Below are positions 1 to 64,000 of a DNA stretch of 64,000 nt, piece after piece. Positions within the stretch are counted from its first letter, which is position 1. Each line of letters begins with the position of its first letter. A program made the position numbers and the translations under genes. The notes beneath the pieces are model-generated. The model worked only from the letters and a program-made list of their open reading frames with translations, did not search any database and had not been told where the DNA came from. The stretch comes from Candidatus Dojkabacteria bacterium (GTDB taxonomy: Bacteria; Patescibacteriota; Dojkabacteria; SC72), in assembly GCA_035271645.1 (NCBI GenBank), contig DATERJ010000012.1, forward strand, positions 28,964 to 92,963, in the 5' to 3' direction.

Positions 1-172
1 ATATTATTAACTCTAAGACAGCATCCCCTAAGAACTCCAACCTCTCATTGTTTTTCAAACCTTTTCCTCTGTTTTCATTGAGGTATGACCTATGTGTAAA
101 GGCCGCCTTCAGAAGTCTTTTATCCTTAAACTCTACCCCTATTTTTTTTGCAATTTCATTATATATCTCCAC
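1..172 (-). CDS. rnc: ribonuclease III, N-terminal part (gene runs off the window start)
   Basis: Minus-strand frame reads (V/M)[56 protein letters not shown], containing the RNase III signature [11 protein letters not shown] at 170-172 is preceded by GAAGGAGAAGA (SD). Overlaps the nusB 3' end by about 14 nt. Confidence 0.65.
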
Positions 173-614
173 TATCTTCTCCTTCCTGTTTTTTCATCTC
201 TTCATATATTGCCCCTAGTACACCATTTACAAATTTACCACTACTCTCTCCTCCAAACTCTTTGGCAGTTTCAATTGCTTCATCTATTGCTACTTTAGGA
301 GGTGTAATTTTTTCTGTAAAGCCTTCAAATATTGCAATTCTTAGAATTTGCAAATCAACTAATTTCATTTGTTGAATAGGCCATTGTGGGGCATATTTTG
401 TAATTAATGCATCTATCTCTTCTTTATGTTCTATCACACCGTTAATAATCTTCTCTCTTAGAGCTTCATCATACTCTTCAATTTCATCAATACTAACTAA
501 TTCTTCTAATGGAATTGATTCTGTGGTATTGGAATCAGTTAAGAAATATTTCATAAAGAGCTCTTGTAGAGCTAGTATTCGTGCTAAATGTCTAGGGTCA
601 GTTGATCTCTTCAT
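159..614 (-). CDS. nusB: transcription antitermination factor NusB
   Basis: 151-aa ORF. N-terminal [13 protein letters not shown] plus overall NusB-like helical composition. Lies immediately downstream of rpmF on the same strand. Confidence 0.8.
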
Positions 615-616
615 AT

Positions 617-775
617 CTACTTTTTATATGTACCACAATTAGCGCACTCAAAATGGCTTCTTTTTATTGCACCACATTTAGGGCATTTAGATACTCCTTT
701 TACCTCCAATGCGTTATGTGCTCTTCTTCTACCTTTTCGAGCTTTTGAAATTCTTCTTTTTGGTAATGCACCCAT
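617..775 (-). CDS. rpmF: 50S ribosomal protein L32
   Basis: Hand-translated 52-aa ORF (below the ORF-track cutoff): [52 protein letters not shown]. This is the L32 N-terminal motif PKRR.SK.R plus a Cys4 zinc ribbon. Stop is TAG at 617-619. Confidence 0.8.
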
Positions 776-834
776 TTTTGTTTAAACTATATATTAACTT
801 GAAGATTATATTGTATTATCTCCTCTTTTTCAAC

Positions 835-3546
835 TTATTGTATCCAACTTTCTTTAATTTCAATTTCATCTCCTGGTTTTATTGTCTGTTCAATGATTCC
901 TTTAGCAATATTTCCTTCAATGCTATCTTGAATGTATCTTTTCATTGGTCTTGCACCTAACCCAGGCTCGTTAGATTTGTTTGCAATCAACATTGGTATC
1001 TGGTCTGACCATTTGATTGTTATTTCTCTTTCAGCAAGTCTCTTAGCAACTTGGTTTAGTTCTAGTATGGCTATTTCTGTAAGATTCTTAATATCATGTG
1101 GTTCAAATACAATTATTGCATCATACCTATTTAAGAACTCTGGTCTAAATGATTGCCTTATCTCAAGTAATGCTCTTTCTTTTGCCTCTTCCCACATAGT
1201 GTTCTGTTCTGCAAGGGCATCAAGTAGGATCTTGCTTCCTACATTGCTTGTGCAGATAATTATGGCATTTGTAAAATCAACAGTCTCACCGTATGCACTT
1301 GTTAATCGTCCTTCATCTAACAACTGAAGAAGTAGATCTAAGATGTTTGGATGTGCTTTCTCAATCTCATCAAAGAGGACTACTGTATGTGGATTACTCT
1401 TTATCTTATCAACCAATGTAATTTGTGCTTGTCCTAATGTATCTCCTCCCTCAGAAGAACCTAGGAATCTGTTTATACTAGACACTTCTTGATATTCTGA
1501 CATATCAACCCTAATCATGTCATCTCTTCCGAAATATTCTTCTGCTACTACCTTTGCAATGTATGTTTTACCCACACCAGTTGGTCCAACAAAGAGGAAT
1601 GAACCAATTGGTTTGTTGGGGTTTCTAATATCAGCTCTGGCTCTCCTAAGAGCTTCTGAGATTGCAATGACAGCTTCATCTTGTCCAACAACTCTCTGCT
1701 TGATATTCTCTTCAAGCTTCATCATTTTGTTGCTTTCATCTTGGTCTATCTCTGTAATATTAATATTCTTCTGTAATGAAATTGTCTTAGAAACATGTTC
1801 TGAAGTGATCTTTTGTATTCCATTTGCTTGTGCCCATGAACATGTTGCCTCTATGGTTTGTACTGCACTACTTGGAAGTTTCCTTTCTTTAATATATCTC
1901 TGTGCTAACTCTACAGCTGAAACAAGTGCAGGGAATGTTATATAGCAGTTAAAGTTCTGCTCTAATGAGTCGACTTTGGTTTCTAGAATGTAGAGTGCAT
2001 CAGCTGCTGATATCTCACTTACTTCAATATTTGTAAAACTTTGTCGTAAAGACTCATTACTGTAAAAATATTTCTTGTAATCAGCATAGTTAATACTTCC
2101 CACTATTGGGAATTGGCTGTTGAGAATGAAGGGGAGCATAATACCAGCAATACTGTGTCCACTCTCCCCTGCTTTTCTAGGAATAATCTCTTGAATTTCA
2201 TCGATGTAAAGAATTACATTACCAGCATTAGCTAGCTCAGTCATTGATTTAATGATGACCTCTTCCATGTTTGATTGGCTTTGTGAATATGCAATTAGTT
2301 GGTTGATATCTAACTCAACAATCTTCTTGTCTCTTAATTGTATTGGTACATCTCCATGGTTGATTTTTTGAGCTACACCTAAGATGATGCTAGACTTACC
2401 TACTCCAGCCTCTCCTACTAGAAGAGCGTTCTTGTTAGATATCTTTCCAAGTGTAGATATCAATGTTTCAACTTCATCATCATGTCCAATACCAAAGACA
2501 TCATTTGATTTAGCAACGGCAAGATTTACTTCTTTGCTAAAATGACTTAACACAAATGTCCACCCATAGATCCACGAATTTCCAATGCCTCCTGTCCTAA
2601 AGTATGGGTAATCTGGATTTAATGGTCTAGATTTCTTGCTATCTCTGTAGTTCCAGTACTCTATGACCTCTCTAAAGATATCAATATTTATATTATTCTT
2701 TTGTAGAAGTTTTTCCAATGCTGGAGATATCTTAGTTATTGCTAAGAAAAGGTGTTCAGGCAGTATTTGGTCACTATTTGTAAGAAGAGCCTCTTCTAGT
2801 GCATATGTTTGTAGTGCTGTGATTGCGGAGATTGGGTAATTAGGGACATGTTCTGTTGTTATTCCTGCTTCATCTAAGGTTGTTGTGGTGAATGTTATAC
2901 CACTTCTTCTAACCAGCTGTTGAACTTCATAATTATTTGTCAAAAGGTCTTTGTAAAGGTTAAGAGTGTAGAGGTTTCCTTTTTGTGTAAAGTTTCCTAG
3001 GTAGTCGATTGCTTCATTTGAGATGTAATTAACGGTTTCCATCTTTGCATATCTTCCGAATTTGAACCCAACAGCTTTGATCTCATCAAAATCTTTTTGT
3101 GGTATATTCTTTATCTTAGGTAATTTAATTACCTTGCTTCGTTCATTGTAGAAGTCATGCCAGAGTAAGATTAGTGAAAAGACAGACACTCCAAAGAGAG
3201 AGTTGATAATTCCAGAGTTAAGAATTTTTAGGATAGTTGGGTAGTTTTCTAGGATGTTTAGGAATTTTAATATATATCCAGCAGCAATGATTAGCCCTGG
3301 GATTAGCAATATGGTTATTATTATGTTTTTTACTTCTTCAAATTTTTCATATTTCGGATTACTTGTTAGATAGTATTCCATCTGTGGATTTGTAATTGAG
3401 AAGAAGTGGTCTCTAGTGAGAAGAAAGAGAGAATGGTTATCATCTGTTGGAAGTGGATATTTTTTTTCAACAACAGAGAAGGAGTTTCTCTTTCTGTTAT
3501 GCATTCCAATTATTGTTTTGTATTTGCTTCCAAAGTCTATTGCCAT
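835..3546 (-). CDS. Clp/Hsp100 family double-ring AAA+ unfoldase with N-terminal transmembrane anchor (ClpA/ClpC/ClpB-like)
   Basis: 903 aa. Two hydrophobic helices near residues 95-150. One Clp_N-like repeat (ALEEALLTNSDQILPEHLFLAI). D1 Walker A GEAGVGKS. D2 VGQDEAV...GPTGVGKT, sensor TSNVGS and FRPEFLNR. Short inter-NBD linker with no long M-domain. No (I/L/V)G(F/L) ClpP-docking tripeptide between TSNVGS and FRPEFLNR. Confidence 0.85.
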   Translation of the reverse strand: MAIDFGSKYKTIIGMHNRKRNSFSVVEKKYPLPTDDNHSLFLLTRDHFFSITNPQMEYYLTSNPKYEKFEEVKNIIITILLIPGLIIAAGYILKFLNILENYPTILKILNSGIINSLFGVSVFSLILLWHDFYNERSKVIKLPKIKNIPQKDFDEIKAVGFKFGRYAKMETVNYISNEAIDYLGNFTQKGNLYTLNLYKDLLTNNYEVQQLVRRSGITFTTTTLDEAGITTEHVPNYPISAITALQTYALEEALLTNSDQILPEHLFLAITKISPALEKLLQKNNINIDIFREVIEYWNYRDSKKSRPLNPDYPYFRTGGIGNSWIYGWTFVLSHFSKEVNLAVAKSNDVFGIGHDDEVETLISTLGKISNKNALLVGEAGVGKSSIILGVAQKINHGDVPIQLRDKKIVELDINQLIAYSQSQSNMEEVIIKSMTELANAGNVILYIDEIQEIIPRKAGESGHSIAGIMLPFILNSQFPIVGSINYADYKKYFYSNESLRQSFTNIEVSEISAADALYILETKVDSLEQNFNCYITFPALVSAVELAQRYIKERKLPSSAVQTIEATCSWAQANGIQKITSEHVSKTISLQKNINITEIDQDESNKMMKLEENIKQRVVGQDEAVIAISEALRRARADIRNPNKPIGSFLFVGPTGVGKTYIAKVVAEEYFGRDDMIRVDMSEYQEVSSINRFLGSSEGGDTLGQAQITLVDKIKSNPHTVVLFDEIEKAHPNILDLLLQLLDEGRLTSAYGETVDFTNAIIICTSNVGSKILLDALAEQNTMWEEAKERALLEIRQSFRPEFLNRYDAIIVFEPHDIKNLTEIAILELNQVAKRLAEREITIKWSDQIPMLIANKSNEPGLGARPMKRYIQDSIEGNIAKGIIEQTIKPGDEIEIKESWIQ

Positions 3547-3548
3547 GT

Positions 3549-3950
3549 CTATTTCTTAATTAATGACATTATGATAAATGTGATAGTTGCGATTGGTAGG
3601 AGTAGCCAAGTTAGTATGAAGATTATGAAGAGAATCATAGCAAGTAAGTAGAAAGTGATTGCAATTGGTAGGTAGAGTATTTTAATTACAATTCCAAAGA
3701 TAAGGCCGAAGATAGTTCTGTCTCTGTGCCATGGGACAAAGAAATTTTTAAAAAGAAGCGAGATTGACAGATTATCATCGATTACGGTTGATAATCTCCC
3801 AAGTACTCTAAGATATCGTGATGGCATTTTTACATACCACCAGTTTAGAAAGTCTTGGATAAAGAAAAGGAAAATCTTGGAATATGAGTCTGTTTTAACA
3901 GTTTGTATTAGTTGTTGTCCGCTGTTATCTACGGTATTTTGTTGTTTCAT
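3549..3950 (-). CDS. small integral membrane protein (3 predicted TM helices), co-oriented and abutting the Clp unfoldase gene
   Basis: 133-aa ORF with hydrophobic segments (GLIFGIVIKILYLPIAITFYLLAMILFIIFILTWLLLPIATITFIIM). Its stop lies 2 nt upstream of the Clp start codon. Confidence 0.5.
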   Translation of the reverse strand: MKQQNTVDNSGQQLIQTVKTDSYSKIFLFFIQDFLNWWYVKMPSRYLRVLGRLSTVIDDNLSISLLFKNFFVPWHRDRTIFGLIFGIVIKILYLPIAITFYLLAMILFIIFILTWLLLPIATITFIIMSLIKK

Positions 3951-4062
3951 TTTGGGCAGTTTTTTCTCTACTTACAGTTTATCGCAAGTAGATATCGCCT
4001 GTCAATTTTTTCTTTTATGATAGGAGTTAATGTGGTTTTTATTTGTCTGTTTTTCTTCGGAT

Positions 4063-4497
4063 TTACTCTACCTCGACTACCCCGTTTTCTAAAATAGTGA
4101 CAGTCATGTCATCTTGAACGTAGTTTAAGAACTCGTCTCCCAAAGAATCGATTGTTGGCATACTGTTATCTGTCCATACATCTGCTAAGATAGCTCCTGC
4201 TGCTGCTAGTGAGTCAATGGGTTTGGAAAACAGTAATGCACCAGGACTACAGTTCGTTACCGCTGCATTGTACAAGACCATACCTCCTGTTGTTGAACCA
4301 ATGGTTTGTGGTAAGCATAGGGCAACTCCTACAGTTGATTTGCCATACAGATCTTTGTTGTTTTGATCTGTACAGATATTCTTTCCCTCCTTACAATCTT
4401 TATACGATGCCAATGTATTAAAACCAGTATGTGATACTAAGGCTTTTAGCTTACAAGTACCTGGTACTACAACTCTTCCTTTAAATGTTTTTTTCAT
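4063..4497 (-). CDS. aconitase X (AcnX) small subunit-like swivel-domain protein (DUF126 family)
   Basis: 144 aa. Gly-rich core (TIGSTTGGMVLYNAAVTNCSPGALLFSKPIDSLAAAGAILADV) resembles DUF126. Immediately follows the DUF521-like large-subunit gene. Confidence 0.6.
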   Translation of the reverse strand: MKKTFKGRVVVPGTCKLKALVSHTGFNTLASYKDCKEGKNICTDQNNKDLYGKSTVGVALCLPQTIGSTTGGMVLYNAAVTNCSPGALLFSKPIDSLAAAGAILADVWTDNSMPTIDSLGDEFLNYVQDDMTVTILENGVVEVE

Positions 4498-4509
4498 TTT
4501 TCTTATCTT

Positions 4510-5769
4510 TTATATAATTTGTTCTAAAATCTCATCATCAGAATAATATTTAGATGAAGTATAGGTTCTTAATTTGTTTGAATTTGTAATAACTGGCATT
4601 TTTGCACATAGTGGATTATTCATATACATTAAAGGACATATATAGCTTGTAACTACACCCATCTCTTTTAACTTCTTAGCATTCTCTGTATTCTCAAATT
4701 CTTTCAAAACAGCTGGAGCAGAAGTAAAGACAGTTTTAATTCTAATCTTTTTCTTTCCTTTTGCTTTTAGAGCTTCTTCTAACTTCTCTGTCCAGTCATT
4801 AAGTTGTTTTAGACTCATATGTGGACAGCCCATGAAGCATAGTTTTGGTTTAGCATCAGGATTTTTCCAAATGCATGGATAGCTTTTCTTTACCCTTTCT
4901 AATTCAGCATCATCTACTATGTAGACTTTAGCGTTTTCATTAATCAAGTTTTCTTTTAATTCAACTGCTTCTGGGGTTAGATTTTCAACATGGTATAGTC
5001 CAACTGAGCCATTAGATGCCGTAGCTGCACCGAAGTCTTTTAAGTATGATAATGTGTCTTCATCTAAAGTGGTTCCTAACCATTTATCTAAACCTTTAAT
5101 ATATGGAACATCTTCTAAAACTTTCATCCCTATCGCAGAACCTAGTAGTTGTGCTTCTGGTTTCTTTGTTGTCTTTACTTCAACAATCCAGTTAGCTTTT
5201 CTTCCTTCATCAGTAAGAAGACCAAAGTAAGGGACATAGCCAACGATTGATCCAAACATTTCAATAATGCCAGAGTTACGATTGCATCTTGCTCCCAATA
5301 CAGAGTTTGCATAGTTTACAGCACTTGATTCTGCCCAAGAGAGAATGTCTCCTTTTTCGGGTATGTTACCTACTTCTGGAAGATATGCTGCACAGGTAAA
5401 AGCATCGTCTGAGAGAAGTCCTATCTTTTTAAGTTGATCTTCATATCGCTTTTGTGGTCCATACATGATTTTGAAAACAAGGTCTTGGAGGATATTCTTA
5501 GGTACATTTGGATCTAGTGGTCTAGGGTCTGCTGAGAATTTTTGTTTTGACTCAACTTCTGCATCAAGAAGTACATCCATTAAGTCAAAGACTCCTTTTA
5601 CAACTATGACTCCAAAACTAGTTACAATATGTCCGTATTTGCTAGTAACAGGAACCATTTTAGTAGCACCAAAGGTTTCTCCGTACATGACTAATGTCTT
5701 CATTATCTTAGCCATTACTTCACCTTGCTGACCATCTAAAATTGCTTGTTGTTCTTTTGTTAATTCCAT
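4510..5769 (-). CDS. aconitase X (AcnX) large/catalytic subunit-like protein (DUF521 family hydro-lyase)
   Basis: 419 aa. N-terminus MELTKEQQAILDGQQGEVMAKIMKTLVMYGE matches the DUF521 start pattern. Several conserved Cys/Ser positions. Paired with the small-subunit gene. Confidence 0.65.
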   Translation of the reverse strand: MELTKEQQAILDGQQGEVMAKIMKTLVMYGETFGATKMVPVTSKYGHIVTSFGVIVVKGVFDLMDVLLDAEVESKQKFSADPRPLDPNVPKNILQDLVFKIMYGPQKRYEDQLKKIGLLSDDAFTCAAYLPEVGNIPEKGDILSWAESSAVNYANSVLGARCNRNSGIIEMFGSIVGYVPYFGLLTDEGRKANWIVEVKTTKKPEAQLLGSAIGMKVLEDVPYIKGLDKWLGTTLDEDTLSYLKDFGAATASNGSVGLYHVENLTPEAVELKENLINENAKVYIVDDAELERVKKSYPCIWKNPDAKPKLCFMGCPHMSLKQLNDWTEKLEEALKAKGKKKIRIKTVFTSAPAVLKEFENTENAKKLKEMGVVTSYICPLMYMNNPLCAKMPVITNSNKLRTYTSSKYYSDDEILEQII

Positions 5770-5781
5770 ATATTTGTTTTA

Positions 5782-7842
5782 CTAAATTTTCATTCCAACA
5801 TCCCACGCTCTCCATGTGACTGTTCTTAAGTTACCAACCTCATTGCAATCACCTACGAGATGGACTTTTCGATTTGTTTCAGGGATTGTTTTTGGATTGT
5901 AGCCTACTGACATAATGACAGTATCTGCTTCTATGAATATTTCTTCTCCATCTTTGTTCATTATCTTAACTCCATCCTTTGTAATCTCTTGAACAGCAGA
6001 TTCTAAGTGAACCTCAACATTATTTAGTGCAAAGAACTCTCTGAGATATGAACTGTTTGCTAAACAAACTCCTCTTACAGCTATTAAATCATTCCTTGCT
6101 TCAACGATAATAGGTATTTTTCCTTTTTGGTATAGGTCTAATGCAATCTCACAACCGGTTAAACCTCCACCAATGATTATAACTTTTTCACCAGCTTTGG
6201 AGTTGTCTTTCAAATAGTCACATGCTTCAATTGTATTCTCAATTCCTTTTATCTTTAATCTCTTTGGTGTTGCCCCTATTGCAACAATTACTTCATCTGC
6301 ATCTATTTCATCAATATTAGTCACTTCCGTATTAAACTTAATTTCAATTTGTAAATCTTGCATCTCTTTTTCGTACCAATCAAGCAAGGCTCTCTCTTTA
6401 TCTTTAAAACCAGGTGTTGAAGCATATTTAAATACTCCTCCTACCCTATCACTTTTTTCATAAATTGTTGCCTTGTGTCCTCGTAGTGTTAAGAGTCTTG
6501 CAACTTCCATTCCCCCTATTCCTGCACCAATAACTGCAATGTGTTTAGGATTATTTGTTTTTACAATCTTGTATTTCTTAGATTGCATAGTAGTTGGGTT
6601 TAGTGCACATCTAGCCATACCTGCATTATCTGAAAGTGCTTGGTCATTCCCTACTCCTTTGTAGTGAGCCATATTAAAACATGCATTATGACAACCAATA
6701 CATGGCTTTATACTTTCCTCATCACCATTCATGAGTTTAGTAATCCACTCTGGATCAGTGAGGAATTGTCTAGCAACTCCCATTGCATCAATTCTGCCCT
6801 CTTTTATCGATCCTGCTCCTGCTGATGGTGTCATTCTACCTGCACAAACTACTGGAATATCTACATACTTCCTAATCTCTTCAACATCTTTAAGGTTACA
6901 GTTGTAAGGCATATACCCTGGAGGATGAGCCCAGTACCAAGCATCATATGTTCCATTGTCACAATTTAACATGTCATATCCTGCATCTTGTAGATATTTT
7001 GCAGCACGTTTTGATTCCTCCATATCTCTTCCTACTTCAGTATATTCTTCACCTGGGAGTGCTCCTTGTCCGAATCCTTTTGTCTTAGAAACGACCGAAT
7101 ATCTGAGTGATACTGGAAAATCTTTTCCACACTCTTTTTTAATTGCTTGCACTATTTCAATAGGAAATCTATATCTATTCTCAAATGAACCTCCATACTT
7201 ATCATCTCTAAAGTTTGTATATTTCATTGTAAATTGATCAAGAAGATAGCCTTCATGAACAGCATGAATTTCAATACCGTCTACTCCTGCCTCTTGGCAA
7301 AGTTTAGCTGTTTTAGCAAAACCTTCAATTATCTCCTGTATTTCTTCAACTGTCATAGGTCTAGACATTACAGAATCATCCCAACGATTTGGTGTTGCAC
7401 TTGCACTAGCTGTTAGGTAGTCAACATCTAGAACTGGTTTGAGAAGTGTTCCTAAGAATTTGTTGTGATGAGCTTCAATCATTAGGTGGTTAATTGCTAG
7501 ACTTCTTCCAAAACCTGCTGTTAATTGGATGAATAGTTTAGAACCTGTTTTGTGGAATTCATCCATGAACTCTTTAAGTTCTCGGAATTTGCCTTTACCT
7601 TGGTAGAGCCATTTTCCCCAAAGGATATCACGAATTGGAGCAATACCAGGGAGTATTAGTCCTACATTATTCCTTGCTCTTTCTAAAATGAAATTGGCTG
7701 CCTCTTTGTCAAAATGATTACCCAATGGTTCCATCCATCCAAAGAGTGATGTACCACCCATAGATGTCATAACAATCCTGTTTTTGATTTCAAGATTACC
7801 AATCTTCCATGGGGTGAATAGTGGTTTGTACTCTTGTTTCAT
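5782..7842 (-). CDS. Old Yellow Enzyme-family NAD(P)H:flavin oxidoreductase with 4Fe-4S motif and C-terminal FAD/NAD(P)-binding domain (2-enoate reductase / 2,4-dienoyl-CoA reductase-like)
   Basis: 686 aa. N-terminal OYE TIM-barrel features (IKNRIVMTSMG, HAVHEGYLLDQF). Cys cluster CIGCHNACFNMAHY...C. Rossmann motif HIAVIGAGIGGMEVA and a second IIIGGGLTGCE. Confidence 0.8.
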   Translation of the reverse strand: MKQEYKPLFTPWKIGNLEIKNRIVMTSMGGTSLFGWMEPLGNHFDKEAANFILERARNNVGLILPGIAPIRDILWGKWLYQGKGKFRELKEFMDEFHKTGSKLFIQLTAGFGRSLAINHLMIEAHHNKFLGTLLKPVLDVDYLTASASATPNRWDDSVMSRPMTVEEIQEIIEGFAKTAKLCQEAGVDGIEIHAVHEGYLLDQFTMKYTNFRDDKYGGSFENRYRFPIEIVQAIKKECGKDFPVSLRYSVVSKTKGFGQGALPGEEYTEVGRDMEESKRAAKYLQDAGYDMLNCDNGTYDAWYWAHPPGYMPYNCNLKDVEEIRKYVDIPVVCAGRMTPSAGAGSIKEGRIDAMGVARQFLTDPEWITKLMNGDEESIKPCIGCHNACFNMAHYKGVGNDQALSDNAGMARCALNPTTMQSKKYKIVKTNNPKHIAVIGAGIGGMEVARLLTLRGHKATIYEKSDRVGGVFKYASTPGFKDKERALLDWYEKEMQDLQIEIKFNTEVTNIDEIDADEVIVAIGATPKRLKIKGIENTIEACDYLKDNSKAGEKVIIIGGGLTGCEIALDLYQKGKIPIIVEARNDLIAVRGVCLANSSYLREFFALNNVEVHLESAVQEITKDGVKIMNKDGEEIFIEADTVIMSVGYNPKTIPETNRKVHLVGDCNEVGNLRTVTWRAWDVGMKI

Positions 7843-7938
7843 AAACCTTTCTCCTTTAATTTAGATATGAATTAAAAGATACGATTTGATACTAAATAGT
7901 ACAGAGTTAAGTTGTGGATTGCAAGGAGCTGGCTTTAA

Positions 7939-8118
7939 GGTCTGACCTAGGTCTGTCCCCCAATTTCCACCCCCTTCTGCCTGTCTATCAAGGTTTGTTG
8001 GTTTGGATACTTCTGATGACAGCTTACAAAGTTCATCCGAAATACGACGCTTTGGACTAGGAAACCGTTGTACAAGGAGAGAACCTTTGAACATGGAAGG
8101 TCTGACCTACCCCAGACC
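7939..8118. repeat. hairpin-bounded intergenic repeat element, copy A (about 180 nt; inverted relative to copy C)
   Basis: Termini GGTCTGACCTAGGTCTGTCCCCC ... GGTCTGACCTACCCCAGACC. The reverse complement of the core is about 90% identical over roughly 100 nt to the copy at 61003-61182 (shared ...CGGTTTCCTAGTCCAAAGCG.CGTATTTCGGATGAACTTTGTAAGC...TCCAAACCAACAAACCTTGATAG). Confidence 0.55.
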
Positions 8119-8132
8119 TTGGTAAGCTTCTG

Positions 8133-8141
8133 TGGTAGAAT
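8133..8141 (+). promoter_or_regulatory. extended -10 promoter element TGgTAGAAT immediately upstream of dus (predicted leaderless or near-leaderless)
   Basis: TG-n-TAGAAT at 8133-8141. The predicted TSS coincides with the dus ATG at 8148. No SD. Confidence 0.35.
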
Positions 8142-8147
8142 ATCTCT

Positions 8148-9092
8148 ATGAACATATACAGACAGATACTTAAGAAGAAAGGTCACATTCTGGCCCTTGC
8201 CCCTATGGAAGGTGTTACTGACACTGTTTTTAGGCAGGTTTTATGCAAAATTGGTAAACCAGATCTGTTTTTTACAGAATTTCTTAATGTTGAAGGTTTC
8301 TGTTCTAAAGGAAGGGAGAAAGTTATACATAGGTTGGATTTTAGGAATATTGAGAAACCTGTGGTTGTACAACTTTGGGGGAATGTTCCTGAGTATTATG
8401 CTGAAACTGTTGAATATGTAAAGACTCTTAATCCAGATGGTATAGATATTAACATGGGTTGTTCTGTTAGAGATGTGCTTTCTAGTGGAAGAGGTTCTGC
8501 TTTGATAAATGACAAGGTATTAGCTAAGGAGATAATTGATGTTGTTAAGGAGAGTGCAGGTGATTTACCTGTTAGTGTGAAGACTAGGATTGGTTTTGAC
8601 AAGATTGATACAGAGGAATGGATTGGCTTTTTGCTTGAGCAAGGTTTGGATATGATTACGGTTCATGGAAGACTTTCGAGAGAGGGTTACTCTACTCCAT
8701 CTAGGTGGGATGAGATAGCCAAGTGTGTAAAGTTAAGAAATGAAATTGCTCCTGATACTATTGTTTTAGGAAATGGTGATGTGAAGGATATTGAACAGGC
8801 TAAGGAATATGTAGATAGATATGGTGTTGATGGCGTTATGATTGGTAGAGCTATACTGACTAATCCATGGTTGTTTAGTGGTAGGAAGCCAGAGGATATA
8901 TCTAAGGAAGAGAGAGTTGAGGTTCTAAAAAAACATTTAGAGATTTTTGAGAAAGAAAGAGGAGAGATGAATATATTTAACAGTCAGAAGAAGTATATTA
9001 AGGCATACATTAGTAATTTTGATACAGCAGGAGAATTGAGATCTAAGCTTATGGATACAAGTAGTTCTCTGGAGATTATGGATATACTTTGA
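8148..9092 (+). CDS. dus: tRNA-dihydrouridine synthase
   Basis: 314 aa. LAPMEGVTDTVFR, TIM-barrel Dus motifs, DINMGC (catalytic Cys), VHGR. Confidence 0.85.
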   Translation: MNIYRQILKKKGHILALAPMEGVTDTVFRQVLCKIGKPDLFFTEFLNVEGFCSKGREKVIHRLDFRNIEKPVVVQLWGNVPEYYAETVEYVKTLNPDGIDINMGCSVRDVLSSGRGSALINDKVLAKEIIDVVKESAGDLPVSVKTRIGFDKIDTEEWIGFLLEQGLDMITVHGRLSREGYSTPSRWDEIAKCVKLRNEIAPDTIVLGNGDVKDIEQAKEYVDRYGVDGVMIGRAILTNPWLFSGRKPEDISKEERVEVLKKHLEIFEKERGEMNIFNSQKKYIKAYISNFDTAGELRSKLMDTSSSLEIMDIL

Positions 9093-9628
9093 TAGTATGT
9101 AGTATGGAATTGACCACAGTTTTAATCATTTCTTTTCTAATTATCTCTTCAGTTGGTACCCTACTCCACTTTACTCATAATTGGATAAAGAGAGGTTTTC
9201 TTTTACACCTGTTCTCTGCACTTAATGAGAGTACTTGGGAGCATATGAAGTTACTTCTTCTTCCTACATTGTTAGCTTCAGTATTCCAGATTTTTGTTTT
9301 TAAAGGTAGGTATGGGAATATGAATAGTGCGATATTGGTGTTGTTGTTAGTAGAACTTTTAGCTATGCCTTTGATATTTGAACCTTTGAGGGTTGTATTT
9401 AAGAAGGTTCATTTTGGGATAACTATTGGGATTTTCTTTGTTAGTATTGCTTTAGGTTTGTTAGCTGAGTATTACATTTTGATTAACAACATTATTGTTT
9501 TTAATGAGGTTGTAGCAGGTATTTTGATTTATATTGTTGTAATTCTTTTTGGAATATTTACTTTCTTTCCACCTAAGTTTTTCCTCTTTAAAGATCCTGT
9601 TACTGGGAGGTATGGGGATATTAGTTAG
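9089..9628 (+). CDS. hypothetical polytopic membrane protein
   Basis: 179 aa with about 5 hydrophobic helices. Start overlaps the dus stop (ATGA). Confidence 0.45.
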   Translation: MIVCSMELTTVLIISFLIISSVGTLLHFTHNWIKRGFLLHLFSALNESTWEHMKLLLLPTLLASVFQIFVFKGRYGNMNSAILVLLLVELLAMPLIFEPLRVVFKKVHFGITIGIFFVSIALGLLAEYYILINNIIVFNEVVAGILIYIVVILFGIFTFFPPKFFLFKDPVTGRYGDIS

Positions 9629-10745
9629 TAATTTTCTTGTTCTGTTGTAACTTCTTTACAAAATAGCATGCTAGGTATGTTGTAATTGGTACTGCTAAGA
9701 TTAGTCCAATACTTCCTACCAATGTTCTTACTATCTCTGTAGATACTACCTCCAGACTAATTACTTCACTAAAAGTTCTATCATCACTTAGAAAGAGAAG
9801 AAGGAGAGGCATAGATGCACCTGCATATACTAAGATTAATGTGTTAATCATAGATGCAATATGGTCTCTTCCAAGTTCAAGAGATCTTTTGAAAAGTTCT
9901 TTTGTTGATATATCTTTCTTAAGGTCATAGAGTTGGTGAACTATTGATGTTTGAGAGATTGTAATATCATCCATAATACCTAGTGTACCTATGAGTATTC
10001 CTGCAAGAAGGAGTCCTTTAAGATTGTATGTTGTATTATTCATACCTTGTAAGAAGAGTACCTCTTCAGATTCTGCTCCACTTAGATGTACTAGGTTACT
10101 GAAGATAACGGAGAGTATTCCTGTTATGATTAGTGCAATAATTGTACCTACTATTGCAATTGTTGTCTTTTTGTTAAATCCATGTGAGAGGTAGAAAGTT
10201 ATTGGTATGATAATCATGGATGTAAGTATTGTAATTAGTATTGGGTCTTTTCCTTGTTCTATCTGTGGTAAAAGAAATACAAAGATTATGAGGAAGGATA
10301 ATGCCATGGATAGTAGTGAGAGGAATCCCTTTTTTCTTCCTACTAATACTGCTAGTACTGTGAAGATAGCAAAGAGTATACCTAAGCTTTTAGTTCGGAT
10401 GTAATCTACAATGTAATATATTTCATTACCTTCTGCATCTATCATTTGTGATATTAATATTTCATCCCCTACCCTATACTTGTTTGTATGTCCCATGGGT
10501 TGTGTCCCATTCTCAGAGATTATCTCTTCACCTTTCTTATCTCCTTTTGTTACTAATATCTTTATTTTTTGATAGAGTTGTTTTTCTTTTGTTTCTTTGT
10601 GTTCTATTTCTTTTTCTTCAACAATCTCTGTTATCTTTCCATTCATATATTTAATGTTATCTTCTTGTGCAAATATATTACCTTTTGAGAAAAGGAATAT
10701 TGTTATTGTTGTTAGTAGTATTGTTAGGAGGTGTTTTGGTTTCAT
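9621..10745 (-). CDS. YibE/F-family membrane protein
   Basis: 374 aa. Signal/TM, then a soluble N-domain, then a multi-TM C-terminal domain. Composition and length are typical of the YibE/F family. Confidence 0.6.
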   Translation of the reverse strand: MKPKHLLTILLTTITIFLFSKGNIFAQEDNIKYMNGKITEIVEEKEIEHKETKEKQLYQKIKILVTKGDKKGEEIISENGTQPMGHTNKYRVGDEILISQMIDAEGNEIYYIVDYIRTKSLGILFAIFTVLAVLVGRKKGFLSLLSMALSFLIIFVFLLPQIEQGKDPILITILTSMIIIPITFYLSHGFNKKTTIAIVGTIIALIITGILSVIFSNLVHLSGAESEEVLFLQGMNNTTYNLKGLLLAGILIGTLGIMDDITISQTSIVHQLYDLKKDISTKELFKRSLELGRDHIASMINTLILVYAGASMPLLLLFLSDDRTFSEVISLEVVSTEIVRTLVGSIGLILAVPITTYLACYFVKKLQQNKKITN

Positions 10746-10795
10746 TTAGTAAGTTTAGTAGTTTAATTGTTTCATTATATCTCTATGTTATGGCA

Positions 10796-10828
10796 AAAGA
10801 CAGCCAGTATATTAAACTGACTGTCTTT
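10796..10828 (-). terminator. hairpin (12-bp stem AAAGACAGCCAG/CTGACTGTCTTT, 9-nt loop) downstream of the 10877-11212 gene; candidate intrinsic terminator
   Basis: Stem-loop read directly. Only a short U-run (TTTTGCC) follows on the minus strand. Confidence 0.3.
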
Positions 10829-10876
10829 ACCTAATTCTAATTAACTGAAGACAAGAAGAGTAATACTTCCTTCTAG

Positions 10877-11212
10877 CTATTTAATTACTATTGATTCTCC
10901 ACATAAACTCCAAGCTTGGATATAGTCTCCTCCAAGTTTCTTTTCGAAAAGAGGTTTAAGAAAATCGTATAGAAAGCCTCCCTGTACACTTTTCTTTAGG
11001 TTCTTTCTATCATATCTGAAATCTAGTGTCACAAAATCAGTACCATCAGGTCTGATACTTGCATAGATTAAACCTTTGTCCTCCTTCTCCCATTCTTTTA
11101 CAGCAGAATAAAGCTGTATTGGAGATACATACAAATTAGAGAACTTGAGGGAACCTGTAAACATTCCATTTTTTAAAGAGGTTTGGAATTCCTCTTGTAT
11201 GGTTTTATCCAT
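10877..11212 (-). CDS. hypothetical protein (111 aa)
   Basis: ORF only. No recognisable motif. Last gene of the same-strand block that follows tRNA-Val. Confidence 0.45.
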   Translation of the reverse strand: MDKTIQEEFQTSLKNGMFTGSLKFSNLYVSPIQLYSAVKEWEKEDKGLIYASIRPDGTDFVTLDFRYDRKNLKKSVQGGFLYDFLKPLFEKKLGGDYIQAWSLCGESIVIK

Positions 11213-11320
11213 ATTATTAAAGTAATTAAAGTAAAATAAAGTATTAGTAATATATTATTATATTACTGTAACTATATTATACCATTTTTTACTAGGGGTT
11301 TGCAAATCCAATTCTATTAC

Positions 11321-11830
11321 TTAATGAACTTCAATATCAGACAAAGAAAGATACTTTGCTACAATATCAGCTCGTTCTTTGTTTCTACTTACTACAGCTA
11401 CACTTACAATTGAATCATCTGCTTCGTAATCCCAAAACTCTACTTCACCTTCTACATCTAGTAATGAACCAAACTCTACTCTTGAAACTAGTTGATAGTC
11501 ATGAGCCACTTTTTTAAACTCTTTACCTTTGAACTGTACTGTTTCCTTAAAACCATCAAATTCAGGTATTCTACCTTCATTATGTCCAAGGTAAATAATA
11601 TTATCAGAAGGGATAAGGACTAGGACATTATGTTCTTCTAACAGAACTTTTGCATATATTGATGTGGGTTCACTCTGGGTTGCATACAAAGCCTTACCTA
11701 AAACTTTGTATGGTTTATCCTTAATAACTAGAGTACTTCCTTCTGTGATTTTTTCTATAATGGTGTTCATATAATTATTTCTTGTTAAATTATTTGTACC
11801 AAAATCTTTATCTCTCACTAACAAACTCAA
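11321..11830 (-). CDS. hypothetical protein, possibly DUF4178-like beta-rich domain (start may be the internal Met at about 11770)
   Basis: 169-aa ORF. C-terminal DVEGEVEFWDYEADD pattern. The first-ATG start overlaps the upstream gene by 23 nt. The internal MNTIIEK start avoids the overlap. Confidence 0.5.
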   Translation of the reverse strand: MSLLVRDKDFGTNNLTRNNYMNTIIEKITEGSTLVIKDKPYKVLGKALYATQSEPTSIYAKVLLEEHNVLVLIPSDNIIYLGHNEGRIPEFDGFKETVQFKGKEFKKVAHDYQLVSRVEFGSLLDVEGEVEFWDYEADDSIVSVAVVSRNKERADIVAKYLSLSDIEVH

Positions 11831-12053
11831 ACCTATTTACTACTGTACCATCCTCTAATTCTTTTGTACCCATGAAATCATCTAACTTTCTAACCCATGC
11901 TTTAGTTTCACTTTCTTCTTTGTAATACAATGGAATATATAATACAACATCCTCTTCTGTTTCAGAATCTTTAGCTAACATTAAAGCTAAATACATTCCT
12001 CCTTTGAAATGTCTATACACACCTGGTTGGAATTTTCTTTCTGTATTTCCCAT
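11808..12053 (-). CDS. DUF1653-family small protein
   Basis: 81 aa with GVYRHFKGGMY...VLYIPLY, characteristic of DUF1653. Confidence 0.6.
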   Translation of the reverse strand: MGNTERKFQPGVYRHFKGGMYLALMLAKDSETEEDVVLYIPLYYKEESETKAWVRKLDDFMGTKELEDGTVVNRFEFVSER

Positions 12054-12084
12054 ATATGAGATATGTTTTAAAATAATTAGTTAA

Positions 12085-12819
12085 TTATATACTCATTTGG
12101 AAATCTTTGCTCATCTTCTTTAGTTTAACAATCGCATTGTCTAATCTCTCCTTTACATCTTCTCTACAATGCTTCCCTATCCATACAATATGTCTATCTA
12201 TTAGAGCAATGTGTGGGATATCCTTTTCATCTAAATAAATTGCAACATTATCTTCCCCCAGAAAATCTGGATATATATCCTGATTTGATAATTCTAGAAA
12301 CTTTTTAATTAACTCAATTAAAGTTTTCTTAAACTCAGCATATTTTGTAGTATAGCTATGTAACTTCTTAGAATCTATTCTAAAAATATCTCCTTGTATA
12401 TTATCTATCCATTTGGTAGATATTAGAACAGTTTTCTGTCCTGTTCCCATAGGGTCATCACAGATAGAGTATTTCTCTTCTGGTATTACTAAGCTAGGTA
12501 TATTACCAAACTCAGAGGAGTACCAATCAGTTTCTTCTTTCCAATCTCTGATAACTTCTTGCAAATCTTCTATGGTATCTCCAGTATATACAGGTCTTGC
12601 TCTGAATTTTAGATATGGACGATTATTATGGTTAGGAGTTTCTTTAGAAATTAGTAGTGTTTTATTACAAACATCCTTATCTCTAAATACAAATGTTTGT
12701 CCGGCATAATATTTGTACTCTCCATATTGCCCTTTGTATTTTGATAATAACGACTCTACTGTTTTTCTACGTTCTTTGCTTTTGGAATTTGATGTAGAGT
12801 TCTTTTTAGGTTTTTTCAT
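12085..12819 (-). CDS. hypothetical protein (244 aa) with basic Lys/Ser-rich N-terminus
   Basis: ORF only. No recognisable catalytic motif. Confidence 0.5.
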   Translation of the reverse strand: MKKPKKNSTSNSKSKERRKTVESLLSKYKGQYGEYKYYAGQTFVFRDKDVCNKTLLISKETPNHNNRPYLKFRARPVYTGDTIEDLQEVIRDWKEETDWYSSEFGNIPSLVIPEEKYSICDDPMGTGQKTVLISTKWIDNIQGDIFRIDSKKLHSYTTKYAEFKKTLIELIKKFLELSNQDIYPDFLGEDNVAIYLDEKDIPHIALIDRHIVWIGKHCREDVKERLDNAIVKLKKMSKDFQMSI

Positions 12820-12825
12820 ATTTGA

Positions 12826-13263
12826 TTATATATCCTCTTCTTTAAAAATCCTATTCACCCTTCTGTATATTAAATCTTCCTTATCATCAAAAATATCTTC
12901 CAGTTCTACTAAGGATACCCATTGATAGTTAATATGTTCATCAGATAGTATTACTTCAGGAGTATTGTCTAAAAATACTAAAAATGTAGTTTCTGTTATA
13001 TTCTTAATATCACCTTTCTCTGTAGTAAAACTATATTTTTCAGAATCTACCTCTTTTAACTCTCTATCTGATATATCTATACCTGTTTCTTCTTTTACTT
13101 CTCTTACTACGGTTTTTGGCATATCTTCACCTTCTTCAATACCTCCAGATGGTAATTCCCAAAAACCTGGAAAGGAATCATCTTTTGGTGTCCTTTGGAT
13201 AAGGAGGAACTTTTTATCAGGATTGAGTAGTAAGCAAGAGATATTTTCTTTTGTGATTATCAT
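12826..13263 (-). CDS. NUDIX hydrolase
   Basis: Nudix box GGIEEGEDMPKTVVREVKEETGI (GX5EX7REUXEEXGU). Confidence 0.8.
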   Translation of the reverse strand: MIITKENISCLLLNPDKKFLLIQRTPKDDSFPGFWELPSGGIEEGEDMPKTVVREVKEETGIDISDRELKEVDSEKYSFTTEKGDIKNITETTFLVFLDNTPEVILSDEHINYQWVSLVELEDIFDDKEDLIYRRVNRIFKEEDI

Positions 13264-13305
13264 TGTGGTAGGTATTTAAATTTAGTTGTTTCTGAAGCAG
13301 GTATC

Positions 13306-14268
13306 CTATTGCTTTTTGGCCTTCTTTGTTTCTAATCGTTCAATCCTTTTGTCCCAGTCACCATTCCATCCCTGAGACTTTGCTTGTTTAACCAATTCAA
13401 TTGCCTCATCATACTTACCCTGTTTATCAAGAATAATAGCTAACTGAGTATATCCAGGATGAGTTGGCAGTCCTCCAGAATAGCTCTTTAGAAAAGCTTC
13501 TGCAGCTTTTGGGGATAAGTCTATCTGTTTTTGAGCAGATTGTATAGCGATATCCAACGCCTTCGGGTCTATATCACGAAGTTTGTAATACAATCCCATT
13601 TTTGCAGCCCAGAAGAAGTGTTGATCTAAAGTATCCCCCTTCTCTACATATTCTTCCGCCTTGTTAATAAGTTTAAATGCTAAAGTTCTATCTCTTGGGT
13701 TATCAAACCAGCTAGATAAAGATGAGAGATGAAAAGATGCAGATTTTTCTGTTAGTTTTGACAGCCCATTCTTTAATCCTGATGATGCTCCTAGTGGTTG
13801 GTACATTTCTTCCATGTGATTTTGTTCTTCTTTTGTAAATTCTTTTTCAAACCACTCTGCTAGATTTAGATTAGGACTGTTGTCTTCAATATCTGTATAA
13901 GAGGAGACAACTTCCTGTTCTGTCTGATTCTCTTGATTCCTACTTTTCTTTTTTTGTAGAAAGTAATAAATAATAATAGCTATTCCAACAGGAGGTAAAA
14001 TAATTAGCAAAAAAAGTCCTATTAGGATAGTACAGATGGATGAGTTATTTCCATTTGTTTGTCTCGTTTTTTTGTTGGTTTTGAATAAATCTCCTAATCC
14101 AAATGTGGTTTTATTATAAACTTTGTTATATACGTATCTTTTAGGATTTGTAATCCAACCTGTTCCGCGTGGCATTCGTAGACCTAAGGAGTTTTTAATT
14201 TTTCTTTTTATAGAAAATCTTGCTGACAAACTCTTTTTTAAAGATGGCTTTCTTAATCCGAATTTCAT
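13306..14268 (-). CDS. hypothetical membrane-anchored protein with C-terminal helical-repeat (TPR-like) region
   Basis: 320 aa. Basic N-terminus (MKFGLRKPSLKKSLSARFSIKRK...GWITNPKRYVYNKVYNKTT), one TM (ICTILIGLFLLIILPPVGIAIIIYYFL) and an alpha-helical C-terminus. Confidence 0.5.
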   Translation of the reverse strand: MKFGLRKPSLKKSLSARFSIKRKIKNSLGLRMPRGTGWITNPKRYVYNKVYNKTTFGLGDLFKTNKKTRQTNGNNSSICTILIGLFLLIILPPVGIAIIIYYFLQKKKSRNQENQTEQEVVSSYTDIEDNSPNLNLAEWFEKEFTKEEQNHMEEMYQPLGASSGLKNGLSKLTEKSASFHLSSLSSWFDNPRDRTLAFKLINKAEEYVEKGDTLDQHFFWAAKMGLYYKLRDIDPKALDIAIQSAQKQIDLSPKAAEAFLKSYSGGLPTHPGYTQLAIILDKQGKYDEAIELVKQAKSQGWNGDWDKRIERLETKKAKKQ

Positions 14269-14284
14269 ATCTGTATAACTCTAA

Positions 14285-14361
14285 TGGTGGGCGATACAGG
14301 AATTGAACCTGTGACCTTCACAATGTCAATGTGACGCTCTAGCCAGCTGAGCTAATCGCCC
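14285..14361 (-). tRNA. tRNA-Val (anticodon GAC), CCA encoded
   Basis: Minus-strand sequence GGGCGATTAGCTCAGCTGGCTAGAGCGTCACATTGACATTGTGAAGGTCACAGGTTCAATTCCTGTATCGCCCACCA. 7-bp acceptor, D arm GCTC/GAGC, anticodon loop TTGACAT, T arm ACAGG/CCTGT with TTCAATT loop. Confidence 0.85.
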
Positions 14362-14384
14362 ATCATAATGAACAGAATTCTACC

Positions 14385-14894
14385 CTATTTCTTTAAGTTT
14401 TTCCAATTATATATATTTCTTAATTCTCTAATATCTTTCTTCTTACTTTTCTCTGCGTTGTTGTAAAGGGTTTTAAGATACTCCGGAGATTCAAGACCAA
14501 GTGATTCAACCAAACAAGAAGTCATGTTTTTACCTATCTCAACAGCTGAAATAGCAGCAACCCAATCATCTCTTTCTATGAAATATACATCCACATTTTT
14601 GATATCATAGGCACCAATACGATTAGAGATTAAAACCTTACTGTCGATATCAACATCTGTTACTTTTCTAAATCCCCTTATCTTTTTCTTGTGGTTCTGT
14701 CCATGAACCATCTCTTCTAAGCTATACTCAATATCATCTAAGGTTAAATCGAAAAGGTCAGTTGTAAGTAGTGTCCCTTCTTCTCCATGTTCTAAAACAC
14801 TATCTATGTAACGAGTTAATCTCTCAACCTCATTTTGCTTGATGGCATCTCTGAGCTCATCTCCAGTAGTACATTTAGTATCTGTGAAATCCAT
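14385..14894 (-). CDS. hypothetical acidic protein (169 aa), translationally coupled to clpP
   Basis: ORF shares nucleotide 14894 with the clpP stop. No motif recognised. Sits where clpX usually lies. Confidence 0.5.
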   Translation of the reverse strand: MDFTDTKCTTGDELRDAIKQNEVERLTRYIDSVLEHGEEGTLLTTDLFDLTLDDIEYSLEEMVHGQNHKKKIRGFRKVTDVDIDSKVLISNRIGAYDIKNVDVYFIERDDWVAAISAVEIGKNMTSCLVESLGLESPEYLKTLYNNAEKSKKKDIRELRNIYNWKNLKK

Positions 14895-15490
14895 TACCTT
14901 TTTCTAATTATTTTATCTACCAAACCATAGGCCTTAGCCTCTTTGGCAGTAAAATATTTATCTCTATCAGCATCCTTGGTAATCTGAGCAACACTCTGAC
15001 CTGTCTTCTCTGAAAGCATCTTGTAAAGCTGTTCTCTAATTTTCATAATCTCCTCTGCTTCAATTGCAATATCACTAGCCTGTCCTTTTGCTCCACCAAG
15101 AGGTTGGTGGATATGAATCTTACTATTAGGTAATGCAAATCTTTTTCCCTTTGCACCGTTAATGAGAATCATTGTTCCCATGGAAGCTGCTAAACCAACT
15201 GCTGTAGTTGAAACATCTGGTTTAATGTAGTTCATTGTATCGATAATTGCCATACCTGCTGTAATGTAACCACCAGGGGAGTTGATAAACATCTGGATAT
15301 CAGCATTAGGGTCTTCTTTCTCTAAAAACAACAATTGAGCAACAATGGTATTAGCCATATTCGTCTCTATCTCATCACTAACAAACACAATTCTGTCTTT
15401 CAATAGTCTGGAATATATGTCATAGGCTCTCTCACCACCTTTTTCTTTTTCTATGACTGTTGGAATTAATCCCATATTTTTCTTTTTCAT
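14894..15490 (-). CDS. clpP: ATP-dependent Clp protease proteolytic subunit
   Basis: 198 aa. [17 protein letters not shown], catalytic Ser in GLAASMG, His in IHQPLGG. Confidence 0.9.
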
Positions 15491-15493
15491 AAT

Positions 15494-16522
15494 TTACTTT
15501 TTACCTAAAACCTCCTCAATGAAGGTCTTGAATGCTAACTCTTTTTCGCTTACTCTTCTTACATACTCTCTCCACTCTTCATTCTCATATATACTCTCAT
15601 CTGTACCTTCTGGAGCACTTTTCTTAATGGTTTCAATCTTCTCATTCAATTCCTTCTCTCCAATCTTAATATCTCTTTCTTTAGCATAGAGCTTAAGGAA
15701 TACATCACTCTCAAGAGCTTCTTTAGCATCCTTCTGCCATAGTTCTCTCATCTTCTCCATTGTTATGTTGTTAGCTTGAAGGAAATTCTCAATCTTTTCA
15801 TCATCATGACCCATATCATGTACGAAGGAATGTTCTCTTTCATGGGCTTCATAATCAATTGCTGGTTGTGGAATCTTAATATTGGAGAGTTTAATTGCTT
15901 GTGCAAATGCATCATCTTCCTGTCTCCTCTGCTCATACATACCCTTCTGCTTTTCCAAAAGGTCCTTAACATATTTTTTCAAGTCATCCAATGTCTTTAC
16001 ATCTTTAATATTCATTAACTTTGCAATCTCCTTTGCCCAAGCATCATCCATCTTCTTAGCTTTTGTTTTGTTACCCTTAAACACATTCTCTAATGCATCA
16101 TTAACTTCTTTCTCTGTTACCTCAACCTTCTCTTTCTTTACCTTAATCTTCTTCATATTACCTAATGTAAACTCAGGCATAATGGGAATCTCAACAACTA
16201 AAACTAAGTCCTCATCTTTTGAGAAGTCTGGGAAACTTTTGTATGTAGGTGGTGCAATTGGAGAGAGGTTTTCTTTTTGAAGTGCAGTTGTAAGGTACAT
16301 TGGAACCATTTTTTCAAATGTCTGTACCTTGATAGTATTCTTTACCTCAGGCTCTATCATATCTGTTGGAACTTTCCCTTTTCTAAACCCATCTAGCTTT
16401 GTATTACTTAACTCTTGTTCTAGAACAGCTTTGTAACTTTTGTTAAAAGCATCCTTGGGGATAGTGATAGTAAATTCGACTACGCTATCGCTAATATCTT
16501 TTCTTGTATGAAAATCTTTCAT
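15494..16522 (-). CDS. tig: trigger factor, short form lacking the PPIase domain
   Basis: 342 aa. N-terminal ribosome-binding signature GFRKGKVP. tig-clpP synteny. No FKBP-type segment. Confidence 0.75.
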   Translation of the reverse strand: MKDFHTRKDISDSVVEFTITIPKDAFNKSYKAVLEQELSNTKLDGFRKGKVPTDMIEPEVKNTIKVQTFEKMVPMYLTTALQKENLSPIAPPTYKSFPDFSKDEDLVLVVEIPIMPEFTLGNMKKIKVKKEKVEVTEKEVNDALENVFKGNKTKAKKMDDAWAKEIAKLMNIKDVKTLDDLKKYVKDLLEKQKGMYEQRRQEDDAFAQAIKLSNIKIPQPAIDYEAHEREHSFVHDMGHDDEKIENFLQANNITMEKMRELWQKDAKEALESDVFLKLYAKERDIKIGEKELNEKIETIKKSAPEGTDESIYENEEWREYVRRVSEKELAFKTFIEEVLGKK

Positions 16523-16552
16523 GATGTATATATTTAAATTATGCGGTTGATT

Positions 16553-17278
16553 CTACACTTTTTGATACAATTTGTCTAGCTTGGCAATGACAACAAGTCT
16601 CTTTTCTGAAGTCCATAGAGGAGTACAGGTTATTAAGGTTAATCGATAGTCATCACTCTCTTTGACAACGGATATATCATTAGCTTCTACAATCTTAGTT
16701 TCTGTAACAATGTATGTATATTCTCCTTCGGTATGTTTAACTTTAATTTCATCTCCTACCGTAACCTTATCTAAATTGTAAAAAGTGTCTTTTGCAGGTG
16801 GAAGATTCATGAATCTGTGCCCAATTACAACAAAATTACCTTTATGCCCTGGGTATGTAGAGCTTGGGAAATGCCAGAATCCCCTATCCATTGTGTATGC
16901 ATCTGTACCCTGAAAAACATTTCCTTCAATCAGAACATTTGGGATTGAGATTGAAGTATTGAGTTCTTCTAAAATCTTCTTGTCGAGAATGATGTTAGCT
17001 CCTTTGATAGATTCTTCTATCGAACCTTCAACAAATTCTTCCTTTAGAAACTTATCTTTTGTTGGTGAGAGAGTTGTTAGTAAGTTAATTGTAGTATCTT
17101 TTGCAAGTGAGTAGATGTTTAGAGAGTTCTTTCTTAATGCAATATCGTTGTATTGTGGATATATGATGAAAAGGGATATTGGAATCAGGACCAATAGTAT
17201 TAGTAAAAGAGTTGTAAGTATCTGTATTGTTTTTTTCATTTCTTCCCCTATTCTACTAAATTTCCTAAACAGTTGCAT
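16553..17278 (-). CDS. sortase (transpeptidase); likely true start at the internal Met near 17239
   Basis: N-terminal TM, catalytic His in GNFVVIGHR, active-site TLITC, conserved Arg downstream. GGGGAAG SD precedes the internal ATG at about 17239. Confidence 0.8.
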   Translation of the reverse strand: MQLFRKFSRIGEEMKKTIQILTTLLLILLVLIPISLFIIYPQYNDIALRKNSLNIYSLAKDTTINLLTTLSPTKDKFLKEEFVEGSIEESIKGANIILDKKILEELNTSISIPNVLIEGNVFQGTDAYTMDRGFWHFPSSTYPGHKGNFVVIGHRFMNLPPAKDTFYNLDKVTVGDEIKVKHTEGEYTYIVTETKIVEANDISVVKESDDYRLTLITCTPLWTSEKRLVVIAKLDKLYQKV

Positions 17279-17338
17279 TAAATTTAGAATTATATTATTC
17301 TAAGGTAGGGAGTATATAAATTATAATATAGGATTAAA

Positions 17339-18304
17339 GTGGCTAAGAAGAAAAACAAGTCTGCCCAAACAAAAACTACCCCAAAGAAGACAGTAAAGAC
17401 TGTCAAGAATCAAAAACCTGTTGCTAAAAATAGCATGGTTTCTAAGGTTGAGATTCAAGAGAAGAGAAGCAATACTTTATCCAGAATCATAGGGACAGTC
17501 CTGATTGTATTAGGGATTGCTTTGATAGGATACGGTGTTTTCTCATATATTAAATCAGATAAGGCTCCAAAGTTAGATGAGGCACTTACTCCTCCTACTA
17601 CGGCTCAGACATCAGCAATAACGAATGCTGAGAATATTGTCGTAAAGGGAGAGGCTGAAGGTCTTGATAAGGTCATTGTATATATCGACAATGAGGAAGT
17701 TGGTAAGGCAAGGGTAAACAAGGATGGAGAGTATGAGTATGAGCATGAAGTTGCAGAAGAAGGTAAATATATTGTTGCAACAGCAGGAGTAAAAGGTTTC
17801 TTCAAGAAGTTTGTCACTCCTAAGTCTGATCCTATCGTTGTAACTGTTGATAGAACAGCACCAGAGTTAACAGATATTAAATACTCAAGTGAGGTTGGTA
17901 CAGATAATTTCGGTGTAATTGGAAATGCAGAGCCTGAGAGTACAGTTGTTGTAAAGAGAGGTACAGATGTGTATGAGACAAAAGCTGATGAAACTGGATT
18001 GTTTGCAATTAAAAACATTGCTTTAGAAGAAGGACCAAATGTATATTCTGTTGAAGTTAAAGATAGTGCAGGAAATGTAAATGCAGTTGAGGAGAAGATT
18101 GAGGTTACATACTCTAAAGAAAGCAGTGTTAATGGAAATGCAGTTGTAGATGAGAATCTACCAGTTGCTTCAGGTGAGTTAGAAGCAGCACTCTCTGTAA
18201 TTAGAGATGGAAAGATTATGTTAATCTTAGGATTGATTGCATTTGTAGCATTCCTAGCTTCATCTGGAGTTGTTATCGCAAAGAGGCATAGAATCGAAGG
18301 TTAG
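17339..18304 (+). CDS. cell-surface protein with Ig-like (Big) domains and C-terminal LPxxG-like sorting signal
   Basis: GTG start with AGGA SD. N-terminal TM, two roughly 90-aa beta-rich repeats, C-terminal LPVASG + hydrophobic stretch + KRHR tail. Divergent from the sortase gene. Confidence 0.7.
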   Translation: MAKKKNKSAQTKTTPKKTVKTVKNQKPVAKNSMVSKVEIQEKRSNTLSRIIGTVLIVLGIALIGYGVFSYIKSDKAPKLDEALTPPTTAQTSAITNAENIVVKGEAEGLDKVIVYIDNEEVGKARVNKDGEYEYEHEVAEEGKYIVATAGVKGFFKKFVTPKSDPIVVTVDRTAPELTDIKYSSEVGTDNFGVIGNAEPESTVVVKRGTDVYETKADETGLFAIKNIALEEGPNVYSVEVKDSAGNVNAVEEKIEVTYSKESSVNGNAVVDENLPVASGELEAALSVIRDGKIMLILGLIAFVAFLASSGVVIAKRHRIEG

Positions 18305-18348
18305 TCTGTGCTATATTAAATAGTACATTAAGTTTAAGTAGGAAATCT

Positions 18349-19452
18349 ATGCCTAAGATATATTCTGTTGAGAGTAAAAAGGAGAACTCTAGTGGGTCTG
18401 GTATGAACAAAGTCGAAGTCCATTTAGATCCGAAGTTAGTTGCTTTGATATTAGTTATCTTAGCTATGATTTTCTTTGGTAAGCAACTTCTTTCTGTGAT
18501 TCTATTTATGATGTTGGCATTTGTATTTATGTGTACGATGAGGCCAATTGTTAGATGGTTTGAGAAGAAAGGGGTATCTAAAGGTTGGGCCCTTTTTCTT
18601 TCATATGCAGGACTGGTACTTGCCTGTGTGATATTGATTGCAATTATTGTAGTTCCATTTATCAACCAAATGGATAGTCTTGTAGCAACATTACCTAAAT
18701 GGATTGGGGAGATGATAGATTGGTTGAAGGGAATAAATATTGGTGGCAAGGGACTAGATACTGCAGAGATCGAGAAGGCAGCAACTGGTTGGTTAAAAGA
18801 TTTGACAAACTTGGGTAATGTTAAGAGTGTGACATCTGCAGTAAGTGGTATGTTTAGTGGTTTTGCTACATTCTTCTCAGCAGTAGTTCTTTCAGTATAT
18901 CTTGTTGCTGAGCATGATTCTCTGTCAGATGTTCTTTTTATCAGAATTAGATCAAAAGAAAAGAAGGACAGGGTAAAGCAGTTGATTGTAGATGTTGAGG
19001 ATAAAATAGGGAATTGGGTTTTAGGACAAGGTGCAGTTAGCTTGTTCGCTACTATTTTCTCAGCAGTAATCTTGTCAATCTTTAGAGTACCTTTCGCTGT
19101 TCCTCTTGCAGTTTTAGTAGGTATCTTAGATGCTGTTCCTACTGTGGGTGCAACATTAGCTGGCATTATTGTTGGCATTATTTCTTTGATTACAATTGGT
19201 CCTATTAAAGCAATAATAATATTGGTCTTAATGATGCTCTACCAGCAGGTTGAAAACAACATCATTATTCCAAAAGTAATGAGTAATGTTTCAGGTCTTA
19301 AACCACTATACATCCTTGTAGGTGCTATCATTATGTTAATCATTGCAGGACCAATAGGGGCAATTGTTACAGTTCCCCTACTCGTTATCGCAAAGATAGC
19401 ATATGAATTCTATGTAGACTTGCAAAAACTTGAAGCTAGGGGTATCGTTTAG
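18349..19452 (+). CDS. AI-2E family transporter (UPF0118/PerM-like permease)
   Basis: 367 aa with 7-8 TM helices and the family-typical conserved loop IPKVMSNVSGLKPLYILVG. Confidence 0.75.
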   Translation: MPKIYSVESKKENSSGSGMNKVEVHLDPKLVALILVILAMIFFGKQLLSVILFMMLAFVFMCTMRPIVRWFEKKGVSKGWALFLSYAGLVLACVILIAIIVVPFINQMDSLVATLPKWIGEMIDWLKGINIGGKGLDTAEIEKAATGWLKDLTNLGNVKSVTSAVSGMFSGFATFFSAVVLSVYLVAEHDSLSDVLFIRIRSKEKKDRVKQLIVDVEDKIGNWVLGQGAVSLFATIFSAVILSIFRVPFAVPLAVLVGILDAVPTVGATLAGIIVGIISLITIGPIKAIIILVLMMLYQQVENNIIIPKVMSNVSGLKPLYILVGAIIMLIIAGPIGAIVTVPLLVIAKIAYEFYVDLQKLEARGIV

Positions 19453-19487
19453 TAAAGTAAGATATAAATTTTGTACTGCCCAGTATA

Positions 19488-22031
19488 ATGGAGAGTGAGA
19501 GTAAGAAAACAACACCAGTATACTTTTTTGATGACTATTCAGCCAAAGAATTAAATGAAAACAAGGTTGGACGAAAAGGTCTAAGTCTTTTCAAACTTAA
19601 GGATATGGATGTACCTGTTCCAGAGTTTTTTGTGATTTCTACTGATACTTTCGTAGATTTCATGGTAAAGGCTTTTAAGGATGGGAAGGATAGGATTTTA
19701 GCGAAGGGAAGAAATCCAGAGAACAAAGAGGTTGAGGATATGCTTCTAAAAACAGAGTTCCCAAAGGAAGTATTAGATGAAATACTCTCGGCATATACAA
19801 GACTCTCTGGCTTTACTGATGCGTGGGTTTCTGTAAGGTCGTCTGTTTGTTTTACAGCAGATAAGGATGTTTCTTTTAGTGGTATATTTTCTACAGAATT
19901 GAATGTTAGAAAATATGATGAATTAGTCCAGTCGATTAAGAGAATATATGCATCGATGTTTAGCGATGATGTTGTAGCATATGCAGGTAGGATGAATATT
20001 GATTTGGCAGATGCAAAGATTGCTGTGGTAGTACAGAAGATGGTTCAGTCAGAAGTTGCAGGTGTGGTATATACTACCGACCCTGTCACTCAGGATAAAA
20101 CAAAGCTTAGTATTGAAGCAGTATATGGTCTGGGAGATGTAATCTCTCTTGGTGAGATAACTCCAGATACATATGTGCTTAACAAAAAAGACCTTTCTAC
20201 TGCAGAGATGTATATATCTCCACAAGAATGGATGAAAGTAAGGACTATGAGGAGAACAGGAAAAGGTACAGTAGGTGTTGAGAAGATAAAGATTTCAAAA
20301 AATTGGAGTCACAAACAGAAACTTCCTGATAGGGATATTCAAGAGATTGCGAAGATATCATTGGTGATAGAAGACAGGGGGAATGAAGCACAGAATATTG
20401 AATGGGTATTATCTGGTGGTCGATTCTGGGTGTTACAGAATAAACCAATTAGATATATCTCACTATCCGATGGGATACTAAAAGAAGGTGTGTATATTGT
20501 AAGGAAGAATGTTAGAGAGGTAATCTTAGGATTCATAGAGAAATACAAGAGTAAGGATGAGATGGTTACCTCTGCAATGACAGAAGCAAAGAAGATTGTT
20601 GAAAAGAACAATGATGAGGAGATAAAGAGACTTGAGAAATTGATAGTAGAGGCAAAGAAAGAGCTTGATAGTAAAGTTGCAGTTCCTGAGGTTAAACAAG
20701 ATGACTTCGTTATCTCAGGTATAGGTGCAAGTTTTGGAAAGGCAACTGGAAAGGTAAGGATTGTGTCTGGAGCTACAGATAAGAAATATACTAAAGATGA
20801 TATTCTTTTGATTAAGAAATATTCTTCAGAGATGGAATCTATGATTCTTTCTTCTGGAGGTATCATTATGGAAACAGGCGGTCTTACAAGTGATACAGCA
20901 ATTCTTTGTAGAGAGTTTAATATCCCAGCAGTAGTAGGTGCTACTGGAGCATCTACTCTGTTGAAAGAAGGTGACAGGGTTAGAATTGATGGTAATGCAG
21001 GGACAATATACAAGAGTGAGAAGTTAGCAACTGAGGAAACAGAGGTACATCCAGTTGTTGATGCATATACAAAGGGAGACCTTACTGGAATGGAGAGTAT
21101 TGAACCTGCTAAGGTAGAAGAAGTTAAAGAAGAGCTTCCACCTAAAGACTTCACCCTACCCCCTTCAGCTACAAGGGTCTTTTCAATGGTTACAGACAGT
21201 AGCAAAAAGATGTTTGAGTTTGTTGGTGATTCTCATGGATTGGTATATATTGATTTAGATAAAATAATGCTTGAAGATGGAAGACATCCACTTCAGTATG
21301 TGGAAGACAAAAAGTTTGTTGATTACACAAAGAAAATTTGTGAGAAAGTTTTGGAATATATTAAACTTGTACAAGGTGATGAAGTAGTTCTAACAATTGG
21401 TTCTAGTAAAGTGAGAGAGTTTAGGTCATTAGTTGGTGGTAAGAAGCAGGAGAATGCATCGGTTTCAGCAGAAGCATTTGGTGCCCAGCACTACATCAAC
21501 AATCCAGAGCTCCTTATCAGAGTTGCAAGGATAGTAAGGAGAATTAGGAATGTACACAAGAAGAGGAATGTTTCCTTAGGGATTCATGCAGTTATGAACG
21601 GTGACTTTATGGTCGAAATCAAAAAACAACTCTCTGGTGAGAACTTAAAGAGAACATCATCATTTAAACTCTATGCAGTACTTGATAACCCATCCGAAAT
21701 TATACTAGCCGATGAAATTGCTAATGCTAGAATAGATGGCATTATCCTCAATATGCCTAGGATTGCTATGCAGATGCAAGGATTTAAGATTGAAGATACT
21801 GATGCACATTACGATTTAGCAAGGCATAGTGTTTTCAAAGTTGTGGATAATCTTCTTGCTGAAGTGAAAGGAAAGCTAAGTCAGGTAATTGTTGTTGCTG
21901 AGGATAGTAAACCACTTCTTAGATATTGTGTAAGAGCTGGAGTGTATGGTGTTGCTGTTCTTCCTGAGGATATCAAAGATGCACGAAAAGCAGCTGCTGA
22001 TGAGGAAGGAAAGATAATCTTAGGAAAATAG
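19488..22031 (+). CDS. phosphoenolpyruvate synthase / pyruvate phosphate dikinase-family protein with non-canonical phospho-carrier motif (His->Asp)
   Basis: 847 aa. N-terminal PPDK_N-like ATP-grasp (VGRKGLSL). Central PEP-utilizer swivel motif GGLTSDTAILCREFNIPAVVG (canonical GG.T.HAAI.AREL.IPAVVG). The residue corresponding to the phospho-His is Asp (codon 20892-20894). Diverged C-terminal domain (IILNMPRI in place of GTNDL). Confidence 0.75.
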   Translation: MESESKKTTPVYFFDDYSAKELNENKVGRKGLSLFKLKDMDVPVPEFFVISTDTFVDFMVKAFKDGKDRILAKGRNPENKEVEDMLLKTEFPKEVLDEILSAYTRLSGFTDAWVSVRSSVCFTADKDVSFSGIFSTELNVRKYDELVQSIKRIYASMFSDDVVAYAGRMNIDLADAKIAVVVQKMVQSEVAGVVYTTDPVTQDKTKLSIEAVYGLGDVISLGEITPDTYVLNKKDLSTAEMYISPQEWMKVRTMRRTGKGTVGVEKIKISKNWSHKQKLPDRDIQEIAKISLVIEDRGNEAQNIEWVLSGGRFWVLQNKPIRYISLSDGILKEGVYIVRKNVREVILGFIEKYKSKDEMVTSAMTEAKKIVEKNNDEEIKRLEKLIVEAKKELDSKVAVPEVKQDDFVISGIGASFGKATGKVRIVSGATDKKYTKDDILLIKKYSSEMESMILSSGGIIMETGGLTSDTAILCREFNIPAVVGATGASTLLKEGDRVRIDGNAGTIYKSEKLATEETEVHPVVDAYTKGDLTGMESIEPAKVEEVKEELPPKDFTLPPSATRVFSMVTDSSKKMFEFVGDSHGLVYIDLDKIMLEDGRHPLQYVEDKKFVDYTKKICEKVLEYIKLVQGDEVVLTIGSSKVREFRSLVGGKKQENASVSAEAFGAQHYINNPELLIRVARIVRRIRNVHKKRNVSLGIHAVMNGDFMVEIKKQLSGENLKRTSSFKLYAVLDNPSEIILADEIANARIDGIILNMPRIAMQMQGFKIEDTDAHYDLARHSVFKVVDNLLAEVKGKLSQVIVVAEDSKPLLRYCVRAGVYGVAVLPEDIKDARKAAADEEGKIILGK

Positions 22032-22071
22032 TGGCTAGTTAATACATCTTCTTCTGTGATATACTTTCCAC

Positions 22072-24675
22072 ATGGATAGTACTCCGATGATGAGACAATA
22101 TTGGGGTTTTAAGAGACAATACCCTGATAAAATACTGCTTTACAGAATGGGTGATTTCTTTGAGACCTTTGGTGATGATGCAAAGATTACATCTAAAGTT
22201 TTAAATATTACTCTTACTAAAAGAAACAAAGAGAAAGATGCAATTGCTCTTGCGGGTTTTCCACATAAAGCGTTGGATCAATACCTTCCGAAACTGATAG
22301 AGTCAGGATACTCTGTTGTAATTGTAGACCAACTTGAGGATCCAAAGTTGGCTAAAGGAATTGTAAAAAGAGGAGTAACTCGAATTGTTACACCCGGTAC
22401 TGTTGATGGAGAACAAGCAAGTGCAATTAAAGATTCATATCTAGCTGCATTCTTTTTTGAAGGGAAAAATAGATATTGTTCCTTGGTTGATCTGTCTACT
22501 GGGAAGTTTTTAACACTCTCCCCTAGCCCATCTAAGGGATATGTAAACAATATTCTTTCTGCGTATGAACCTGTTGAAATTCTTCTTCTTGAAGGTGAAC
22601 AGAGTGAGGAGTTAGGAAATTCTCTTGTACATTTTGTAGAGAAAGGTTTGAGGAATTTGAAATATTCACAAGAGGTTGTTCAGGATTTTTACAATGTAAA
22701 AAGTATTAATTCTTTAGGAATAGAAGATGATTCTGCTGAAGTAGTTCCAGTAGCTATGTTAATTAAATATATTGAGGAAACACAGTTAATGAACCCTCAG
22801 CATATTCTGAAGCCTCAGAAGATTTCATTAAACAGTACCATGGTTTTAGATAGGGCTACAATTCGAAACTTAGAGATAATTAACAATTCATATACGGGTG
22901 GTATAGAGAATTCGCTTTTCTCTGTCTTGAACAAAACATGTACAAGAATGGGTACTAGATTACTCTACTCTTGGCTTCTTAATCCATTGATTGTTAAAAA
23001 GGAAATAGACCATAGATTAAATGTTACAGATAAATTTTTTCAAAATGAGAGTGTTTTAAGAGATGTAAGAGAGAAATTAGAAGGAATTAATGACATTGAG
23101 AGGGTTGTAGGTAAGATTGGGCTTAACAGAGTAACACCTAGGGATATAAAGGGACTGCAAGGATCGTTAATAAATTCTGATGAAATCCTTGAGATTCTCA
23201 AGAAAGATTTGAATATTAAATATGAAAAGTTAGATAGAAAATTCTTCACCAAGTTAGCAGAGAAGATAGAGGAAACGATTGCTGATGACCCTCCGATAAC
23301 AATTATGGAAGGAGGGATAATTAAAACAGGATTTAACAAAGAGGTAGATGAGTTAAGAACACTCTCTGGAGATAGTAAAGATTGGTTGAAAGAATTAGAA
23401 GAGAAAGAAAGAAAGGAAACAGGTATTCCTTCATTGAAAATAGGATTTAATAATGTGTTTGGATATTACATAGATGTTACAAAAGCACATCAGGAGAAAG
23501 TACCAGATAGGTATATTCGTAAACAGACATTAGTTAATTCAGAGAGATATATAACAGAAGAACTAAAGGAGAAAGAAGAGATAATCTTAAATGCTCGTGA
23601 TAATCTTAGTGCACTTGAGTATCAATTGTTTAATGAATTTAGAGAATCGCTCCTACCTAATCTTGGAAAACTTCAAGAGTTATCTAAGGTAATAGCCGAG
23701 ATAGATGTTCTTTCCAACTTTGCACATGTTGCAATTGAAAACTCATATTGCAAACCAGATATCTTTGAGATTGGTGAGAATGATGGATTGATTGAAATAG
23801 AGAAAGGTAGGCATCCGATAATTGAATCAATAGCTGATGAGGAATTCATATCAAATGATACTAAGATGTCTTTTAAAGAAGGTTGTATGTCTATTCTCAC
23901 AGGTCCTAATATGGCTGGTAAGTCAACATATATTCGTCAGGTTGCTACAATTGTTCTCATGGCACAGATTGGGTCTTTTGTTTCAGCAGAGAGTGCAAGT
24001 ATATCCTTGGTTGATCGAATATTTACAAGGGTTGGAGCATCAGATGATTTAGCAAGAGGAAGAAGTACTTTCATGGTAGAGATGGATGAGGCTGCTAATA
24101 TTGTAAACAATGCGACTAAGTATAGTTTGATAGTTCTTGATGAGGTTGGAAGAGGAACAAGTACATATGATGGTGTCAGTATTGCTTGGTCTTTAGCAGA
24201 ATATATTCTTAAAGAAGTTAAAGCTAGGACAATGTTTGCAACTCACTATCATGAACTTCTCAAACTTTCTGAAAAATATCCAGATAGTGTAAGGAATTAC
24301 AATGTTCTTGTTGAAGAAGATTTGGAGAAAGGAGTTGTAATTTTCCTAAGAAAGATTGTACAGGGTGGTACAGATAGAAGCTATGGAATCTATGTTGCTA
24401 AGATGGCAGGACTTCCCGAGAAGGTTGTAAAGAGAGCAAATGAGATACTAGAGAGCTTTGAGCAGAAGAATATGTTTACTGGAAAGTCTAGTGTAAGGGA
24501 GATTTCTTTTACAGCAAAGAGCAAGCAGGAGAAAGCTCGTTTAACTGCAATGCAGTATCCTCTCTTCTCTGCAAAGGATTCTGAAATTGAGAAAGAAATT
24601 CAAGGTATCGATACTGATAATCTTACTCCTCTTGAGGCACTTAAAAAGATTGTTGAGTGGAAAAAGAAAGTCTAG
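22072..24675 (+). CDS. mutS: DNA mismatch repair protein MutS
   Basis: 867 aa. N-terminal MMRQYWGFKRQYPD...GDFFE mismatch-binding domain. Walker A GPNMAGKSTYIRQVA. DEVGRGTSTYDG. C-terminal HTH region. Confidence 0.9.
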   Translation: MDSTPMMRQYWGFKRQYPDKILLYRMGDFFETFGDDAKITSKVLNITLTKRNKEKDAIALAGFPHKALDQYLPKLIESGYSVVIVDQLEDPKLAKGIVKRGVTRIVTPGTVDGEQASAIKDSYLAAFFFEGKNRYCSLVDLSTGKFLTLSPSPSKGYVNNILSAYEPVEILLLEGEQSEELGNSLVHFVEKGLRNLKYSQEVVQDFYNVKSINSLGIEDDSAEVVPVAMLIKYIEETQLMNPQHILKPQKISLNSTMVLDRATIRNLEIINNSYTGGIENSLFSVLNKTCTRMGTRLLYSWLLNPLIVKKEIDHRLNVTDKFFQNESVLRDVREKLEGINDIERVVGKIGLNRVTPRDIKGLQGSLINSDEILEILKKDLNIKYEKLDRKFFTKLAEKIEETIADDPPITIMEGGIIKTGFNKEVDELRTLSGDSKDWLKELEEKERKETGIPSLKIGFNNVFGYYIDVTKAHQEKVPDRYIRKQTLVNSERYITEELKEKEEIILNARDNLSALEYQLFNEFRESLLPNLGKLQELSKVIAEIDVLSNFAHVAIENSYCKPDIFEIGENDGLIEIEKGRHPIIESIADEEFISNDTKMSFKEGCMSILTGPNMAGKSTYIRQVATIVLMAQIGSFVSAESASISLVDRIFTRVGASDDLARGRSTFMVEMDEAANIVNNATKYSLIVLDEVGRGTSTYDGVSIAWSLAEYILKEVKARTMFATHYHELLKLSEKYPDSVRNYNVLVEEDLEKGVVIFLRKIVQGGTDRSYGIYVAKMAGLPEKVVKRANEILESFEQKNMFTGKSSVREISFTAKSKQEKARLTAMQYPLFSAKDSEIEKEIQGIDTDNLTPLEALKKIVEWKKKV

Positions 24676-25266
24676 CTAGACTGAGATGTAGTACCCGTGG
24701 TTGTATCTATTTCCAATGATTTTAATTCCAGTACCCTTCTTGGTTTTCTTGTTAATTCTAGAGATTGTACTTTTTGTTGAAGGATTCTCAATCTTACAAT
24801 ATGGTGATTCTCTCCTAATGATGTCTTCAAATGTTTTTAATTCTTGGCTTGTGAGAAGGACTTTGCAATTGTTGTATATTATTGCAGATTTATCTCTACA
24901 TATTGTAATTCCTTTGTACTTGTACTCCTTGCTTGTTACTTCAAGGTGACCTAGGTACTTTTTAATTAGACAGAAAAGCCAAAACTTAAATTCAGGTAGT
25001 GTGAGTATATGGTCTACTCCTTCGGCAGAAAGCTTCTCTATCTCTTGTCTGGATATTTTGTTGATAATGCAAATAATTTTACAATTCCATTTTACATCTG
25101 TAGGTATCTCTCTTCCATCGCGTTTGTCAATGATAATCAAATCTGCAGATCTGGAATCATTGTTGTTTACAGAAATCTCTGTTGAACTAAAAGTTCTTCT
25201 TAGTTCGTTAATTAGGTCTCTGTCCTTGCTTTTAATTAGTAATTTTTTTGAATATCTATCTGTCAT
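24676..25266 (-). CDS. winged-helix (OmpR/PhoB-type) DNA-binding protein with short receiver-like N-domain
   Basis: 196 aa. C-terminal YKYKGITICRDKSAIIYNNCKVLLTSQELKTFEDIIRR resembles trans_reg_C. N-terminal DLIIIDK resembles a receiver phospho-acceptor strand but the domain is shorter than a full REC. Confidence 0.5.
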   Translation of the reverse strand: MTDRYSKKLLIKSKDRDLINELRRTFSSTEISVNNNDSRSADLIIIDKRDGREIPTDVKWNCKIICIINKISRQEIEKLSAEGVDHILTLPEFKFWLFCLIKKYLGHLEVTSKEYKYKGITICRDKSAIIYNNCKVLLTSQELKTFEDIIRRESPYCKIENPSTKSTISRINKKTKKGTGIKIIGNRYNHGYYISV

Positions 25267-25374
25267 ACTTAAATGATACAGGAGAGTTATTACAAAATTG
25301 TTACTTTTAATAATTTTAGGAAATAATGTTTCGGATTCGATTTTGTTCGTTACATATGGGTTATATTGTATGTA

Positions 25375-25404
25375 TTGAAATTGCAGTGCTAAATAGGTTA
25401 ATAT
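25375..25404 (+). promoter_or_regulatory. candidate sigma70-like promoter (TTGAAA, 17-18 nt spacer, TTAATA/TAATAT) placing the TSS at or within 2 nt of the PBP1A ATG
   Basis: Hexamers read directly. No SD before the ATG at 25413. Confidence 0.3.
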
Positions 25405-25412
25405 ATTAAAGT

Positions 25413-28397
25413 ATGAAATATAGTGTAGGTTTTTCAGACAGTAGAAGAAGAAATGTAAGGAGTGCGGGAGGGAAGAGCTCTTTGGGACAGTCGTTTAGGT
25501 CTGGGAAGTTTGGGTTTGATAAGTATAAGAATGTAAAGAAGTATGCTTCTAGGAATTTGGGGAGTAAAACGGCTAGACATAGCAGTAAAAAGAGACCTAA
25601 AGACAAGAAAAAGCTTAAGAAGATATTCTTTGTGGGTTTAGGAGTTCTGTTCTTCATGGGGTGTATAGGTTTAGTAGTTTTAGGAATCTATTTAAAGAAA
25701 TTAGGTGATTCACTCCCATCTCCAAATGAGCTAATTTCAAGAAGTTCTGATCAGAGTACACAGATTTTAGATAGGAAGGGTAATGTCCTCTATACCGTAT
25801 ATGGTGATGAGAACAGAGAATTTGTTTCTATTGATAAGATTCCAGAACATACAAGAAAAGCTGTGTTAGCTGCAGAGGATGCGGAGTTCTATCAGCATAA
25901 AGGGATTGATTTGGTTGGTATTGCCAGAGCAGTAATTCAAAATATTAGAGGAAGAAGAGTTGTTAGTGGTGCTAGTACCCTTACTCAGCAGTTGGTAAAA
26001 AAGACATTGCTCTATGATATCTTGGGTGAAGAGGCTAATGAGAGAACAATTGCAAGAAAGGTGAAAGAGGTGCTAATAACAATGCAGGTGGAACAAACAT
26101 TCACAAAGGATGAGATCTTACAGATGTATATGAATGAAATTCCTTTGGGAGGTGTGAACTATGGATTTCAAGCTGCGGCACATTCATATTTTGGTAAAGA
26201 TGTAAGCGAGCTTACTCTTGCAGAGAGTGCTATGTTGGCCGGTATTATTCAAGCTCCTGGTGTGTACTCTCCTCTTTATGGTAGAGATGCAGAGAGTGGT
26301 AAAGTAAGGCAGAAGTATGTTCTAGACCAATTAGAGTCAAAGGAGCGATTGTTTGGTATTTCTAAAGAGGAGATAGATAAAGCACGAGAGGAAGAGTTAG
26401 TATACAAGCCTTCTAGGATTGATATCAAAGCGCCACATTTTGTCTTTTATGTCAAAGCAGAACTAGAGGAAGAATTTGGCGTGGATGTTGTAGAGAAAGG
26501 TGGACTTAAGGTAACGACAACTCTAGACCCTACTCTTCAGAGTATTGCGGAGGAGGAGATTACTAAGGGGGTTGAGAGAGCTGCGAAGCGATACAATGCT
26601 AATAATGGTGCTATGGTTGTAATTAACCCTAAGAATGGGCAGTTACTTTCTATGGTTGGTTCAGTTGACTACTGGAAGACTGATGACCCTAGGGTTGATG
26701 GGAATGTAAATATTACGACTAGTTATAGACAGATGGGTTCTGCAGTTAAGCCATTCGTGTATTTGAGCTCGATTATAAACAGAGGGACTGGTCCATGGAC
26801 AGTAACCCCTGATATCAACAATGTTGCTTTTGGAAGGTACAAACCAACAAACTGGGATAATAGGTATTATGGTTTAATAACTTCTAGGAAGGCATTAGTT
26901 GAGTCAAGAAATATTCCTGCGGTGTATACATTGCAAATGGGTGGGATTGACAATTTCCTTCAGCTTATGCAGAGGCTTGGTGTGTCTGGGATGGAGAATA
27001 AGGCAGATTATGGTTTAAGTATTGCTTTGGGTTCGGCAGAGATGCGAATGACTGAATTTGCGAATGCTTTTGCCACTTTAGCTAATGGTGGTGTTAAACA
27101 TGATTTGGTGTCCATTTTGAAGGTGGAGAATGCTAAGGGAGAGGTGCTTAAGGAGTACAAGGATAATGAAGGTCAGAGGGTTGTAGATGAAAAGGAGGCT
27201 TATCTTGTCAACTGGATGATTTGTGATTTGCAGAGATTTAATGACAGACCTGATAATAGATATTATACAGTCAAAGGAAGGAAGCTTTGTGGAAAGACAG
27301 GTACAACAAATGGGCCTAAGGATCTTTTAACCTTCCTTTACAATCAGAGTATCGTTGTAGGTGTTTGGAATGGGAATAACAACAATATTGTAATGCCAAG
27401 AGCATGGGCCACAACAGTCTCTCTGCCTCTTGCACATTCTTTCTTGCAGAGAGTAATTGATTCGTATGGAGAGTTCAACTTTAATAGACCTGCTGGTATT
27501 ATGACTACAAGTGTTTGTAAAGATACTGGAGCAACTCCTGCTGATGGAGTTGAGTGTAATAAGGAGGCTTCAATATATATCTCTGGTAGGTCTCCACAAG
27601 TTGATGATAGAAAGGCAATTGAGGTGTGTACTGCTGATGGAACGATTCCTACAAACTTAGAGGTTGCTAAACAGTATGGTTTAACAACAACTAAGATACT
27701 TTTGTCAACAAAACTAGAGAATCCAATGCAGGAAGATGCGTATCGTGCCTACCTTAATGCTAGTGAGAAATATCTTTTTGAGATGCCAGAGAGTAAGGTT
27801 TGTTTACCTCCATTAGGTCCAGATGGTGCACCTTTAGTAGATATTGCTTCTCCTACAGCAGGACAAGCTTTTTCGACAGGACAGAATATTGAGATAAAAG
27901 GAAGTGTAGTAGCACAGGGAGGTTTGAGTGCTTTTAGTATAACGGTTGGTGGGCAGATAGTTCCTGGAGTTGATCAGAGTTCTGTGAGGGCTGATGGGAC
28001 TTACATAATCAACTATGTTGTTCCTGGTAGTATGAATGGTAGTAAGGCGATTGTTGTTAGTGCAAAGGATATTGCTGGGAAAGTCGGGAGTAAGAGTGTT
28101 AATATTACCTTGGGTAACTCTGTTCCATCATCTTCACTTGAAATTATTCAACCAACCGATGGTAGTACTGTAGCTACTAATACACAGATAATTGTTGAAA
28201 TTGTTGGAGAGGCGATATCAGGGGTAAGTATAACAATTGGAAATGGAGGTATATCCACAGCACCTCAGAAGATTGGGGAGAAAAGGTGGGCAATTACGAT
28301 TCCTGCAACAATGGCTCCAGGTCCGTATAAAATCAAAGCTTCCGCCCTTGTTGATGGTAAGACATTGGAGAAATCAATAAATGTTAAAGTTAAATAA
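25413..28397 (+). CDS. class A penicillin-binding protein (bifunctional glycosyltransferase/transpeptidase, PBP1A-like) with C-terminal Ig-like domains
   Basis: 994 aa. N-terminal TM. GT51 motifs EDAEFYQHKGID and GASTLTQQLVK. Transpeptidase SAVKPF (SxxK), SRN and KTGT. About 250-aa beta-rich C-terminal extension. Confidence 0.85.
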   Translation: MKYSVGFSDSRRRNVRSAGGKSSLGQSFRSGKFGFDKYKNVKKYASRNLGSKTARHSSKKRPKDKKKLKKIFFVGLGVLFFMGCIGLVVLGIYLKKLGDSLPSPNELISRSSDQSTQILDRKGNVLYTVYGDENREFVSIDKIPEHTRKAVLAAEDAEFYQHKGIDLVGIARAVIQNIRGRRVVSGASTLTQQLVKKTLLYDILGEEANERTIARKVKEVLITMQVEQTFTKDEILQMYMNEIPLGGVNYGFQAAAHSYFGKDVSELTLAESAMLAGIIQAPGVYSPLYGRDAESGKVRQKYVLDQLESKERLFGISKEEIDKAREEELVYKPSRIDIKAPHFVFYVKAELEEEFGVDVVEKGGLKVTTTLDPTLQSIAEEEITKGVERAAKRYNANNGAMVVINPKNGQLLSMVGSVDYWKTDDPRVDGNVNITTSYRQMGSAVKPFVYLSSIINRGTGPWTVTPDINNVAFGRYKPTNWDNRYYGLITSRKALVESRNIPAVYTLQMGGIDNFLQLMQRLGVSGMENKADYGLSIALGSAEMRMTEFANAFATLANGGVKHDLVSILKVENAKGEVLKEYKDNEGQRVVDEKEAYLVNWMICDLQRFNDRPDNRYYTVKGRKLCGKTGTTNGPKDLLTFLYNQSIVVGVWNGNNNNIVMPRAWATTVSLPLAHSFLQRVIDSYGEFNFNRPAGIMTTSVCKDTGATPADGVECNKEASIYISGRSPQVDDRKAIEVCTADGTIPTNLEVAKQYGLTTTKILLSTKLENPMQEDAYRAYLNASEKYLFEMPESKVCLPPLGPDGAPLVDIASPTAGQAFSTGQNIEIKGSVVAQGGLSAFSITVGGQIVPGVDQSSVRADGTYIINYVVPGSMNGSKAIVVSAKDIAGKVGSKSVNITLGNSVPSSSLEIIQPTDGSTVATNTQIIVEIVGEAISGVSITIGNGGISTAPQKIGEKRWAITIPATMAPGPYKIKASALVDGKTLEKSINVKVK

Positions 28398-30867
28398 CTT
28401 TAGCATCAAACACTCTTTCAAAATCCTTTATAACCTTCTCTGAAATCTTCTTAATATCCTTGTCACTAGCAGTTCTGTCATATTTGCTAGCAATTACTCT
28501 TAATGTTGTTCTTTTAACATTTTTCATATTAGGGCTCTTGTAAATATCAATACACTCTACCCTAGCCCAACTCTCTTTGTCATTAAGAATTCTCTCCAAT
28601 TCTGAAATCATACTTTGACATCCAATCTCATCTTTTGTCTCAAAACTAAAATCTAAGGAGAAAGTGGGATAAATAGGAACCTCAAGATACTGGTTTCTCT
28701 TTACATCTAGCTCAAGAAGTCTGTTAAGGTTAATATCGATACCACAACTGTAATCAGAAAGTTTAAACTCTTCTTTAACACTTTTTGTAAATTCACCTAC
28801 TATACCAATTGCAGTACCATTTATGAAGCATATAGCTGAAGTATTAGGGTCAAACATAGGAAGTATTACTTTAACATCCTCTGGTAAATCTTGTTCTAAT
28901 GAATCTGCTATTAATACATAATTACATTTATCTGTGTTTAGAACCTTTTCCAAATATTTCTTACCCCAATAGTATGCAGAGCCAGAATCTTGTATATTGT
29001 TTTTGTTAAGAATACATGAAAGATGCCAATCTTCTTTTGGTAGAGAGTTCTCATCAACATATCCCTTTATATGTGGAATATTAAGTTCAAATAGTCCAAA
29101 CTCTTCAAACCCTCTTTGAATATTCTCTTTACACTTGGAAAGAATACTTTGTAGTAATGAAGTCCTCATGAATTTTAATTCTGGAGAGATTGCATTCTTA
29201 ACCACAAAAGCCCTGTCTAAATCTAAGTTGCTTTTCTGAAAATTGGATTCACTAGTAAAACTGTATGTTAGGATCTCGTTTGCACCTAAGTCAGAGAGAG
29301 TTTTCCTAATCTCTTTCTTCAAATTAAATATCTTGTTATCTTTAAGTGGTGTAATATCTTTGTGGGGCAACCTAATATCAATATTATTGTAGCCATGGAT
29401 TCTTGCTACATCTTCATAGATGTCCTCTTCTATTGCAACATCTCTTCTCCAACTTGGAACAATAACGGTGAGGAAGCCATCTCCTTTTGACTTGACTCTA
29501 TACTCTAGTGAGAGAAGGAGTTTTTCTACTTCTTCTTTCTTAAGATTAAGTCCTACCTTTATGTTTAATCTCTCGATATTTATTGTTATTAGTTGTTCTT
29601 GGTAGGGTTCTTCATATATATCAATAACTTCGGAAGCAACTTTACCACCAGTTATCTCTTTTGTAAGTTCTACTGCTTTTAGGAGTGCAGGTATACATGC
29701 TTCGGTATCTAATGAGTGTTTGTACTTTGTAGCAGCATCTGTATTTAGACCTAAATCCATTGAGGTTCTCCTTATACTATTCTTGTCAAAATTTGCTGAT
29801 TCGAAAACAACTCTCTTTGTATTCTCATCAACACTAGTATCCCTACCACCCATAACTCCAGCAATGGCAATTGGGTTTGTATTATCGGCAATTACCATAA
29901 CTCGATCGTTTAACTCATGAATCTTGTTGTCTAATCCAAGAATCTTCTCGTTATCTCTTGCCATTCGAACATTGATAGTAATCTTGTTGTTAGCTGCAGG
30001 GTCTGTGTTAATAATTTTGTCATAATCAAATGCATGAAGAGGTTGTCCAAAGAGGGCTGAGACATAGTTTGTAATATCAACAATACTGTTTGTTGGTTTA
30101 ACATCAAGTCTAAGAAGAGCTGATTTGAGCCATGTTGGAGATTCTCCATTAGTAATATTGTCCATAGCTATTGCTGTATATCTAGGACAGAGTGCTTCTG
30201 CATCATTTACAACATCAAGACTCAAACAGTTCTGTTCTGGTTTAATATTCTTTTTCTGGTTTCTGTACCATGCTGGACTTTCAAACCTCTCACCTGTAAT
30301 TGCAACTAGTTCTCTCGCCATTCCTACTAGACCGAAAAGGTCTCCTCTGTTTGTCAATGCCTTGTTCTCAACACTAACTACAAAGTCATTGAAAGAGTAG
30401 TATTCAGCAAAAGGTGTTCCGGGTATTGCATCAGAAGGAAGTCGCATAACATGGTCATGGTTTGGTCCAATGTTTAGTTCCTTCTCTGACCCTAGCATTC
30501 CATTGGAATCAACCCCTCTTAATTTGATAGCTTTGATTACGAAGGGTTCTTCTTCGTAGATAGAGTACGGGACAATGGAGTTTGGTTTGATGTACGCCAC
30601 CTTATCCCCTATCTCTAGTGTTTTATCTCCTGCAACTACTTGGTGTCTTGTTTCCTCACCTGTAAATACTTTGTATACTCCTAATTTGTCTGCATCTGGA
30701 TGATCTTTTTTCTCAACAATTTCAGCTACAACAATACCTTCATACTCTTTAGAAATATCATGAGAGTATTCTACATTCCCAATATGTGTATTTATCAAAT
30801 CAACAATATCTTCATTCGATATATTGATATCACTAATTGTTTTTAATAGTTCAGTAGTATATCTCAT
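28390..30867 (-). CDS. pheT: phenylalanine--tRNA ligase beta subunit
   Basis: 825 aa. Immediately downstream of pheS with overlapping stop/start. B3/4 and B5 domain-like regions. C-terminal FDX-ACB-like domain. Confidence 0.85.
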   Translation of the reverse strand: MRYTTELLKTISDINISNEDIVDLINTHIGNVEYSHDISKEYEGIVVAEIVEKKDHPDADKLGVYKVFTGEETRHQVVAGDKTLEIGDKVAYIKPNSIVPYSIYEEEPFVIKAIKLRGVDSNGMLGSEKELNIGPNHDHVMRLPSDAIPGTPFAEYYSFNDFVVSVENKALTNRGDLFGLVGMARELVAITGERFESPAWYRNQKKNIKPEQNCLSLDVVNDAEALCPRYTAIAMDNITNGESPTWLKSALLRLDVKPTNSIVDITNYVSALFGQPLHAFDYDKIINTDPAANNKITINVRMARDNEKILGLDNKIHELNDRVMVIADNTNPIAIAGVMGGRDTSVDENTKRVVFESANFDKNSIRRTSMDLGLNTDAATKYKHSLDTEACIPALLKAVELTKEITGGKVASEVIDIYEEPYQEQLITINIERLNIKVGLNLKKEEVEKLLLSLEYRVKSKGDGFLTVIVPSWRRDVAIEEDIYEDVARIHGYNNIDIRLPHKDITPLKDNKIFNLKKEIRKTLSDLGANEILTYSFTSESNFQKSNLDLDRAFVVKNAISPELKFMRTSLLQSILSKCKENIQRGFEEFGLFELNIPHIKGYVDENSLPKEDWHLSCILNKNNIQDSGSAYYWGKKYLEKVLNTDKCNYVLIADSLEQDLPEDVKVILPMFDPNTSAICFINGTAIGIVGEFTKSVKEEFKLSDYSCGIDINLNRLLELDVKRNQYLEVPIYPTFSLDFSFETKDEIGCQSMISELERILNDKESWARVECIDIYKSPNMKNVKRTTLRVIASKYDRTASDKDIKKISEKVIKDFERVFDAKVI

Positions 30868-31904
30868 TAGAATTGTCGTAAGAAGTTAAGATTGTTATCT
30901 CTTAAATATCTAATATCATTTATTCCTAGCTTAATCATTGTTAATCTATCAACTCCGAAACCCCATGCAAAGCCAGAGTACTTCTCAGGATCTATTTCTG
31001 CCTGTCTTAGAACATTCGGATGTATCATTCCACACCCCATTAACTCTATCCATCCAGAGTGTCCACATGTAGAACAACCTGCTTTTTTACAGAATGGACA
31101 ACTAATTACAAATTCACAATCAGGTTCTGTGAATGGGAAGAAAGAAGGTTGTACTCTAACTTCCAATTCGGTATCTAAGTATTTCTGCAGGAACTCTTTG
31201 ATAGTAGCAATCATATTTCCTAAAGACACTCCTTCATCGACATATATTCCTTCAATTTGATGGAATGTATGTTCATGACTTGCATCTGTTGCTTCATGTC
31301 TAAAGCATCGTCCTGGTAGTACTACTGCAATTGGTGGAGGTCCAAATATTTTCATTGCTCTGTTTTGCATTGTGGATGTGTGTGCGGGTAGGACCTGTCC
31401 TTCTTCTGTCCAGAATGTGTCATACATATCTCTTGCAGGATGTCCTACTGGGAAGTTTAGGGACTCAAACATATGATAGTCATCATCTAGTTGTTTGCTT
31501 TCTAATACATTGAACCCCATTCCTTTGAAGATTTCTACCCATCTTTCAACTTCGGAAGTAAGAGGATGTTTTGTACCCTTTGTATCCAACCACGATTGTA
31601 TGTTTTCTTTTTTAATATTTACATCGAAAGGTGCTGTTGGATCAATCCTTTCTTTTGAGGAGTATTCTTTCTTCTCTGTTTCTTTTCCTTCCAGTATCTC
31701 AGTTAGGATTTTTTTCAATTCATTTGCTTCCCTCCCATACTCTCCCCTATCCTTTTTATCGATATTAGCAATCTCTGAGAATGCTTTTGTAAGAAGTCCT
31801 TCTTTAGATGAATACTTTTTCTTAAGTTCATCTGTATTTAATTTTTCTTTATCTGTTAGAAGAGATTGATATATTTCTTCCAAATTTTTGTTTTTAAAAT
31901 CCAT
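30867..31904 (-). CDS. pheS: phenylalanine--tRNA ligase alpha subunit
   Basis: 345 aa. Class II motifs FRHEATDASHEHTFHQIEG and GFAWGFGVDRL. Zn-ribbon-like CPFCKKAGCSTC. Confidence 0.9.
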   Translation of the reverse strand: MDFKNKNLEEIYQSLLTDKEKLNTDELKKKYSSKEGLLTKAFSEIANIDKKDRGEYGREANELKKILTEILEGKETEKKEYSSKERIDPTAPFDVNIKKENIQSWLDTKGTKHPLTSEVERWVEIFKGMGFNVLESKQLDDDYHMFESLNFPVGHPARDMYDTFWTEEGQVLPAHTSTMQNRAMKIFGPPPIAVVLPGRCFRHEATDASHEHTFHQIEGIYVDEGVSLGNMIATIKEFLQKYLDTELEVRVQPSFFPFTEPDCEFVISCPFCKKAGCSTCGHSGWIELMGCGMIHPNVLRQAEIDPEKYSGFAWGFGVDRLTMIKLGINDIRYLRDNNLNFLRQF

Positions 31905-31947
31905 GTCTTTAGTATACTACATTGTATATGGAAAAAGGAAGATGAAA

Positions 31948-31976
31948 TTGCAATTCTGTAGGGTTTACGGTATAAT
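31948..31976 (+). promoter_or_regulatory. consensus-like sigma70 promoter TTGCAA-17nt-TATAAT driving the 31986 ORF
   Basis: TTGCAA at 31948-31953, 17-nt spacer, TATAAT at 31971-31976. The GTG start at 31986 is about 3 nt from the predicted TSS. Confidence 0.5.
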
Positions 31977-31985
31977 ATAGCCTAT

Positions 31986-32543
31986 GTGTTTAGCACATTA
32001 AAAAACAAATATAGATTTCAAAGGAGAAAAAGAAAATTGAAAGAGATTGAAATTAGTTTGCCAATCAAAAGTTCCCCAATTCAAGGTGTCTTATACACCC
32101 GTGATTTTGTGGGAAGACGTCACATATTTTTGGATTTTATACTTTCATCTTCACATTTGGAGTGTGAGAATCTTCAAATTATACCGTTTGATACAAGATA
32201 TGAATGTGCCATTGTGCCAAAAGTATGTGCGGCTGGTGAGTCAGCTCAGAGTCAGTTGATGGTAACTGTTTTGGACAACAACTTCAAATTTTTGCAAAAG
32301 CGAACAGTTGGAAAGCAATATATTGTTGAAACTTCAGATGAAGTAAAGAATCCAAAACTGTACTTAATTGAGGATTTGGAAAAAGACTTGTCAATGGCAA
32401 TACAGAGAAGTCTTGAAGACAGTCACCATCTTCAATATTGGTTGAAGGATTTCAAAGGTTTGAGTGAAGAAGACTTTCTCCAGAAGACTAAAGAGTATTC
32501 AAAAACAATCTCTAAAAGTCTGCTTAAGGATTTAAAACCTTAA
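31986..32543 (+). CDS. hypothetical protein (185 aa), antisense-oriented within the thrS-infC-rpmI-rplT / pheST region
   Basis: GTG-start ORF with its own promoter and downstream terminator hairpin. An alternative TTG start near 32037 has an AAAGGAG SD. No motif recognised. Confidence 0.5.
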   Translation: MFSTLKNKYRFQRRKRKLKEIEISLPIKSSPIQGVLYTRDFVGRRHIFLDFILSSSHLECENLQIIPFDTRYECAIVPKVCAAGESAQSQLMVTVLDNNFKFLQKRTVGKQYIVETSDEVKNPKLYLIEDLEKDLSMAIQRSLEDSHHLQYWLKDFKGLSEEDFLQKTKEYSKTISKSLLKDLKP

Positions 32544-32567
32544 ACCTAAATCTATAATCTTGTCCCA

Positions 32568-32617
32568 CCTAAGGATTGTATATTGAGTTATCTCATCAGT
32601 CCTTAGGATTTGTTTTT
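32568..32617 (+). terminator. hairpin (CCTAAGGA...TCCTTAGG) followed by ATTTGTTTTT; candidate terminator of the 31986 ORF
   Basis: 8-bp stem with a large 24-nt loop, then a T-run. Confidence 0.4.
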
Positions 32618-32630
32618 CATATACTCTAAT

Positions 32631-32655
32631 AACAAAAAAGGACTCTTCCGAGTCC
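32631..32655 (-). terminator. intrinsic terminator of rplT (GGACTC-TTCC-GAGTCC hairpin followed by U6 on the minus strand)
   Basis: 6-bp GC-rich stem, 4-nt loop, A6 on the plus strand = U6 after the hairpin on the minus strand. Confidence 0.6.
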
Positions 32656-32690
32656 CTTTCAATTTCAATATGTTTTTTTATATCTTATAC

Positions 32691-33029
32691 CTAAAGGGAC
32701 TTTACAATACTTGTAAATACCTCAGGGTTGTTAACAGCAATATCTGCTAAAACCATTCTGTTTAATGCTATCTTGTTCTTTCTTAATCCTGCAACAAAAT
32801 CTTTGTATTTAATATCATTATTCTTACAAGCAGCATTAATCTTGGTAACCCAGATTCTCCTTAGTTGTCCTGCTCTCTTCTGTCTATCATTGTATGCATA
32901 CTGACCTGCATGCATATATGCCTCATGAGCAACTTTGTACAATCTGTTTTTAGTCATTCTGTAGCCTTTTGTTTTGGCTAAGATTTTCTTATGACTTCTT
33001 TTTCTTTTTACTCCGCCTCTAACTCTCAT
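32691..33029 (-). CDS. rplT: 50S ribosomal protein L20
   Basis: 112 aa. MRVRGGVKRKRSHKKILAKTKGYR...RQKRAGQLRRIWVTKINAA. Confidence 0.9.
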   Translation of the reverse strand: MRVRGGVKRKRSHKKILAKTKGYRMTKNRLYKVAHEAYMHAGQYAYNDRQKRAGQLRRIWVTKINAACKNNDIKYKDFVAGLRKNKIALNRMVLADIAVNNPEVFTSIVKSL

Positions 33030-33034
33030 AATAT

Positions 33035-33253
33035 TTATTTATTAACATTAACAACTTTTCTAAGCATCTTCTTTCCAATTGTCTTGGAAACCAATGCATT
33101 ATCTTTTAATCTTCTCTTTTGTGTAGAAGACCTTTTAGTTTTCAAGTGTCCTTGATGGCTCTGTTTGTACATAATCTTGGGGGTTTTATTCCCTCTAGGA
33201 TTAGATACATTAAACCTCTTCTTTGCTGTTTTGTTTGTTTTTTGTCTTGCCAT
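33035..33253 (-). CDS. rpmI: 50S ribosomal protein L35
   Basis: 72-aa highly basic ORF between infC and rplT (classic infC-rpmI-rplT synteny). Its first 44 nt overlap the infC 3' end. Confidence 0.7.
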   Translation of the reverse strand: MARQKTNKTAKKRFNVSNPRGNKTPKIMYKQSHQGHLKTKRSSTQKRRLKDNALVSKTIGKKMLRKVVNVNK

Positions 33254-33776
33254 TAGGTTTAAAATTGATAAATATATTTCTTCCTTCCTTTACTGGACTG
33301 GGTTCGATACTACTATAATCTGCGAAATTAGTCAATATTTCATCAAATACATCACTTGCCTGTTCTCTTGATTGTCTTCCTTTGATAAACATGGTTAGTT
33401 TAACAGGATATCCTTTCCCTAAATATTCTTTGGCCCTTTCAATTCTGTGATTGATATCAGCTTTGTCTATGACGGGAGTAAATCTAAACTCTTTTGTTTC
33501 CTTTGTTTTTCCTTTCTTGTTGCTTCTACTCTTCTTGTTTTGTAGATATATGTATTTAGAGTAGTCCATGATTTTACAGACAGGAGGTCTTACATTAGGT
33601 CCGACTTCTACCAAATCTAATTCTACTTCTTCTGCCATTCTCTTAGCTTCTTCCGTTTTTACAACTCCTACATTCTCACCTTTCTCATTGATTAATTGCA
33701 CTTCCTCTACCCTAATCCATTCGTTTTTTCTAGGGCCATATTTCTTTCTTAAATCCTTTGTGTTGTCAAAAGACAT
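33210..33776 (-). CDS. infC: translation initiation factor IF-3
   Basis: 188 aa. IF3_N (VRLINEKGENVGVV-like) and IF3_C (FRFTPVIDKADINHRIERAKEYL) features. Follows thrS. Confidence 0.85.
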   Translation of the reverse strand: MSFDNTKDLRKKYGPRKNEWIRVEEVQLINEKGENVGVVKTEEAKRMAEEVELDLVEVGPNVRPPVCKIMDYSKYIYLQNKKSRSNKKGKTKETKEFRFTPVIDKADINHRIERAKEYLGKGYPVKLTMFIKGRQSREQASDVFDEILTNFADYSSIEPSPVKEGRNIFINFKPNGKTKNKQNSKEEV

Positions 33777-33794
33777 TATTTATATATATTAAAA

Positions 33795-35591
33795 TTAATT
33801 ATTTTCCTCTGGAGTGAAAGGCTCCTTTGTCCTTATCTCCTCCTTAAGATTGTCGATAAATTCTTGTACTTTCATAAGTCCCTCACTCTTGTTCTTTCTT
33901 GTTCTCACAGAGATGGTTTCTGTTTCAATCTCTTTATCTCCCATAATTACAATGTATGGAATCTTCATCTTCTCTGCATCTCTAATTCTTGATTGCATAC
34001 TCTTTGTTCTGTCATCTAACTTTACTCTTAGTCCTGCACTTCTTAACTCTTCGTAAACCTTGTTAGCATATTCATGGTGTTTATCTGAAATTGGTATGAC
34101 ATATACCTGTTCTGGTGTATACCAGAGTGGGAAATCTCCACCGTGGGTTTCGATAAGGAATGCAAAGAATCTTTCAAATGATCCGATTAAAGCTCTGTGA
34201 ATGACAAATGGCTCTTGTTCTTTTCCTTCTTCGTCGATATATCGGATGTTGAATCTCTCTGGTAAGTTGAAGTCTAATTGGAGTGTAGATACAGAGTCTT
34301 CCTTTCCAAATACATTAACTGCTTGTATATCAATTTTGGGACCATAGAATGCAGCATCTCCTGGCATCTCTTCAAATTCCATCCCTCTGTCAACTAAAAC
34401 TTTTCTTAAAACTTCCTCTGCTAATTTCCATCTTTCTGGGTCTCCTGCATATTTCTTTGGATTAGCTTCTCTGTCTGATAGAGAGAGTCTAAACTTGTAT
34501 TTTGTAAAGCCAATATCTTTGTAGAAAATATCAAGTAGGTCCAATACCTCGTTTATTGCACCTTCTAGTTGTTCTGGTGTACAGAAGATATGAGCATCAT
34601 TCTGTGTGAACCCTCGTACCCTCTGAAGACCTTGTAGCTCTCCAGACTTTTCATACCTGTATACAGTCCCTAGCTCTCCTAATTTGTATGGAAGGTCTCT
34701 ATAGCTCTTTGGACTTAGGTTGTAAACCATCATGCCTGAAGGACAGTTCATAGGTTTTAGATAGTATGTCTCATCATCAACTTGCATGCCTGGGTACATA
34801 GATTCTTTGTAGAAGTCTAGGTGTCCAGATGTTTCAAAAAGCTCTTGTTTGTTAATATGTGGAGTGAGTATATGTTGGTATCCAGCATTCTCTTCAAGCT
34901 CAATCATATAATTTTCTAAAATCCTTCTCATTACATATCCTCTTGGTAACCAAACAGGAAGTCCTTGACCAATCTCTGGGATAAGGGCAAAGAGTTCTAA
35001 CTGCTTCCCAATTCTCCTATGATTCCTATTCTCTATCTCTTCTTGGTTTTTAAGAAAAGTATTTAGTTCATTCTCTGTTTCAAAAGCAGTTCCATATATT
35101 CTTGTTAACATCTTCTTTGTCTCATCTCCCCTCCAGTATGCTCCTGCAGTCTTAGTTAACTTTAGTGCACCGATATCCTTAGTAGAATTGACATGTGGAC
35201 CTCTACAAAGGTCTGCAAATTCATTCTCTCCTGTTATATAGAAGCTTAACTCATCTCCCTCAATTTCTTCTATCAACTCAAGCTTGTATGTTTGATCTGT
35301 TTTCTTTAAATATTCCTCAGCATCTTTTCTTTTCATTGTAACTTGAGTGATTGGGAGATTCTGTTTTACAATCTTTTTCATCTCCTTTTCAATCTTCTTT
35401 AAGTCTGCCTCCTCTATTGGTTCTACAAAATCAAAGTCGTAGTAGAAACCATTTTCAATAGCAGGCCCTATACCTAATTTTGCATCAGGGTATAGTTTTA
35501 AGACAGCTTGTGCTAGTACGTGAGAAGCAGAGTGTCTCATGCTTTCTAGATATTCTTCATGTTGTTGTTTTTCTTCGTTTTCCATATACAA
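33795..35591 (-). CDS. thrS: threonine--tRNA ligase (lacks N-terminal TGS domain)
   Basis: 598 aa. Begins at the editing-domain motif RHSASHVLAQAV. Class II catalytic core. C-terminal anticodon-binding domain. Confidence 0.9.
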   Translation of the reverse strand: MYMENEEKQQHEEYLESMRHSASHVLAQAVLKLYPDAKLGIGPAIENGFYYDFDFVEPIEEADLKKIEKEMKKIVKQNLPITQVTMKRKDAEEYLKKTDQTYKLELIEEIEGDELSFYITGENEFADLCRGPHVNSTKDIGALKLTKTAGAYWRGDETKKMLTRIYGTAFETENELNTFLKNQEEIENRNHRRIGKQLELFALIPEIGQGLPVWLPRGYVMRRILENYMIELEENAGYQHILTPHINKQELFETSGHLDFYKESMYPGMQVDDETYYLKPMNCPSGMMVYNLSPKSYRDLPYKLGELGTVYRYEKSGELQGLQRVRGFTQNDAHIFCTPEQLEGAINEVLDLLDIFYKDIGFTKYKFRLSLSDREANPKKYAGDPERWKLAEEVLRKVLVDRGMEFEEMPGDAAFYGPKIDIQAVNVFGKEDSVSTLQLDFNLPERFNIRYIDEEGKEQEPFVIHRALIGSFERFFAFLIETHGGDFPLWYTPEQVYVIPISDKHHEYANKVYEELRSAGLRVKLDDRTKSMQSRIRDAEKMKIPYIVIMGDKEIETETISVRTRKNKSEGLMKVQEFIDNLKEEIRTKEPFTPEENN

Positions 35592-35719
35592 AAATAAAAA
35601 TATTAATTAAGAAATATGTGTGGGTATGTGGAAATATCACACATTAGAAGGTGTGTGTTGTAAAAACTATCCTACTTAGTTTTGATTTATTTATACCGTA
35701 TATTTTGTACACTATATGT

Positions 35720-35748
35720 ATTTTATATTTTTAAGTTCTTTTTTGCAA
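35720..35748 (-). promoter_or_regulatory. candidate thrS promoter TTGCAA-17nt-TAAAAT (minus strand) giving a roughly 120-nt leader
   Basis: Minus-strand reading TTGCAAaaaagaacttaaaaataTAAAAT. The leader contains CACACA...TGTGTG hairpins. No SD at the thrS ATG. Confidence 0.4.
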
Positions 35749-35756
35749 CTAGACAC

Positions 35757-36197
35757 CTATGGTTGTATTGTTGATGATAGATGTTTTTGCACTTTCTCAA
35801 GTACAATTCGCAAACCATCAAATGTGACTTTTTGCATAGCCTCTTCTAATGTAAACCATTTTCCTTCCAAATGCTCTGCACTCATCTCTTTTGTTGCTTC
35901 CAAGTTATCATCAAGTAGTTTAAAAAGATAGAAGGTTACTGTTTTCTCTATCTCTTCTCCTGTATTAGGATGTGTAAATGAGTATTGATGAGTATATAGT
36001 GGTTTTTGAAGAATAATTTCTGTATTCTGATAACCTGTTTCTTCCTGTATCTCTCTCTTAGCAGCTGTTATCTTATCTTCCCCCTCCTCTATTCCACCTT
36101 TAGGGAGAACCCATTCATCTCTTACTGTTTGATGAAGTAAATATACCTCATGCTTGTTATTAACTAAAACACCACCTGCGGAAAAATGTTTTTTCAT
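35757..36197 (-). CDS. NUDIX hydrolase
   Basis: 146 aa. Nudix box GGIEEGEDKITAAKREIQEETGY. Confidence 0.75.
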   Translation of the reverse strand: MKKHFSAGGVLVNNKHEVYLLHQTVRDEWVLPKGGIEEGEDKITAAKREIQEETGYQNTEIILQKPLYTHQYSFTHPNTGEEIEKTVTFYLFKLLDDNLEATKEMSAEHLEGKWFTLEEAMQKVTFDGLRIVLEKVQKHLSSTIQP

Positions 36198-36941
36198 CTA
36201 TTTAACAATAAAGAAAGAAATTACATTCAAACCAAGATTGATACTTTCAACTAATTTTAGATGTTTGATATCAATCTTCTCTAAATCATATCTCTTAGGA
36301 TGTTTAAGTATCAAAGCACCTTTCCATTTCTTTGTTTTTTGGTCTTGTACTCCAGGTAGTAGTTCTGATGCCATGTTAATAACTTGTTCCATCTTAAATG
36401 TTTTCTTTGTGTTAAAAAGTTTGTATGGGGGATCCATGAAGATAATGTCAAAGGTTTGAATATCCTCTTTCTCTTTGTTTGTCATTCTAAAGAGATAATC
36501 CTCTACCTTCTCTTTAAGAACTTCTGATTCTATTAGGAATCCAGTATGAGCTACATTCTTCTTAAGGACAGCTTCAGCATTCTTTGATGTATCTACAAAT
36601 GTAGCACTCTTTGCACCTCTGGAGAGTGCTTCTAATCCAAATGAACCAGCACCTGCATAGAGATCGAGAATGTCTTTGTTTACAATATCTTCCCTTAGAA
36701 TATCAAAGACTCTAACCTTCATTCTATCTGTCATGGGTCTTGTGGCTTTGGGTACTTCAAGAGTAAAGTTTCTAGCTTTACCTCCTGTTATTCTAACAGT
36801 TGTTGTAATGGTAGGTTCTTTACTCATGAGTCTTTCTTTAAGAAATGTTTCTTCCATTTCTATGAAGTCTTCAGGAGTATCTAATCTCCATTTGTTTTTC
36901 TCTTTTCTTATTTTTTTAAATGAATCGTGTTTTAAACTCAT
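36198..36941 (-). CDS. rsmD: 16S rRNA (guanine966-N2)-methyltransferase RsmD-family
   Basis: 247 aa. ITGGKARN, DLYAGAGSFGLEALSRGA, DPPY. Confidence 0.7.
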   Translation of the reverse strand: MSLKHDSFKKIRKEKNKWRLDTPEDFIEMEETFLKERLMSKEPTITTTVRITGGKARNFTLEVPKATRPMTDRMKVRVFDILREDIVNKDILDLYAGAGSFGLEALSRGAKSATFVDTSKNAEAVLKKNVAHTGFLIESEVLKEKVEDYLFRMTNKEKEDIQTFDIIFMDPPYKLFNTKKTFKMEQVINMASELLPGVQDQKTKKWKGALILKHPKRYDLEKIDIKHLKLVESINLGLNVISFFIVK

Positions 36942-37044
36942 GTGTATATTATATCTTTTTTATACAAAAAGAAAAAAGCCCTAAGACTTATGAGATATAT
37001 ATTAATATTTTTATCTCTGCTTAGAGCTGTTTGTTCTTTATACA

Positions 37045-37389
37045 TTACTTGTTTGTTCTGTCTTTCTTTACAATTTCCTCATCCATTTCAAGAGGGACTA
37101 AGTTAAAGTATCCTATTAGATCGTTTTTTTGAACAAGATAATTCTTTAGAGTTAGTAAATATACCTCTTCCACAGTGCCTGAAGGATATACTGGATGATC
37201 GATAAGTATGGGGAGTGTTACTTGGTTGAAAATTAAGTTGACACCGATTCCTGTCATCATACTGAACTTAAAAGCATCGCTAACAGCCTCTTCCAATGTT
37301 GAGCCTTCCTGTGCACTAATTGGTATTCGCCATGGTATTCTTAGATGTGGGAATTCCTTCTTCCTTATTGTAGACAACATCTTTATCAC
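37045..37389 (-). CDS. hypothetical protein (114 aa)
   Basis: ORF only. Confidence 0.4.
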   Translation of the reverse strand: MIKMLSTIRKKEFPHLRIPWRIPISAQEGSTLEEAVSDAFKFSMMTGIGVNLIFNQVTLPILIDHPVYPSGTVEEVYLLTLKNYLVQKNDLIGYFNLVPLEMDEEIVKKDRTNK

Positions 37390-37470
37390 CTTTTCCTTTC
37401 TTTTTGAATGTTTTTTAATTGTACAAAGAACCCTTAATTATACCACAGAACGATTGGGAACACTATGGGG

Positions 37471-37926
37471 TCAACCCCTTCTCGTTATCTCATACAAAAC
37501 AGTAGTTGCACAGTTAGCAACATTCAAAGATTCCTTCTTACCTCTCATAGGGACAAAAATCTTCTTGTCTGAATCTTTTAAAATCTCTTCCCCTACTCCC
37601 ATCTTCTCATGACCAAATACTAATGCTAACTTATGAGGATACTTAACTTTTTGAAAATCCTCTGCATCTTCAGTTAATTCTACCGAATATATTGGAATAT
37701 TCTGCTCTCTAATCTCCTCTAATGCTTCTTGTGTAGTATCATAATGTTGGGAAGGAACCATATCTATTGCACCAAGAGCTGTCTTCTCTAGTTTAGGATT
37801 ATCAATATCCGCTGTCATACCACAAAGATATATCTTCTTTACACTCCCTGCTCCATCAGCAGATCTAAAAATACTACCAACATTAAAAACAGAACGAATA
37901 TTATCAAGTACAATATGTATCTCCAT
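37471..37926 (-). CDS. SpoU/TrmH-family RNA 2'-O-methyltransferase (TrmL-like size)
   Basis: 151 aa. RNVGSIFRSADGAG, LVFGHEKMGV, SLNVANCATTVLYE (SPOUT knot motifs). Confidence 0.75.
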   Translation of the reverse strand: MEIHIVLDNIRSVFNVGSIFRSADGAGSVKKIYLCGMTADIDNPKLEKTALGAIDMVPSQHYDTTQEALEEIREQNIPIYSVELTEDAEDFQKVKYPHKLALVFGHEKMGVGEEILKDSDKKIFVPMRGKKESLNVANCATTVLYEITRRG

Positions 37927-39935
37927 TATCTAAAAAGATTATCTAAAATATATTCCAAATCATTATCTTCCTTTATCAATTTCTTCGCAAATGTTCTAGC
38001 TCTTTTCAGAAGGTCAACATCATATATATCTGCTACTTTAAATATTGGAATACCAGACTGTCTAGTACCATATACTTCTCCTGGACCTCTTGTTTGTAGG
38101 TCATACTGTGCAACATCAAAACCAGAAGAATGTTTAGAAAAATACAAAAGTCTTTCTTCTGCAGGAGAACCTTTCTCAACAGAACTAGATGGTATTACAA
38201 AACAGTATGACTCTTTATCACTCCTACCTACCCTACCTCTAAGTTGATGTAACTGTGCAAGTCCAAATCTCTCTGCATCTTCCACCACCATAATTGTTGC
38301 ATCAGGTATATCAATACCAACTTCAATCACAGTTGTTGAAACAAGAATATCAATTTTCTTCTCTCTGAAATTTTCCAGTAGCTTACTCTTCTCTTCTTCC
38401 TTTAATTTCCCATGTAAGTATTTCACCTTCAAGCCTTTAAAGATTTCCTTTAGACTTTCATATTCATTCAATACTGATTTTCTTGTAGACTTCTCACTTT
38501 CTTCAATTAGTGGGTATATGAAGAAGGCTTGGTTTTCTCCTTTGCTCTCTAGAATTTTTTCTTTCACCCACTCAAAACACTCTAACCTTTTTCTTACTGG
38601 TGTGTAATATGTTTTTACTTCAATTCTTCCTTTTGGTTTCTCTTTAATCTCTGATACATCTAAACCTCCAAAGAAAATTTCTGTCAAACTTCGAGGAATG
38701 GGTGTAGCTGTCATAGTGAGATAGTGAGGGGAATATTTTCCTTTTTCTCTAAAGTACTCTCTCTGTTCTACTCCAAATCTATGTTGTTCATCAATTATCA
38801 CAAGATTTAAATCTTTAGGTAATGCCATATCATACAGAATTGCATGTGTGCCAATTATTAACTTGTTGTCTGCATCAGAGATATTCTTGTCTGATGAGAT
38901 GCAGAGTTCTATGTCGATATTGAAATCCTTAAAAAGTTTGTTAAATGTTTCAAAGTGTTGTTTTGCAAGTACTGTAGTTGGAGCTAGGAGAATTGAAGAG
39001 AAACCATTTTTAATACAGTTTAATATTGCAATTCCAGCTACAACTGTTTTTCCACTACCTACATCACCATTCAGAAGACGAGTCATTGGTATTGAATTGT
39101 TACAATCAGAGAGAATCTCTGCAACTGCTTTGTTTTGATCATCTGTTAATTTGTATGGAAGTGATTTTATAAAGTTGTTTAGAACTTTACTATCAAGAGG
39201 AATCTTTTTAGCCTTCTCTTTTCTTTTTGCTTCTTTTTCCCTCTCTATCTTAATTGCTACTCTTAACATTTCATCAAAAGAGAGTCTTTGTTTGGCCATA
39301 TCAATATCTTTCTGGTCTTTTGGAAAATGTATTTTTTCAATAGCTTTAGAAATGAAGGGCAACTTCAGGTTGCTTTTTTTAATGTTTTTTTCTAAGGGGT
39401 CATCTAGTATTTTAGGAATATCATCTTGAAGGTCTGCAATCTTTCTTCTTAACATTGCAGAAGTTAATCCTTTTGTTTCTGGATATACTCCTACTATCTT
39501 TCCTACATGTAGTTGTTTTTCTTTTTCGTATTTAAACTTTTCAAATTTAGGGTTGTATATATTTTTGGTTTTTCCATTCCTGCTAGTTGAATATTTAGCA
39601 TCGAAGAGATATATCTCACCCTTTTGTAATGTTTTCTGAAGGTATGATTGGTTAAAATATGTTAATCGAAGAGTATCTGTGTCGTCTTTTACCTTTACAG
39701 TAGTTATCTTTTTTCTAAAGTATGTTGTTTTTACATCTTCTATCTCTGCAAGAAATGTTCCTTCTCCTCTTTCCTTAAATTCTTTTATTGAGATAATTTC
39801 AGATGTGTCTTGGTATCTAAATGGTATATGAAAAAGAAGGTCTCTAACCGTATGTATTCCTAAGTTTTCATAGAGATACAGAGATTTAGGCCCAATGCCT
39901 TTTAATTCTGATATTGGTGTATCTTTGCTTAGCAT
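37926..39935 (-). CDS. recG: ATP-dependent DNA helicase RecG
   Basis: 669 aa. Wedge/OB N-domain. Helicase motif I GDVGSGKT, DEQHRFG, SATPIPR. QLRGRVGR motif VI. Confidence 0.85.
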   Translation of the reverse strand: MLSKDTPISELKGIGPKSLYLYENLGIHTVRDLLFHIPFRYQDTSEIISIKEFKERGEGTFLAEIEDVKTTYFRKKITTVKVKDDTDTLRLTYFNQSYLQKTLQKGEIYLFDAKYSTSRNGKTKNIYNPKFEKFKYEKEKQLHVGKIVGVYPETKGLTSAMLRRKIADLQDDIPKILDDPLEKNIKKSNLKLPFISKAIEKIHFPKDQKDIDMAKQRLSFDEMLRVAIKIEREKEAKRKEKAKKIPLDSKVLNNFIKSLPYKLTDDQNKAVAEILSDCNNSIPMTRLLNGDVGSGKTVVAGIAILNCIKNGFSSILLAPTTVLAKQHFETFNKLFKDFNIDIELCISSDKNISDADNKLIIGTHAILYDMALPKDLNLVIIDEQHRFGVEQREYFREKGKYSPHYLTMTATPIPRSLTEIFFGGLDVSEIKEKPKGRIEVKTYYTPVRKRLECFEWVKEKILESKGENQAFFIYPLIEESEKSTRKSVLNEYESLKEIFKGLKVKYLHGKLKEEEKSKLLENFREKKIDILVSTTVIEVGIDIPDATIMVVEDAERFGLAQLHQLRGRVGRSDKESYCFVIPSSSVEKGSPAEERLLYFSKHSSGFDVAQYDLQTRGPGEVYGTRQSGIPIFKVADIYDVDLLKRARTFAKKLIKEDNDLEYILDNLFR

Positions 39936-39939
39936 CTTT

Positions 39940-40059
39940 TTAGAGGTTTGTGAGAACCAAAATCATTGGTACAAGAATACCTGCGAGCATAACTACTATT
40001 AGTATTATGTTTAGAATGGTTCTTGCTTTTTGTTTTGTTTTTTTCTTTATTTTTGCCAT
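39940..40059 (-). CDS. candidate 39-aa small membrane protein between the ABC ATPase gene and recG
   Basis: Hand-translated: MAKIKKKTKQKARTILNIILIVVMLAGILVPMILVLTNL*. Basic N-terminus plus one hydrophobic helix. Its stop lies 4 nt before the recG start. Other-frame alternative to the 85-aa track ORF. Confidence 0.35.
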   Translation of the reverse strand: MAKIKKKTKQKARTILNIILIVVMLAGILVPMILVLTNL

Positions 40060-40106
40060 ATTCTATTCTATCTCTTTTTGGAGGGTTTTGTAAATTACTA
40101 AAAGCG

Positions 40107-40865
40107 TTACTTCTTCTTTGGTGAGATATATGCCATGTATTCGCTGATGACTTTATTGGGTTCACCAATGTCTTTGACTTCTCCACCCTCTAACCACAGA
40201 ACTTCATCACACACTTCTTTTAGTTGTCCCATATTGTGAGAAACGATTATAACTGTTTTGGTTTTATCAAAGATAATTTCTTTAATCTTGTTAAAACTTT
40301 TCTCTCTAAAGGAAGTATCTCCAACCGACAGAATTTCATCTATTAGGATAATGTCAGCTTCGAAAATTGCTGTGATGGAGAAAGCTAGTTTAGAAACCAT
40401 TCCTGAAGAATATGTACTTATTGGTTTGTATATGAAGTCTCCCAGTTCAGAAAATTCAATAATTTCATCTATTTTAGATTCTATTTGACTTTTGCTAAAA
40501 CCTAGAAGGAGTCCTGATATGTAAATGTTCTCATAACCTGTAAGTCTACTTTTAAATCCTACTCCAATTGCTTGCAATGATACTGTATTATTAAACAGCT
40601 CTATTGTTCCCTCATCGGGAGAGAATATTCCTGCAATAGCTTTTAGGAGGGTAGATTTACCACTACCATTCGAACCGATGACACCAAGAATTTTACCTTC
40701 TTCTAATTCAAAGTTAACATTTTTTAAAGCTTGGAAGTAATCGGATTTAACTCCTTTGAGTTTTAATAGGTTTCTTTTTATAGAATACGGCTGAATGATA
40801 CGGTAACTGAGTGATACATTTGTTAATCTTAATGCTATGTTTTTCTTTTCTTTCTCCTTGCTCAT
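40107..40865 (-). CDS. ABC transporter ATP-binding protein, polysaccharide/teichoic-acid exporter type (TagH/Wzt-like)
   Basis: 252 aa. Walker A GSNGSGKST, signature SGMVSKLAFS, Walker B ILIDE. Confidence 0.85.
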   Translation of the reverse strand: MSKEKEKKNIALRLTNVSLSYRIIQPYSIKRNLLKLKGVKSDYFQALKNVNFELEEGKILGVIGSNGSGKSTLLKAIAGIFSPDEGTIELFNNTVSLQAIGVGFKSRLTGYENIYISGLLLGFSKSQIESKIDEIIEFSELGDFIYKPISTYSSGMVSKLAFSITAIFEADIILIDEILSVGDTSFREKSFNKIKEIIFDKTKTVIIVSHNMGQLKEVCDEVLWLEGGEVKDIGEPNKVISEYMAYISPKKK

Positions 40866-40870
40866 GATTC

Positions 40871-41653
40871 TTAAGATATCTTGGCGTAAGAGTTCTCATG
40901 CTTTTGTACTATGTGAATACCGGTAATAATGAGAACAATTGAAATAGCCAACCAAATTAAATAATATTTTATGTTTAATCCTTTTTCATATAGCATAACG
41001 TTTCTCATTTGATCTATAATGAACGCTATTGGGTTGCAAGTTAATAGTATTTTGTTAAAAGGTGCAGGAACTCTGCTTCCAATGTCATAGAAGATACCTG
41101 TTAGATAGAATACTATTTTCAAAGTAATGTTTGTTAAGTTAAATAAATCTTCAACATATACCCCAAAGTGTAGTAGAAACAGGGATATGCCAAAAGATAT
41201 TAGGTATAATAGAAGTAATAAAGGTAAGAACCATAATATGTTAATGGTTATAGGAACTTTTAATATGAAAAGTAAGATGAATATTAGAGTATAAGAGATT
41301 AGGCTCTTGAATAAGTAAACAAAGCTTTTTTGTAGTAACAAAATATATTTAGGAACGTAAATCTTACTAGTAATATGTTTATGGTCTCTTATCGCTTTTA
41401 CAGAACCAGATAACATTAGATTGAAGAAATTCCAGCTTGTCAATGCTATTAGTACAAAAGCTGGGAAGTAGTCTTCTGCTGATTTAAAGACAACTTTACC
41501 AATGAAGATGTAGATTAAAGTAAAAGCTAAAGGGTCGAGTATCCACCAAAACCAGTTGAGATAGGAGTTTGCAACCTCGCTTTTTAAATCAGACTTTGCT
41601 GAATAAACAGAATAGAAAAAATATTTTTTTAGATTCTCAAAGAATTTTAACAT
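40871..41653 (-). CDS. ABC-2 type transporter permease (TagG/Wzm-like)
   Basis: 260 aa with 6 TM helices. Directly upstream of the ATPase gene. Confidence 0.8.
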   Translation of the reverse strand: MLKFFENLKKYFFYSVYSAKSDLKSEVANSYLNWFWWILDPLAFTLIYIFIGKVVFKSAEDYFPAFVLIALTSWNFFNLMLSGSVKAIRDHKHITSKIYVPKYILLLQKSFVYLFKSLISYTLIFILLFILKVPITINILWFLPLLLLLYLISFGISLFLLHFGVYVEDLFNLTNITLKIVFYLTGIFYDIGSRVPAPFNKILLTCNPIAFIIDQMRNVMLYEKGLNIKYYLIWLAISIVLIITGIHIVQKHENSYAKIS

Positions 41654-42693
41654 GTCTCTTCTTCTAAATGCTTAATTGTTCTTGCAAAGCCATCCTTTAG
41701 ATCATATCTTCCTTTATATCCTAAACCTTTGATCTTTTCATTGGATAGTATTCCTAATGAGAAAGGAGCATAGGAAGCATTCTTTGTCTCCTGAACTTTT
41801 TGAACGACTTTGATTTTGTCACTAAAACTAGCAATGAGTTCTGCTAACTCTTTAATACTAATCTCATTCTCAGGATCGGAGACATTGTAAATGAGTTCTT
41901 CCTTTGGTGCAAGTAGGAGTACTTTAAACATTGCGTTGATAGCATCACCTATATAGGTATAGGTTCTCCTAGCTTCTCCTGTACTGTTCATGACTATGTC
42001 TTCATTGTTCATATAGTTTAGGAGGAAATCTGACTGAACTCGTCCATCGTGTATATTAATTCCAGGTCCGTATGTATGAGCTAGACGAACGGCTTTAACA
42101 TTTAAATCATATTGATATTGGTAACATGCTAGTAGGTTTTCTGCATTTTTTTTGCTTTCGGAGTAAGAGTTTCTAACTATTAAATGATCTAACTTTCCAT
42201 ATGGACCTTCTTCATAGAAAAATTTCTGGTCACTTGCAGCTTCTCCATAGATTTCTCTTGATGAAATGAATAGATATCCTTTACTGTTACTCTCTTTTGC
42301 AAGTTTTAATGTATTTATTGTTCCAAGAGTATTTGCTAGATTAACTCCTAATGGGTCAACCTTCATAACCTTAGGACTAGCAGGCCCAGCGGTATGTATT
42401 ACATAATCGATTTTCTCATCAATCTTTATTTCCTCTGTCACATCTTGTATCAAAAATTTAATGGTTTTATCTTCTTGTATTTCCTTAGGAAGTTTATCTT
42501 TATTTCTAACAAGCAATATAATTTTGTGGTTTTTGTTGTATAGCTTGTTTAATAAATATACCGTGTAGAGGAAATATCCTCCTATTAAGCCTGTTGCACC
42601 TGTGATAAAAAAAGTACTATCCGCTAAATCTAGAAGATTGTTGTCCTTTATTATGTTTTCAACATCTTCTTTTATAATGCTGGTGATTTTCAT
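41647..42693 (-). CDS. NAD-dependent epimerase/dehydratase (extended SDR) family protein
   Basis: 348 aa. FITGATGLIGGYF Rossmann motif. YxxxK (YSESK). Confidence 0.8.
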   Translation of the reverse strand: MKITSIIKEDVENIIKDNNLLDLADSTFFITGATGLIGGYFLYTVYLLNKLYNKNHKIILLVRNKDKLPKEIQEDKTIKFLIQDVTEEIKIDEKIDYVIHTAGPASPKVMKVDPLGVNLANTLGTINTLKLAKESNSKGYLFISSREIYGEAASDQKFFYEEGPYGKLDHLIVRNSYSESKKNAENLLACYQYQYDLNVKAVRLAHTYGPGINIHDGRVQSDFLLNYMNNEDIVMNSTGEARRTYTYIGDAINAMFKVLLLAPKEELIYNVSDPENEISIKELAELIASFSDKIKVVQKVQETKNASYAPFSLGILSNEKIKGLGYKGRYDLKDGFARTIKHLEEETC

Positions 42694-42715
42694 TTATTTA
42701 ATATGATGATTTAAA

Positions 42716-43435
42716 TTAGTTAAATACTTCCTGATAATCCTCTGCACTTAATATGCCTAACAATCTATATATATCATCTCGTGTGGTTATTTTAATGTTT
42801 CGTCTGTGACATTCAACTGTCTTTATCTTTTTACCAAAGGACTTCATAAGAGTACAATTGTCAATGATTCCTTCGTAGTTAGGGTTAACCTTTCTTACCT
42901 TTTTGTGAGCTTCAAAAACTTCTTTGAGAAAGAAGGTCTGAGGAGCTTTTGCAACAAAACATGTGTTTCTGTCTATTACATCTTTCACTCTGAGGTTCTT
43001 ATCGAGTATGACAGGAGTTTCATAGAGTTTTGAAACAGTTACCGCAGCACCATGTTTTCTACAAGTTTTGATGTTTTTGCTAATTAGTTCTTGGTCGATA
43101 AGGGGTCTGACACCATCATGGATTAAGACTACATCATCATCGTGAGCATTTTTAGAAGCTTCCCGTAGACCAATGTAAATCGAGTCCATTCCAGTTTTTC
43201 CTCCTGTGAAGACTTTTATTTTTGTAAGTTTGTTTTCTTTAATTAAATCTTTCATGTATTCCTCATAACCGGATTTTATTACTAAAAATATCTCATCTAT
43301 TTCAGGGTGGCATACAAAATTGTTAAGTGTATGGATAATTATTTGTTTACCTCTATATTTAATAAATTGCTTTGGTTTTTCGTGTTTCATTCTCTCGCCT
43401 ACTCCACCTGCAAAAATGACTGCTTTGTTTTTCAT
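42716..43435 (-). CDS. IspD/TarI-family sugar/polyol-phosphate cytidylyltransferase
   Basis: 239 aa. AGGVGERM...KQF and VLIHDGVRP motifs. Confidence 0.8.
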   Translation of the reverse strand: MKNKAVIFAGGVGERMKHEKPKQFIKYRGKQIIIHTLNNFVCHPEIDEIFLVIKSGYEEYMKDLIKENKLTKIKVFTGGKTGMDSIYIGLREASKNAHDDDVVLIHDGVRPLIDQELISKNIKTCRKHGAAVTVSKLYETPVILDKNLRVKDVIDRNTCFVAKAPQTFFLKEVFEAHKKVRKVNPNYEGIIDNCTLMKSFGKKIKTVECHRRNIKITTRDDIYRLLGILSAEDYQEVFN

Positions 43436-44556
43436 GTTATTTTCCCTTCTTTTAAAATAAATTTAACTAACTTCTCATTAGCATTATCGATGTTTACAAC
43501 ATACTTTTTCCTCTTGTTCTGATAGAAAGTTAAATCTTCCTTCTGAATCTTTGAGTTGATTCTCTTTTGTAACTCTTTTCTATCCTTAAATACGTATCCT
43601 TTATATTCTTTCTCAATATCTATTGTCAAACCTCTATCTTCTACATATTGGTTTAAATCAGGGACATACAAAAATACGACAATATCTCTAACCATTGCAT
43701 CATATATAACACAAGAGTAATCACTGATTAATTTATCTGAAACAAACAAGAAATCGAAGGTAGTGTGTTCTTGATCATAAATCACTCTATTGTTCTCCTT
43801 TGTAAGATTTTTGATTTTGATTCGATCCTTCTCATCTAGTGGGTGAAGACTCAGTATTAAATTATGTTTCGAAAAATCAACAATAGAGAGTATGTCTTTT
43901 ATATTTTCTAATACGAGATTGTTATTTTTGAATGTGGGTGCAAATGTAATGTTTTCCCTCTCTTTTAATACTGGATATTTTTGATAAAGTTCATCTTGGA
44001 TCTCCTTTTCATATTTTTTGTTGTTTAGTAAATCTACTCTAGGGAGAGAATAGATATGAACATAACTACTGTCATATCCAAATCCTTCTGCTAAATCTTT
44101 AGCGTATTCTTTGGAGGATGCTATTATATAATCATATTGTTTATGCATATTTAAGGAGTGTGCAATGTTTTCACCTCTTCCATCTTTCTTCCCAATAATT
44201 TGCTTTCCAAATTTTTTCATTGTTCCCATGGAATGCCATATCTGAAAGACTTTTAACTCTTCTTTATGTGTAAAATTACTTACAGCTAGGGAATAACCAT
44301 CAATAATTACAACTTTTGAATTGGCAATATTAAACAGGTCTTTTAGAAGTACTAAGTAGTAGGATGGGGAGTATTTTACTTTATGACAAGAAACATAAGT
44401 CTCTATTCCTTTTTCTTTAAGGCTTGCTATCAATAATTGGAAGTCTAAACCTGGAGTATTACCTTGTCTTGATAGGAAACATACCTTGTTTCTAATCTTC
44501 CTCTTTTTAAAGAAGTGATATATGAAAGAGGTAAGTTTTATAAGAATTTTAATCAC
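43432..44556 (-). CDS. CDP-glycerol/ribitol:poly(polyol phosphate) phosphotransferase (TagF/TagB/TarL family)
   Basis: 374 aa. Glyphos_transf-like pattern (IWHSMGTMKKFG, FAPTFK). Confidence 0.7.
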   Translation of the reverse strand: MIKILIKLTSFIYHFFKKRKIRNKVCFLSRQGNTPGLDFQLLIASLKEKGIETYVSCHKVKYSPSYYLVLLKDLFNIANSKVVIIDGYSLAVSNFTHKEELKVFQIWHSMGTMKKFGKQIIGKKDGRGENIAHSLNMHKQYDYIIASSKEYAKDLAEGFGYDSSYVHIYSLPRVDLLNNKKYEKEIQDELYQKYPVLKERENITFAPTFKNNNLVLENIKDILSIVDFSKHNLILSLHPLDEKDRIKIKNLTKENNRVIYDQEHTTFDFLFVSDKLISDYSCVIYDAMVRDIVVFLYVPDLNQYVEDRGLTIDIEKEYKGYVFKDRKELQKRINSKIQKEDLTFYQNKRKKYVVNIDNANEKLVKFILKEGKIT

Positions 44557-46960
44557 TTGATTTCTTGTTAAAAATTACTTCATCAACTATCTTTTTGCAA
44601 CTGTTACCAGTTGGAATCTCAACCTCCAATTTCTTAAATGTCTTTTGCCAATCTTGAACCTCCAAGTCGTGTAGAGAATCAATTAGCTCCATCGTATTAG
44701 AAGATGGGTTAGAGCCCTCGAATTCTTCTAGTTTTCTGTGAGTTGCTCCTATGTGTTGGTATCTGTCTTTATCAGGAGCAAAGAATTTAATAGGGATATC
44801 TAAAAGCGCTGCTTCATATATATTTGATGAGAAATCGGTTATTAAGCAGTCAGTTATGAACAATAATTCATTGAAATCTGGGTAATTACTAAAATTTAGA
44901 ATGTGTTTGTAATTATTAAAGTCTATATCTATCTCTTTAACAAAAGGATGCATTTTCACTAAGAAAAGGCAGTTGTTCTCTTTGCAAAACTCCTCTATTT
45001 TATTAAAATCTAACCAATCAAAGTTGTAATATGCTGATTCTTGTCCACCACCTCTAAATGTTGGAGCAAATAAAAGAATCTTCTTGTTTTTCAAATTAGG
45101 ATACTTTTTATAGAAGCTTTTTCTCACATCATCTTTCTTTTCTAAAAAGCCATCTAATCTAGGCAAACCAGAAACGATAAATTTGTCTTTCGAGATTCCA
45201 AAAACATCTTGATATATTTCCACAAGTTTTTTTGTTGGAGCTATCGCTTTGGTGTATTTCCTGTGTGAAGAAACTGCAATATCTGGTCCTGATGGTTTTC
45301 CAAACCTTGCATACCCTACTGATTTAAAACCTACACCTGCATGCCATACTTGGACTAGCTCGACATCCTTATCTAAGTCTAAAAAGTTAAAAATCGGGGT
45401 ATAGTTGTCAACAAAGATGTAGTATGAAATACCTATGTTTATTATGCATTTTAATAGACTGAAAATGTTTTTCTCTTGGAATATATTAGCTGTACTTATT
45501 AGGAGTTTTAAATCAGTATTTTTTTGCATGTATTCGTATAAAGCTTTTAGGTTACCTCCAAGTTCTTTTGAGTTTACTGTTAGAAATAGAACTTTTTTCT
45601 TACCAAAGCGCCTAAAGGGATAAAGTACTTTATATAGAAGCATCATACTAAGTTTGCCAAGTGCAAATAGAATTCTTTTATACAATTTCCCCTTGTCTGA
45701 CATAATCCTTTTAGGATTGGGTTTTTCCACTTTCTTATAAAAGTTGAAATTGATTGCTGGGGTCTCCTCATCAAAGGTAAGAAAAGCGAGATACTGCATG
45801 TCTTTACCATATCTAAAATGGCGATCACACTCATCGATTTGGGGATATAGGGACTCACATAGCTTTATATCCTTGTAATTGTAGTGAAAGTTATATTTTC
45901 CAAATAGGAATCTGTCTTTATTCTCAACATTAACAATGTTGATTTTAAAGTGACAGGGTTTGACTTTTATCATAGGGATTTTCTCTTCGTTAGCTGTGCG
46001 GTATAAGAATAATTGTGGAAGCTCCTCAGTTAATATTAGATTAAGATATGTTCCTGTCCAGTAAATATCTTTTATTTTTATTTCATTCATATTTGTAATT
46101 GGTGTGTTAGATATATATTTTTTTTGTTTTTCTTCAAAACGTTTTATTGCGAATCTGTTTCTAGAGTTACTTAGTTCTTTAAGAACCTTTTCTTTTAAGT
46201 ATGGGTTTTGTTTGGCAATCAATTCGTTGTCTAATTCGTAGAAAGAGAGAGTGTCTTCATCCTCTTGAAAAAAGAATTGCTCATGCTCATCCTGTGTTAT
46301 CTTCTTGTATTTGTTATTAACGACATCATGTATTTCATCTCTTGTCCAAATGACCTCCTCATTTAAAATTTTTGCTGGAGTTCCTCCTATGGAAACATTT
46401 GAAGGAAATGTTTTGGAACCGAAAATGCCTGCTCTAGCTCCCACAATACTACCACTTCCAATGGTTGTTCCTTTGCTAATAAAGGCATTAGCTCCAATCC
46501 AAACATAATCTCCAACAAGGACAGAGGCATTTGGGTTTATGAGTTCTTCTCCCTCTACTTTATATACACTATGTGCATCTGTTGTCCTAATAGTGATGTT
46601 TTCAGAGAGCATGGCTTCATTTCCAATGAAAACGTTTGTATCGCTAGCAATAATCCCAGTAAATGGGGTTTTGGTTTTGATTGAAGCATTCTCTCCAAAA
46701 TAGAAAGAAGCATTGCTCCACAAATCAATCCTCAAATTAAGAAAATTTTTGGTGTTTTTAGTTCTTTTTGCTATATAGACAAGAGAATTATTGCCTAAAA
46801 ATCTAATGTCGGCTTTGTGTAGATTGATTCCTTTTTCTATGATTAGTAGGTTATTTTTAGAATCTTCCTTGAAAGAAATTACAGACTCGTTTAATTCACC
46901 TTCGCAGATAACTTTGTTCTTTCCTATATTACCTCCTTCTTTCCTGTATTGTAGATACAT
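44549..46960 (-). CDS. fusion protein: N-terminal hexapeptide-repeat (LbetaH) acyltransferase + C-terminal TagF-like polyol-phosphate transferase
   Basis: 803 aa. Residues about 90-200 carry hexapeptide repeats (GANAFISKGTTIGSGSIVGARAGIFG). C-terminal half carries VWHAGVGFKSVGY and FAPTFRGGG, as in TagF-family enzymes. Confidence 0.75.
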   Translation of the reverse strand: MYLQYRKEGGNIGKNKVICEGELNESVISFKEDSKNNLLIIEKGINLHKADIRFLGNNSLVYIAKRTKNTKNFLNLRIDLWSNASFYFGENASIKTKTPFTGIIASDTNVFIGNEAMLSENITIRTTDAHSVYKVEGEELINPNASVLVGDYVWIGANAFISKGTTIGSGSIVGARAGIFGSKTFPSNVSIGGTPAKILNEEVIWTRDEIHDVVNNKYKKITQDEHEQFFFQEDEDTLSFYELDNELIAKQNPYLKEKVLKELSNSRNRFAIKRFEEKQKKYISNTPITNMNEIKIKDIYWTGTYLNLILTEELPQLFLYRTANEEKIPMIKVKPCHFKINIVNVENKDRFLFGKYNFHYNYKDIKLCESLYPQIDECDRHFRYGKDMQYLAFLTFDEETPAINFNFYKKVEKPNPKRIMSDKGKLYKRILFALGKLSMMLLYKVLYPFRRFGKKKVLFLTVNSKELGGNLKALYEYMQKNTDLKLLISTANIFQEKNIFSLLKCIINIGISYYIFVDNYTPIFNFLDLDKDVELVQVWHAGVGFKSVGYARFGKPSGPDIAVSSHRKYTKAIAPTKKLVEIYQDVFGISKDKFIVSGLPRLDGFLEKKDDVRKSFYKKYPNLKNKKILLFAPTFRGGGQESAYYNFDWLDFNKIEEFCKENNCLFLVKMHPFVKEIDIDFNNYKHILNFSNYPDFNELLFITDCLITDFSSNIYEAALLDIPIKFFAPDKDRYQHIGATHRKLEEFEGSNPSSNTMELIDSLHDLEVQDWQKTFKKLEVEIPTGNSCKKIVDEVIFNKKSSD

Positions 46961-47074
46961 GTGGTTTTCTTGTTTAAAGTTAAGTACTTTAAATTTTTTA
47001 TAATTTATTTCCTTTGAGGGGTACTGGATTATATATATTTATGTATTTATATTCAAGATTTTTCACCCACGATG

Positions 47075-47103
47075 TTGATACTATGGGTTGTTTATGGTAT
47101 AAT
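47075..47103 (+). promoter_or_regulatory. sigma70-like promoter TTGATA-17nt-TATAAT for the SPFH lipoprotein gene
   Basis: Hexamers and spacing read directly. About 85-nt leader ending in AAAGGAAAGG SD before the GTG at 47194. Confidence 0.55.
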
Positions 47104-47193
47104 TCATCTGTCAATTCAAACGAACTGACGCTCTTTTACAACTTACTTCAAAGAAAACAAACCATCCGTAACAAAAAGAAAGGAAAGGAAAAA

Positions 47194-48390
47194 GTGAAAA
47201 AGAAAATATCTTTGTTATTCGTGTTGTCAGTTTTAGTGCTCTCATTGCTTCTAGGTGGATGTAGTTCTGCTCAAGGAGTTGGTAGTGCTAAAGTTTTAGG
47301 AGCCAGTCCAGTATGGTTTGTAATCACATTGGTGGTTTTTGTTGTTATTGGAATCCTGGTAGCTTACTTTGTTGAGCCAGAAGATGAAAAAGGCAGGCAA
47401 GGGAAGACATGGGTGTTTATTGGTCTTTTAGTCGCTTTTCTTATACTCCAAATGGTGATTGGTGGTTTTGTTACCGTTGATCAGACAGAAATCGGAGTAA
47501 AAACCAGATTTGGTAAAGCAATAGGTATTACTATGCCTGGTGGACATTTTCTTGTCCCATATATTGATAGGGTTGTGATTTTCAGCGCAAAAGATTGGAC
47601 ATACTCGACTATGGATGAAGATTTCATGGCGGTATCCACAGATGATTATGAAGATCATCCAGCATTATTGGTGACAGCTGATAATGTGCAGGCATCAGTT
47701 ACATACTCAGTTATTGGTAGAATTGATCCTGTAAGAGTAATGGATATCTATCAAAGGTATGGCTCTCTTGATGAAGCAGTTGAAAAGGCAGTAAAAGCTC
47801 CAAGTAGAATTATTGTTCGCCAAAAATTGAAAGATTTTACTGCTAAGCAAATCTATCTTGAAGTGGATAATGTTGATGCGGCGGTTGTTGCAGAATTACG
47901 ACCATTTATGGAAGATGCTGGCCTGCAACTTGTTTTCTTCGGTTTTAGGAAGCCAACACTTGGTATTAACGGAGACTATGAAACCGAGCTCAACAACGAA
48001 ATGGTGGCAGCGCAAAGAGCTTTGGTTGCTCAGCAGAATATTGCTGTCTCTGAAGCACAAGCCCAACAGGCGATTGCTACTGCCGATGGTGAAAAAGAAG
48101 TTGCTATCAGACAGGCAGAGGCTAGAGCTGCTGCTACACGTGCAGAGCAAGAGGCTATTGCCGATGCCACACTTTATACTACGCAAAAAGAAGCTGAAGG
48201 AGTTAAAATGCTTGCTGATGCAGAAGCATATAGAATTATTAAAGAAGCAGAAGCAAATGCCAAAGCTAATACACTACTTGCAGCGGTGCTAACACCTGAC
48301 TTAATCCAGTATATTAAGTTAATACGATGGAATGGTGTATTGCCAATGTATACTGGTATGGATGCTGGGATTTTAATATCTCCAGAATAA
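47194..48390 (+). CDS. SPFH/Band-7 (prohibitin/HflK-like) domain lipoprotein with Ala/Gln-rich coiled-coil C-terminus
   Basis: GTG start with SD, in place of the track's TTG start at 47014 that lies upstream of the promoter. Lipobox LLLGGC. SPFH core (VTVDQTEIGVKTRFGK...). EAQAQQAIATADGEKEVAIRQAEARAAATRAEQEA. Confidence 0.7.
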   Translation: MKKKISLLFVLSVLVLSLLLGGCSSAQGVGSAKVLGASPVWFVITLVVFVVIGILVAYFVEPEDEKGRQGKTWVFIGLLVAFLILQMVIGGFVTVDQTEIGVKTRFGKAIGITMPGGHFLVPYIDRVVIFSAKDWTYSTMDEDFMAVSTDDYEDHPALLVTADNVQASVTYSVIGRIDPVRVMDIYQRYGSLDEAVEKAVKAPSRIIVRQKLKDFTAKQIYLEVDNVDAAVVAELRPFMEDAGLQLVFFGFRKPTLGINGDYETELNNEMVAAQRALVAQQNIAVSEAQAQQAIATADGEKEVAIRQAEARAAATRAEQEAIADATLYTTQKEAEGVKMLADAEAYRIIKEAEANAKANTLLAAVLTPDLIQYIKLIRWNGVLPMYTGMDAGILISPE

Positions 48391-48424
48391 TAAATTTTTA
48401 TTGAAGTAAGTCGAAAGAGTAAAA

Positions 48425-48473
48425 GGGGTTGTGTAGATCTTCTCTACATTAGTATTGAAAATCACACAACCCT
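48425..48473. terminator. convergent-gene hairpin (GGGGTTGTGT...ACACAACCC with nested GTAGA-TCTTC-TCTAC), candidate bidirectional terminator
   Basis: Lies between the SPFH gene (+) and the relA/spoT homolog (-). A T-rich run follows on the plus strand. Confidence 0.4.
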
Positions 48474-48482
48474 TCTATTCCT

Positions 48483-49946
48483 TTATTTAACCCCTATCTT
48501 TAAATTCTTCTTAATCTTACTCCTAGCAGTAGGAGAATTAGCATATTTAAGAGTTGTATCCTTCTGATATCTTTTGTTCTTGTCCACCTTAATTTCAACA
48601 GTATCCCCTGTTTTTAACTCTTGTCCCAATTTGGCAGGTTTACCATTAATCTTAGCTGATTCCATACTATTTCCTATATCTGTATGTAACTTAAATGCGA
48701 AATCTAAAGGAGTATCTCCTTTGTTTAATTGAATAATTTTACCTTTAGGTGTAAAAGGGAAAACCTCATCTTCGAAGATGTTACATATAATTGGGAAACT
48801 CTTTGTTCTCTTTGTTTCTTCCCTACTCTTAGCTATCTCATCTTGTATATCTTTTACCCAATCATATTTGTTGGTTGGCTTAGCAAACCTTGATTTACTA
48901 GCTTTGTATGCAATGTGGGAGGCTTTACCAAAAGTATTCTCGTAATACATCTCTTCTGTAAGAATCTGTATCTCTATATACATATCCGAAATCTCAGGGA
49001 ATCTAATTGGAAATTGTACAGCTCTGTATCCATTTGGTTTTGGATTTGATATATAGTCATCGTATCTCTCTTCATTTATCTCTCCCCTATCCATTAGTTT
49101 CTCAATGACTAGATAACAAGAATCTTCATCGGAAGCGGTAATTCTAAAAGCAATTAAATCATCTAATCTTCTAATATTTGGATCAATCCACTCCTTTTCA
49201 TATTTTTTTAATTTGTTGTAAATACTATATTTGTTCTTAATTCTTCCTTGTATCTCTGGTTTTACCTTGGATTCCTTTATACATTCTTTAATAGTTTTTT
49301 CATATTGCTTTTGTAATTTGGGGCATATATCTAACGCATCCATCTTGTTTGTAATACTTTGATATTCAAGAGGTAGGTAGTACTTAAAAGATGTTTCTTC
49401 TAGCTGTGCTCTTAGTTTTTCTAAATGAAGGTATTCTGCAAGTTTTGCATATATGTTAATGGCTTTGTAAAGCTTACTTTTTTTCTCGTTTGCGGGAATC
49501 TCATCAAATGAAAGGACATCGTGCAGAGTGTCATATATTTTAAGATATACAGGTCTAAGGTCTTTTGAGGTGTTTAGAATATATTTAATGATTATTTCAG
49601 GATTGGTATCTTTACTATCTGTGCCTCTTTTAATTTTTGTAATGCCATCAAGTATATTTAATACATCTACTCCAAACTCTTTAGTAATTTCTTTTCTTGC
49701 TTTTTCATCTAATGTCATTTCATGGAAGAGTGTGGCAAAAGCTGTATTTAAATCTAGTCCTTCTTCTAAAAGCGATATGGCAATTTTGAGTGTATGATTA
49801 ACCATCGGTTCATTGTTGTACCTGTATGAGTTTTTGTATTTCTCTTCTGAGTAAGATATTGCCTTTTCTAGGTCATCCCCAAAAATCTTGGGTACAAGAG
49901 ATTGTATCCTGCTTTTTAATACACCAGTTGGTGTTATTTTTTCCAT
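48483..49946 (-). CDS. RelA/SpoT-homolog (p)ppGpp synthetase with degenerate HD domain and TGS domain
   Basis: 487 aa. N-terminal HD-like region with HE in place of HD (TLFHEMTLDE). Nucleotidyltransferase/synthetase region (RIKNKYSIYNKL...GYRAVQF). TGS-like C-terminus (VFPFTPKGKIIQLNKGDTPLDFAFKLHTDIG). No ACT domain. Confidence 0.75.
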   Translation of the reverse strand: MEKITPTGVLKSRIQSLVPKIFGDDLEKAISYSEEKYKNSYRYNNEPMVNHTLKIAISLLEEGLDLNTAFATLFHEMTLDEKARKEITKEFGVDVLNILDGITKIKRGTDSKDTNPEIIIKYILNTSKDLRPVYLKIYDTLHDVLSFDEIPANEKKSKLYKAINIYAKLAEYLHLEKLRAQLEETSFKYYLPLEYQSITNKMDALDICPKLQKQYEKTIKECIKESKVKPEIQGRIKNKYSIYNKLKKYEKEWIDPNIRRLDDLIAFRITASDEDSCYLVIEKLMDRGEINEERYDDYISNPKPNGYRAVQFPIRFPEISDMYIEIQILTEEMYYENTFGKASHIAYKASKSRFAKPTNKYDWVKDIQDEIAKSREETKRTKSFPIICNIFEDEVFPFTPKGKIIQLNKGDTPLDFAFKLHTDIGNSMESAKINGKPAKLGQELKTGDTVEIKVDKNKRYQKDTTLKYANSPTARSKIKKNLKIGVK

Positions 49947-49948
49947 TA

Positions 49949-51178
49949 TTATTTTTGAATTGTTATATTTGTAATATGTTTACCTACCTTAAGGGTTAGA
50001 GGAGAGTCTGTAATAGTTATCTCTTCATTGTAGGTAGTCTTTTTCTCATCGTTAATCTTTACTGCCCCTTGGTCTACTAATCTTCTTGCATCACTTTTGC
50101 TTTTTGCAAAATCAATTTGTACAAGTAAGTCATTTAGAGGTAGTTTGTTTTCTTTGATTTGTATTGTTGGTATTTCTCCTTCAACATCTTTCTTCTGGAA
50201 TACAGATTCAAAAACTTTTTGTGCATTTTCTGCTTCTTCTTCACTCTTTATCTCTGCTGTAACTCTGTATGCTAATTCTTTTTTAAGAATCATTGGATTC
50301 TCGCCACTTTCTAATCTCTTTTTGTATTCTTCTTGTTCAGGAAGTGTTGCTTTTGTAAGGATTTCAAAACCGATTAGTATTTTTTCATCATCAAAAGACA
50401 TGATTTTTCCATAGATATTCTCTGCTGTGTCATCTAGTCTAGCCATATTTCCTTCTGATTTACCCATTTTTTCTCCATCTGCAGCTGTTAGGAGTTTTCC
50501 TGCTATTACTATTTTCTCTTTGTTAAGATGGTTAAATACCATATCTCTTCCTGCAAGCATATTGAAGAGTTGGTCATTTCCACCTACTTCTACATCAACA
50601 TCCATCATTACAGAGTCATATGCTTGCATTAGTGGATAGAGGAATTCATTTAGGTATATTGGTTTATCTTCTTTTAATCTCTCTTGGAACATACTTCTCT
50701 TTAACATTTGCTGTACTGTGAATTCTGATGCTAGTTGAATTACTTCTGCAAAGGTTAATTTGTCATGCCATTCTCCATTGTATTTAATTTCTACTGGATT
50801 TTCCTTGTTATCTATATCAATGATATGTGATGCTTGTTCTACATAGTTTTTTAGGTTATCTGCAATCTGTTCTTTGGTTAATACTTTTCTTGCAGATGCT
50901 CTTGCCTCCTTTTTATCCCCAGGGTCCCCTATTCTTGCTGTGAAGTCACCGATGAGGAAGATTACTTTGTGTCCTAGTAGTCTAAAGTCTTCTAGCTTTC
51001 TCATTCCAACAGTATGTCCAATGTGTAGTGTTGGTGCTGTTGGGTCAAAACCTTGATATATTGTTAGTCTTGTACCTGAGAGAAGCTTTTCTTTTAGTGC
51101 TTCTTTTGAAGGGAGTATTTGTTCTACTCCTTTGGTTAGTATTCTTTCAATTATTTCTAAGTCTTTTTTAATTTCCAT
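49949..51178 (-). CDS. tyrS: tyrosine--tRNA ligase
   Basis: 409 aa. HIGH motif (PTLHIGH). KMGKS (KMSKS-type). C-terminal S4-like domain. Confidence 0.9.
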   Translation of the reverse strand: MEIKKDLEIIERILTKGVEQILPSKEALKEKLLSGTRLTIYQGFDPTAPTLHIGHTVGMRKLEDFRLLGHKVIFLIGDFTARIGDPGDKKEARASARKVLTKEQIADNLKNYVEQASHIIDIDNKENPVEIKYNGEWHDKLTFAEVIQLASEFTVQQMLKRSMFQERLKEDKPIYLNEFLYPLMQAYDSVMMDVDVEVGGNDQLFNMLAGRDMVFNHLNKEKIVIAGKLLTAADGEKMGKSEGNMARLDDTAENIYGKIMSFDDEKILIGFEILTKATLPEQEEYKKRLESGENPMILKKELAYRVTAEIKSEEEAENAQKVFESVFQKKDVEGEIPTIQIKENKLPLNDLLVQIDFAKSKSDARRLVDQGAVKINDEKKTTYNEEITITDSPLTLKVGKHITNITIQK

Positions 51179-51218
51179 GTTTTGATTATATATGTATTTG
51201 GTGGATTTAGCTATATCT

Positions 51219-52424
51219 CTACTTCTTAATATACTTTCTATATTTTAATTTATCTGGCATACATTGTTGATCTGACTTCTTACTTGGTAAATCATGGTCA
51301 TATTCATAGTCTTTACCATATCCAATATCTTTCATTAGTTTTGTAGGAGCATTTCGTATATTCATAGGTACTGGAAGATTGCCATACTTCTCAATATCTA
51401 CTTTTACCTCACCCTCTACTCTGTATGCTGTATTGTCCTTAGGTGCATTAGAGAGATATATTGCTAATTGCATAAGGAATACTTCACATTCTGGCATACC
51501 AATCTTCTGACAAGCTTCATATACAGCATTTGCTAATATGACAGCTTGTGGGTCTGCATTACCGATATCTTCACTTGCAAACCTTAACATTCTTCTTGCA
51601 ATGTATAGTGGGTCTTCTCCTCCTGCTAACATTCTTCCAGTCCAGTAACAAGCAGCATCAGGATTAGATGACCTCATTGATTTGTGTATAGCGGAGATAA
51701 TGTTGTAGTGTTCTTCTCCTGTTTTGTCATAGTATACTGGCTTTTGTACTGTTGTTGTTAATATATCCATAGTTATTTCTTTCTTCTCTTCATCTTTTGC
51801 ATTTGCTAGTGTAGAACTCATTTCCAATATATTTAATGCAGACCTAATATCTCCATTTGAGAGATTAGCCATTTGTTCTAGTACTTTCTTTGATATTTTA
51901 ATCTCTGGATATTCTTCCTTTGATATTCGTTTTAGGAGGTTGTATATATCTTCTTCTGTTTGTTGTTTGAATACAAATACTTTTGTTCTAGAAAGAAGTG
52001 CAGATATTACAGTAAATGATGGGTTCTCTGTTGTTGCACCGATTAGTGTAATGATTCCTTTCTCTACATATGGTAGGAGTGTGTCTTGTTGTGCTTTGTT
52101 CCATCTGTGTATTTCATCTAGGAAGAGGATTGTTTTTTTACCGTATTGTTGATTACCAATTGCTATTTTAATGATTTTTCTTAGATGTTCTTTCCCACTA
52201 TTTACAGCTTGCATTTTGTGAAAGTCATAGTAGAGATTAAGGGAAAGTATGTATGCTAAGGTTGTTTTACCTGTACCGGGTGGTCCCCAGAATATCATAG
52301 ATGGTATTTTACCCGTTTCCAAAAACTTCCTTATGGGGCCGTTCTTTCCTACTAGGTGTTCCTGTCCTACAAACTCTTCAAGTGTTTTAGGTCTGTATTT
52401 TGATGCTAGTGGTTCGTTAGTCAT
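51219..52424 (-). CDS. rarA: replication-associated recombination protein A (MgsA/RarA AAA+ ATPase)
   Basis: 401 aa. GPPGTGKTTLA, LFLDEIHR, C-terminal MgsA-specific helical domain. Confidence 0.85.
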   Translation of the reverse strand: MTNEPLASKYRPKTLEEFVGQEHLVGKNGPIRKFLETGKIPSMIFWGPPGTGKTTLAYILSLNLYYDFHKMQAVNSGKEHLRKIIKIAIGNQQYGKKTILFLDEIHRWNKAQQDTLLPYVEKGIITLIGATTENPSFTVISALLSRTKVFVFKQQTEEDIYNLLKRISKEEYPEIKISKKVLEQMANLSNGDIRSALNILEMSSTLANAKDEEKKEITMDILTTTVQKPVYYDKTGEEHYNIISAIHKSMRSSNPDAACYWTGRMLAGGEDPLYIARRMLRFASEDIGNADPQAVILANAVYEACQKIGMPECEVFLMQLAIYLSNAPKDNTAYRVEGEVKVDIEKYGNLPVPMNIRNAPTKLMKDIGYGKDYEYDHDLPSKKSDQQCMPDKLKYRKYIKK

Positions 52425-52462
52425 ACCTGATTATACTACATAGTGGTGGTATAGGTGTTAAA

Positions 52463-52630
52463 GGTCTGGTCTGGGTCAGACCTTATACATTTTACGAAAA
52501 GCGTTGTCGCACGACCATTTGGAAGGAAAGCCAGTCCAAACCGAGAAATCGTACCCAACAAGTTAATCAGGAGAAAGCGGTTGTTTTCCTGTCATAAAAG
52601 GATATTACTAAGTCAGACCTAGGTCAGACC
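52463..52630. repeat. hairpin-bounded intergenic repeat element, copy B (same termini, divergent core)
   Basis: Termini GGTCTGGTCTGGGTCAGACC ... GTCAGACCTAGGTCAGACC. The 128-nt core shares only a short block (GTCCAAACC...) with copies A and C. Confidence 0.45.
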
Positions 52631-52640
52631 TGTTGAGAGT

Positions 52641-53234
52641 CTAACCATAAATATGCAAATATTCACCATTACTTAGTTTTTCTTTCTTTTTTGCTTTTAA
52701 TCCTTTGATTTCATATCTATAACTAAATACCTCACCCCCACCCTTAATAAATTTCTCAAACTTCTTTTTCAATATACTCATACTCTTTTCATCTAAATAA
52801 CAATATATTTTTGTAAAATCTTTTAGAGATGCTTCATATATATTCTCAACATCAAAAATGATATCTTTGTTTGTAGGATACTTTAATATTCTAAATGCTC
52901 TGGCAATGATAATCATGATTGGAGAGAGGTCTAAACCATAGCATTTACACTTAGCATTACCATATGTTTCCAGTACTACCTTTCCATCTCCACAACCTAA
53001 ATCTACAAAAGTATCATCTTTCTTAAGATTCATGAAATCAATAATTTCATGAATGATATCCCTAGGAGTTTTAAGAATAGGAACTAAAAGAAGATTGATT
53101 AAAACAGTTAAAAGGAATGCTCCAATGAGCATAATCACAATTAAAACAATACCTACAGTTATTCCATTTGCCATTTGTATAGAAGAATAATATATAATTA
53201 GGTATATGATAGACGGAATCTTGTTAATTAACAA
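52641..53234 (-). CDS. class I SAM-dependent methyltransferase with N-terminal TM helix (start more likely the internal Met near 53174)
   Basis: 197 aa. VDLGCGDGK motif I. The first-ATG start overlaps truB by 29 nt on the opposite strand. The internal MANGITVG start does not. Confidence 0.6.
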   Translation of the reverse strand: MLINKIPSIIYLIIYYSSIQMANGITVGIVLIVIMLIGAFLLTVLINLLLVPILKTPRDIIHEIIDFMNLKKDDTFVDLGCGDGKVVLETYGNAKCKCYGLDLSPIMIIIARAFRILKYPTNKDIIFDVENIYEASLKDFTKIYCYLDEKSMSILKKKFEKFIKGGGEVFSYRYEIKGLKAKKKEKLSNGEYLHIYG

Positions 53235-53910
53235 GGAGAGAGATATTACATCGTATGATGTGATAAGAAAATTGAAGAGGGTTTTGCCTAATGGACAGAA
53301 GATCGGCCATGGTGGTACTTTAGATCCTTTTGCAACAGGTTTGTTAATTGTTCTACTTGGTAAAGGAACAAAGTTAATGAATACTATTCATTCATTAAAA
53401 AAGGAATATATTGTAAGAGCAGAGTTTGGTTACTCTACAGACACTCAAGATATTACTGGAAAGAAAGATAAAATGTGTGAAGATTTAGAGAAGGTATCTG
53501 TGGAGGAGATTGAAACAAAGATAAAGGAGAAATTTTTAGGTAAGATATTACAAACACCTCCAATGTTTTCAGCAAAAAAGATTAAGGGAAAGAAGGCATA
53601 TGAGTTAGCAAGAAAGGGCGAAGAAGTTAAGATAGAGCCAAAGAAAGTTGAGATATATTCTTTTGATTTAGTTAATTACAACTGGCCCTACTCTACCTTC
53701 TCTATTTCATGCTCAACAGGTACATATGTGAGAACCTTAATTCATGATTTGGGTGAAGAGATAGGTACATATGGTACAGCTATTGAACTTGAGAGAACAA
53801 AGATAGGGGGTTTTAATTTGAAAGATGCTTTTGATTCGGAAGATATTGTTGATGATAATATTGATAAAATTATTGGAAATGTAATTAATTTGGACAATTT
53901 GGAATTATGA
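53206..53910 (+). CDS. truB: tRNA pseudouridine(55) synthase
   Basis: 234 aa. Catalytic motif GHGGTLDPFATGLL. Confidence 0.85.
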   Translation: MIDGILLINKERDITSYDVIRKLKRVLPNGQKIGHGGTLDPFATGLLIVLLGKGTKLMNTIHSLKKEYIVRAEFGYSTDTQDITGKKDKMCEDLEKVSVEEIETKIKEKFLGKILQTPPMFSAKKIKGKKAYELARKGEEVKIEPKKVEIYSFDLVNYNWPYSTFSISCSTGTYVRTLIHDLGEEIGTYGTAIELERTKIGGFNLKDAFDSEDIVDDNIDKIIGNVINLDNLEL

Positions 53911-54596
53911 AAAAAGGGAGACTTTTTGTTGTAGCTACACCGATTGGCAATCTTGAAGATATTACATTTAGGGCTGTGGATATATTAAAGAGTGTGCCTT
54001 TTGTATTAGCAGAGGATACCAGGGAGAGCAAAAAACTTTTTGATAGGTATGGGATTGAAACCATGTTGATATCGTACAGAGATCAAAATCATGAAAGAAT
54101 GATAGGCAAGATTTACGAAAAATTAAATATGGGATTGGATTTAGCACTGATTTCTGATGCAGGAACCCCACTAATCTCTGATCCGGGATACAAATTGGTG
54201 AAAGAATTAAGAGAGGAAGGTTATGAAGTTATCTCAATACCAGGTGCTTCAGCTGTGACAGCTGCCCTTTCTGTTAGTGGACTACCTACAGATAGATTTG
54301 TGTTTTTAGGGTTTTTACCAAAGAGTGAAAGCAAGAGGGAGAAGTTAATTGAGCAATACAAGGAGTTGGAGAATACCATTGTGATATATGAGTCGCCACA
54401 TAGGTTGAGTAAGTTGCTAAAGCTAATGTTAGGAATGTGTGGAGATATTAGGGTATTCCTTGCAAAAGATATTTCCAAGATGAGAGAGGAGAGTTTTAGT
54501 GGTAGTATATCTGAAGTTATTTCTGAATTTGAGTTAAGAAATTTTGATGAAAACCCTCATGGTGAGTTTGTTTGTATATTTAGCAAAGAAGTTTAG
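53907..54596 (+). CDS. rsmI: 16S rRNA (cytidine1402-2'-O)-methyltransferase RsmI (tetrapyrrole-methylase fold)
   Basis: 229 aa. LFVVATPIGNLEDIT...AEDTR. ATGA overlap with truB. Confidence 0.85.
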   Translation: MKKGRLFVVATPIGNLEDITFRAVDILKSVPFVLAEDTRESKKLFDRYGIETMLISYRDQNHERMIGKIYEKLNMGLDLALISDAGTPLISDPGYKLVKELREEGYEVISIPGASAVTAALSVSGLPTDRFVFLGFLPKSESKREKLIEQYKELENTIVIYESPHRLSKLLKLMLGMCGDIRVFLAKDISKMREESFSGSISEVISEFELRNFDENPHGEFVCIFSKEV

Positions 54597-55486
54597 GACT
54601 TTAGGAAAAGTTGTTGGTAATTTTCATCTGTAATTGCTTCAAGTTTTTCCATTGATATGTTTTTTATCTCACAAGCAACTTGCATAATTTCTCTGATATG
54701 TTTTGGTTGTGCAAACTTTTGCTTGATACTCTTCTTTTTTCTTACAGATTGAGGTGGTAAGAAAGGTCCATCTGTTTCAAAGAGGATTCTTTCTACTGGT
54801 GTTTTCTTTAAGATTTCTCTTACATTCTCTCCACTTTTGTATGTAATGATTGCATTAAATCCTACATGGAATCCTAAGGCCAGTATCTGTTCTAATTGTT
54901 CCAAGCTTCCTGTGTAGCTGTGGAAAGACCCTTGAAGAAGTCCTTTACCCTCTTCTGCCACTATTCTAATGGTATCATCTATACATTCATTGCTCCCCAT
55001 TTGGTCTCTAGCATGAATGCTTAGTGGTAAGGAGTTTTCTAAAGCTAGGTGAATTTCTTCTTGTAACATTAATTTCTGAACTTCTTTTAATTGTTCTTTA
55101 GTGTCATCAGAATATGTTTGATTGATTGAGAATTGATAGTAGTCTAATCCACATTCACCAATTGCAGAAATCTCCTCTTTGTTTTTGTTAAAAATCTCAA
55201 TGAACTTCTTCCTTTCCTTTTGTGATTTTTCATAGATATTGTCTTCCAAGTCTCTCTGTACTGTAACTTCCTCAAAGTATGTTGGGTGAAGCCCAATGGC
55301 TACTTGCATAACATTGTTTTGTATGAGGTTGGCTCTTTTTGCAATTTTGAAGTTGTCATCAAAGTCTAGCATGTCTGTTCCTTGTGTGAGTATATGTTTA
55401 CCACCTTCATTAACAAAGTCTCTTACTATTTCATCTAGATTGGTTTTTAATGGCTCCATCGCCATGTGTATGTGTGAGTCATGCAT
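54593..55486 (-). CDS. tatD: TatD-family metal-dependent hydrolase/DNase
   Basis: 297 aa. MHDSHIHM, GECGLDYY, FHSYTG, ETDGPFLPP. Confidence 0.85.
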   Translation of the reverse strand: MHDSHIHMAMEPLKTNLDEIVRDFVNEGGKHILTQGTDMLDFDDNFKIAKRANLIQNNVMQVAIGLHPTYFEEVTVQRDLEDNIYEKSQKERKKFIEIFNKNKEEISAIGECGLDYYQFSINQTYSDDTKEQLKEVQKLMLQEEIHLALENSLPLSIHARDQMGSNECIDDTIRIVAEEGKGLLQGSFHSYTGSLEQLEQILALGFHVGFNAIITYKSGENVREILKKTPVERILFETDGPFLPPQSVRKKKSIKQKFAQPKHIREIMQVACEIKNISMEKLEAITDENYQQLFLKS

Positions 55487-55539
55487 GAAAATATTTTACC
55501 ACATATTAAAATTGAAAAATGTGGTAGAATTATACTGTA

Positions 55540-56241
55540 ATGGAAAAACCAAGGAGAGTGAATTGGATTATGGTTATTACTGGTGTCCTGTTTCTAGTAT
55601 CAGTTGGTGTTTTGGGATACAAACTTTTTTCAGGGGAGGAAGTAACATCGTGTTCTTTCGAAGGTGGTGAGGTTGATTACGGCAAAGAGGTGATTTCTGC
55701 TAAAGGGGAGAGGTGTGTTTGTGGAGATAAGAGGAAGATGGTTTGTCAGGGGGAAGAAAGTAATGGAGAACAGGAGTCATTTTCTACGGAGGGTTTGGTC
55801 TTTGAGTATAGCTATTTGAATACAGTTGTAGGTGATTCTCCTAACATATCTAGAGTTTTACCAATTGATATCAATCAGAATGAAGGGGAATTGGAAGTTA
55901 TTCTTGAGAGAGAAAGTTGGTGTAGTGAAGATTTTGAAGCTTCAAGTCAGGTTGGGTATTATGAAAAGTATTCTGACAAGTTAGTACTATCAACGATAAC
56001 GAGTAGTGATGCAGAGAAATTTAATATTCCTTGTGTGGTATCTAATACCTTTAAGATTGCAAATTTTGATATAGAGGATGTAGAGGATTTTGAAATATAT
56101 TATCGTAATGAAAAAGGTAAAGAGTTTGACCTCATGGCTTGTTCTTACAATGGCGTATTGTATGGTGAGGGTGATGTTTTTGCGAGTAACTCGAATGAGG
56201 CAGTATGCAGTTGTGAGCAAGGAAAAGTTGCTTGTGAGTAG
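55540..56241 (+). CDS. hypothetical Cys-rich, acidic membrane-anchored/secreted protein
   Basis: 233 aa. N-terminal signal-anchor helix. About 14 Cys. Confidence 0.45.
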   Translation: MEKPRRVNWIMVITGVLFLVSVGVLGYKLFSGEEVTSCSFEGGEVDYGKEVISAKGERCVCGDKRKMVCQGEESNGEQESFSTEGLVFEYSYLNTVVGDSPNISRVLPIDINQNEGELEVILERESWCSEDFEASSQVGYYEKYSDKLVLSTITSSDAEKFNIPCVVSNTFKIANFDIEDVEDFEIYYRNEKGKEFDLMACSYNGVLYGEGDVFASNSNEAVCSCEQGKVACE

Positions 56242-57267
56242 TTAGAGTACTATTCCAACGTATAGCCCTACGATACAAGCTGCAAGTGCAAAGAGCCAAA
56301 ATCTCATTACTACTTTGTATTGTGGCCATCCATTAGCTTGGAAGTGATGGTGTATCGGTGCAATTTTGAAGACTCTTTTCTTAAAGAATCTTAGGCTGAC
56401 AATCTGTATTAAGCTTGAAGCCATAATACCCCATGTGATTGATGACATGATGAAATATGGAATGAGGTTGTTTGTTATCAGTCCGATGTAGAACATTGCA
56501 AAACCAAGTGGCATAGCTCCAGGTCCACCATTCCAGAATCTTGCAGGAGGGATATTGAAGTAAAGGTCAATGATTTTAACACCGAGCATGATAGCTAGTA
56601 TTGGGACAAACTCGTATTGTTGTTGTACGAGAAGTAGGATTGTCATAAATATGTTAATTATCATAAAGATTCCGACCATTAAACCATCTGCACCATCAGT
56701 TAGTTCTGCAGAATATATTGCAAACTGCCCTACTACTCCACTAATTGCTGCAACAAGAGGTGTGAAGTTAATGACAAGTCCACTCCATGGAGTTAACTCC
56801 TTTAGATGGCCAGTTTTTTGTAGAAGTAACATTACTCCAATATTCATTAGTATTGAAAAAAATAACTTTGCTAATCTCCACCCGAAGGTTTCTTGGAAGG
56901 CTCTCATTTTCTCATTATTCTTAAAGCCATTTGTAAAAATGACAACATCAATTAGCCCCCATATACCAAAGAGAATAAATCCTATTAAGAATACTCTGAC
57001 AAGTTCAGATATGGGAATTGTGAAAAGTATGATTGTTGGGACAATGATGAGTATCATTAAACCTCCCATATTTGGTGTTCCATTTGTAGTTGTTGTCTTC
57101 ATGATTTTCATGAAGAGAGAGTTATCCCCATCTCCTATCTTTGTTTTCTTTATCCCACTAACTTGATTCAATTTGTATAACAGGGAAATCATTATTGGAG
57201 CAAATACTATAGATACTCCAACTGCTAGGAATAGTAATTCTAAACTTTTCTTTAAAACATCTGCCAT
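56242..57267 (-). CDS. mraY: phospho-N-acetylmuramoyl-pentapeptide-transferase
   Basis: 341 aa. NGTPNMGG, LTDGADGL, APIHHHF..GW. Confidence 0.9.
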   Translation of the reverse strand: MADVLKKSLELLFLAVGVSIVFAPIMISLLYKLNQVSGIKKTKIGDGDNSLFMKIMKTTTTNGTPNMGGLMILIIVPTIILFTIPISELVRVFLIGFILFGIWGLIDVVIFTNGFKNNEKMRAFQETFGWRLAKLFFSILMNIGVMLLLQKTGHLKELTPWSGLVINFTPLVAAISGVVGQFAIYSAELTDGADGLMVGIFMIINIFMTILLLVQQQYEFVPILAIMLGVKIIDLYFNIPPARFWNGGPGAMPLGFAMFYIGLITNNLIPYFIMSSITWGIMASSLIQIVSLRFFKKRVFKIAPIHHHFQANGWPQYKVVMRFWLFALAACIVGLYVGIVL

Positions 57268-57301
57268 TTGTTAGAACAAATAAGGTTAACTATTTATTAT
57301 C

Positions 57302-59158
57302 TCAATTTCTCTTCTTAATTTCCATATCATCTGCAATTTCTAAGAAAATGTCTCGCCAGACTGGTACAGTAGTTAATGAAGCAAAGTTTGCAATCTGTGG
57401 TTCTTCTAGTCTTACAATCATTAGCATTTTAGGGTCTTCTGCTGGGGCAAAACCAATTACTGTATCATTGGTGTAATCTGTTTTGTATCCAGCTTCGCCT
57501 TGTTTTGCAATCTGTGCTGTTCCTGTTTTAGCAGCAATTGAATAGTTGCGGAGTTCTCTTCCTAACCCTCCAAGTAGTCCATTGTCGACTGCCTTTTTCA
57601 TAGCATCTCTAACAATATTTGCATTTTCTGCAGACACAGGTTGTGAGAGAATTTGTGGCTTTGTTTTTATTGTTTCATTTTCATCTGTAATTTCTTCTAT
57701 AATGTATGGTCTCATCCTAACTCCTTCGTTTGCAAGTGCACTAAATGCTGATACTGCTTGGAGTGAGGTCGCAGAGATGGCTTGTCCATATGATGATGTA
57801 ATGACATCTAATTTGGTCCAATATTTAAATGGTTTGAGGAAGCTAGTTGCCTCATCTTGAAGTCCTATTCCTATAAACTTGCCTATTCCAAAATCTTGTA
57901 ATGCTTTGTAATATTTTTCAGCATCAATTTCTAGCCCCATTCTTGCAGCACATGGATTATTTGATGTTTTAAATATTTCAGCCATGTCTAATTTCCCAGC
58001 TGCTCTTTTGTTCCAAGTATATACTTTTGAACCTTTCAAATCAGCATACCCAGTAGCTTTGTATAAATCTAGATAACCCGTATTATCAAGGCATTGGTAA
58101 TCTTTTGTTATCGCTCCATTTTCTAGTGCAATTGCTGCTGTAATTGGTTTTTGGATAGAACCGTATTCGTAGACATCTGCTACCGCTTTGTTTTTTAACA
58201 CCCATGCTTCTGGGGCTCGCCAGTATTCTGCAGGATTGTATGTTGGGTAGTTTGCCATAACTAAAATCGCTCCTGTCTTAGGGTCCATTATTATAACTGA
58301 ACCACTTTTTGCTCTGGTATGCTTTACGCCCTCTTCTAATATTTTCTCAACCTTGCTTTGGAGGTTTGGCACTATTGTTAATTTAAAATCTTTTCCTTCT
58401 CTGGGCAATACAGGTAAATATTCGGAGGTTAAAATAACATTACCGGCGGAGTCTTTCTCTTCATATGAGTATCCTTGTCGGCCGTTAATATCACCAAAAT
58501 AGTAGCCCTGTATACCGTACTGTCCAACAGATTCTCCTTCTGCATCTTGCCCTATGAATCCTAGTACATGTGCAGCTAATGTGTTGTTAGGATAGATTCT
58601 TCTCTCCCTCCTTTCGAAATGTAGTCCAAATCCTCTTGTGTTCTTTCCAAAAATCTCAAGGATTTCTAGGGCTTTTTTCTTCTCTGTAGAAACATCTTTT
58701 TGTATAGGGGCATATACAAAGTCTTCTGTAAGTTTAGATTCTACCTCTTCTTTTGTAATTCCTAGTATCCCAGACACTTCTGTGGCAAAAGCTTCTTTGT
58801 TATCAAAAAAAAGCTTTCTTTCTTTTTCATCCTTGCTGAGTGTTGCATAGACATCCCAAACAGGCTCATCAACAGCTAAGACTGTATTATCTGCTGCAGT
58901 TACTTTTCCTCGAGGTGCTACAGAGATATGGGTTGCTCTGTACTGTTCTTGGGACATATCTTTGAACTTTGAAGCATAGATAATCTGCCACCTAAAAGCC
59001 TGTGTTATTACAACAACTGCAAGTATGATTATTCCCACGACAAGAATCTTCAGACTGTTAAAACCCTTGTTCTTCTTCGATTTGGAGGTAAAACCCATTC
59101 TACGTTTTCTTGGATGACCACTTAGGTTTACTTTGTGTATGTGTGACAGGCTAGCCAT
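57302..59158 (-). CDS. ftsI: class B penicillin-binding protein (FtsI/PBP2-type transpeptidase)
   Basis: 618 aa. N-terminal TM. SxxK SIQK. KTGT. Dimerisation domain upstream. Confidence 0.85.
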   Translation of the reverse strand: MASLSHIHKVNLSGHPRKRRMGFTSKSKKNKGFNSLKILVVGIIILAVVVITQAFRWQIIYASKFKDMSQEQYRATHISVAPRGKVTAADNTVLAVDEPVWDVYATLSKDEKERKLFFDNKEAFATEVSGILGITKEEVESKLTEDFVYAPIQKDVSTEKKKALEILEIFGKNTRGFGLHFERRERRIYPNNTLAAHVLGFIGQDAEGESVGQYGIQGYYFGDINGRQGYSYEEKDSAGNVILTSEYLPVLPREGKDFKLTIVPNLQSKVEKILEEGVKHTRAKSGSVIIMDPKTGAILVMANYPTYNPAEYWRAPEAWVLKNKAVADVYEYGSIQKPITAAIALENGAITKDYQCLDNTGYLDLYKATGYADLKGSKVYTWNKRAAGKLDMAEIFKTSNNPCAARMGLEIDAEKYYKALQDFGIGKFIGIGLQDEATSFLKPFKYWTKLDVITSSYGQAISATSLQAVSAFSALANEGVRMRPYIIEEITDENETIKTKPQILSQPVSAENANIVRDAMKKAVDNGLLGGLGRELRNYSIAAKTGTAQIAKQGEAGYKTDYTNDTVIGFAPAEDPKMLMIVRLEEPQIANFASLTTVPVWRDIFLEIADDMEIKKRN

Positions 59159-59160
59159 AG

Positions 59161-59466
59161 TTACTTGTTTGCGACAACAGATGTCTCTTGCAAGTATACA
59201 ACGGTTTTTTGATTTGATGAAGACAATGAAAGAGACTTGTCTGCTAATTGTCGTATTACTGTAATTGAATTACTCTTTGCAATCTCTTCTTCCATTCCCC
59301 TGTTTTCTTCAACAAGGTAGTTCTTTTCACTGTTTAATTTTTGTAGTTCTGTTCCAAGAGGAGCAAGGATAGAGTTTGCGACCAGTTGAGAGAGAATGAA
59401 TGCAAGTAGTGAGAAAATGAAGAGTGTAGTACATATATTTTGCTTTATTTTACTAATAATTTTCAC
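59161..59466 (-). CDS. ftsL: cell division protein FtsL-like (single TM + coiled coil)
   Basis: 101 aa. Position between rsmH and ftsI. TM helix LFIFSLLAFILSQLV followed by a heptad-like segment. Confidence 0.55.
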   Translation of the reverse strand: MKIISKIKQNICTTLFIFSLLAFILSQLVANSILAPLGTELQKLNSEKNYLVEENRGMEEEIAKSNSITVIRQLADKSLSLSSSNQKTVVYLQETSVVANK

Positions 59467-59474
59467 AGAATCTT

Positions 59475-60371
59475 TTAATTTTTAATTAATGTTCTTAATT
59501 TGGCAGAAGCGGAGCGAGGATTTGAAATTCTCTCTTCATCGGTTGGGGCAATGTGTTTTGAAAAAAGCAAATTCCCTTCTCCGCTTCTCGATTTTTCTAA
59601 ATTAAAGTTTTTAACGATGCGATCTTCTAATGAATGGAATGTAATTACTGAGAGTCTTCCATTCTTGTTTAAGATCTCAAAAGATTTATCTAATGCCTTC
59701 TCTAAACTACCCAACTCATCGTTTACCACGATTCGCAGGGCCTGAAAGACCCTGCGAGAAGGGTTCTTAGTAAAGGAGTTCTCAGCAGCCGGTACTGCTT
59801 TGTAGATAAGTCTTGTAAGATCTCCAACTGTATTGATATTAGAGATGTTCTTTTTGATTTCTTTGGCAATTCTTTGTGCATATCTTTCTTCTCCATATGT
59901 CCAGAAGATTCTAGCTAGTTCTTTCTCTGAGAGTACATTTAGTAAATCTTTTGCTGTTACTCCTAATCCTTCATCCATTCTCATGTCTAAAGGTTCTTTT
60001 TCTTCTTGGTAGCTAAATCCTCTGTTGTGAGATTCTTCTAGTTGTCTTGAAGAAAGACCAATATCAAGTAGTATTCCATCTGGTTGTCTACCTTTTCCAA
60101 ATTCTTTTACAACTTTATCAATCTTGGAAAAGTTAGACTTAACGATTATCCAGTTATCAAGGATTGATTCTTTGTAGTACTCTTTAACAAAATCAATTGC
60201 ATGTTGGTCTTGGTCTATGCTGATTAAGAGTCCTTTTGGTGAGAGCCTTTTGAGAATCTCAAAACTATGCCCACCATCACCTAGTGTTCCATCAATGTAA
60301 AAGCCATCCTCTTTTATTGCTAAGGAATCAATCGTTTCATTAAGAAGTACTGGAATATGAATCTTATCCAT
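59475..60371 (-). CDS. rsmH: 16S rRNA (cytosine1402-N4)-methyltransferase RsmH (MraW)
   Basis: 298 aa. HIPVLL.E, DGTLGDGGHS, VITFHSLEDRIVK. Confidence 0.9.
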   Translation of the reverse strand: MDKIHIPVLLNETIDSLAIKEDGFYIDGTLGDGGHSFEILKRLSPKGLLISIDQDQHAIDFVKEYYKESILDNWIIVKSNFSKIDKVVKEFGKGRQPDGILLDIGLSSRQLEESHNRGFSYQEEKEPLDMRMDEGLGVTAKDLLNVLSEKELARIFWTYGEERYAQRIAKEIKKNISNINTVGDLTRLIYKAVPAAENSFTKNPSRRVFQALRIVVNDELGSLEKALDKSFEILNKNGRLSVITFHSLEDRIVKNFNLEKSRSGEGNLLFSKHIAPTDEERISNPRSASAKLRTLIKN

Positions 60372-60807
60372 TCTTACCTTCTGACATCTTACTTATCTCT
60401 TGAGCTATTTCATCTCCATGCTTTTGTAGGTACTCTACTCTTTCTGCCCATTTCTTTGCATCCCAAATTTCAATCCAGTTAACGAGTCCTATGAATACAA
60501 TTTCATCTGTTAAACCTGCATGGTCGAAAAGAGCTTGAGGGATTACAAATCTTCCTTGTCCATCCATCTCAATTTCTTTTGCACTTCCTACTAAGAATCT
60601 ACTTGTATCTCTAATATTTTTATCTGTAAAAGAGCCATTCATTACATCTTTTGCAACATTTTCCCACATTTTCTTGTTTACAAGGATTAGGGCTTCTTCA
60701 TATCCTCTGGTGAGAATTAAATCTTCACCAATCTCTTCCCTAAACTTTGTTGGAAGTGATACTCTTTTCTTTTCTCCTACTTTACTTTTGTATTCTCCGA
60801 TTATCAT
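60364..60807 (-). CDS. mraZ: transcriptional regulator MraZ
   Basis: 147 aa. Two MraZ repeats with DGQGR-like motif (MDGQGRFVIP). First gene of the dcw cluster. Confidence 0.85.
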   Translation of the reverse strand: MIIGEYKSKVGEKKRVSLPTKFREEIGEDLILTRGYEEALILVNKKMWENVAKDVMNGSFTDKNIRDTSRFLVGSAKEIEMDGQGRFVIPQALFDHAGLTDEIVFIGLVNWIEIWDAKKWAERVEYLQKHGDEIAQEISKMSEGKNG

Positions 60808-61002
60808 GTTTTGACTATATCATATTTCACCACTTTCTACCACTTCTTGCCACTAATATAGCTTGGGGGGCTTGGGGTGTCAAGAGAAAAACATTACAGG
60901 CTCGAATATAACACTCTGGGCCACATACTTCTCTAAAAGTAAAGCCATTTTCTATATGTGTGCTCTCCCTATTGTCATCTCCTCTGGAACCGATAGGTTT
61001 TA

Positions 61003-61182
61003 GGTCTGACCTAGGTTAGACCTTCGATTTCCTTCGGTTTTCGCATTGTACAATCGTTTCCTAGTCCAAAGCGCCGTATTTCGGATGAACTTTGTAAGCC
61101 GAAATCAGAAGTGTCCAAACCAACAAACCTTGATAGGTAGGTAGATAGGTATGGAAAACAGGGGACAGATCTGGGACAGACC
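61003..61182. repeat. hairpin-bounded intergenic repeat element, copy C (about 180 nt)
   Basis: Termini GGTCTGACCTAGGTTAGACC ... GGGGACAGATCTGGGACAGACCC. The core is near-identical to the reverse complement of copy A. Confidence 0.55.
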
Positions 61183-61197
61183 CTAAAGATGTTGGGC

Positions 61198-61226
61198 TTG
61201 CTAAATAACGGTAGAAGCAATATATT
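61198..61226 (+). promoter_or_regulatory. candidate murF promoter TTGCTA-17nt-TATATT, beginning 16 nt after the copy C terminus
   Basis: Hexamers and 17-nt spacer read directly. About 25-nt leader to the ATG at 61258. Confidence 0.4.
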
Positions 61227-61257
61227 ATGTTAAGGATAAACTTAGAACTGTACTGCT

Positions 61258-62637
61258 ATGAAGATTTTTCTAAAAGATATTAAGGAGAGATTTCCAGAGT
61301 TTGAGTTTCAAAACTACGATGAAAATGCTTTTTTCACAGGATTCTGTTATGACTCCAGAGATGTCACAGAAGGTGACTTGTATATCCCCATTGTTGGTGA
61401 AAGGTTTGATGGTCATGCTTTTGTTGTTTCCGCTTTAGAGAATGGTTGTTCTGTAAGTTTGTGTGAAAGTACTAAAAAATCTTTTTGTGAGGAAGCAAAT
61501 GGTCCAATAATTCTGGTTGATTCCATTGAGGAAGGGTTAATGAAAATCCTCAACTACTCCATTGGGTATATAAAGAAGCCGGTGGTGGCAATTACAGGTA
61601 GTACAGGAAAGAGTACAACGAGGAGGATGATTGTTCATATAGTTGAGAAGCATCTAAAGGTACTTTCCTCAAGTAAGTATAATACTGTGTGGGGGAATGC
61701 AAGGTTGCTTGGTCAATATGCAAATGAAGATGTAATTGTATTGGAATGTGGAATGGATCGAGTTGGAGAGATTGCATGGCATGTTAATTCTGTAGATCCA
61801 GACATAGGTGTTCTTTTGAATGTTTGTGATGTACATGCAGAGAAGGTTGGTGGTATAGAGAATGTGTTTAAGGAGAAGAAAGATTTGGCTGACTATATGG
61901 AGCGAACAGGAAAGCCTCTTGTGTTAAATATTGATGATGAAAGATTGAGACATATTCTGGAGGCATATAACAAGGAGGCACAGTTAATTACATATGGGCA
62001 AAACCCAGAAGCAGATTTTGTCTTAAGTGATATTGTTGTTGACCACGAAGGTACGCATTTTAAGTTTAGATATTATGATGCTAATGTTGTTTCGGTAGAT
62101 TTAAGTGTATATGGAGAGGGTTTTGCATATGATGCCATGGCGGCAATCATTGTAGCTAATGAATTGGGTGTAAGTATTGCTGATTGTGTCAAAAATCTGA
62201 GAGATTATGAAAATCAAGATGGTAGGTTCCAAGTTTTAGAGTATGGAGACCTTGTAATTGTAAATGATGGTTACAATGCTAATCCTGTTTCTATGAAGAT
62301 GGCTTTAGAGACATTTTCTAATCTCTACTTAGAGAACTACTATACTATCGCAATTCTAGGAGATATGAGAGAGCTAGGAGATGTATCAGATGACAGACAC
62401 AAGGAGATTGCTGATTTAGTTAAGGAATATGAGTTTAATGAAGTCTACTTAATTGGTGACCTATGGGGAGATTCGGATGTCGGAGAGAAGATTGCTTCTG
62501 CAGATGAAGTTGCCGCTCTGTTAAATGCTAAATTACAGGGTCTAAAAAACAGGAAGGTTGCAATCCTACTCAAAGGTAGTCATAGACATGGTCTTTATCA
62601 AGTACCAGACTTTCTTAAAAAGCTTGGAGCAGTCTAG
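61258..62637 (+). CDS. murF: UDP-N-acetylmuramoyl-tripeptide--D-alanyl-D-alanine ligase
   Basis: 459 aa. Mur ligase P-loop ITGSTGKSTT. C-terminal Mur_ligase_C. Confidence 0.75.
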   Translation: MKIFLKDIKERFPEFEFQNYDENAFFTGFCYDSRDVTEGDLYIPIVGERFDGHAFVVSALENGCSVSLCESTKKSFCEEANGPIILVDSIEEGLMKILNYSIGYIKKPVVAITGSTGKSTTRRMIVHIVEKHLKVLSSSKYNTVWGNARLLGQYANEDVIVLECGMDRVGEIAWHVNSVDPDIGVLLNVCDVHAEKVGGIENVFKEKKDLADYMERTGKPLVLNIDDERLRHILEAYNKEAQLITYGQNPEADFVLSDIVVDHEGTHFKFRYYDANVVSVDLSVYGEGFAYDAMAAIIVANELGVSIADCVKNLRDYENQDGRFQVLEYGDLVIVNDGYNANPVSMKMALETFSNLYLENYYTIAILGDMRELGDVSDDRHKEIADLVKEYEFNEVYLIGDLWGDSDVGEKIASADEVAALLNAKLQGLKNRKVAILLKGSHRHGLYQVPDFLKKLGAV

Positions 62638-63926
62638 TCAACCCAAGAGATATCTGCACCAAGTTTCTGTAAGTTTTCAACAAAGTTAGGATGTGCTCTT
62701 TTGATTGGGTCTGCATCTCTGATAATGCTCTCACCTTTAATTGTTAGTGCTACCATCATTAGTGCTACAGTTGCTCGGATAATGTTTGGACTGTCAACGG
62801 TTGCAGGTTTTAGAGGTTTGTCTCCAAACACGATTATCCTGAATGGATCACACATCACAATATGTGCTCCGAATTTCATCATTTCAGGAATCCAGAAGAG
62901 TCCTCCTTCGTATAACTTGTTCCAGAACATGATATTACCTTCTGATTTAACAGCAAGAGCTATCATTAGTGGCATTAAATCTACTGGGAAATATGGCCAT
63001 GGAGCTGCCTCTATTTTCTGTAGCATATTCTTTGTGTACGGTTCTTCTATTACAAGTTTCTCTACTGGCTTGACGATTGCAGTTTCTTCTTCATATTCAA
63101 TATCAACACCAAATTTTTTAAATGCTTTGACAATGAGTGGAAAATGCTCTGGTTCCGCCCTGTTTACTCTAACCTCTCCTCCAGTCATTGCACCTAAAGC
63201 AAGAAGTGTTGTAATCTCATGGTGGTCAGAAGAAATTGTGAAATCAGTTCCGTGTAATTCTTTTACTCCTGTAATCTTTAGAGTTGAGGACCCTATTCCT
63301 TCAATTTTTGCACCCATTGAGACAAGGAAGTTACAAAGGTCTTGAACATGTGGCTCAGATGCAGCATTCACCATAGTCGATGTTCCTTCTGCTTTGGATG
63401 CCGCCATTGCGAAGTTCTCTGTTGTTGTGACACTCATATAATCTTGCCAGAGAAATCCACCTTCGAGTCCATTACTTATATCAATCTTTAAGGTTGTCTC
63501 ATCATAAACCTTAGCACCAAGTCCTTGTAGAACCTCAATATGTGGATCTAGCTCTCTAATTCCTAAAGAACATCCCCCTATTTCTTTTCTAACCTCTATC
63601 TTTTTCATTCTTGTAGCTAATGGACCAAGGAGTAGGACTGCACCGCGCATCCCCATTGGAAAACCTTCTTCATCAAATTCATTTTTGAAGTTAGAGTTGT
63701 TAATCTTTAGAACACACTTCTCCTTATTCCAATCAATCTTAGAACCCATTGATTTCATTAGTTCGATAAGTTTGTTGACATCTGTAAGATCAGGCATATT
63801 TCGAATTATGACATCTTCATTTGTAAGGAGTGATGCACAAAGAATTGGTAATGCAGAGTTTTTGTTTCCTGCCGGAGTAATTTCTCCACTTAATACATTG
63901 CCTCCGCGTACTAAAAGGTTTGACAT
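62634..63926 (-). CDS. murA: UDP-N-acetylglucosamine 1-carboxyvinyltransferase
   Basis: 430 aa. EPSP-synthase-fold repeats. Active-site Cys in GGCSLGIRELDPH. Confidence 0.9.
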   Translation of the reverse strand: MSNLLVRGGNVLSGEITPAGNKNSALPILCASLLTNEDVIIRNMPDLTDVNKLIELMKSMGSKIDWNKEKCVLKINNSNFKNEFDEEGFPMGMRGAVLLLGPLATRMKKIEVRKEIGGCSLGIRELDPHIEVLQGLGAKVYDETTLKIDISNGLEGGFLWQDYMSVTTTENFAMAASKAEGTSTMVNAASEPHVQDLCNFLVSMGAKIEGIGSSTLKITGVKELHGTDFTISSDHHEITTLLALGAMTGGEVRVNRAEPEHFPLIVKAFKKFGVDIEYEEETAIVKPVEKLVIEEPYTKNMLQKIEAAPWPYFPVDLMPLMIALAVKSEGNIMFWNKLYEGGLFWIPEMMKFGAHIVMCDPFRIIVFGDKPLKPATVDSPNIIRATVALMMVALTIKGESIIRDADPIKRAHPNFVENLQKLGADISWVD

Positions 63927-64000
63927 ATTTTAATTAATTAAAATTTATATTATCTACAATTTTTTGAGCTGCGTTGGGTATAAAGATTCTTTTTCTTTTC

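Follow-up and report, generated by a model that had tools for sequence, protein, structure and literature searches.

Introduction

A swivel that bears a phospho-His defines the PEP-utilising superfamily, and the ATP-grasp domain of the PEP-synthase type cleaves ATP at the α–β bond to yield AMP. Other ATP-grasp enzymes, RimK, LysX and the graspetide ligases, transfer phosphate to carboxylates of proteins or peptides; aspartyl-phosphate is also found in response regulators, P-type ATPases and HAD proteins. We know of no swivel carrier based on Asp. The described systems closest to the protein analysed here are the archaeal-type PEP synthases (EC 2.7.9.2; P. furiosus PPSA, 8a8e, and S. marinus, 9dae), which are its best matches in sequence and structure and have the ATP-site residues in common with it; they and E. 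coli PpsA have the same domain order as this protein. In the P. furiosus and S. marinus enzymes, the C-terminal helix has a role in oligomerisation (bioRxiv 10.1101/2022.08.11.503304).

The metabolism of Dojkabacteria is among the sparsest known, reportedly running from 3-PGA to pyruvate to acetate only, with no gluconeogenesis (PMC5113843). Here we describe a Dojkabacteria protein in which the swivel His is replaced by Asp. JGI names members of its family ‘pyruvate, water dikinase’, and the literature searched yielded no account of a PEP-synthase-like family with this His→Asp change.

Results

The window, a stretch of 64,000 nucleotides from a Candidatus Dojkabacteria bacterium, contains on its + strand a complete gene for an Asp-swivel PEP-synthase-like protein of 847 aa (19488..22031, stop codon 22029-22031; ORF list and translation), and the ORF is intact on translation. 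Both PEP-utilising superfamily domains pass the Pfam gathering thresholds: PPDK_N (PF01326) at 2.3e-61, with 208.3 bits against a cut-off of 27, and PEP-utilizers (PF00391) at 2e-18, with 66.2 bits against 23.1. The order of domains, ATP-grasp, swivel and C-terminal TIM barrel, is that of PEP synthase, and this three-domain layout is supported by Pfam, by full-length alignment to 8a8e and 9dae, by the AF2 model and by Foldseek matches to 2ols, 9dae and 8a8e; the top match for the protein is the PEP synthase 2ols (E 2e-38). Public data also contain a near-identical protein, P0001, with a listed identity of 100%.

All five parts that follow lie on the + strand. The ATP-grasp nucleotide-binding domain (residues ~20-322, 19545..20453; PPDK_N matches residues 25-322) is followed by a variable, charged, helical linker 1 (residues 323-405, 20454..20702), an insertion relative to E. 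coli PpsA, in which it faces mostly gaps. The mobile swivel or PEP-utilizers domain (residues 406-510, 20703..21017; PF00391 matches residues 436-505) is separated by an acidic, proline-rich and variable linker 2 (residues 511-555, 21018..21152) from a degenerate PEP/pyruvate-type TIM barrel (residues 556-825, 21153..21962). Neither linker has a column conserved at ≥95%; such columns make up 27% of the ATP-grasp domain, 18% of the swivel, 9% of the barrel and 0% of the linkers. The alignments indicate that all three domains are under purifying selection.

All three domains are present and are predicted to fold. The final AF2 model, built from an 89-sequence alignment, has a pLDDT of 83 and a pTM of 0.53, at which the inter-domain arrangement is unreliable; a shallow 32-sequence alignment gave a pLDDT of <50 for the ATP-grasp core. 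In the final model, pLDDT is 85-95 in the ATP-grasp domain, ~77-88 in the swivel (by 10-residue block) and ~90 in the barrel, which has eight β–α units; linker 1 is modelled as long helices of low pLDDT, and residues 512-546 of linker 2 are below 50. Global TM is slightly higher to the PPDK structures 1kbl and 1dik (0.35-0.36), in which the swivel is near the ATP domain, than to 2r82 (0.26), a difference that is unreliable at a pTM of 0.53.

The swivel motif, GGLTSDTAILCREFNIPAVVG, spans residues 464-484. The sequence-only reading had placed an Asp at its phospho-His position, residue 469, codon 20892..20894, and this is what we find: the codon is GAT, and Asp469 is opposite the His of GG-x-TSH-AAI in 8a8e and 9dae (phmmer alignments) and opposite His421 in the GGRTCHAAII of E. 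coli PpsA (MAFFT). The swivel of rifampin phosphotransferase (5hv2) also aligns across the segment that holds Asp469. Asp469 marks the site of the phospho-His in PEP synthases, PPDK, rifampin phosphotransferase and Enzyme I. We considered a catalytic His that is merely offset. This was ruled out, as residues 406-510, the whole of the swivel domain, are free of His in the translation and three independent alignments put Asp469 on the His.

The Asp is conserved in all 120 of the closest database homologues (identity 54-100%). At the same position, 74 GTDB species representatives have D in 71 cases, E in two and N in one, and 127 distinct sequences use GAT (105), GAC (19), GAA or GAG (2) and AAT (1); in a few members of the family the Asp is replaced by Glu, Asn or Ala. 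Because Asp recurs in homologues and species representatives, and because both Asp codons are used, Asp469 is not a sequencing error. Whether H→D orthologues form a clade had been suggested as a check on the sequence-only reading, and in a neighbour-joining tree they do: the variants group in a single clade, which comprises 62 sequence clusters and takes in no His-bearing sequence, the GG-x-TS-D loop is strictly kept and all named members are Candidatus Dojkabacteria/WS6. The gene is split into two ORFs in three GTDB genomes (L056, L068 and L076), probably through frameshifts or assembly errors.

The ATP-grasp domain had been described from the sequence as intact in appearance, and conservation, AF2 and Foldseek bear this out. 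K30, R117, E305 and Q317 are each found in 74/74 GTDB representatives, T136 is invariant or at least 90% conserved, and the domain superimposes on the ATP domain of rifampin phosphotransferase (5hv6) with a Foldseek TM of 0.85-0.88. Equivalents of these ATP-site residues in RPH-Lm, Lys22, Arg117, Thr136 and Glu297, have been probed by mutagenesis; the first three proved important and Glu297Ala was still fully active (PMC4844700). All four equivalents, and the Gln of the Q-x-R motif, are retained in our protein.

One ATP-site position has changed. The IVQARP of E. coli PpsA aligns with LQNKPI, so that the active-site Arg of the Q-x-R-P motif is replaced by Lys319 (codon 20442..20444, + strand), and Lys is found at this position in 72/74 GTDB representatives. 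We take the position to be that of PPDK Arg337, for which the PDB holds an R337A mutant, 2dik. The residue covaries with that of the swivel (H-R 101, D-K 50, D-R 8, H-K 2), although R→K and H→D may share a single ancestral event, in which case the covariation is not independent evidence. Catalytic residues have clearly been lost from the swivel (its His) and from the barrel. By sequence conservation, however, the strongest constraint falls on the ATP-grasp domain, its ATP site included, and on the swivel loop.

The sequence-only reading had also called the C-terminal PEP/pyruvate domain diverged, and here the change goes further than the motif on which it drew. That motif, IILNMPRIAMQMQG (residues 752-765), aligns with the FGTNDLTQ or SIGSNDMTQ of canonical enzymes. 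In PpsA, PPDK and EI, the canonical residues of this site are two Arg, a Glu and an Asn-Asp pair as ligands and a proton-donor Cys. Against these the barrel has Arg→D589, Glu→D591, Arg→T636, Glu→D733, Asn-Asp→P757-R758 and Cys→V802, within motifs that have passed from GLxRxE to YIDLD, VRLSD to LTIGS, EIP to DNP, GSND to NMPR and ICG to VVA. All phosphate-binding Arg residues of the barrel pocket are gone. PF02896 (PEP-utilizers_C) has no match in the 847-aa protein at E≤1; two relatives, P0116 and P0284, the latter with the swivel D, have a precomputed PF02896 match. The cut-offs of the NCBIfam PEP-synthase equivalogs PRK06464 / TIGR01418 are likewise missed, NF005057 with a score of 285.6 vs 598 and TIGR01418 with 276.4 vs 739.75.

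The fold of the barrel is close to that of the archaeal PEP synthase C-domains 9dae and 8a8e (Foldseek TM 0.77-0.82), and its invariant residues are mostly common to canonical PEP synthases and structural in kind. Among the substituted positions, D589 is conserved in 66/74 GTDB representatives, D591 in 69/74, R758 in 53/74 and D733 in 64/74, with E in the other 10; N734, N755 and E805 are also fairly conserved among long forms of the protein. The short-form relatives retain the ATP-grasp domain and Asp swivel with only a partial barrel. The C-terminal helix (residues 826-847, 21963..22028, + strand) carries an E-x-K-I-I-L motif common to canonical archaeal-type sequences, and aligns with the eerkLML and ierkIML ends of 8a8e and 9dae respectively. 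Its E840 is present in 73/74 GTDB representatives and is invariant across 89 D- and H-type sequences; Ile844 occupies the place of the Fe-binding Met799 of P. furiosus. Residue conservation thus indicates that the barrel retains mainly the residues of its fold, together with the C-terminal oligomerisation helix.

The gene lies 35 bp downstream of a gene for an AI-2E family transporter (18349..19452, + strand; PF01594, 2e-51) and 40 bp upstream of mutS (22072..24675, + strand; Pfam MutS_I-V), all three on the same strand, and no terminator-like site was found in the 40-bp gap before mutS. In Dojkabacteria loci mutS is found downstream, also at short-form loci whose neighbours otherwise differ; the exception is one short-form locus (L096). 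The gap between the PEPS-like gene and mutS has a median of 49 bp (n=130), with insertions between the two genes in about one quarter of loci. The AI-2E gene is conserved upstream in long forms only, and is absent at short-form loci. In long forms the neighbourhood ClpP-Tig-sortase / surface protein-AI-2E-PEPS-like-MutS-...-PBP1-PheTS is preserved in its entirety, and so mostly reflects general synteny. mutS is the sole recurrent genomic partner, and we read the pair as a pointer and not as functional evidence.

The nearest His-bearing relative adjoins enolase and GPI, whereas the Asp-swivel family adjoins mutS. No second, canonical pps or ppdK was found in the window, in which phmmer with E. 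coli PpsA matches only the ORF at 19488-22031. A search with a canonical CPR PEP synthase gave named matches in Woykebacteria, Microgenomates, ‘Patescibacteria group’ and archaea, with no Dojkabacteria among the named matches.

Discussion

We conclude from its sequence that the protein is not a PEP synthase, because the phospho-His is absent, the PEP, pyruvate and Mg2+ ligands and the Cys are replaced and the curated thresholds are missed. The sequence-only reading had already judged it no working PEP synthase, and the lost barrel ligands, the absent PF02896 and the NCBIfam scores below cut-off uphold that view. The gene appears instead to be a vertically inherited derivative of archaeal-type PEP synthase, spread across Dojkabacteria (WS6) and not decaying, and its product a conserved, repurposed derivative with the ATP-grasp domain and an Asp-tipped swivel as its core.

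How this core works is a matter of more graded belief. Our preferred reading, which we hold tentatively and at somewhat short of an even chance, is that ATP is still bound and turned over on the swivel loop, with the carboxylate of Asp469 attacking ATP in place of His to give a transient aspartyl-(pyro)phosphate. The chemistry of the swivel would then be carboxylate phosphorylation, which is ancestral to the ATP-grasp fold, and the C-terminal barrel would be mainly a dimer or oligomer scaffold, not a second active site. The invariant ATP site, the kept GG-x-TS-D loop, the Arg→Lys change and the conservation of the ATP-grasp domain fit an ATP-using Asp enzyme at least as well as they fit an inactive protein. 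Against an Asp carrier, Asp is ~2-3 Å shorter than His, the Asn and Ala members would not be phosphorylatable, and D and E would be interchangeable in a residue that did no more than mimic charge. A phosphorylation cycle would, moreover, lack a visible output, because we found no conserved acceptor site. A further step, which we think unlikely, is that this is a first swivelling ‘dikinase’ with aspartyl-(pyro)phosphate as its mobile carrier, whose cycle acts on an outside partner, possibly from the mutS operon, and not on pyruvate. The PEP-synthase scaffold would in that event have gone back to phosphorylating carboxylates, as ancestral ATP-grasp enzymes did.

The sequence-only reading had favoured a pseudo-enzyme, a regulatory or scaffolding protein or a phosphomimetic variant. 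Its denial of PEP-synthase function stands; its positive part is one of two remaining readings. An enzyme that still uses ATP with an Asp carboxylate was an option missing from it. In the inactive form, the protein would bind ATP but be catalytically dead, with Asp469 or Glu standing in permanently for phospho-His and locking the swivel into one docking state, and its role would be that of an oligomeric scaffold or of a regulator that senses nucleotides. We give this nearly as much weight as our preferred reading, since the catalytic residues of the second site are all lost, a Mg-ligand Asp has become Arg758, which could fill the metal site, D/E interchange and rare N and A variants are tolerated, what the barrel retains, beside the oligomerisation helix, is mostly residues that determine its fold, and no acceptor site is evident. 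However, conservation of R758 and D589 is incomplete, at 53/74 and 66/74 species, and the tightest constraint falls on K30, R117 and T136, which position the α–β phosphodiester for attack, and on the GG-x-TS-D loop. Neither the ATP site nor the loop would need such constraint if the Asp were a static mimic docked on the barrel, and the Arg→Lys co-substitution points to an ATP site adapting to its new swivel residue.

It is distinctly improbable, in our view, that the protein is a new small-molecule or protein kinase or dikinase, in which phosphate would pass from the ATP-grasp domain through a swivel Asp~P to a new substrate in the remodelled barrel. The superfamily does offer precedent for a third domain that sets substrate specificity (RPH and PigC; PMC4844700), the AF2 barrel is confidently folded, polar strand-end residues (D591, D733, N734, N755, E805) are fairly conserved in long forms, and a transporter gene lies immediately upstream of these. 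But of the folded domains the barrel is conserved least (9%), with invariant residues that are mostly structural and a pocket without any phosphate-binding Arg, and short forms with a partial barrel still keep the Asp and the linkage to mutS. That the protein is an ordinary PEP synthase or PPDK, still able to turn pyruvate into PEP and back in keeping with its JGI name, is very hard to sustain: the architecture and best database matches are those of PEP synthases, and Dojkabacteria are reported to have lower glycolysis, from 3-PGA to pyruvate (PMC5113843), yet there is no swivel His, the PEP site has exchanged its two Arg, its Glu, its Asn-Asp and its Cys for other residues, PF02896 is absent, the NCBIfam scores fall short of even half the cut-offs and the family adjoins mutS rather than enolase and GPI. 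Scarcely any credence is left for an artefact. CAT (His) and GAT (Asp) are one base apart, but a CAT→GAT sequencing or assembly error is ruled out by the Asp in 120/120 homologues and in >120 independent assemblies, with both Asp codons, and a decaying pseudogene by the intact ORF and by three domains under purifying selection.

The Asp-swivel protein is a variation within the known PEP-utilising family. To credit Dojkabacteria with PEP/pyruvate interconversion on the strength of this protein would be a wrong annotation. Across a whole bacterial class with genomes of <1 Mb, swivel and ATP site have been retained along with an (almost) invariant Asp, which provides a natural experiment, either on whether a carboxylate can stand in for His or on how such an enzyme turns into a nucleotide-dependent non-enzyme. 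Its retention across Dojkabacteria, usually directly before mutS, is a concrete functional lead in organisms that are not yet culturable.

Among known systems, the archaeal-type PEP synthases share with this protein the GG-x-T-S-x-x-A-I-x-x-R-E swivel loop and the C-terminal E-x-K/R-I/L-x-L helix. The protein differs from PEP synthase in its His→Asp and ATP-site Arg→Lys changes and in the replacement of all PEP, pyruvate and Mg2+ ligands and the Cys, and from the archaeal type also in its two long variable linkers, in Ile844 for Met799 and in its sub-threshold family scores. The oligomerisation helix of the 24-mer archaeal-type enzyme is present, whereas its Fe-coordinating Met (Met799 in P. 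furiosus) is the residue replaced by Ile844. PPDK (1kbl, 1dik, 2r82) has the same three-domain swivelling architecture and gives a strong Foldseek match (E 1e-31), but its sequence similarity is lower, its catalytic His, Arg, Glu, Asn-Asp and Cys are likewise lost here, and the NCBIfam models for PPDK reach 58-79 bits where their cut-offs ask for 456-843. Rifampin phosphotransferase and PigC/RedH have a closely similar ATP-grasp domain and are a precedent for phosphorylating substrates other than pyruvate; they own a C-terminal swivel His (His825 in RPH-Lm) and no TIM barrel, whereas the swivel of our protein is central and His-less, and their models score 193-224 bits on it against cut-offs of 999-1350. 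If Asp469 is phosphorylated, the acyl-phosphate chemistry would, by analogy, be the same as that of RimK, LysX and the graspetide ligases, with which sequence kinship is limited to the ATP-grasp fold.

Asp469 and its conservation

The PEPS-like gene, encoding a PEP-synthase look-alike, is an intact ORF (19488–22031, plus strand; 847 aa). Pfam places a PPDK_N ATP-grasp domain at residues 25–322 (2.3e-61) and a PEP-utilizers mobile domain at residues 436–505 (2e-18), with no match to PEP-utilizers_C (PF02896). Residues 464–484 read GGLTSDTAILCREFNIPAVVG. When compared by phmmer with solved PEP synthases, Asp469 (codon GAT, 20892–20894, plus strand) faces the phospho-carrier His of the Pyrococcus furiosus (8a8e, 'ggrtshaai') and S. 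marinus (9dae, 'ggmtshaai') enzymes, and the rifampin phosphotransferase swivel aligns across the same segment; MAFFT sets His421 of E. coli PpsA (GGRTCHAAII) opposite it. The His to Asp replacement proposed in the sequence-only reading is therefore upheld. Not one histidine is present in the swivel domain, which excludes an offset catalytic His. A second motif, IILNMPRIAMQMQG, matches up with FGTNDLTQ and SIGSNDMTQ of canonical enzymes in phmmer and MAFFT alignments, and the divergence from GTNDL lies where that reading had located it.

Asp is present in all 120 best database homologues (54–100% identity). Scanning one genome per GTDB species gave 80 loci, labelled Candidatus Dojkabacteria, candidate division WS6, Patescibacteria group or generic MAG; the 74 full-length sequences (30–84% identity to the window protein) carry D (71), E (2) or N (1) at the swivel position. 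Among 127 distinct sequences the codon is GAT in 105, GAC in 19, GAA/GAG in 2 and AAT in 1, the use of both GAT and GAC implying that Asp is maintained through synonymous change. When 1.84 billion cluster representatives were searched exhaustively with HMMER, the top ∼30 clusters carry Asp, as do shorter relatives of 685–790 aa with GG-x-N-[SA]-D (short forms, one with an NCBI Dojkabacteria label), and the first His-bearing representative appears at 29% identity. The H→D orthologues do form a clade: neighbour-joining on the ATP-grasp domain brings them together in one group of 62 representatives (56 with D, 2 with N, 1 with A, plus 3 fragments lacking the swivel) that includes no His-bearing member. 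Given this conservation, the codon variation and the single clade lacking His, we conclude that the replacement is ancient, has been kept since and was probably a single event. Sequencing error or other artefact is ruled out for practical purposes by the 120/120 and 71/74 counts and by the two Asp codons.

In three species-representative genomes (L056, L068, L076) the Asp-swivel gene is broken into two ORFs, which may reflect a frameshift, an assembly error or genuine pseudogenisation. Among other relatives, giant distant homologues of 1100–2650 aa (P0171, P0175, P0185, P0210 and others) join a PEPS-type ATP-grasp domain to a tandem array of two to six swivel domains that carry His. The swivel loop of P0151, P0153, P0159, P0161–P0163, P0169 and P0173 (800–930 aa) is wholly degenerate, His and Asp both being absent; at least one of these subfamilies (P0153 at L093) keeps a PEP-utilizers_C match, and no recovered locus of the group (L093, L171–L175) has a mutS neighbour. 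Loss of the swivel His seems to be a recurrent event.

The ATP site is retained and the PEP/pyruvate site is lost

K30, R117, E305 and Q317 are invariant (74/74), T136 is conserved, and the modelled ATP-grasp domain superposes on rifampin phosphotransferase (5hv6) with a TM score of 0.85–0.88, bearing out the earlier view that the N-domain is intact. K30, R117, T136 and E305 are equivalent to Lys22, Arg117, Thr136 and Glu297 of rifampin phosphotransferase; mutagenesis of that enzyme showed that the first three matter for ATP positioning and catalysis, and that Glu297Ala is still active (PMC4844700). The sole ATP-site residue noted as changed is the Arg of Q-x-R-P, now Lys319 (Lys in 72/74), and this tracks the swivel residue across 380 family members: H-R 101, D-K 50, D-R 8, H-K 2. 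Columns at least 95% conserved make up 27% of the ATP-grasp domain, 18% of the swivel, 9% of the barrel and none of the two inserted linkers. The protein is under purifying selection, and its constrained core is the ATP site together with the Asp-tipped swivel loop.

In alignments of the C-terminal domain, every canonical PEP/pyruvate/Mg2+ ligand and the proton donor is substituted, with residue roles assigned as in PpsA, PPDK and Enzyme I. In G-L-x-R-x-E the Arg and Glu are D589 and D591, the Arg of V-R-L-S-D is T636 (S/T/A in relatives), the Mg-ligand Glu of E-I-P is D733, the Asn-Asp of G-[ST]-N-D is P757-R758, and the proton-donor Cys is V802. The two curated PEP-synthase models, whose cut-offs are 598 and 740, give scores of 286 and 276, respectively, hence NCBI's name for members, only 'PEP/pyruvate-binding domain-containing protein'; JGI uses 'pyruvate, water dikinase'. 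Judged by its residues, the protein is predicted to be incapable of the PEP synthase reaction.

The predicted model keeps the barrel fold, with eight beta-alpha units (pLDDT ∼90) and, when set against the C-terminal domains of the two archaeal enzymes (S. marinus, P. furiosus), TM scores of 0.77–0.82. Most barrel residues that are invariant here are likewise invariant in canonical PEP synthases, which suggests that they are retained for fold reasons; short forms have the barrel only in part. A C-terminal helix bearing E-x-K-I-I-L aligns with the oligomerisation helix of archaeal PEP synthases, which builds their tetramer/24-mer core, although Fe-binding Met799 of P. furiosus is Ile844 here.

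Genomic context

The gene lies in a housekeeping neighbourhood. The minus strand carries ClpP, trigger factor and sortase; the plus strand then carries an Ig-domain surface protein, an AI-2E family transporter 35 bp upstream of the PEPS-like gene and, 40 bp downstream of it, mutS, beyond which lie an OmpR-like protein, PBP1A and PheTS. Neither short flanking gap holds a terminator-like site. This order is kept in essentially all long-form loci (full-barrel relatives), which shows mainly strong general synteny. Because the window shares the arrangement usual in these genomes, its source is probably a Patescibacterium of the class Dojkabacteria. Short-form loci have other neighbours (RuBisCO, DUF2298) and lack AI-2E, and mutS lies directly downstream in L085, L089, L091, L097, L098, L099, L121 and L169, the exception being L096; this pairing in divergent loci is more telling than the long-form block. 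Over 130 loci the gap to mutS has a median of 49 bp and a 75th percentile of 286 bp.

The nearest His-bearing relative (P0149, locus L092) has a PF02896 match and sits beside enolase and glucose-6-phosphate isomerase; the 64 kb window contains no glycolytic gene and no other PpsA-like ORF. At L092 the relative's gene is followed by several short Enolase_N-matching ORFs, probably pieces of a broken enolase gene, and by a cupin-type GPI; close by, the opposite strand carries a gene for an AI-2E family transporter.

The sortase gene (16553–17278, minus) is divergent to its partner, the Ig-domain (Big_13/Big_6) surface protein gene (17339–18304, plus), and in nearly every Dojkabacteria locus the pair adjoins the PEPS-like block. 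The C-terminus of the surface protein resembles an LPXTG sorting signal in variant form: ...NLPVASG..., then hydrophobic residues, then the tail KRHRIEG. Convergent with mutS, a 196-aa ORF (24676–25266, minus) has no Pfam match; it looks like a degenerate OmpR-type response regulator, because it shows weak homology (24% identity, pairwise E 8e-6) with the same-position protein in L087, which has a Response_reg and a weak Trans_reg_C match. An OmpR-like gene was detected beside mutS in roughly a third of loci, and response-regulator genes also occur near short-form loci.

By gene content, 40107–46960 (minus) is a wall-teichoic-acid-type synthesis/export cluster: ABC transporter ATPase, ABC-2 permease, NAD-dependent epimerase/dehydratase, IspD/TarI-like cytidylyltransferase and two CDP-glycerol glycerophosphotransferase-family genes, of which one includes a fused hexapeptide-repeat domain. 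It is notable in a lineage whose envelope synthesis is reported to be incomplete (PMC10031880). At 4510–7842 (minus), a gene of the aconitase-X (AcnX) family adjoins one for a 686-aa protein that fuses an Old-Yellow-Enzyme-type FMN oxidoreductase to a pyridine-nucleotide-disulphide oxidoreductase, unexpected metabolic content for an otherwise housekeeping window.

Possible functions of the Asp form

The reading that we rank first, tentatively, is that ATP would still be bound by the ATP-grasp domain and be attacked by the Asp469 carboxylate in place of His, giving a transient aspartyl-(pyro)phosphate on the swivel, while the barrel would act chiefly as a scaffold for oligomerisation. It is favoured because the residues positioning the alpha-beta phosphodiester are invariant, because the nucleophile-presenting loop is unaltered except for H→D, and because the ATP site, in exchanging Arg for Lys, seems to have been tuned to a nucleophile that is shorter and anionic. 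Moreover, the ATP-grasp fold has carboxylate phosphorylation as its ancestral chemistry.

The main rival, doubtful but serious, is an ATP-binding pseudo-enzyme in which Asp or Glu mimics phospho-His. The sequence-only reading had proposed a pseudo-enzyme or phosphomimic, and this is partly sustained: E, N and A variants occur at the swivel position, there is no conserved acceptor site, and Arg758 replaces Asp at the former Mg site; nevertheless, with the ATP-positioning residues invariant, we place it below phosphorylation of Asp469. That the protein is a kinase for a new substrate held in the barrel is improbable, since the barrel is weakly conserved and is truncated in short forms. A working PEP synthase, doubted from the outset, is effectively excluded by loss of the His and PEP-site residues and by the curated scores.

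Relationship to known families

With PF01326 and PF00391 both above threshold, the protein belongs, at the domain level, to the PEP-utilising superfamily. A full-text literature search found no description of an Asp-swivel family. Loss of catalytic residues in paralogues is common; here the replacement of His by Asp offers a clean test case within a swivelling phosphotransfer enzyme. Three defining PEP synthase features that were tested (His, PEP-site residues, curated score) are lacking, and the protein should therefore not be filed as a PEP synthase, a correction that matters because the 'pyruvate, water dikinase' label feeds metabolic models of a minimal-genome phylum. The RPH/PigC type is ruled out because domain order differs and the His is absent. 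Among the matches listed, canonical His-bearing PEP synthases are named from the CPR lineages Woykebacteria and Microgenomates and none from Dojkabacteria, which is compatible with, but does not prove, descent of the Asp form in Dojkabacteria from the canonical enzyme. The most similar known family is that of the archaeal-type PEP synthases.

Follow-up and report, generated by a model that had tools for sequence, protein, structure and literature searches.

A repeat doublet between a methyltransferase gene and rarA in Candidatus Dojkabacteria is probably part of a RAYT-associated repeat system

What occupies the gap that separates a DOT1-like methyltransferase gene (stop at 52641) from rarA (start at 52424), two minus-strand genes in the 64-kb stretch of Candidatus Dojkabacteria DNA analysed here (the window)? 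The initial annotation had placed an element, B, in this gap, as the coordinates confirm, and had compared it with two further copies, A and C, which were said to carry the same terminal hairpins around a largely different core. It had offered two readings, one in which the termini are the functional or mobilised part and one in which the element is an RNA with B as a second family member. We set out the anatomy of B, the gene that the same repeat flanks in relatives of the window genome and the sequences that other genomes hold at the B locus. We regard B as very probably a doublet of RAYT-associated repeats, REP/BIME-like or 'TIRtron'-like in form.

Results

A, B and C are all intergenic and make up three repeat pairs in the window. 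B extends from 52461 to 52637 on the minus strand; it is oriented like C and inverted with respect to A. The parts of B, and the other two copies, are as follows (L and P numbers denote sequences other than the window):

52461..52484, minus strand: right end of B, hairpin AAGGTCTGACC-CAGAC-CAGACCTT with an 8-bp stem, an internal inverted repeat
52485..52609, minus strand: core of B, 125 nt, locus-specific by core clustering, Smith-Waterman and nhmmer
52610..52631, minus strand: left repeat of B, in minus-strand reading AGGTCTGACCTAGGTCTGACTT, two tandem near-palindromic 11-mers
52632..52637, minus strand: outer 'foot' of the left repeat, CTCAAC, also present at the transposase unit of L015 (AACCTCAAC)
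7937..8120, plus strand: copy A, upstream of dus, with left repeat (7938-7959), core and right hairpin (8097-8120); A/C family
61001..61184, minus strand: copy C, between mraZ and a Mur ligase gene, with right palindrome at 61002-61023

The 22-nt left repeat of B and its CTCAAC foot lie 3 nt past the methyltransferase stop codon, and the right hairpin lies about 36 nt upstream of the rarA start. The 22 nt consist of two tandem near-palindromic 11-mers (AGGTCTGACCT AGGTCTGYCCC). A, B and C have the left-repeat layout AGGTCTGACCTAGGTCTGxxxx in common, each 11-mer approximating AGGTCnGACCT, and the right end of B has the form found at the right ends of A and C (AAGGTCTRACC-N5-CAGACCT). With at most one mismatch, the 11-mer AGGTCNGACCT occurs nine times in the window against 1.4 expected, a count that none of 100 shuffles reached, and seven of the nine matches fall within A, B and C. 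Similarly, the 22-nt palindrome with at most five mismatches has five sites in the window and none in each of 20 shuffles. These counts bear out the claim that the termini of B match those of A and C. The concern that the palindrome might be a frequent word is half borne out: it is indeed frequent in this lineage, but as a bona fide repeat family and not by chance.

The description of both termini as hairpins holds at one end only. The right end at 52461-52484 is a true hairpin, folding as single-stranded DNA at -7.7 kcal/mol (z -4.8 on one strand and -4.3 on the other), whereas the left end at 52610-52631 is a tandem of 11-mers that has no stable fold by itself (z about 0). The canonical 22-mer gives -1.7 to -3.4 kcal/mol as single-stranded DNA, with z about 0 and no stable fold, and the true single-stranded hairpins are the right-end variants of A and B. 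The two ends of B pair with each other over 20 nt at 80% complementarity, closing the predicted fold of the entire element. The repeat carries no GTAG tag of the kind that marks classical REPs and has the CTCAAC foot instead; recognition of a canonical repeat with neither stable hairpin nor GTAG may differ from that by E. coli TnpA_REP. No direct repeat that could be a target-site duplication is present beside A, B or C.

The cores of A and C are 82% identical. The core of B, by contrast, is unrelated to them, as had been proposed (at 125 nt, not 128), and clustering, Smith-Waterman and nhmmer found it unrelated also to the family 1 cores described below and to the transposase units. A short block had been thought common to the B and A/C cores, but the 9-mer concerned, GGTTTGGAC, is no more than chance would give (blastn E about 2). 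We also considered the B core as a distant homologue of the A/C cores, on the strength of a collinear Smith-Waterman alignment with z of 2-4 against mononucleotide shuffles. Because a core-only nhmmer profile of the A/C family scored -0.6 bits on B and nothing in the B orthologue, which lacks the block resembling A/C cores, we claim no homology.

We next turn to the gene with which these ends are associated. In relatives, the repeat flanks, in inverted orientation, a gene for a Y1/HUH transposase of 143-158 aa:

L015, L032: transposase gene and repeats next to tgt (in the order rny, RAYT, tgt)
L067, L074, L087, L137: transposase gene (151 aa) and repeats between a PPDK-like gene and mutS
L138-L141: transposase gene (158 aa) and repeats between spoU and rsmD, with L112 at the same site
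L142-L149: transposase gene and repeats between rny and tgt
Spirochaete contig L010 and high-GC soil contig L113: RAYT homologues flanked by GGTCTGACC 11-mers

Perfect inverted copies of AGGTCTGACCTAGGTCTGCCCC surround the gene in L074 and L137, and the first 18 nt of the B left repeat are identical (18/18) to the repeat found there; the gene is likewise flanked in L138, L015, L032 and L142. A single MAG, CAZHSU01, holds both a transposase unit with the left/right asymmetry of A, B and C (L015) and an A/C-type element (L035).

The relatives' protein matches Pfam Y1_Tnp at 35-49 bits (cutoff 23). Among NCBIfam models, REP_Tyr_transpos scored highest (36-74 bits, under the curated cutoff of 80), and the transpos_IS200 model gave at most 18.8 bits against a cutoff of 55. 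A phmmer search of the PDB with a single RAYT found no match and a profile search was needed: with a 16-sequence profile the best match was 4ER8, E. coli TnpA_REP (E = 4.5e-7, full length), ahead of ISDra2 TnpA (E = 0.013). Neither the HUH histidines nor the Y..NP motif varies; the protein motifs read NH[YF]H, FQ and Y[IL]xxNP, and many of the 5025 homologues carry the JGI name RayT. The gene occurs once per contig, with the same neighbours across lineages and no tnpB. Since the repeat flanks a RAYT-type gene in relatives, A, B and C end, as far as sequence can tell, in the cognate repeats of a domesticated-looking Y1 transposase of RAYT type. The same observation supports the initial view of the termini as the functional or mobilised part.

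Two details of these loci are recorded here in their own right. In L138 (6460-6480; also P0032 and P0039) the RAYT stop codon lies within the right repeat (…GAG GGG CAG ACC TAG), and the last RAYT residues of L138, EGQT, are encoded by the repeat. High-GC (62-70%) soil contigs contain arrays of 3-5 tandem 11-mers (GGTCTGACC plus 2 nt) with an inverted array about 55 nt away (L076 6790-6930; L113 1200-1980; also L046, L061, L066, L089, L122 and L126). The L113 arrays flank the RAYT homologue, and the same 9-mer module recurs across phyla.

Species-representative genomes were scanned with the right-end pattern and JGI metagenomes with the exact left-repeat 18-mer. Both scans led to many low-GC contigs of Dojkabacteria and of Saccharibacteria-labelled MAGs, several of which hold the transposase loci listed above; matches to the right-end pattern were mostly chance terminator hairpins of unrelated phyla. 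At low-GC loci neighbouring repeat sites most often stand 180-189 nt apart (31 pairs, a sharp peak); smaller groups fall at 140-170 nt, and another, at about 530 nt, is made up of transposase units. We extracted 43 pairs, mostly of 165-209 nt, and added copy C by hand. When the cores of these 44 pairs were clustered, a check that the initial annotation had called for, the same termini were found to bracket at least nine unrelated core families. Besides pairs there are clusters of repeats (L056, L082, L105, L127), and solo repeats are present in related contigs.

Family 1, of 208 nt, has 24 members at at least eight loci. At the spoU-rsmD site, where the 208-nt repeat pair is present in L062, L065, L088, L108, L121 and L128, its flanks and repeats on both sides, together with about 20 nt of subterminal sequence per end, agree with those of the L138 transposase unit, from which we infer that family 1 arose from this unit by internal deletion. 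The A/C family comprises ten sequences with 87% column identity at non-syntenic loci in different genomes, and both it and family 1 are dispersed as whole doublets. At individual sites, A is absent from the orthologous position in L055; C is absent from that in L128 and L130 and present in L073. No copy has a base-precise, clean empty site: the absences of A and C come with replacement of other sequence nearby, and the site downstream of 5783 was uninformative in this respect.

A full A/C-type copy often abuts a partial one (its first 82-103 nt), with one repeat in common, in BIME-like clusters (L056 5150-5450; L082 425-690; L105 1020-1290; L127 9430-9700; L114 4406-4640). The partial copies stop near a GCTTA in the core that resembles the YTTA left of full copies, a likeness that may reflect a target preference.

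By comparison, the B family counts three members, all at one locus: the window, the identical L106, and L062, in which the core is 86% and the flanks 91% identical to the window. Seven further sequences of the same species from digester and food metagenomes (L001-L007) are identical to the window at B and carry no information. The exact 18-mer scan of JGI metagenomes found B-type copies only in L062 and L106; because the scan used the left-repeat 18-mer, any other B-type copy in these samples would show up if its left repeat were intact. The idea of B as a second, multi-copy subfamily is therefore not supported, its core having been found at one locus only, in the window species and L062.

We then compared the B locus across relatives, whose closed genomes are about 750 kb in size. 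The rarA and tyrS products of the window are identical to HKM19935.1 and HKM19934.1, from a Candidatus Dojkabacteria MAG. The interval from the methyltransferase gene to the rarA promoter (ATGTAGTATAAT) was found in three states:

State 1, window and L062: B-type element
State 2, L128-L130, L133, L134: family-1-like element with another core, the methyltransferase 3' end being close to that of the window
State 3, L059, L071, L088, L121, L132: 208-nt family 1 element

The window and the state-2 group have the left junction in common (TAG, then 9-10 nt ending in TCAAC, then the repeat) and differ in core and right end. The CTCAAC foot recurs at the left junctions of elements between the methyltransferase gene and rarA in L128, L132 and L071. 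At this very locus, then, relatives hold other cores between the same left junction and rarA promoter, in keeping with the proposal that cores vary between constant termini.

Across the element, identity between L088/L121 and window 51213-53438 falls from 93% on the rarA side to 71% on the methyltransferase side. Given this drop, recombination between lineages that broke at the element or close by would suffice as an explanation, with transposase-mediated replacement as a possible alternative. In the closed genome JBMNHB01, L132 (9336-9770) has an extra 440 nt with a 59-aa opposite-strand ORF between the methyltransferase gene and the repeat pair, absent from the window.

No Y1 transposase gene was found in the 64-kb window by tblastn. 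Two sites that carry the gene in relatives are present without it:

22032..22071, no strand: empty transposase site, 40 nt between the PPDK-like gene and mutS, no repeat
36956..37483, no strand: second transposase site, between spoU and rsmD, 528 nt of unrelated, repeat-free sequence that holds an orphan 114-aa ORF

The orphan ORF (37045-37389, minus strand) has no Pfam match and fills exactly the slot between spoU and rsmD, with borders free of repeats. A Tgt search for the transposase of the window species returned no Tgt match assignable to the window genome; a tgt-linked RAYT could lie elsewhere in that genome. Several repeats of the window are degenerate, for example the left end of C (61161-61184) and loop parts of the right ends of A and B, and in the L062 orthologue the right-end stem of B is partly lost. 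Because its core is found at a single locus, its right repeat is decaying and no transposase gene lies in the window, the two sites that carry one in relatives included, B is most likely, so far as we can infer from sequence, an old and now immobile relic copy.

Finally, we examined RNA and coding readings. Searches against Rfam, which covered the entire window at the gathering threshold and B with E values as high as 10, returned only a tRNA-Val and noise. The ten-sequence A/C alignment contains 0 compensatory pairs, with a covariation term of +0.43. Placed on the single-sequence fold of B, the L062 substitutions break five of the 14 pairs that they touch, which does not differ from random placement (P = 0.14); RNAalifold on the two B orthologues gave 0 broken pairs, a circular result. 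With no Rfam match, no covariation and this substitution test, the suggestion that the element is an RNA with B as a second member found no backing. Coding readings were rejected as well: members of the 208-nt family do not keep the ORF that runs through it, either lacking its ATG or carrying deletions, and A, B and C have no ORF in common. A search for RAYT remnants inside the cores gave tblastn E above 3.

Discussion

The ends of B, the transposase gene that the same repeat flanks in relatives, and the family of pairs with unrelated cores together lead us to favour a doublet of RAYT-associated repeats. From the biochemical behaviour of TnpA_REP and of TnpA from IS200/IS605 we envisage a mechanism in which one HUH/Y1 transposase, encoded by a single-copy gene, would bind the repeat on single-stranded DNA, where the two ends may pair with each other or the hairpin form may fold on itself. 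The enzyme would cut beside the repeat and rejoin strands, so that DNA between two repeats could be moved or copied as a unit without a target-site duplication. The lack of such a duplication fits a Y1 enzyme and not a DDE enzyme. Cores would be passengers: one family would be the transposase gene after internal deletion, and others, including that of B, would drift freely. Any present-day effect of B would be incidental; the hairpin and repeat could act as a 3' stabiliser or terminator of the methyltransferase transcript, and they adjoin the rarA promoter.

How far does B itself represent a unit? It could consist of two independent insertions of solo repeats, or of an ancestral repeat and a later one, around a native methyltransferase-rarA spacer. 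This would account for a core found at one locus only (the 18-mer scan yielding just L062 and L106) and for a left repeat junction shared with relatives that have a different core, and solo repeats do exist. On the other hand, the two repeats of B are 148 nt apart from start to start, inside the 140-190 nt window of pairs with unrelated cores, and relatives without B hold other elements there and not the B core as a plain spacer. We consider separate insertions unlikely.

A single doublet could also have been mobilised in another way, as a MITE of IS200/IS605 (a 'PATE') or of a DDE transposon, outside any RAYT-type domesticated system. The arrangement of left end, cargo and right end, the existence of a transposase-bearing unit with the same ends and the origin of one family as a deletion derivative are all what such an element would display. 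However, the Y1 gene sits at conserved syntenic sites, one per contig (between rny and tgt, between the PPDK-like gene and mutS, between spoU and rsmD), the NCBIfam IS200 model has no match, the PDB profile prefers TnpA_REP, and both tnpB and a target-site duplication are missing. These points make a MITE decidedly improbable.

We hold it equally doubtful that the repeats serve as handles for cassette exchange, with the Y1 transposase or repeat-anchored recombination swapping cores of 125-165 nt in fixed intergenic slots by promoters. Such exchange would explain why three cores occur between the methyltransferase gene and rarA in genomes that are about 90% identical, and why the slot between spoU and rsmD holds a transposase gene, a 208-nt core or an orphan ORF. 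Were it true, Dojkabacteria would practise locus-specific replacement of intergenic modules, and the cores might carry regulatory function.

Read as double-stranded DNA, the 11-mers AGGTCnGACCT might be operators of a dimeric protein, with sites about 150-185 bp apart that loop or insulate promoters. Dyad symmetry, a spacing of one helical turn and a canonical repeat that does not fold as single-stranded DNA would suit operators, as would the 11-bp periodicity kept in the 3-5-unit arrays of high-GC genomes and the position of repeats against the -10 boxes of rarA and rsmD in relatives. Yet in four unrelated lineages the sites accompany a Y1 transposase gene, they vary in presence and absence and exist as dispersed copies whose cores are conserved, and no candidate regulator was identified, all of which renders operators very unlikely.

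The least credible reading of all makes the element a gene for a small structured RNA or a cis-regulatory RNA, its terminal stem-loops conserved, its body variable and B its second member. It is true that on the gene-sense strand the fold of B beats that of shuffled sequences (z -3.3), that each of A, B and C precedes a gene pointing the same way, and that the A/C core keeps its 87% column identity across genomes. But even at E up to 10 Rfam offers no match, the A/C family lacks compensatory pairs, the good fold of B is largely the mutual pairing of its two ends, the same ends flank a transposase gene, and elsewhere the element faces away from the adjacent gene.

Taking A, B and C as RAYT-associated repeats, how do they compare with known systems? 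REP/BIME-RAYT of E. coli (the REPtron) and the REPINs of Pseudomonas likewise comprise a short extragenic repeat, present in many copies and often paired, with inverted copies that flank an HUH/Y1 gene at a fixed chromosomal site, here syntenic across lineages. The best solved homologue of the relatives' protein is 4ER8, the E. coli enzyme; as in those systems, no target-site duplication is seen, and copies lie after stop codons and by promoters. Unlike there, the repeat consists of two tandem 11-mers and not of a self-folding hairpin with a 5' GTAG, the NCBIfam score is under the cutoff, and the host is a candidate-phyla-radiation bacterium with a genome of about 750 kb. BIME and REPIN spacers are short and family-specific, whereas the pairs described here enclose 125-165 nt of heterogeneous sequence. 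In comparison with REPINs, the ends of B pair over 20 nt at 80%, and the B doublet is confined to one locus while the doublets of the A/C family and family 1 are dispersed. A full-text search of the literature found no paper tying RAYT, REPIN or REP elements to the candidate phyla radiation or Dojkabacteria.

In form, TIRtrons (TIRYTs) come closer. These have the TIR motif GGGGWSAS (Di Nocera et al. 2013, PMC3733652). As in the present system, a RAYT-like gene lies within terminal inverted repeats that are not self-folding REPs (PMC3733652), and TIR copies occur elsewhere as singles, dimers or clusters. The inner repeat end here, GGGGCAGAC, corresponds to GGGGWSAS with an extra C, a near but inexact match, and the repeat family is abundant for the size of the genome, unlike that of TIRtrons. 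The protein motifs resemble, by eye, those of TnpA-Y1 subclass 2.1 (NH[YF]H, FQ, YIELNP; Quentin et al. 2018, PMC6006769), although the proteins here have 143-158 aa and lack the C-terminal HTH extension of that subclass. By these analogies, the system would be closest in form to TIRtrons and TnpA-Y1 subclass 2.1 and would work like REP/BIME-RAYT and REPINs.

Resemblances to other mobile elements are partial. With IS200/IS605 and PATEs there are in common Y1/HUH chemistry, ends that are different but related, no target duplication and derivatives that keep only the ends; the differences are the syntenic Y1 gene, one per contig, the lack of an IS200 model match and the lack of tnpB. DDE MITEs such as RUP, Correia/NEMIS and ERIC are similar in length (170-210 nt), in having terminal inverted repeats and in their intergenic location by promoters or terminators. 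They differ in that no target-site duplication is found here and the associated enzyme is a tyrosine HUH transposase.

REP/RAYT systems have been described mostly in Proteobacteria, Cyanobacteria and Bacteroidetes, and Dojkabacteria, with their genomes of about 750 kb, are thought to be poor in repetitive DNA. A related system of REP/RAYT type is now seen in Dojkabacteria, B itself being an ordinary copy and not a new RNA. As a rough extrapolation from the window and a few loci chosen by their proteins, repeat pairs may occur once per 15-20 kb and make up about 1% of the genome. The repeats appear to break metagenome assemblies, and they mark recombination junctions; masking them is advisable before any annotation of small RNAs or small ORFs in these genomes. 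The tandem 11-mers, which also lie by RAYT homologues in a spirochaete and a high-GC soil bacterium, offer a simple substrate for tests of DNA recognition by this RAYT clade.

Several further observations were made in passing. A number of contigs start or end in or by a repeat (L011 1-55, L039 1-55, L057 55-76, L077 and L117), and the elements appear to break assemblies of Dojkabacteria and of Saccharibacteria-labelled MAGs. A stretch of 8.4 kb in the window (40083-48483) is missing from all syntenic relatives, in which recG comes directly after relA/spoT (L062, L065, L071, L088, L108, L121). It encodes a Band_7 protein, two teichoic-acid enzymes of glycerophosphotransferase type, IspD, an epimerase and an ABC-2 permease, and looks like an inserted cell-envelope island.

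Last, rarA, dus and rsmD each have a -10-like box (TATAAT, TAGAAT) only 5-6 nt before their ATG, at the following positions in the window:

52430-52435, with the start codon at 52422-52424: rarA
8129-8150: dus
36939-36955: rsmD

Such short distances suggest that leaderless mRNAs are common in the window genome. In relatives, repeats directly abut such boxes.

Follow-up and report, generated by a model that had tools for sequence, protein, structure and literature searches.

The closest described systems are the REPIN/BIME repeats of Proteobacteria and the RAYT transposases associated with them (Nunvar 2010; Bertels & Rainey 2011, PMC3116915; Ton-Hoang 2012, PMC3333891; Messing 2012, PDB 4ER8). 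As outlined in PMC3333891, the REPtron and REPIN architecture comprises a Y1 transposase gene lying between inverted REPs together with many non-autonomous inverted REP pairs; the same source describes E. coli strains in which tnpA-REP was lost by replacement, with hicAB in its place.

The window, by which we mean the whole stretch of 64,000 nt that was analysed, comes from a Candidatus Dojkabacteria bacterium (WS6, CPR/Patescibacteria) with a genome of ~0.7 Mb, a lineage recovered from digester and fermentation metagenomes, to which the window was assigned through MurF homologues and a search of species-representative genomes with the end motif. It contains three copies of a repeat, designated A, B and C. 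Since the same palindromes are found inverted around a HUH/Y1 transposase gene in sister genomes, these copies are most probably non-autonomous, REPIN/BIME-like partners of a RAYT-type transposase, copy C having been inserted between pre-existing promoters. A REP/RAYT-type repeat system would thereby be documented in a Candidatus Dojkabacteria (CPR) lineage, whose 0.7-Mb genome with ~5% non-coding DNA would be an extreme setting for the persistence of REPINs. No paper linking RAYT or REPIN with Patescibacteria was found in the literature searched.

The features held in common with the proteobacterial systems are short extragenic palindromes in inverted pairs, a Y1/HUH gene flanked in inverted orientation by the same palindromes, a transposase that is apparently single-copy and syntenic across species, non-coding elements that outnumber the transposase gene, the apparent loss of the transposase by replacement in some lineages (here with a 114-aa ORF in the slot), and the persistence of elements at orthologous sites, as seen at rarA. 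The Dojkabacteria system departs from them in its CPR host with so small a genome and in its modest copy number (three per 64 kb). The palindromes stand ~140 nt apart, and not tens of nucleotides as in classical REPINs and BIMEs, and the interiors between them are conserved within subfamilies (the A/C, B and X/Y types). Unlike classical REPs, each palindrome is a near-perfect 22-mer made of two 9-bp sub-palindromes and lacks the 5' GTAG or guide tetranucleotide: on the 5' side of the palindrome only a single A is consistent, the rest being variable, and CTAG/GTAG, where it occurs, is part of the loop and does not precede the stem. Most of the elements are found upstream of genes, whereas E. 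coli REPs are usually located at gene 3' ends, and the Dojkabacteria protein scores under the cutoff of the NCBIfam REP_Tyr_transpos model. The system thus stands out mainly for its host lineage, for a double-box palindrome that lacks any GTAG-type tag, and for an interior that is both long and conserved.

The classical MITEs with terminal inverted repeats (Correia, RUP, ERIC) are likewise 100–250-nt non-coding intergenic repeats with inverted ends, and they too often lie beside promoters, where effects on expression have sometimes been reported. The Dojkabacteria elements differ from these in showing no target-site duplication, in having a Y1 HUH rather than a DDE transposase as partner, and in that each of their ends is itself a hairpin-forming palindrome.

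Copy C and the mraZ-murF spacer

Pfam matches to MraZ (PF02381) and to Mur ligase confirmed the naming of the two genes that flank copy C: mraZ occupies 60364–60807 on the minus strand, and the Mur ligase gene, identified as murF by the sources, lies divergently at 61258–62637. The spacer between them (60808–61257) measures 450 nt. Copy C, a non-autonomous REPIN-like element of the A/C type, extends over 187 nt on the plus strand (61002–61188) and thus fills 42% of the spacer, and not most of it as had been stated. The first-pass annotation had placed it at 61003–61226; a copy is indeed present there, but this range fuses the element with a separate host promoter. Over its 187 nt copy C shows 82% identity to copy A (7933–8119, opposite strand; blastn E = 5e-49). 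A phage DNA search with the 450-nt spacer as query returned no match.

From left to right, the element comprises the left palindrome, ~140 nt of core, a double box and, at its terminus, TAAAG. The left end, A-GGTCTGACC-TA-GGTTAGACC-T (61002–61023, plus strand), contains one mismatch and resembles a REP hairpin, forming a 9-bp hairpin in the single-stranded DNA fold. The right double box, GGACAGATC-TG-GGACAGACC (61163–61182, plus strand), was located by motif scan and is degenerate, with three mismatches to GGTCWGACC-NN-GGTCWGACC; pairing between it and the left end was absent from the same fold. TAAAG (61184–61188, plus strand) is a near-constant 3' extension of A/C-type copies, following the right end in most of them at different loci.

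Consensus scanning placed a murF promoter-like site, TTGCTA-17-TATATT (9/12), at 61198–61226 on the plus strand, outside the element. As noted in the first-pass annotation, it begins 16 nt past the terminus, the last base of the terminal box being 61182. On the other side an mraZ promoter-like site, TTGACA-17-TATATT (11/12), was found at 60855–60883 on the minus strand, 118 nt from the element. In four sister species lacking copy C (MurF identity of 85, 81, 78 and 71%) the mraZ-murF spacer is 271–276 nt long, and alignment reveals a clean 187-nt gap which starts 3 nt after the conserved host motif CCGATAGGT and stops ~15 nt before the -35 hexamer. At these four empty spacers the murF site is conserved as TTGCAA/TTGCAT/TTGAAA-17-TATATT, as are both hexamers of the mraZ promoter. 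Copy A presents a parallel case: in two genomes without it (L030, L032) ~30 nt stand in place of 204 nt, the dus sequence TGTGGTAGAAT is retained, and TTGCAA-17-TACTAT of the oxidoreductase gene is also kept in genomes without the copy.

Since the murF, mraZ and dus promoter sites are kept at empty sites, the promoters predate the insertions, and the shorter element-free spacers identify copies C and A as discrete insertions. This upholds what had been assumed about the element, with the spacer growing from ~275 to 450 nt at mraZ/murF and from ~30 to 204 nt at the copy A site. The annotation had named two observations that would tell against its proposal, namely promoters unrelated to the element and orthologous spacers equally long without it. 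In the sister genomes the promoters do exist without the element, but the orthologous spacers are shorter. The promoters are host sequences unrelated to the element, which speaks against a regulatory role. The element as promoter donor was ruled out, as neither hexamer is part of it and empty sites retain both. On the preferred reading, the length of the spacer that precedes the cell-division (dcw) cluster would be explained without recourse to regulation.

The host motif CCGATAGGT (60990–60998, plus strand) stops 3 nt short of the insertion point. Its CCGATA is invariant, and CCGATAG occurs in four of the five aligned species, whether the element is present or not; the motif could be a host regulatory sequence or a piece of a target. 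ATAGGT is also found 5' of copy B, and GATAGGT lies inside the empty site of copy A. In the mraZ promoter, the 17 nt between the hexamers (60861–60877) are made up of GCTTGGGG repeated twice in direct orientation, as read on the plus strand. The repeats, which are not conserved in the four aligned sister species, call to mind the TGGGN repeats to which MraZ binds in E. coli.

End palindromes and the transposase cassette

An element end is composed of two 9-bp GGTCWGACC boxes with TA between them, the boxes being 11 bp apart. With the flanking A and T the double box makes a near-perfect 22-bp palindrome (ends measure 20–22 bp), and A-GGTCWGACC-TA-GGTCWGACC-T offers annotators a usable marker of the elements. 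With up to two mismatches allowed, the 12-mer TAGGTCAGACCT was counted 16 times in the window, where 4.3 would be expected; none of 100 shuffles reached 16.

Copy A, also of the A/C type, lies at 7933–8119 on the minus strand. On one side of it a gene for a flavin oxidoreductase starts at 7842 and runs along the minus strand; on the other, dus starts at 8148 on the plus strand. The claim that it sits beside the dus -10 element holds. The hexamer TAGAAT (8136–8141), preceded by TGTGG, is 16 nt beyond the end of the copy (8119/8120), with the dus ATG 6 nt further on. What the scan gave for dus was an extended -10 and not a -35/-10 pair. Both dus and rarA have their -10-like hexamer (TAGAAT and TATAAT, respectively) 5–6 nt before the ATG (8136–8150; 52424–52440), so near as to suggest leaderless mRNAs. 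The same layout, TGnTATAAT-ATG, was seen at several sister-genome genes beside elements.

Copy B (52462–52631, plus strand) has the same ends around a B-type interior. It is flanked by rarA/mgsA, which starts at 52424 on the minus strand, and by the stop codon of a methyltransferase gene at 52641. It is more diverged, sharing with copies A and C its ends and a few words of the core. At least four related genomes (L022:3262–3467; L025:5199–5382; L054:7840–8000; L004:9219–9386) also have an element in the spacer upstream of rarA (52425–52640), with an identical right junction, GGTCAGACC followed by TGTTGA. The interiors are unrelated among these genomes, being B-type, X/Y-type or of another kind, as if either a hotspot had received several insertions or the interior had been exchanged while the site stayed fixed. 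In L004, a 91.5%-identical relative, two extra ORFs of 104 and 60 aa (8556–9049) stand between the methyltransferase gene and copy B, with no Pfam hit on record.

The double boxes are paired in the Dojkabacteria MAGs, mostly 148–221 nt apart. Four pairs are ~530 nt apart, and these long pairs enclose an ORF of 149–151 aa; a 158-aa version with the same boxes was found in sister species. Inverted double boxes flank the transposase ORF in L042, L043, L016, L077 and L141–L145, and in L042 and L043 the ends form a perfect 20-bp inverted pair. The cassette measures ~546–555 bp and holds one Y1 gene between two hairpin ends. Its ORF passes the Pfam Y1_Tnp model with 35–46 bits (threshold 23). NCBIfam REP_Tyr_transpos was the top model for all four proteins tested (36–58 bits, below the 80-bit equivalog cutoff), and the NCBIfam IS200 model gave at most 16 bits. 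When a 36-sequence profile was compared with the PDB, the best match, a full-length one, was to TnpA-REP of E. coli (4ER8; E = 1.5e-6), as against partial matches to IS200/IS605 transposases (E = 0.004 or weaker). The profile was needed, a phmmer search of the PDB with a single transposase sequence having given only a spurious DARPin hit. The transposase alignment contains an invariant H-x-H and an invariant Tyr123, which is predicted to be the catalytic tyrosine, and several homologues carry the JGI label "REP element-mobilizing transposase RayT".

The ~200-nt elements of L042/L043-type genomes have ~45 nt of subterminal sequence in common with the cassette ends; no similarity to the transposase gene was detected in A/C-type or B-type interiors. 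In L141–L145 the cassette occupies a slot between rsmD and SpoU methylase/recG, which is shared by at least three species with proteins 64–69% identical to the query, and in L042 and L043 it occupies a different one. Among the recovered loci there is one cassette per MAG, and the short elements outnumber the cassettes. A tblastn search with the transposase found no Y1 gene in the 64-kb window. By synteny, its rsmD-SpoU methylase slot (36942–37470) contains an unrelated ORF without boxes (37045–37389, minus strand; 114 aa, no Pfam or NCBIfam match), by which the transposase appears to have been replaced. The second cassette site (22030–22081) is empty when aligned with L042 and L043, which carry the cassette there. 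With both known slots empty or replaced in the 64 kb of genome seen, and with degenerate ends, the window copies may be relics, and the lineage may show a repeat population after the loss of its transposase.

It is unlikely, in our estimation, that the copies descend instead from a selfish IS200/IS605 element as its deletion derivatives (PATEs or MITEs), the ~555-nt cassettes being minimal autonomous units that transpose whole. The resemblance lies in the Y1 HUH transposase, the subterminal hairpins and the lack of a visible target duplication, and in short non-autonomous derivatives which, like PATEs, keep the ends only; the cassette is compact, and Pfam assigns its protein to the general Y1_Tnp family only. 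At least two cassette slots exist in related species, one of them empty in the window, so that the cassette must have moved or have been gained and lost. A T-rich or TTAC-like sequence may also stand 5' of the left end, the left flanks often being, loosely, TTACA, TTGTA or TTTTA; IS608 inserts 3' of a TTAC-like target, of which these flanks are reminiscent. Against such a descent, the protein matches TnpA-REP better than it does the IS200 transposases, and its two flanking ends do not differ from each other but are inverted copies of one palindrome, as in a REPtron. Among the recovered loci no genome had several cassettes, and the short elements are the more numerous. The presence of the cassette in one rsmD-SpoU slot in at least three species would point to vertical inheritance, and the cassette appears to be single-copy. 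Unlike those of IS200/IS605 PATEs, moreover, the A/C-type and B-type interiors are without similarity to the transposase gene.

Movement of the elements

If the copies are REPIN/BIME-like partners of a RAYT-type transposase, the palindromes at their ends, which can form hairpins in single-stranded DNA, would be recognised in trans by the RAYT-type HUH/Y1 tyrosine transposase. By analogy with TnpA-REP and IS200/IS605, movement would proceed via cleavage and rejoining of single-stranded DNA without duplication of the target. Copy C landed in free DNA between the divergent mraZ and murF promoters, neither supplying nor removing a promoter. Tolerated insertions would survive only in the few bases between genes and promoters. 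With a degenerate right end, and with the transposase slots of the window empty or replaced, copy C is now probably an immobile relic. No target-site duplication was visible at any junction looked at, which would fit the single-strand "peel and paste" mode of HUH enzymes.

Relatives of copy C are found at unrelated loci of other genomes with identities of 84–95% overall: 94% in L009 and L139, and 84–87% in L017, L103, L109, L122 and L134. All family elements examined are intergenic. Nested or 1.5-copy arrangements exist, and many assemblies break at an element; the 22-bp palindrome thus flags assembly breakpoints as well as gene-content boundaries. At L006:1–145 and L139:9430–9774 partial left-arm copies are stacked, nested or in tandem, beside a copy C homologue. 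Some of the stacked left-arm fragments at contig ends may be assembly artefacts.

Copy A bounds a three-gene block (4063–7842) specifying the swivel and catalytic subunits of aconitase-X (AcnX) and a 686-aa OYE-type flavin oxidoreductase. The block is missing in the 94.6%-identical L098 (5100–5560), which has, next after copy A, the 3' half of a further copy. In L030 (6999–7203) and L032 the oxidoreductase is kept, and an element stands in place of the AcnX genes. Judged from these assemblies, the elements mark the edges of gene-content differences.

A genome scan with a 17-mer also matched high-GC Proteobacteria and Actinomycetota; the likeness goes no further than the palindrome, and these matches were treated as unrelated. 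In identical and perfect form, the 20-bp palindrome GGTCTGACCTAGGTCAGACC occurs in high-GC Burkholderiales (Massilia) and other Pseudomonadota, often just after stop codons (L012, L014, L015, L018, L028, L034, L036, L037, L050, L051, L068, L069, L071, L080 and L082). Some of the sequences flanking it recur across several of these genomes. No similarity extends beyond the palindrome itself, which in Pseudomonadota is probably an unrelated REP or operator.

Placement beside promoters and the case for regulation

The window has a GC content of 35% and is 94.5% coding, and almost any tolerated insertion will consequently end up near a promoter. Once the elements are removed, divergent spacers account for 27% of its non-coding bases, tandem spacers for 64% and convergent ones for 8.5%, and 91% fall in spacers with at least one promoter. 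Without copy C, 127 nt would separate the two -35 hexamers at its site, and the probability that an end falls within 16 nt of one of them is ~0.25; at the sites of copies A and B the free space is ~30–35 nt, so that proximity to a promoter is forced.

The first-pass annotation had proposed either a preference for insertion into promoter-proximal DNA or a regulatory role. As to the former, two of the three window copies are in divergent spacers, which is not significant (P = 0.18), but across the family a mild excess was found: eight of 14 independent two-sided sites are divergent, where 27% would be expected, and none is convergent (P = 0.018, the genes having been called crudely). Three independent sites have the same order beyond the right end, namely TAAAG, 7–9 nt and TTGCAA/TTGCTA, the hexamer beginning 12–15 nt past the right end. 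The mild divergent excess and this spacing are a weak hint that leaves room for a real target preference, which cannot be separated from purifying selection against insertions elsewhere in a compact genome.

Among 11 aligned A/C-type copies compensatory changes were confined to the left terminal palindrome (pairs 1:22, 6:17, 8:15 and 9:14), the double changes keeping it perfect (for example GGTCTGACCTAGGTCAGACC versus GGTCAGATCTAGATCTGACC). Core covariation was absent from these copies, the covariation term of the consensus being -0.76 kcal/mol, and a structured core RNA was rejected for now, covariation being limited to the terminal palindrome. The single-stranded DNA folds of the window copies were no better than those of shuffled sequences (z = -0.85 to -1.8); the ~200-nt X/Y-type elements of the L042/L043 kind fold as long single-strand panhandles (z = -5.0). 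Rfam searches of the whole window at gathering thresholds, and of the copy A and C spacers at E up to 5, returned only tRNA-Val and chance-level snoRNA/lncRNA matches. With no Rfam family, and with varying orientation and neighbour genes, the element does not qualify as a structured RNA or riboswitch. The scan revealed no promoter-like or terminator-like site inside copy C, and the lone call of a terminator in copy B corresponds to the hairpin at the end of that copy. A coding function was rejected as well, the ORFs that cross copies A and C being on opposite element strands and not conserved. Core columns 61–140 are conserved at 88–93% per 20-column bin, versus 77–85% in the left arm. This higher conservation of the core is not accounted for by a passive spacer and counts against the REPIN reading.

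Two readings give the promoter adjacency a function. In the first, which we regard as improbable, the elements insert a few bases 5' of the -35 hexamer and their double-box ends, or the unusually conserved ~90-nt core, are a shared protein-binding or RNA module co-opted for the modulation of promoters; if true, an ultra-small CPR genome would use a domesticated transposase-repeat system to tune its promoters, among them those of genes for the cell wall and division. In the second, to which we attach less credence still, the element is regulatory as such, as an operator pair beside the -35 hexamer or as the source of a small or leader RNA from the core, with an adjacency that is functional or targeted. 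Each of the three window copies does have an end 0–16 nt from a -35 position, the similar spacing from the right end to TTGCAA/TTGCTA recurs at three independent sites, divergent sites are in excess with no convergent ones, the core is better conserved than the arms, and boxes 11 bp apart would share one face of the helix. Set against this, the promoters are intact and conserved without the element, four sister species have no element at the orthologous promoters of these essential genes, relatives differ in how the element is oriented with respect to mraZ, and no promoter or terminator motif, Rfam match, core covariation or conserved ORF was detected; compactness alone predicts the proximity to promoters. 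The proposed regulatory role is thus not borne out, and the promoter adjacency is probably incidental and no evidence of regulation.

In L004, whose flanks are 91.5% identical, the element upstream of mraZ is inverted and lies ~80 nt nearer to the promoter. An invertible DNA switch, in which the palindromic ends serve as recombinase sites and a flip alters the expression of mraZ or murF, would account for the reversal, but it is highly improbable and was rejected: the reversed orientation is seen only in L004 and at a shifted position, with ~80 nt of flank missing, on a contig that begins inside the element (independent insertion or an assembly effect being as likely); there is neither a promoter inside the element nor an invertase or recombinase nearby; the same ends flank a transposase gene elsewhere; and strains with 98–100% identical flanks spanning the element share one orientation.
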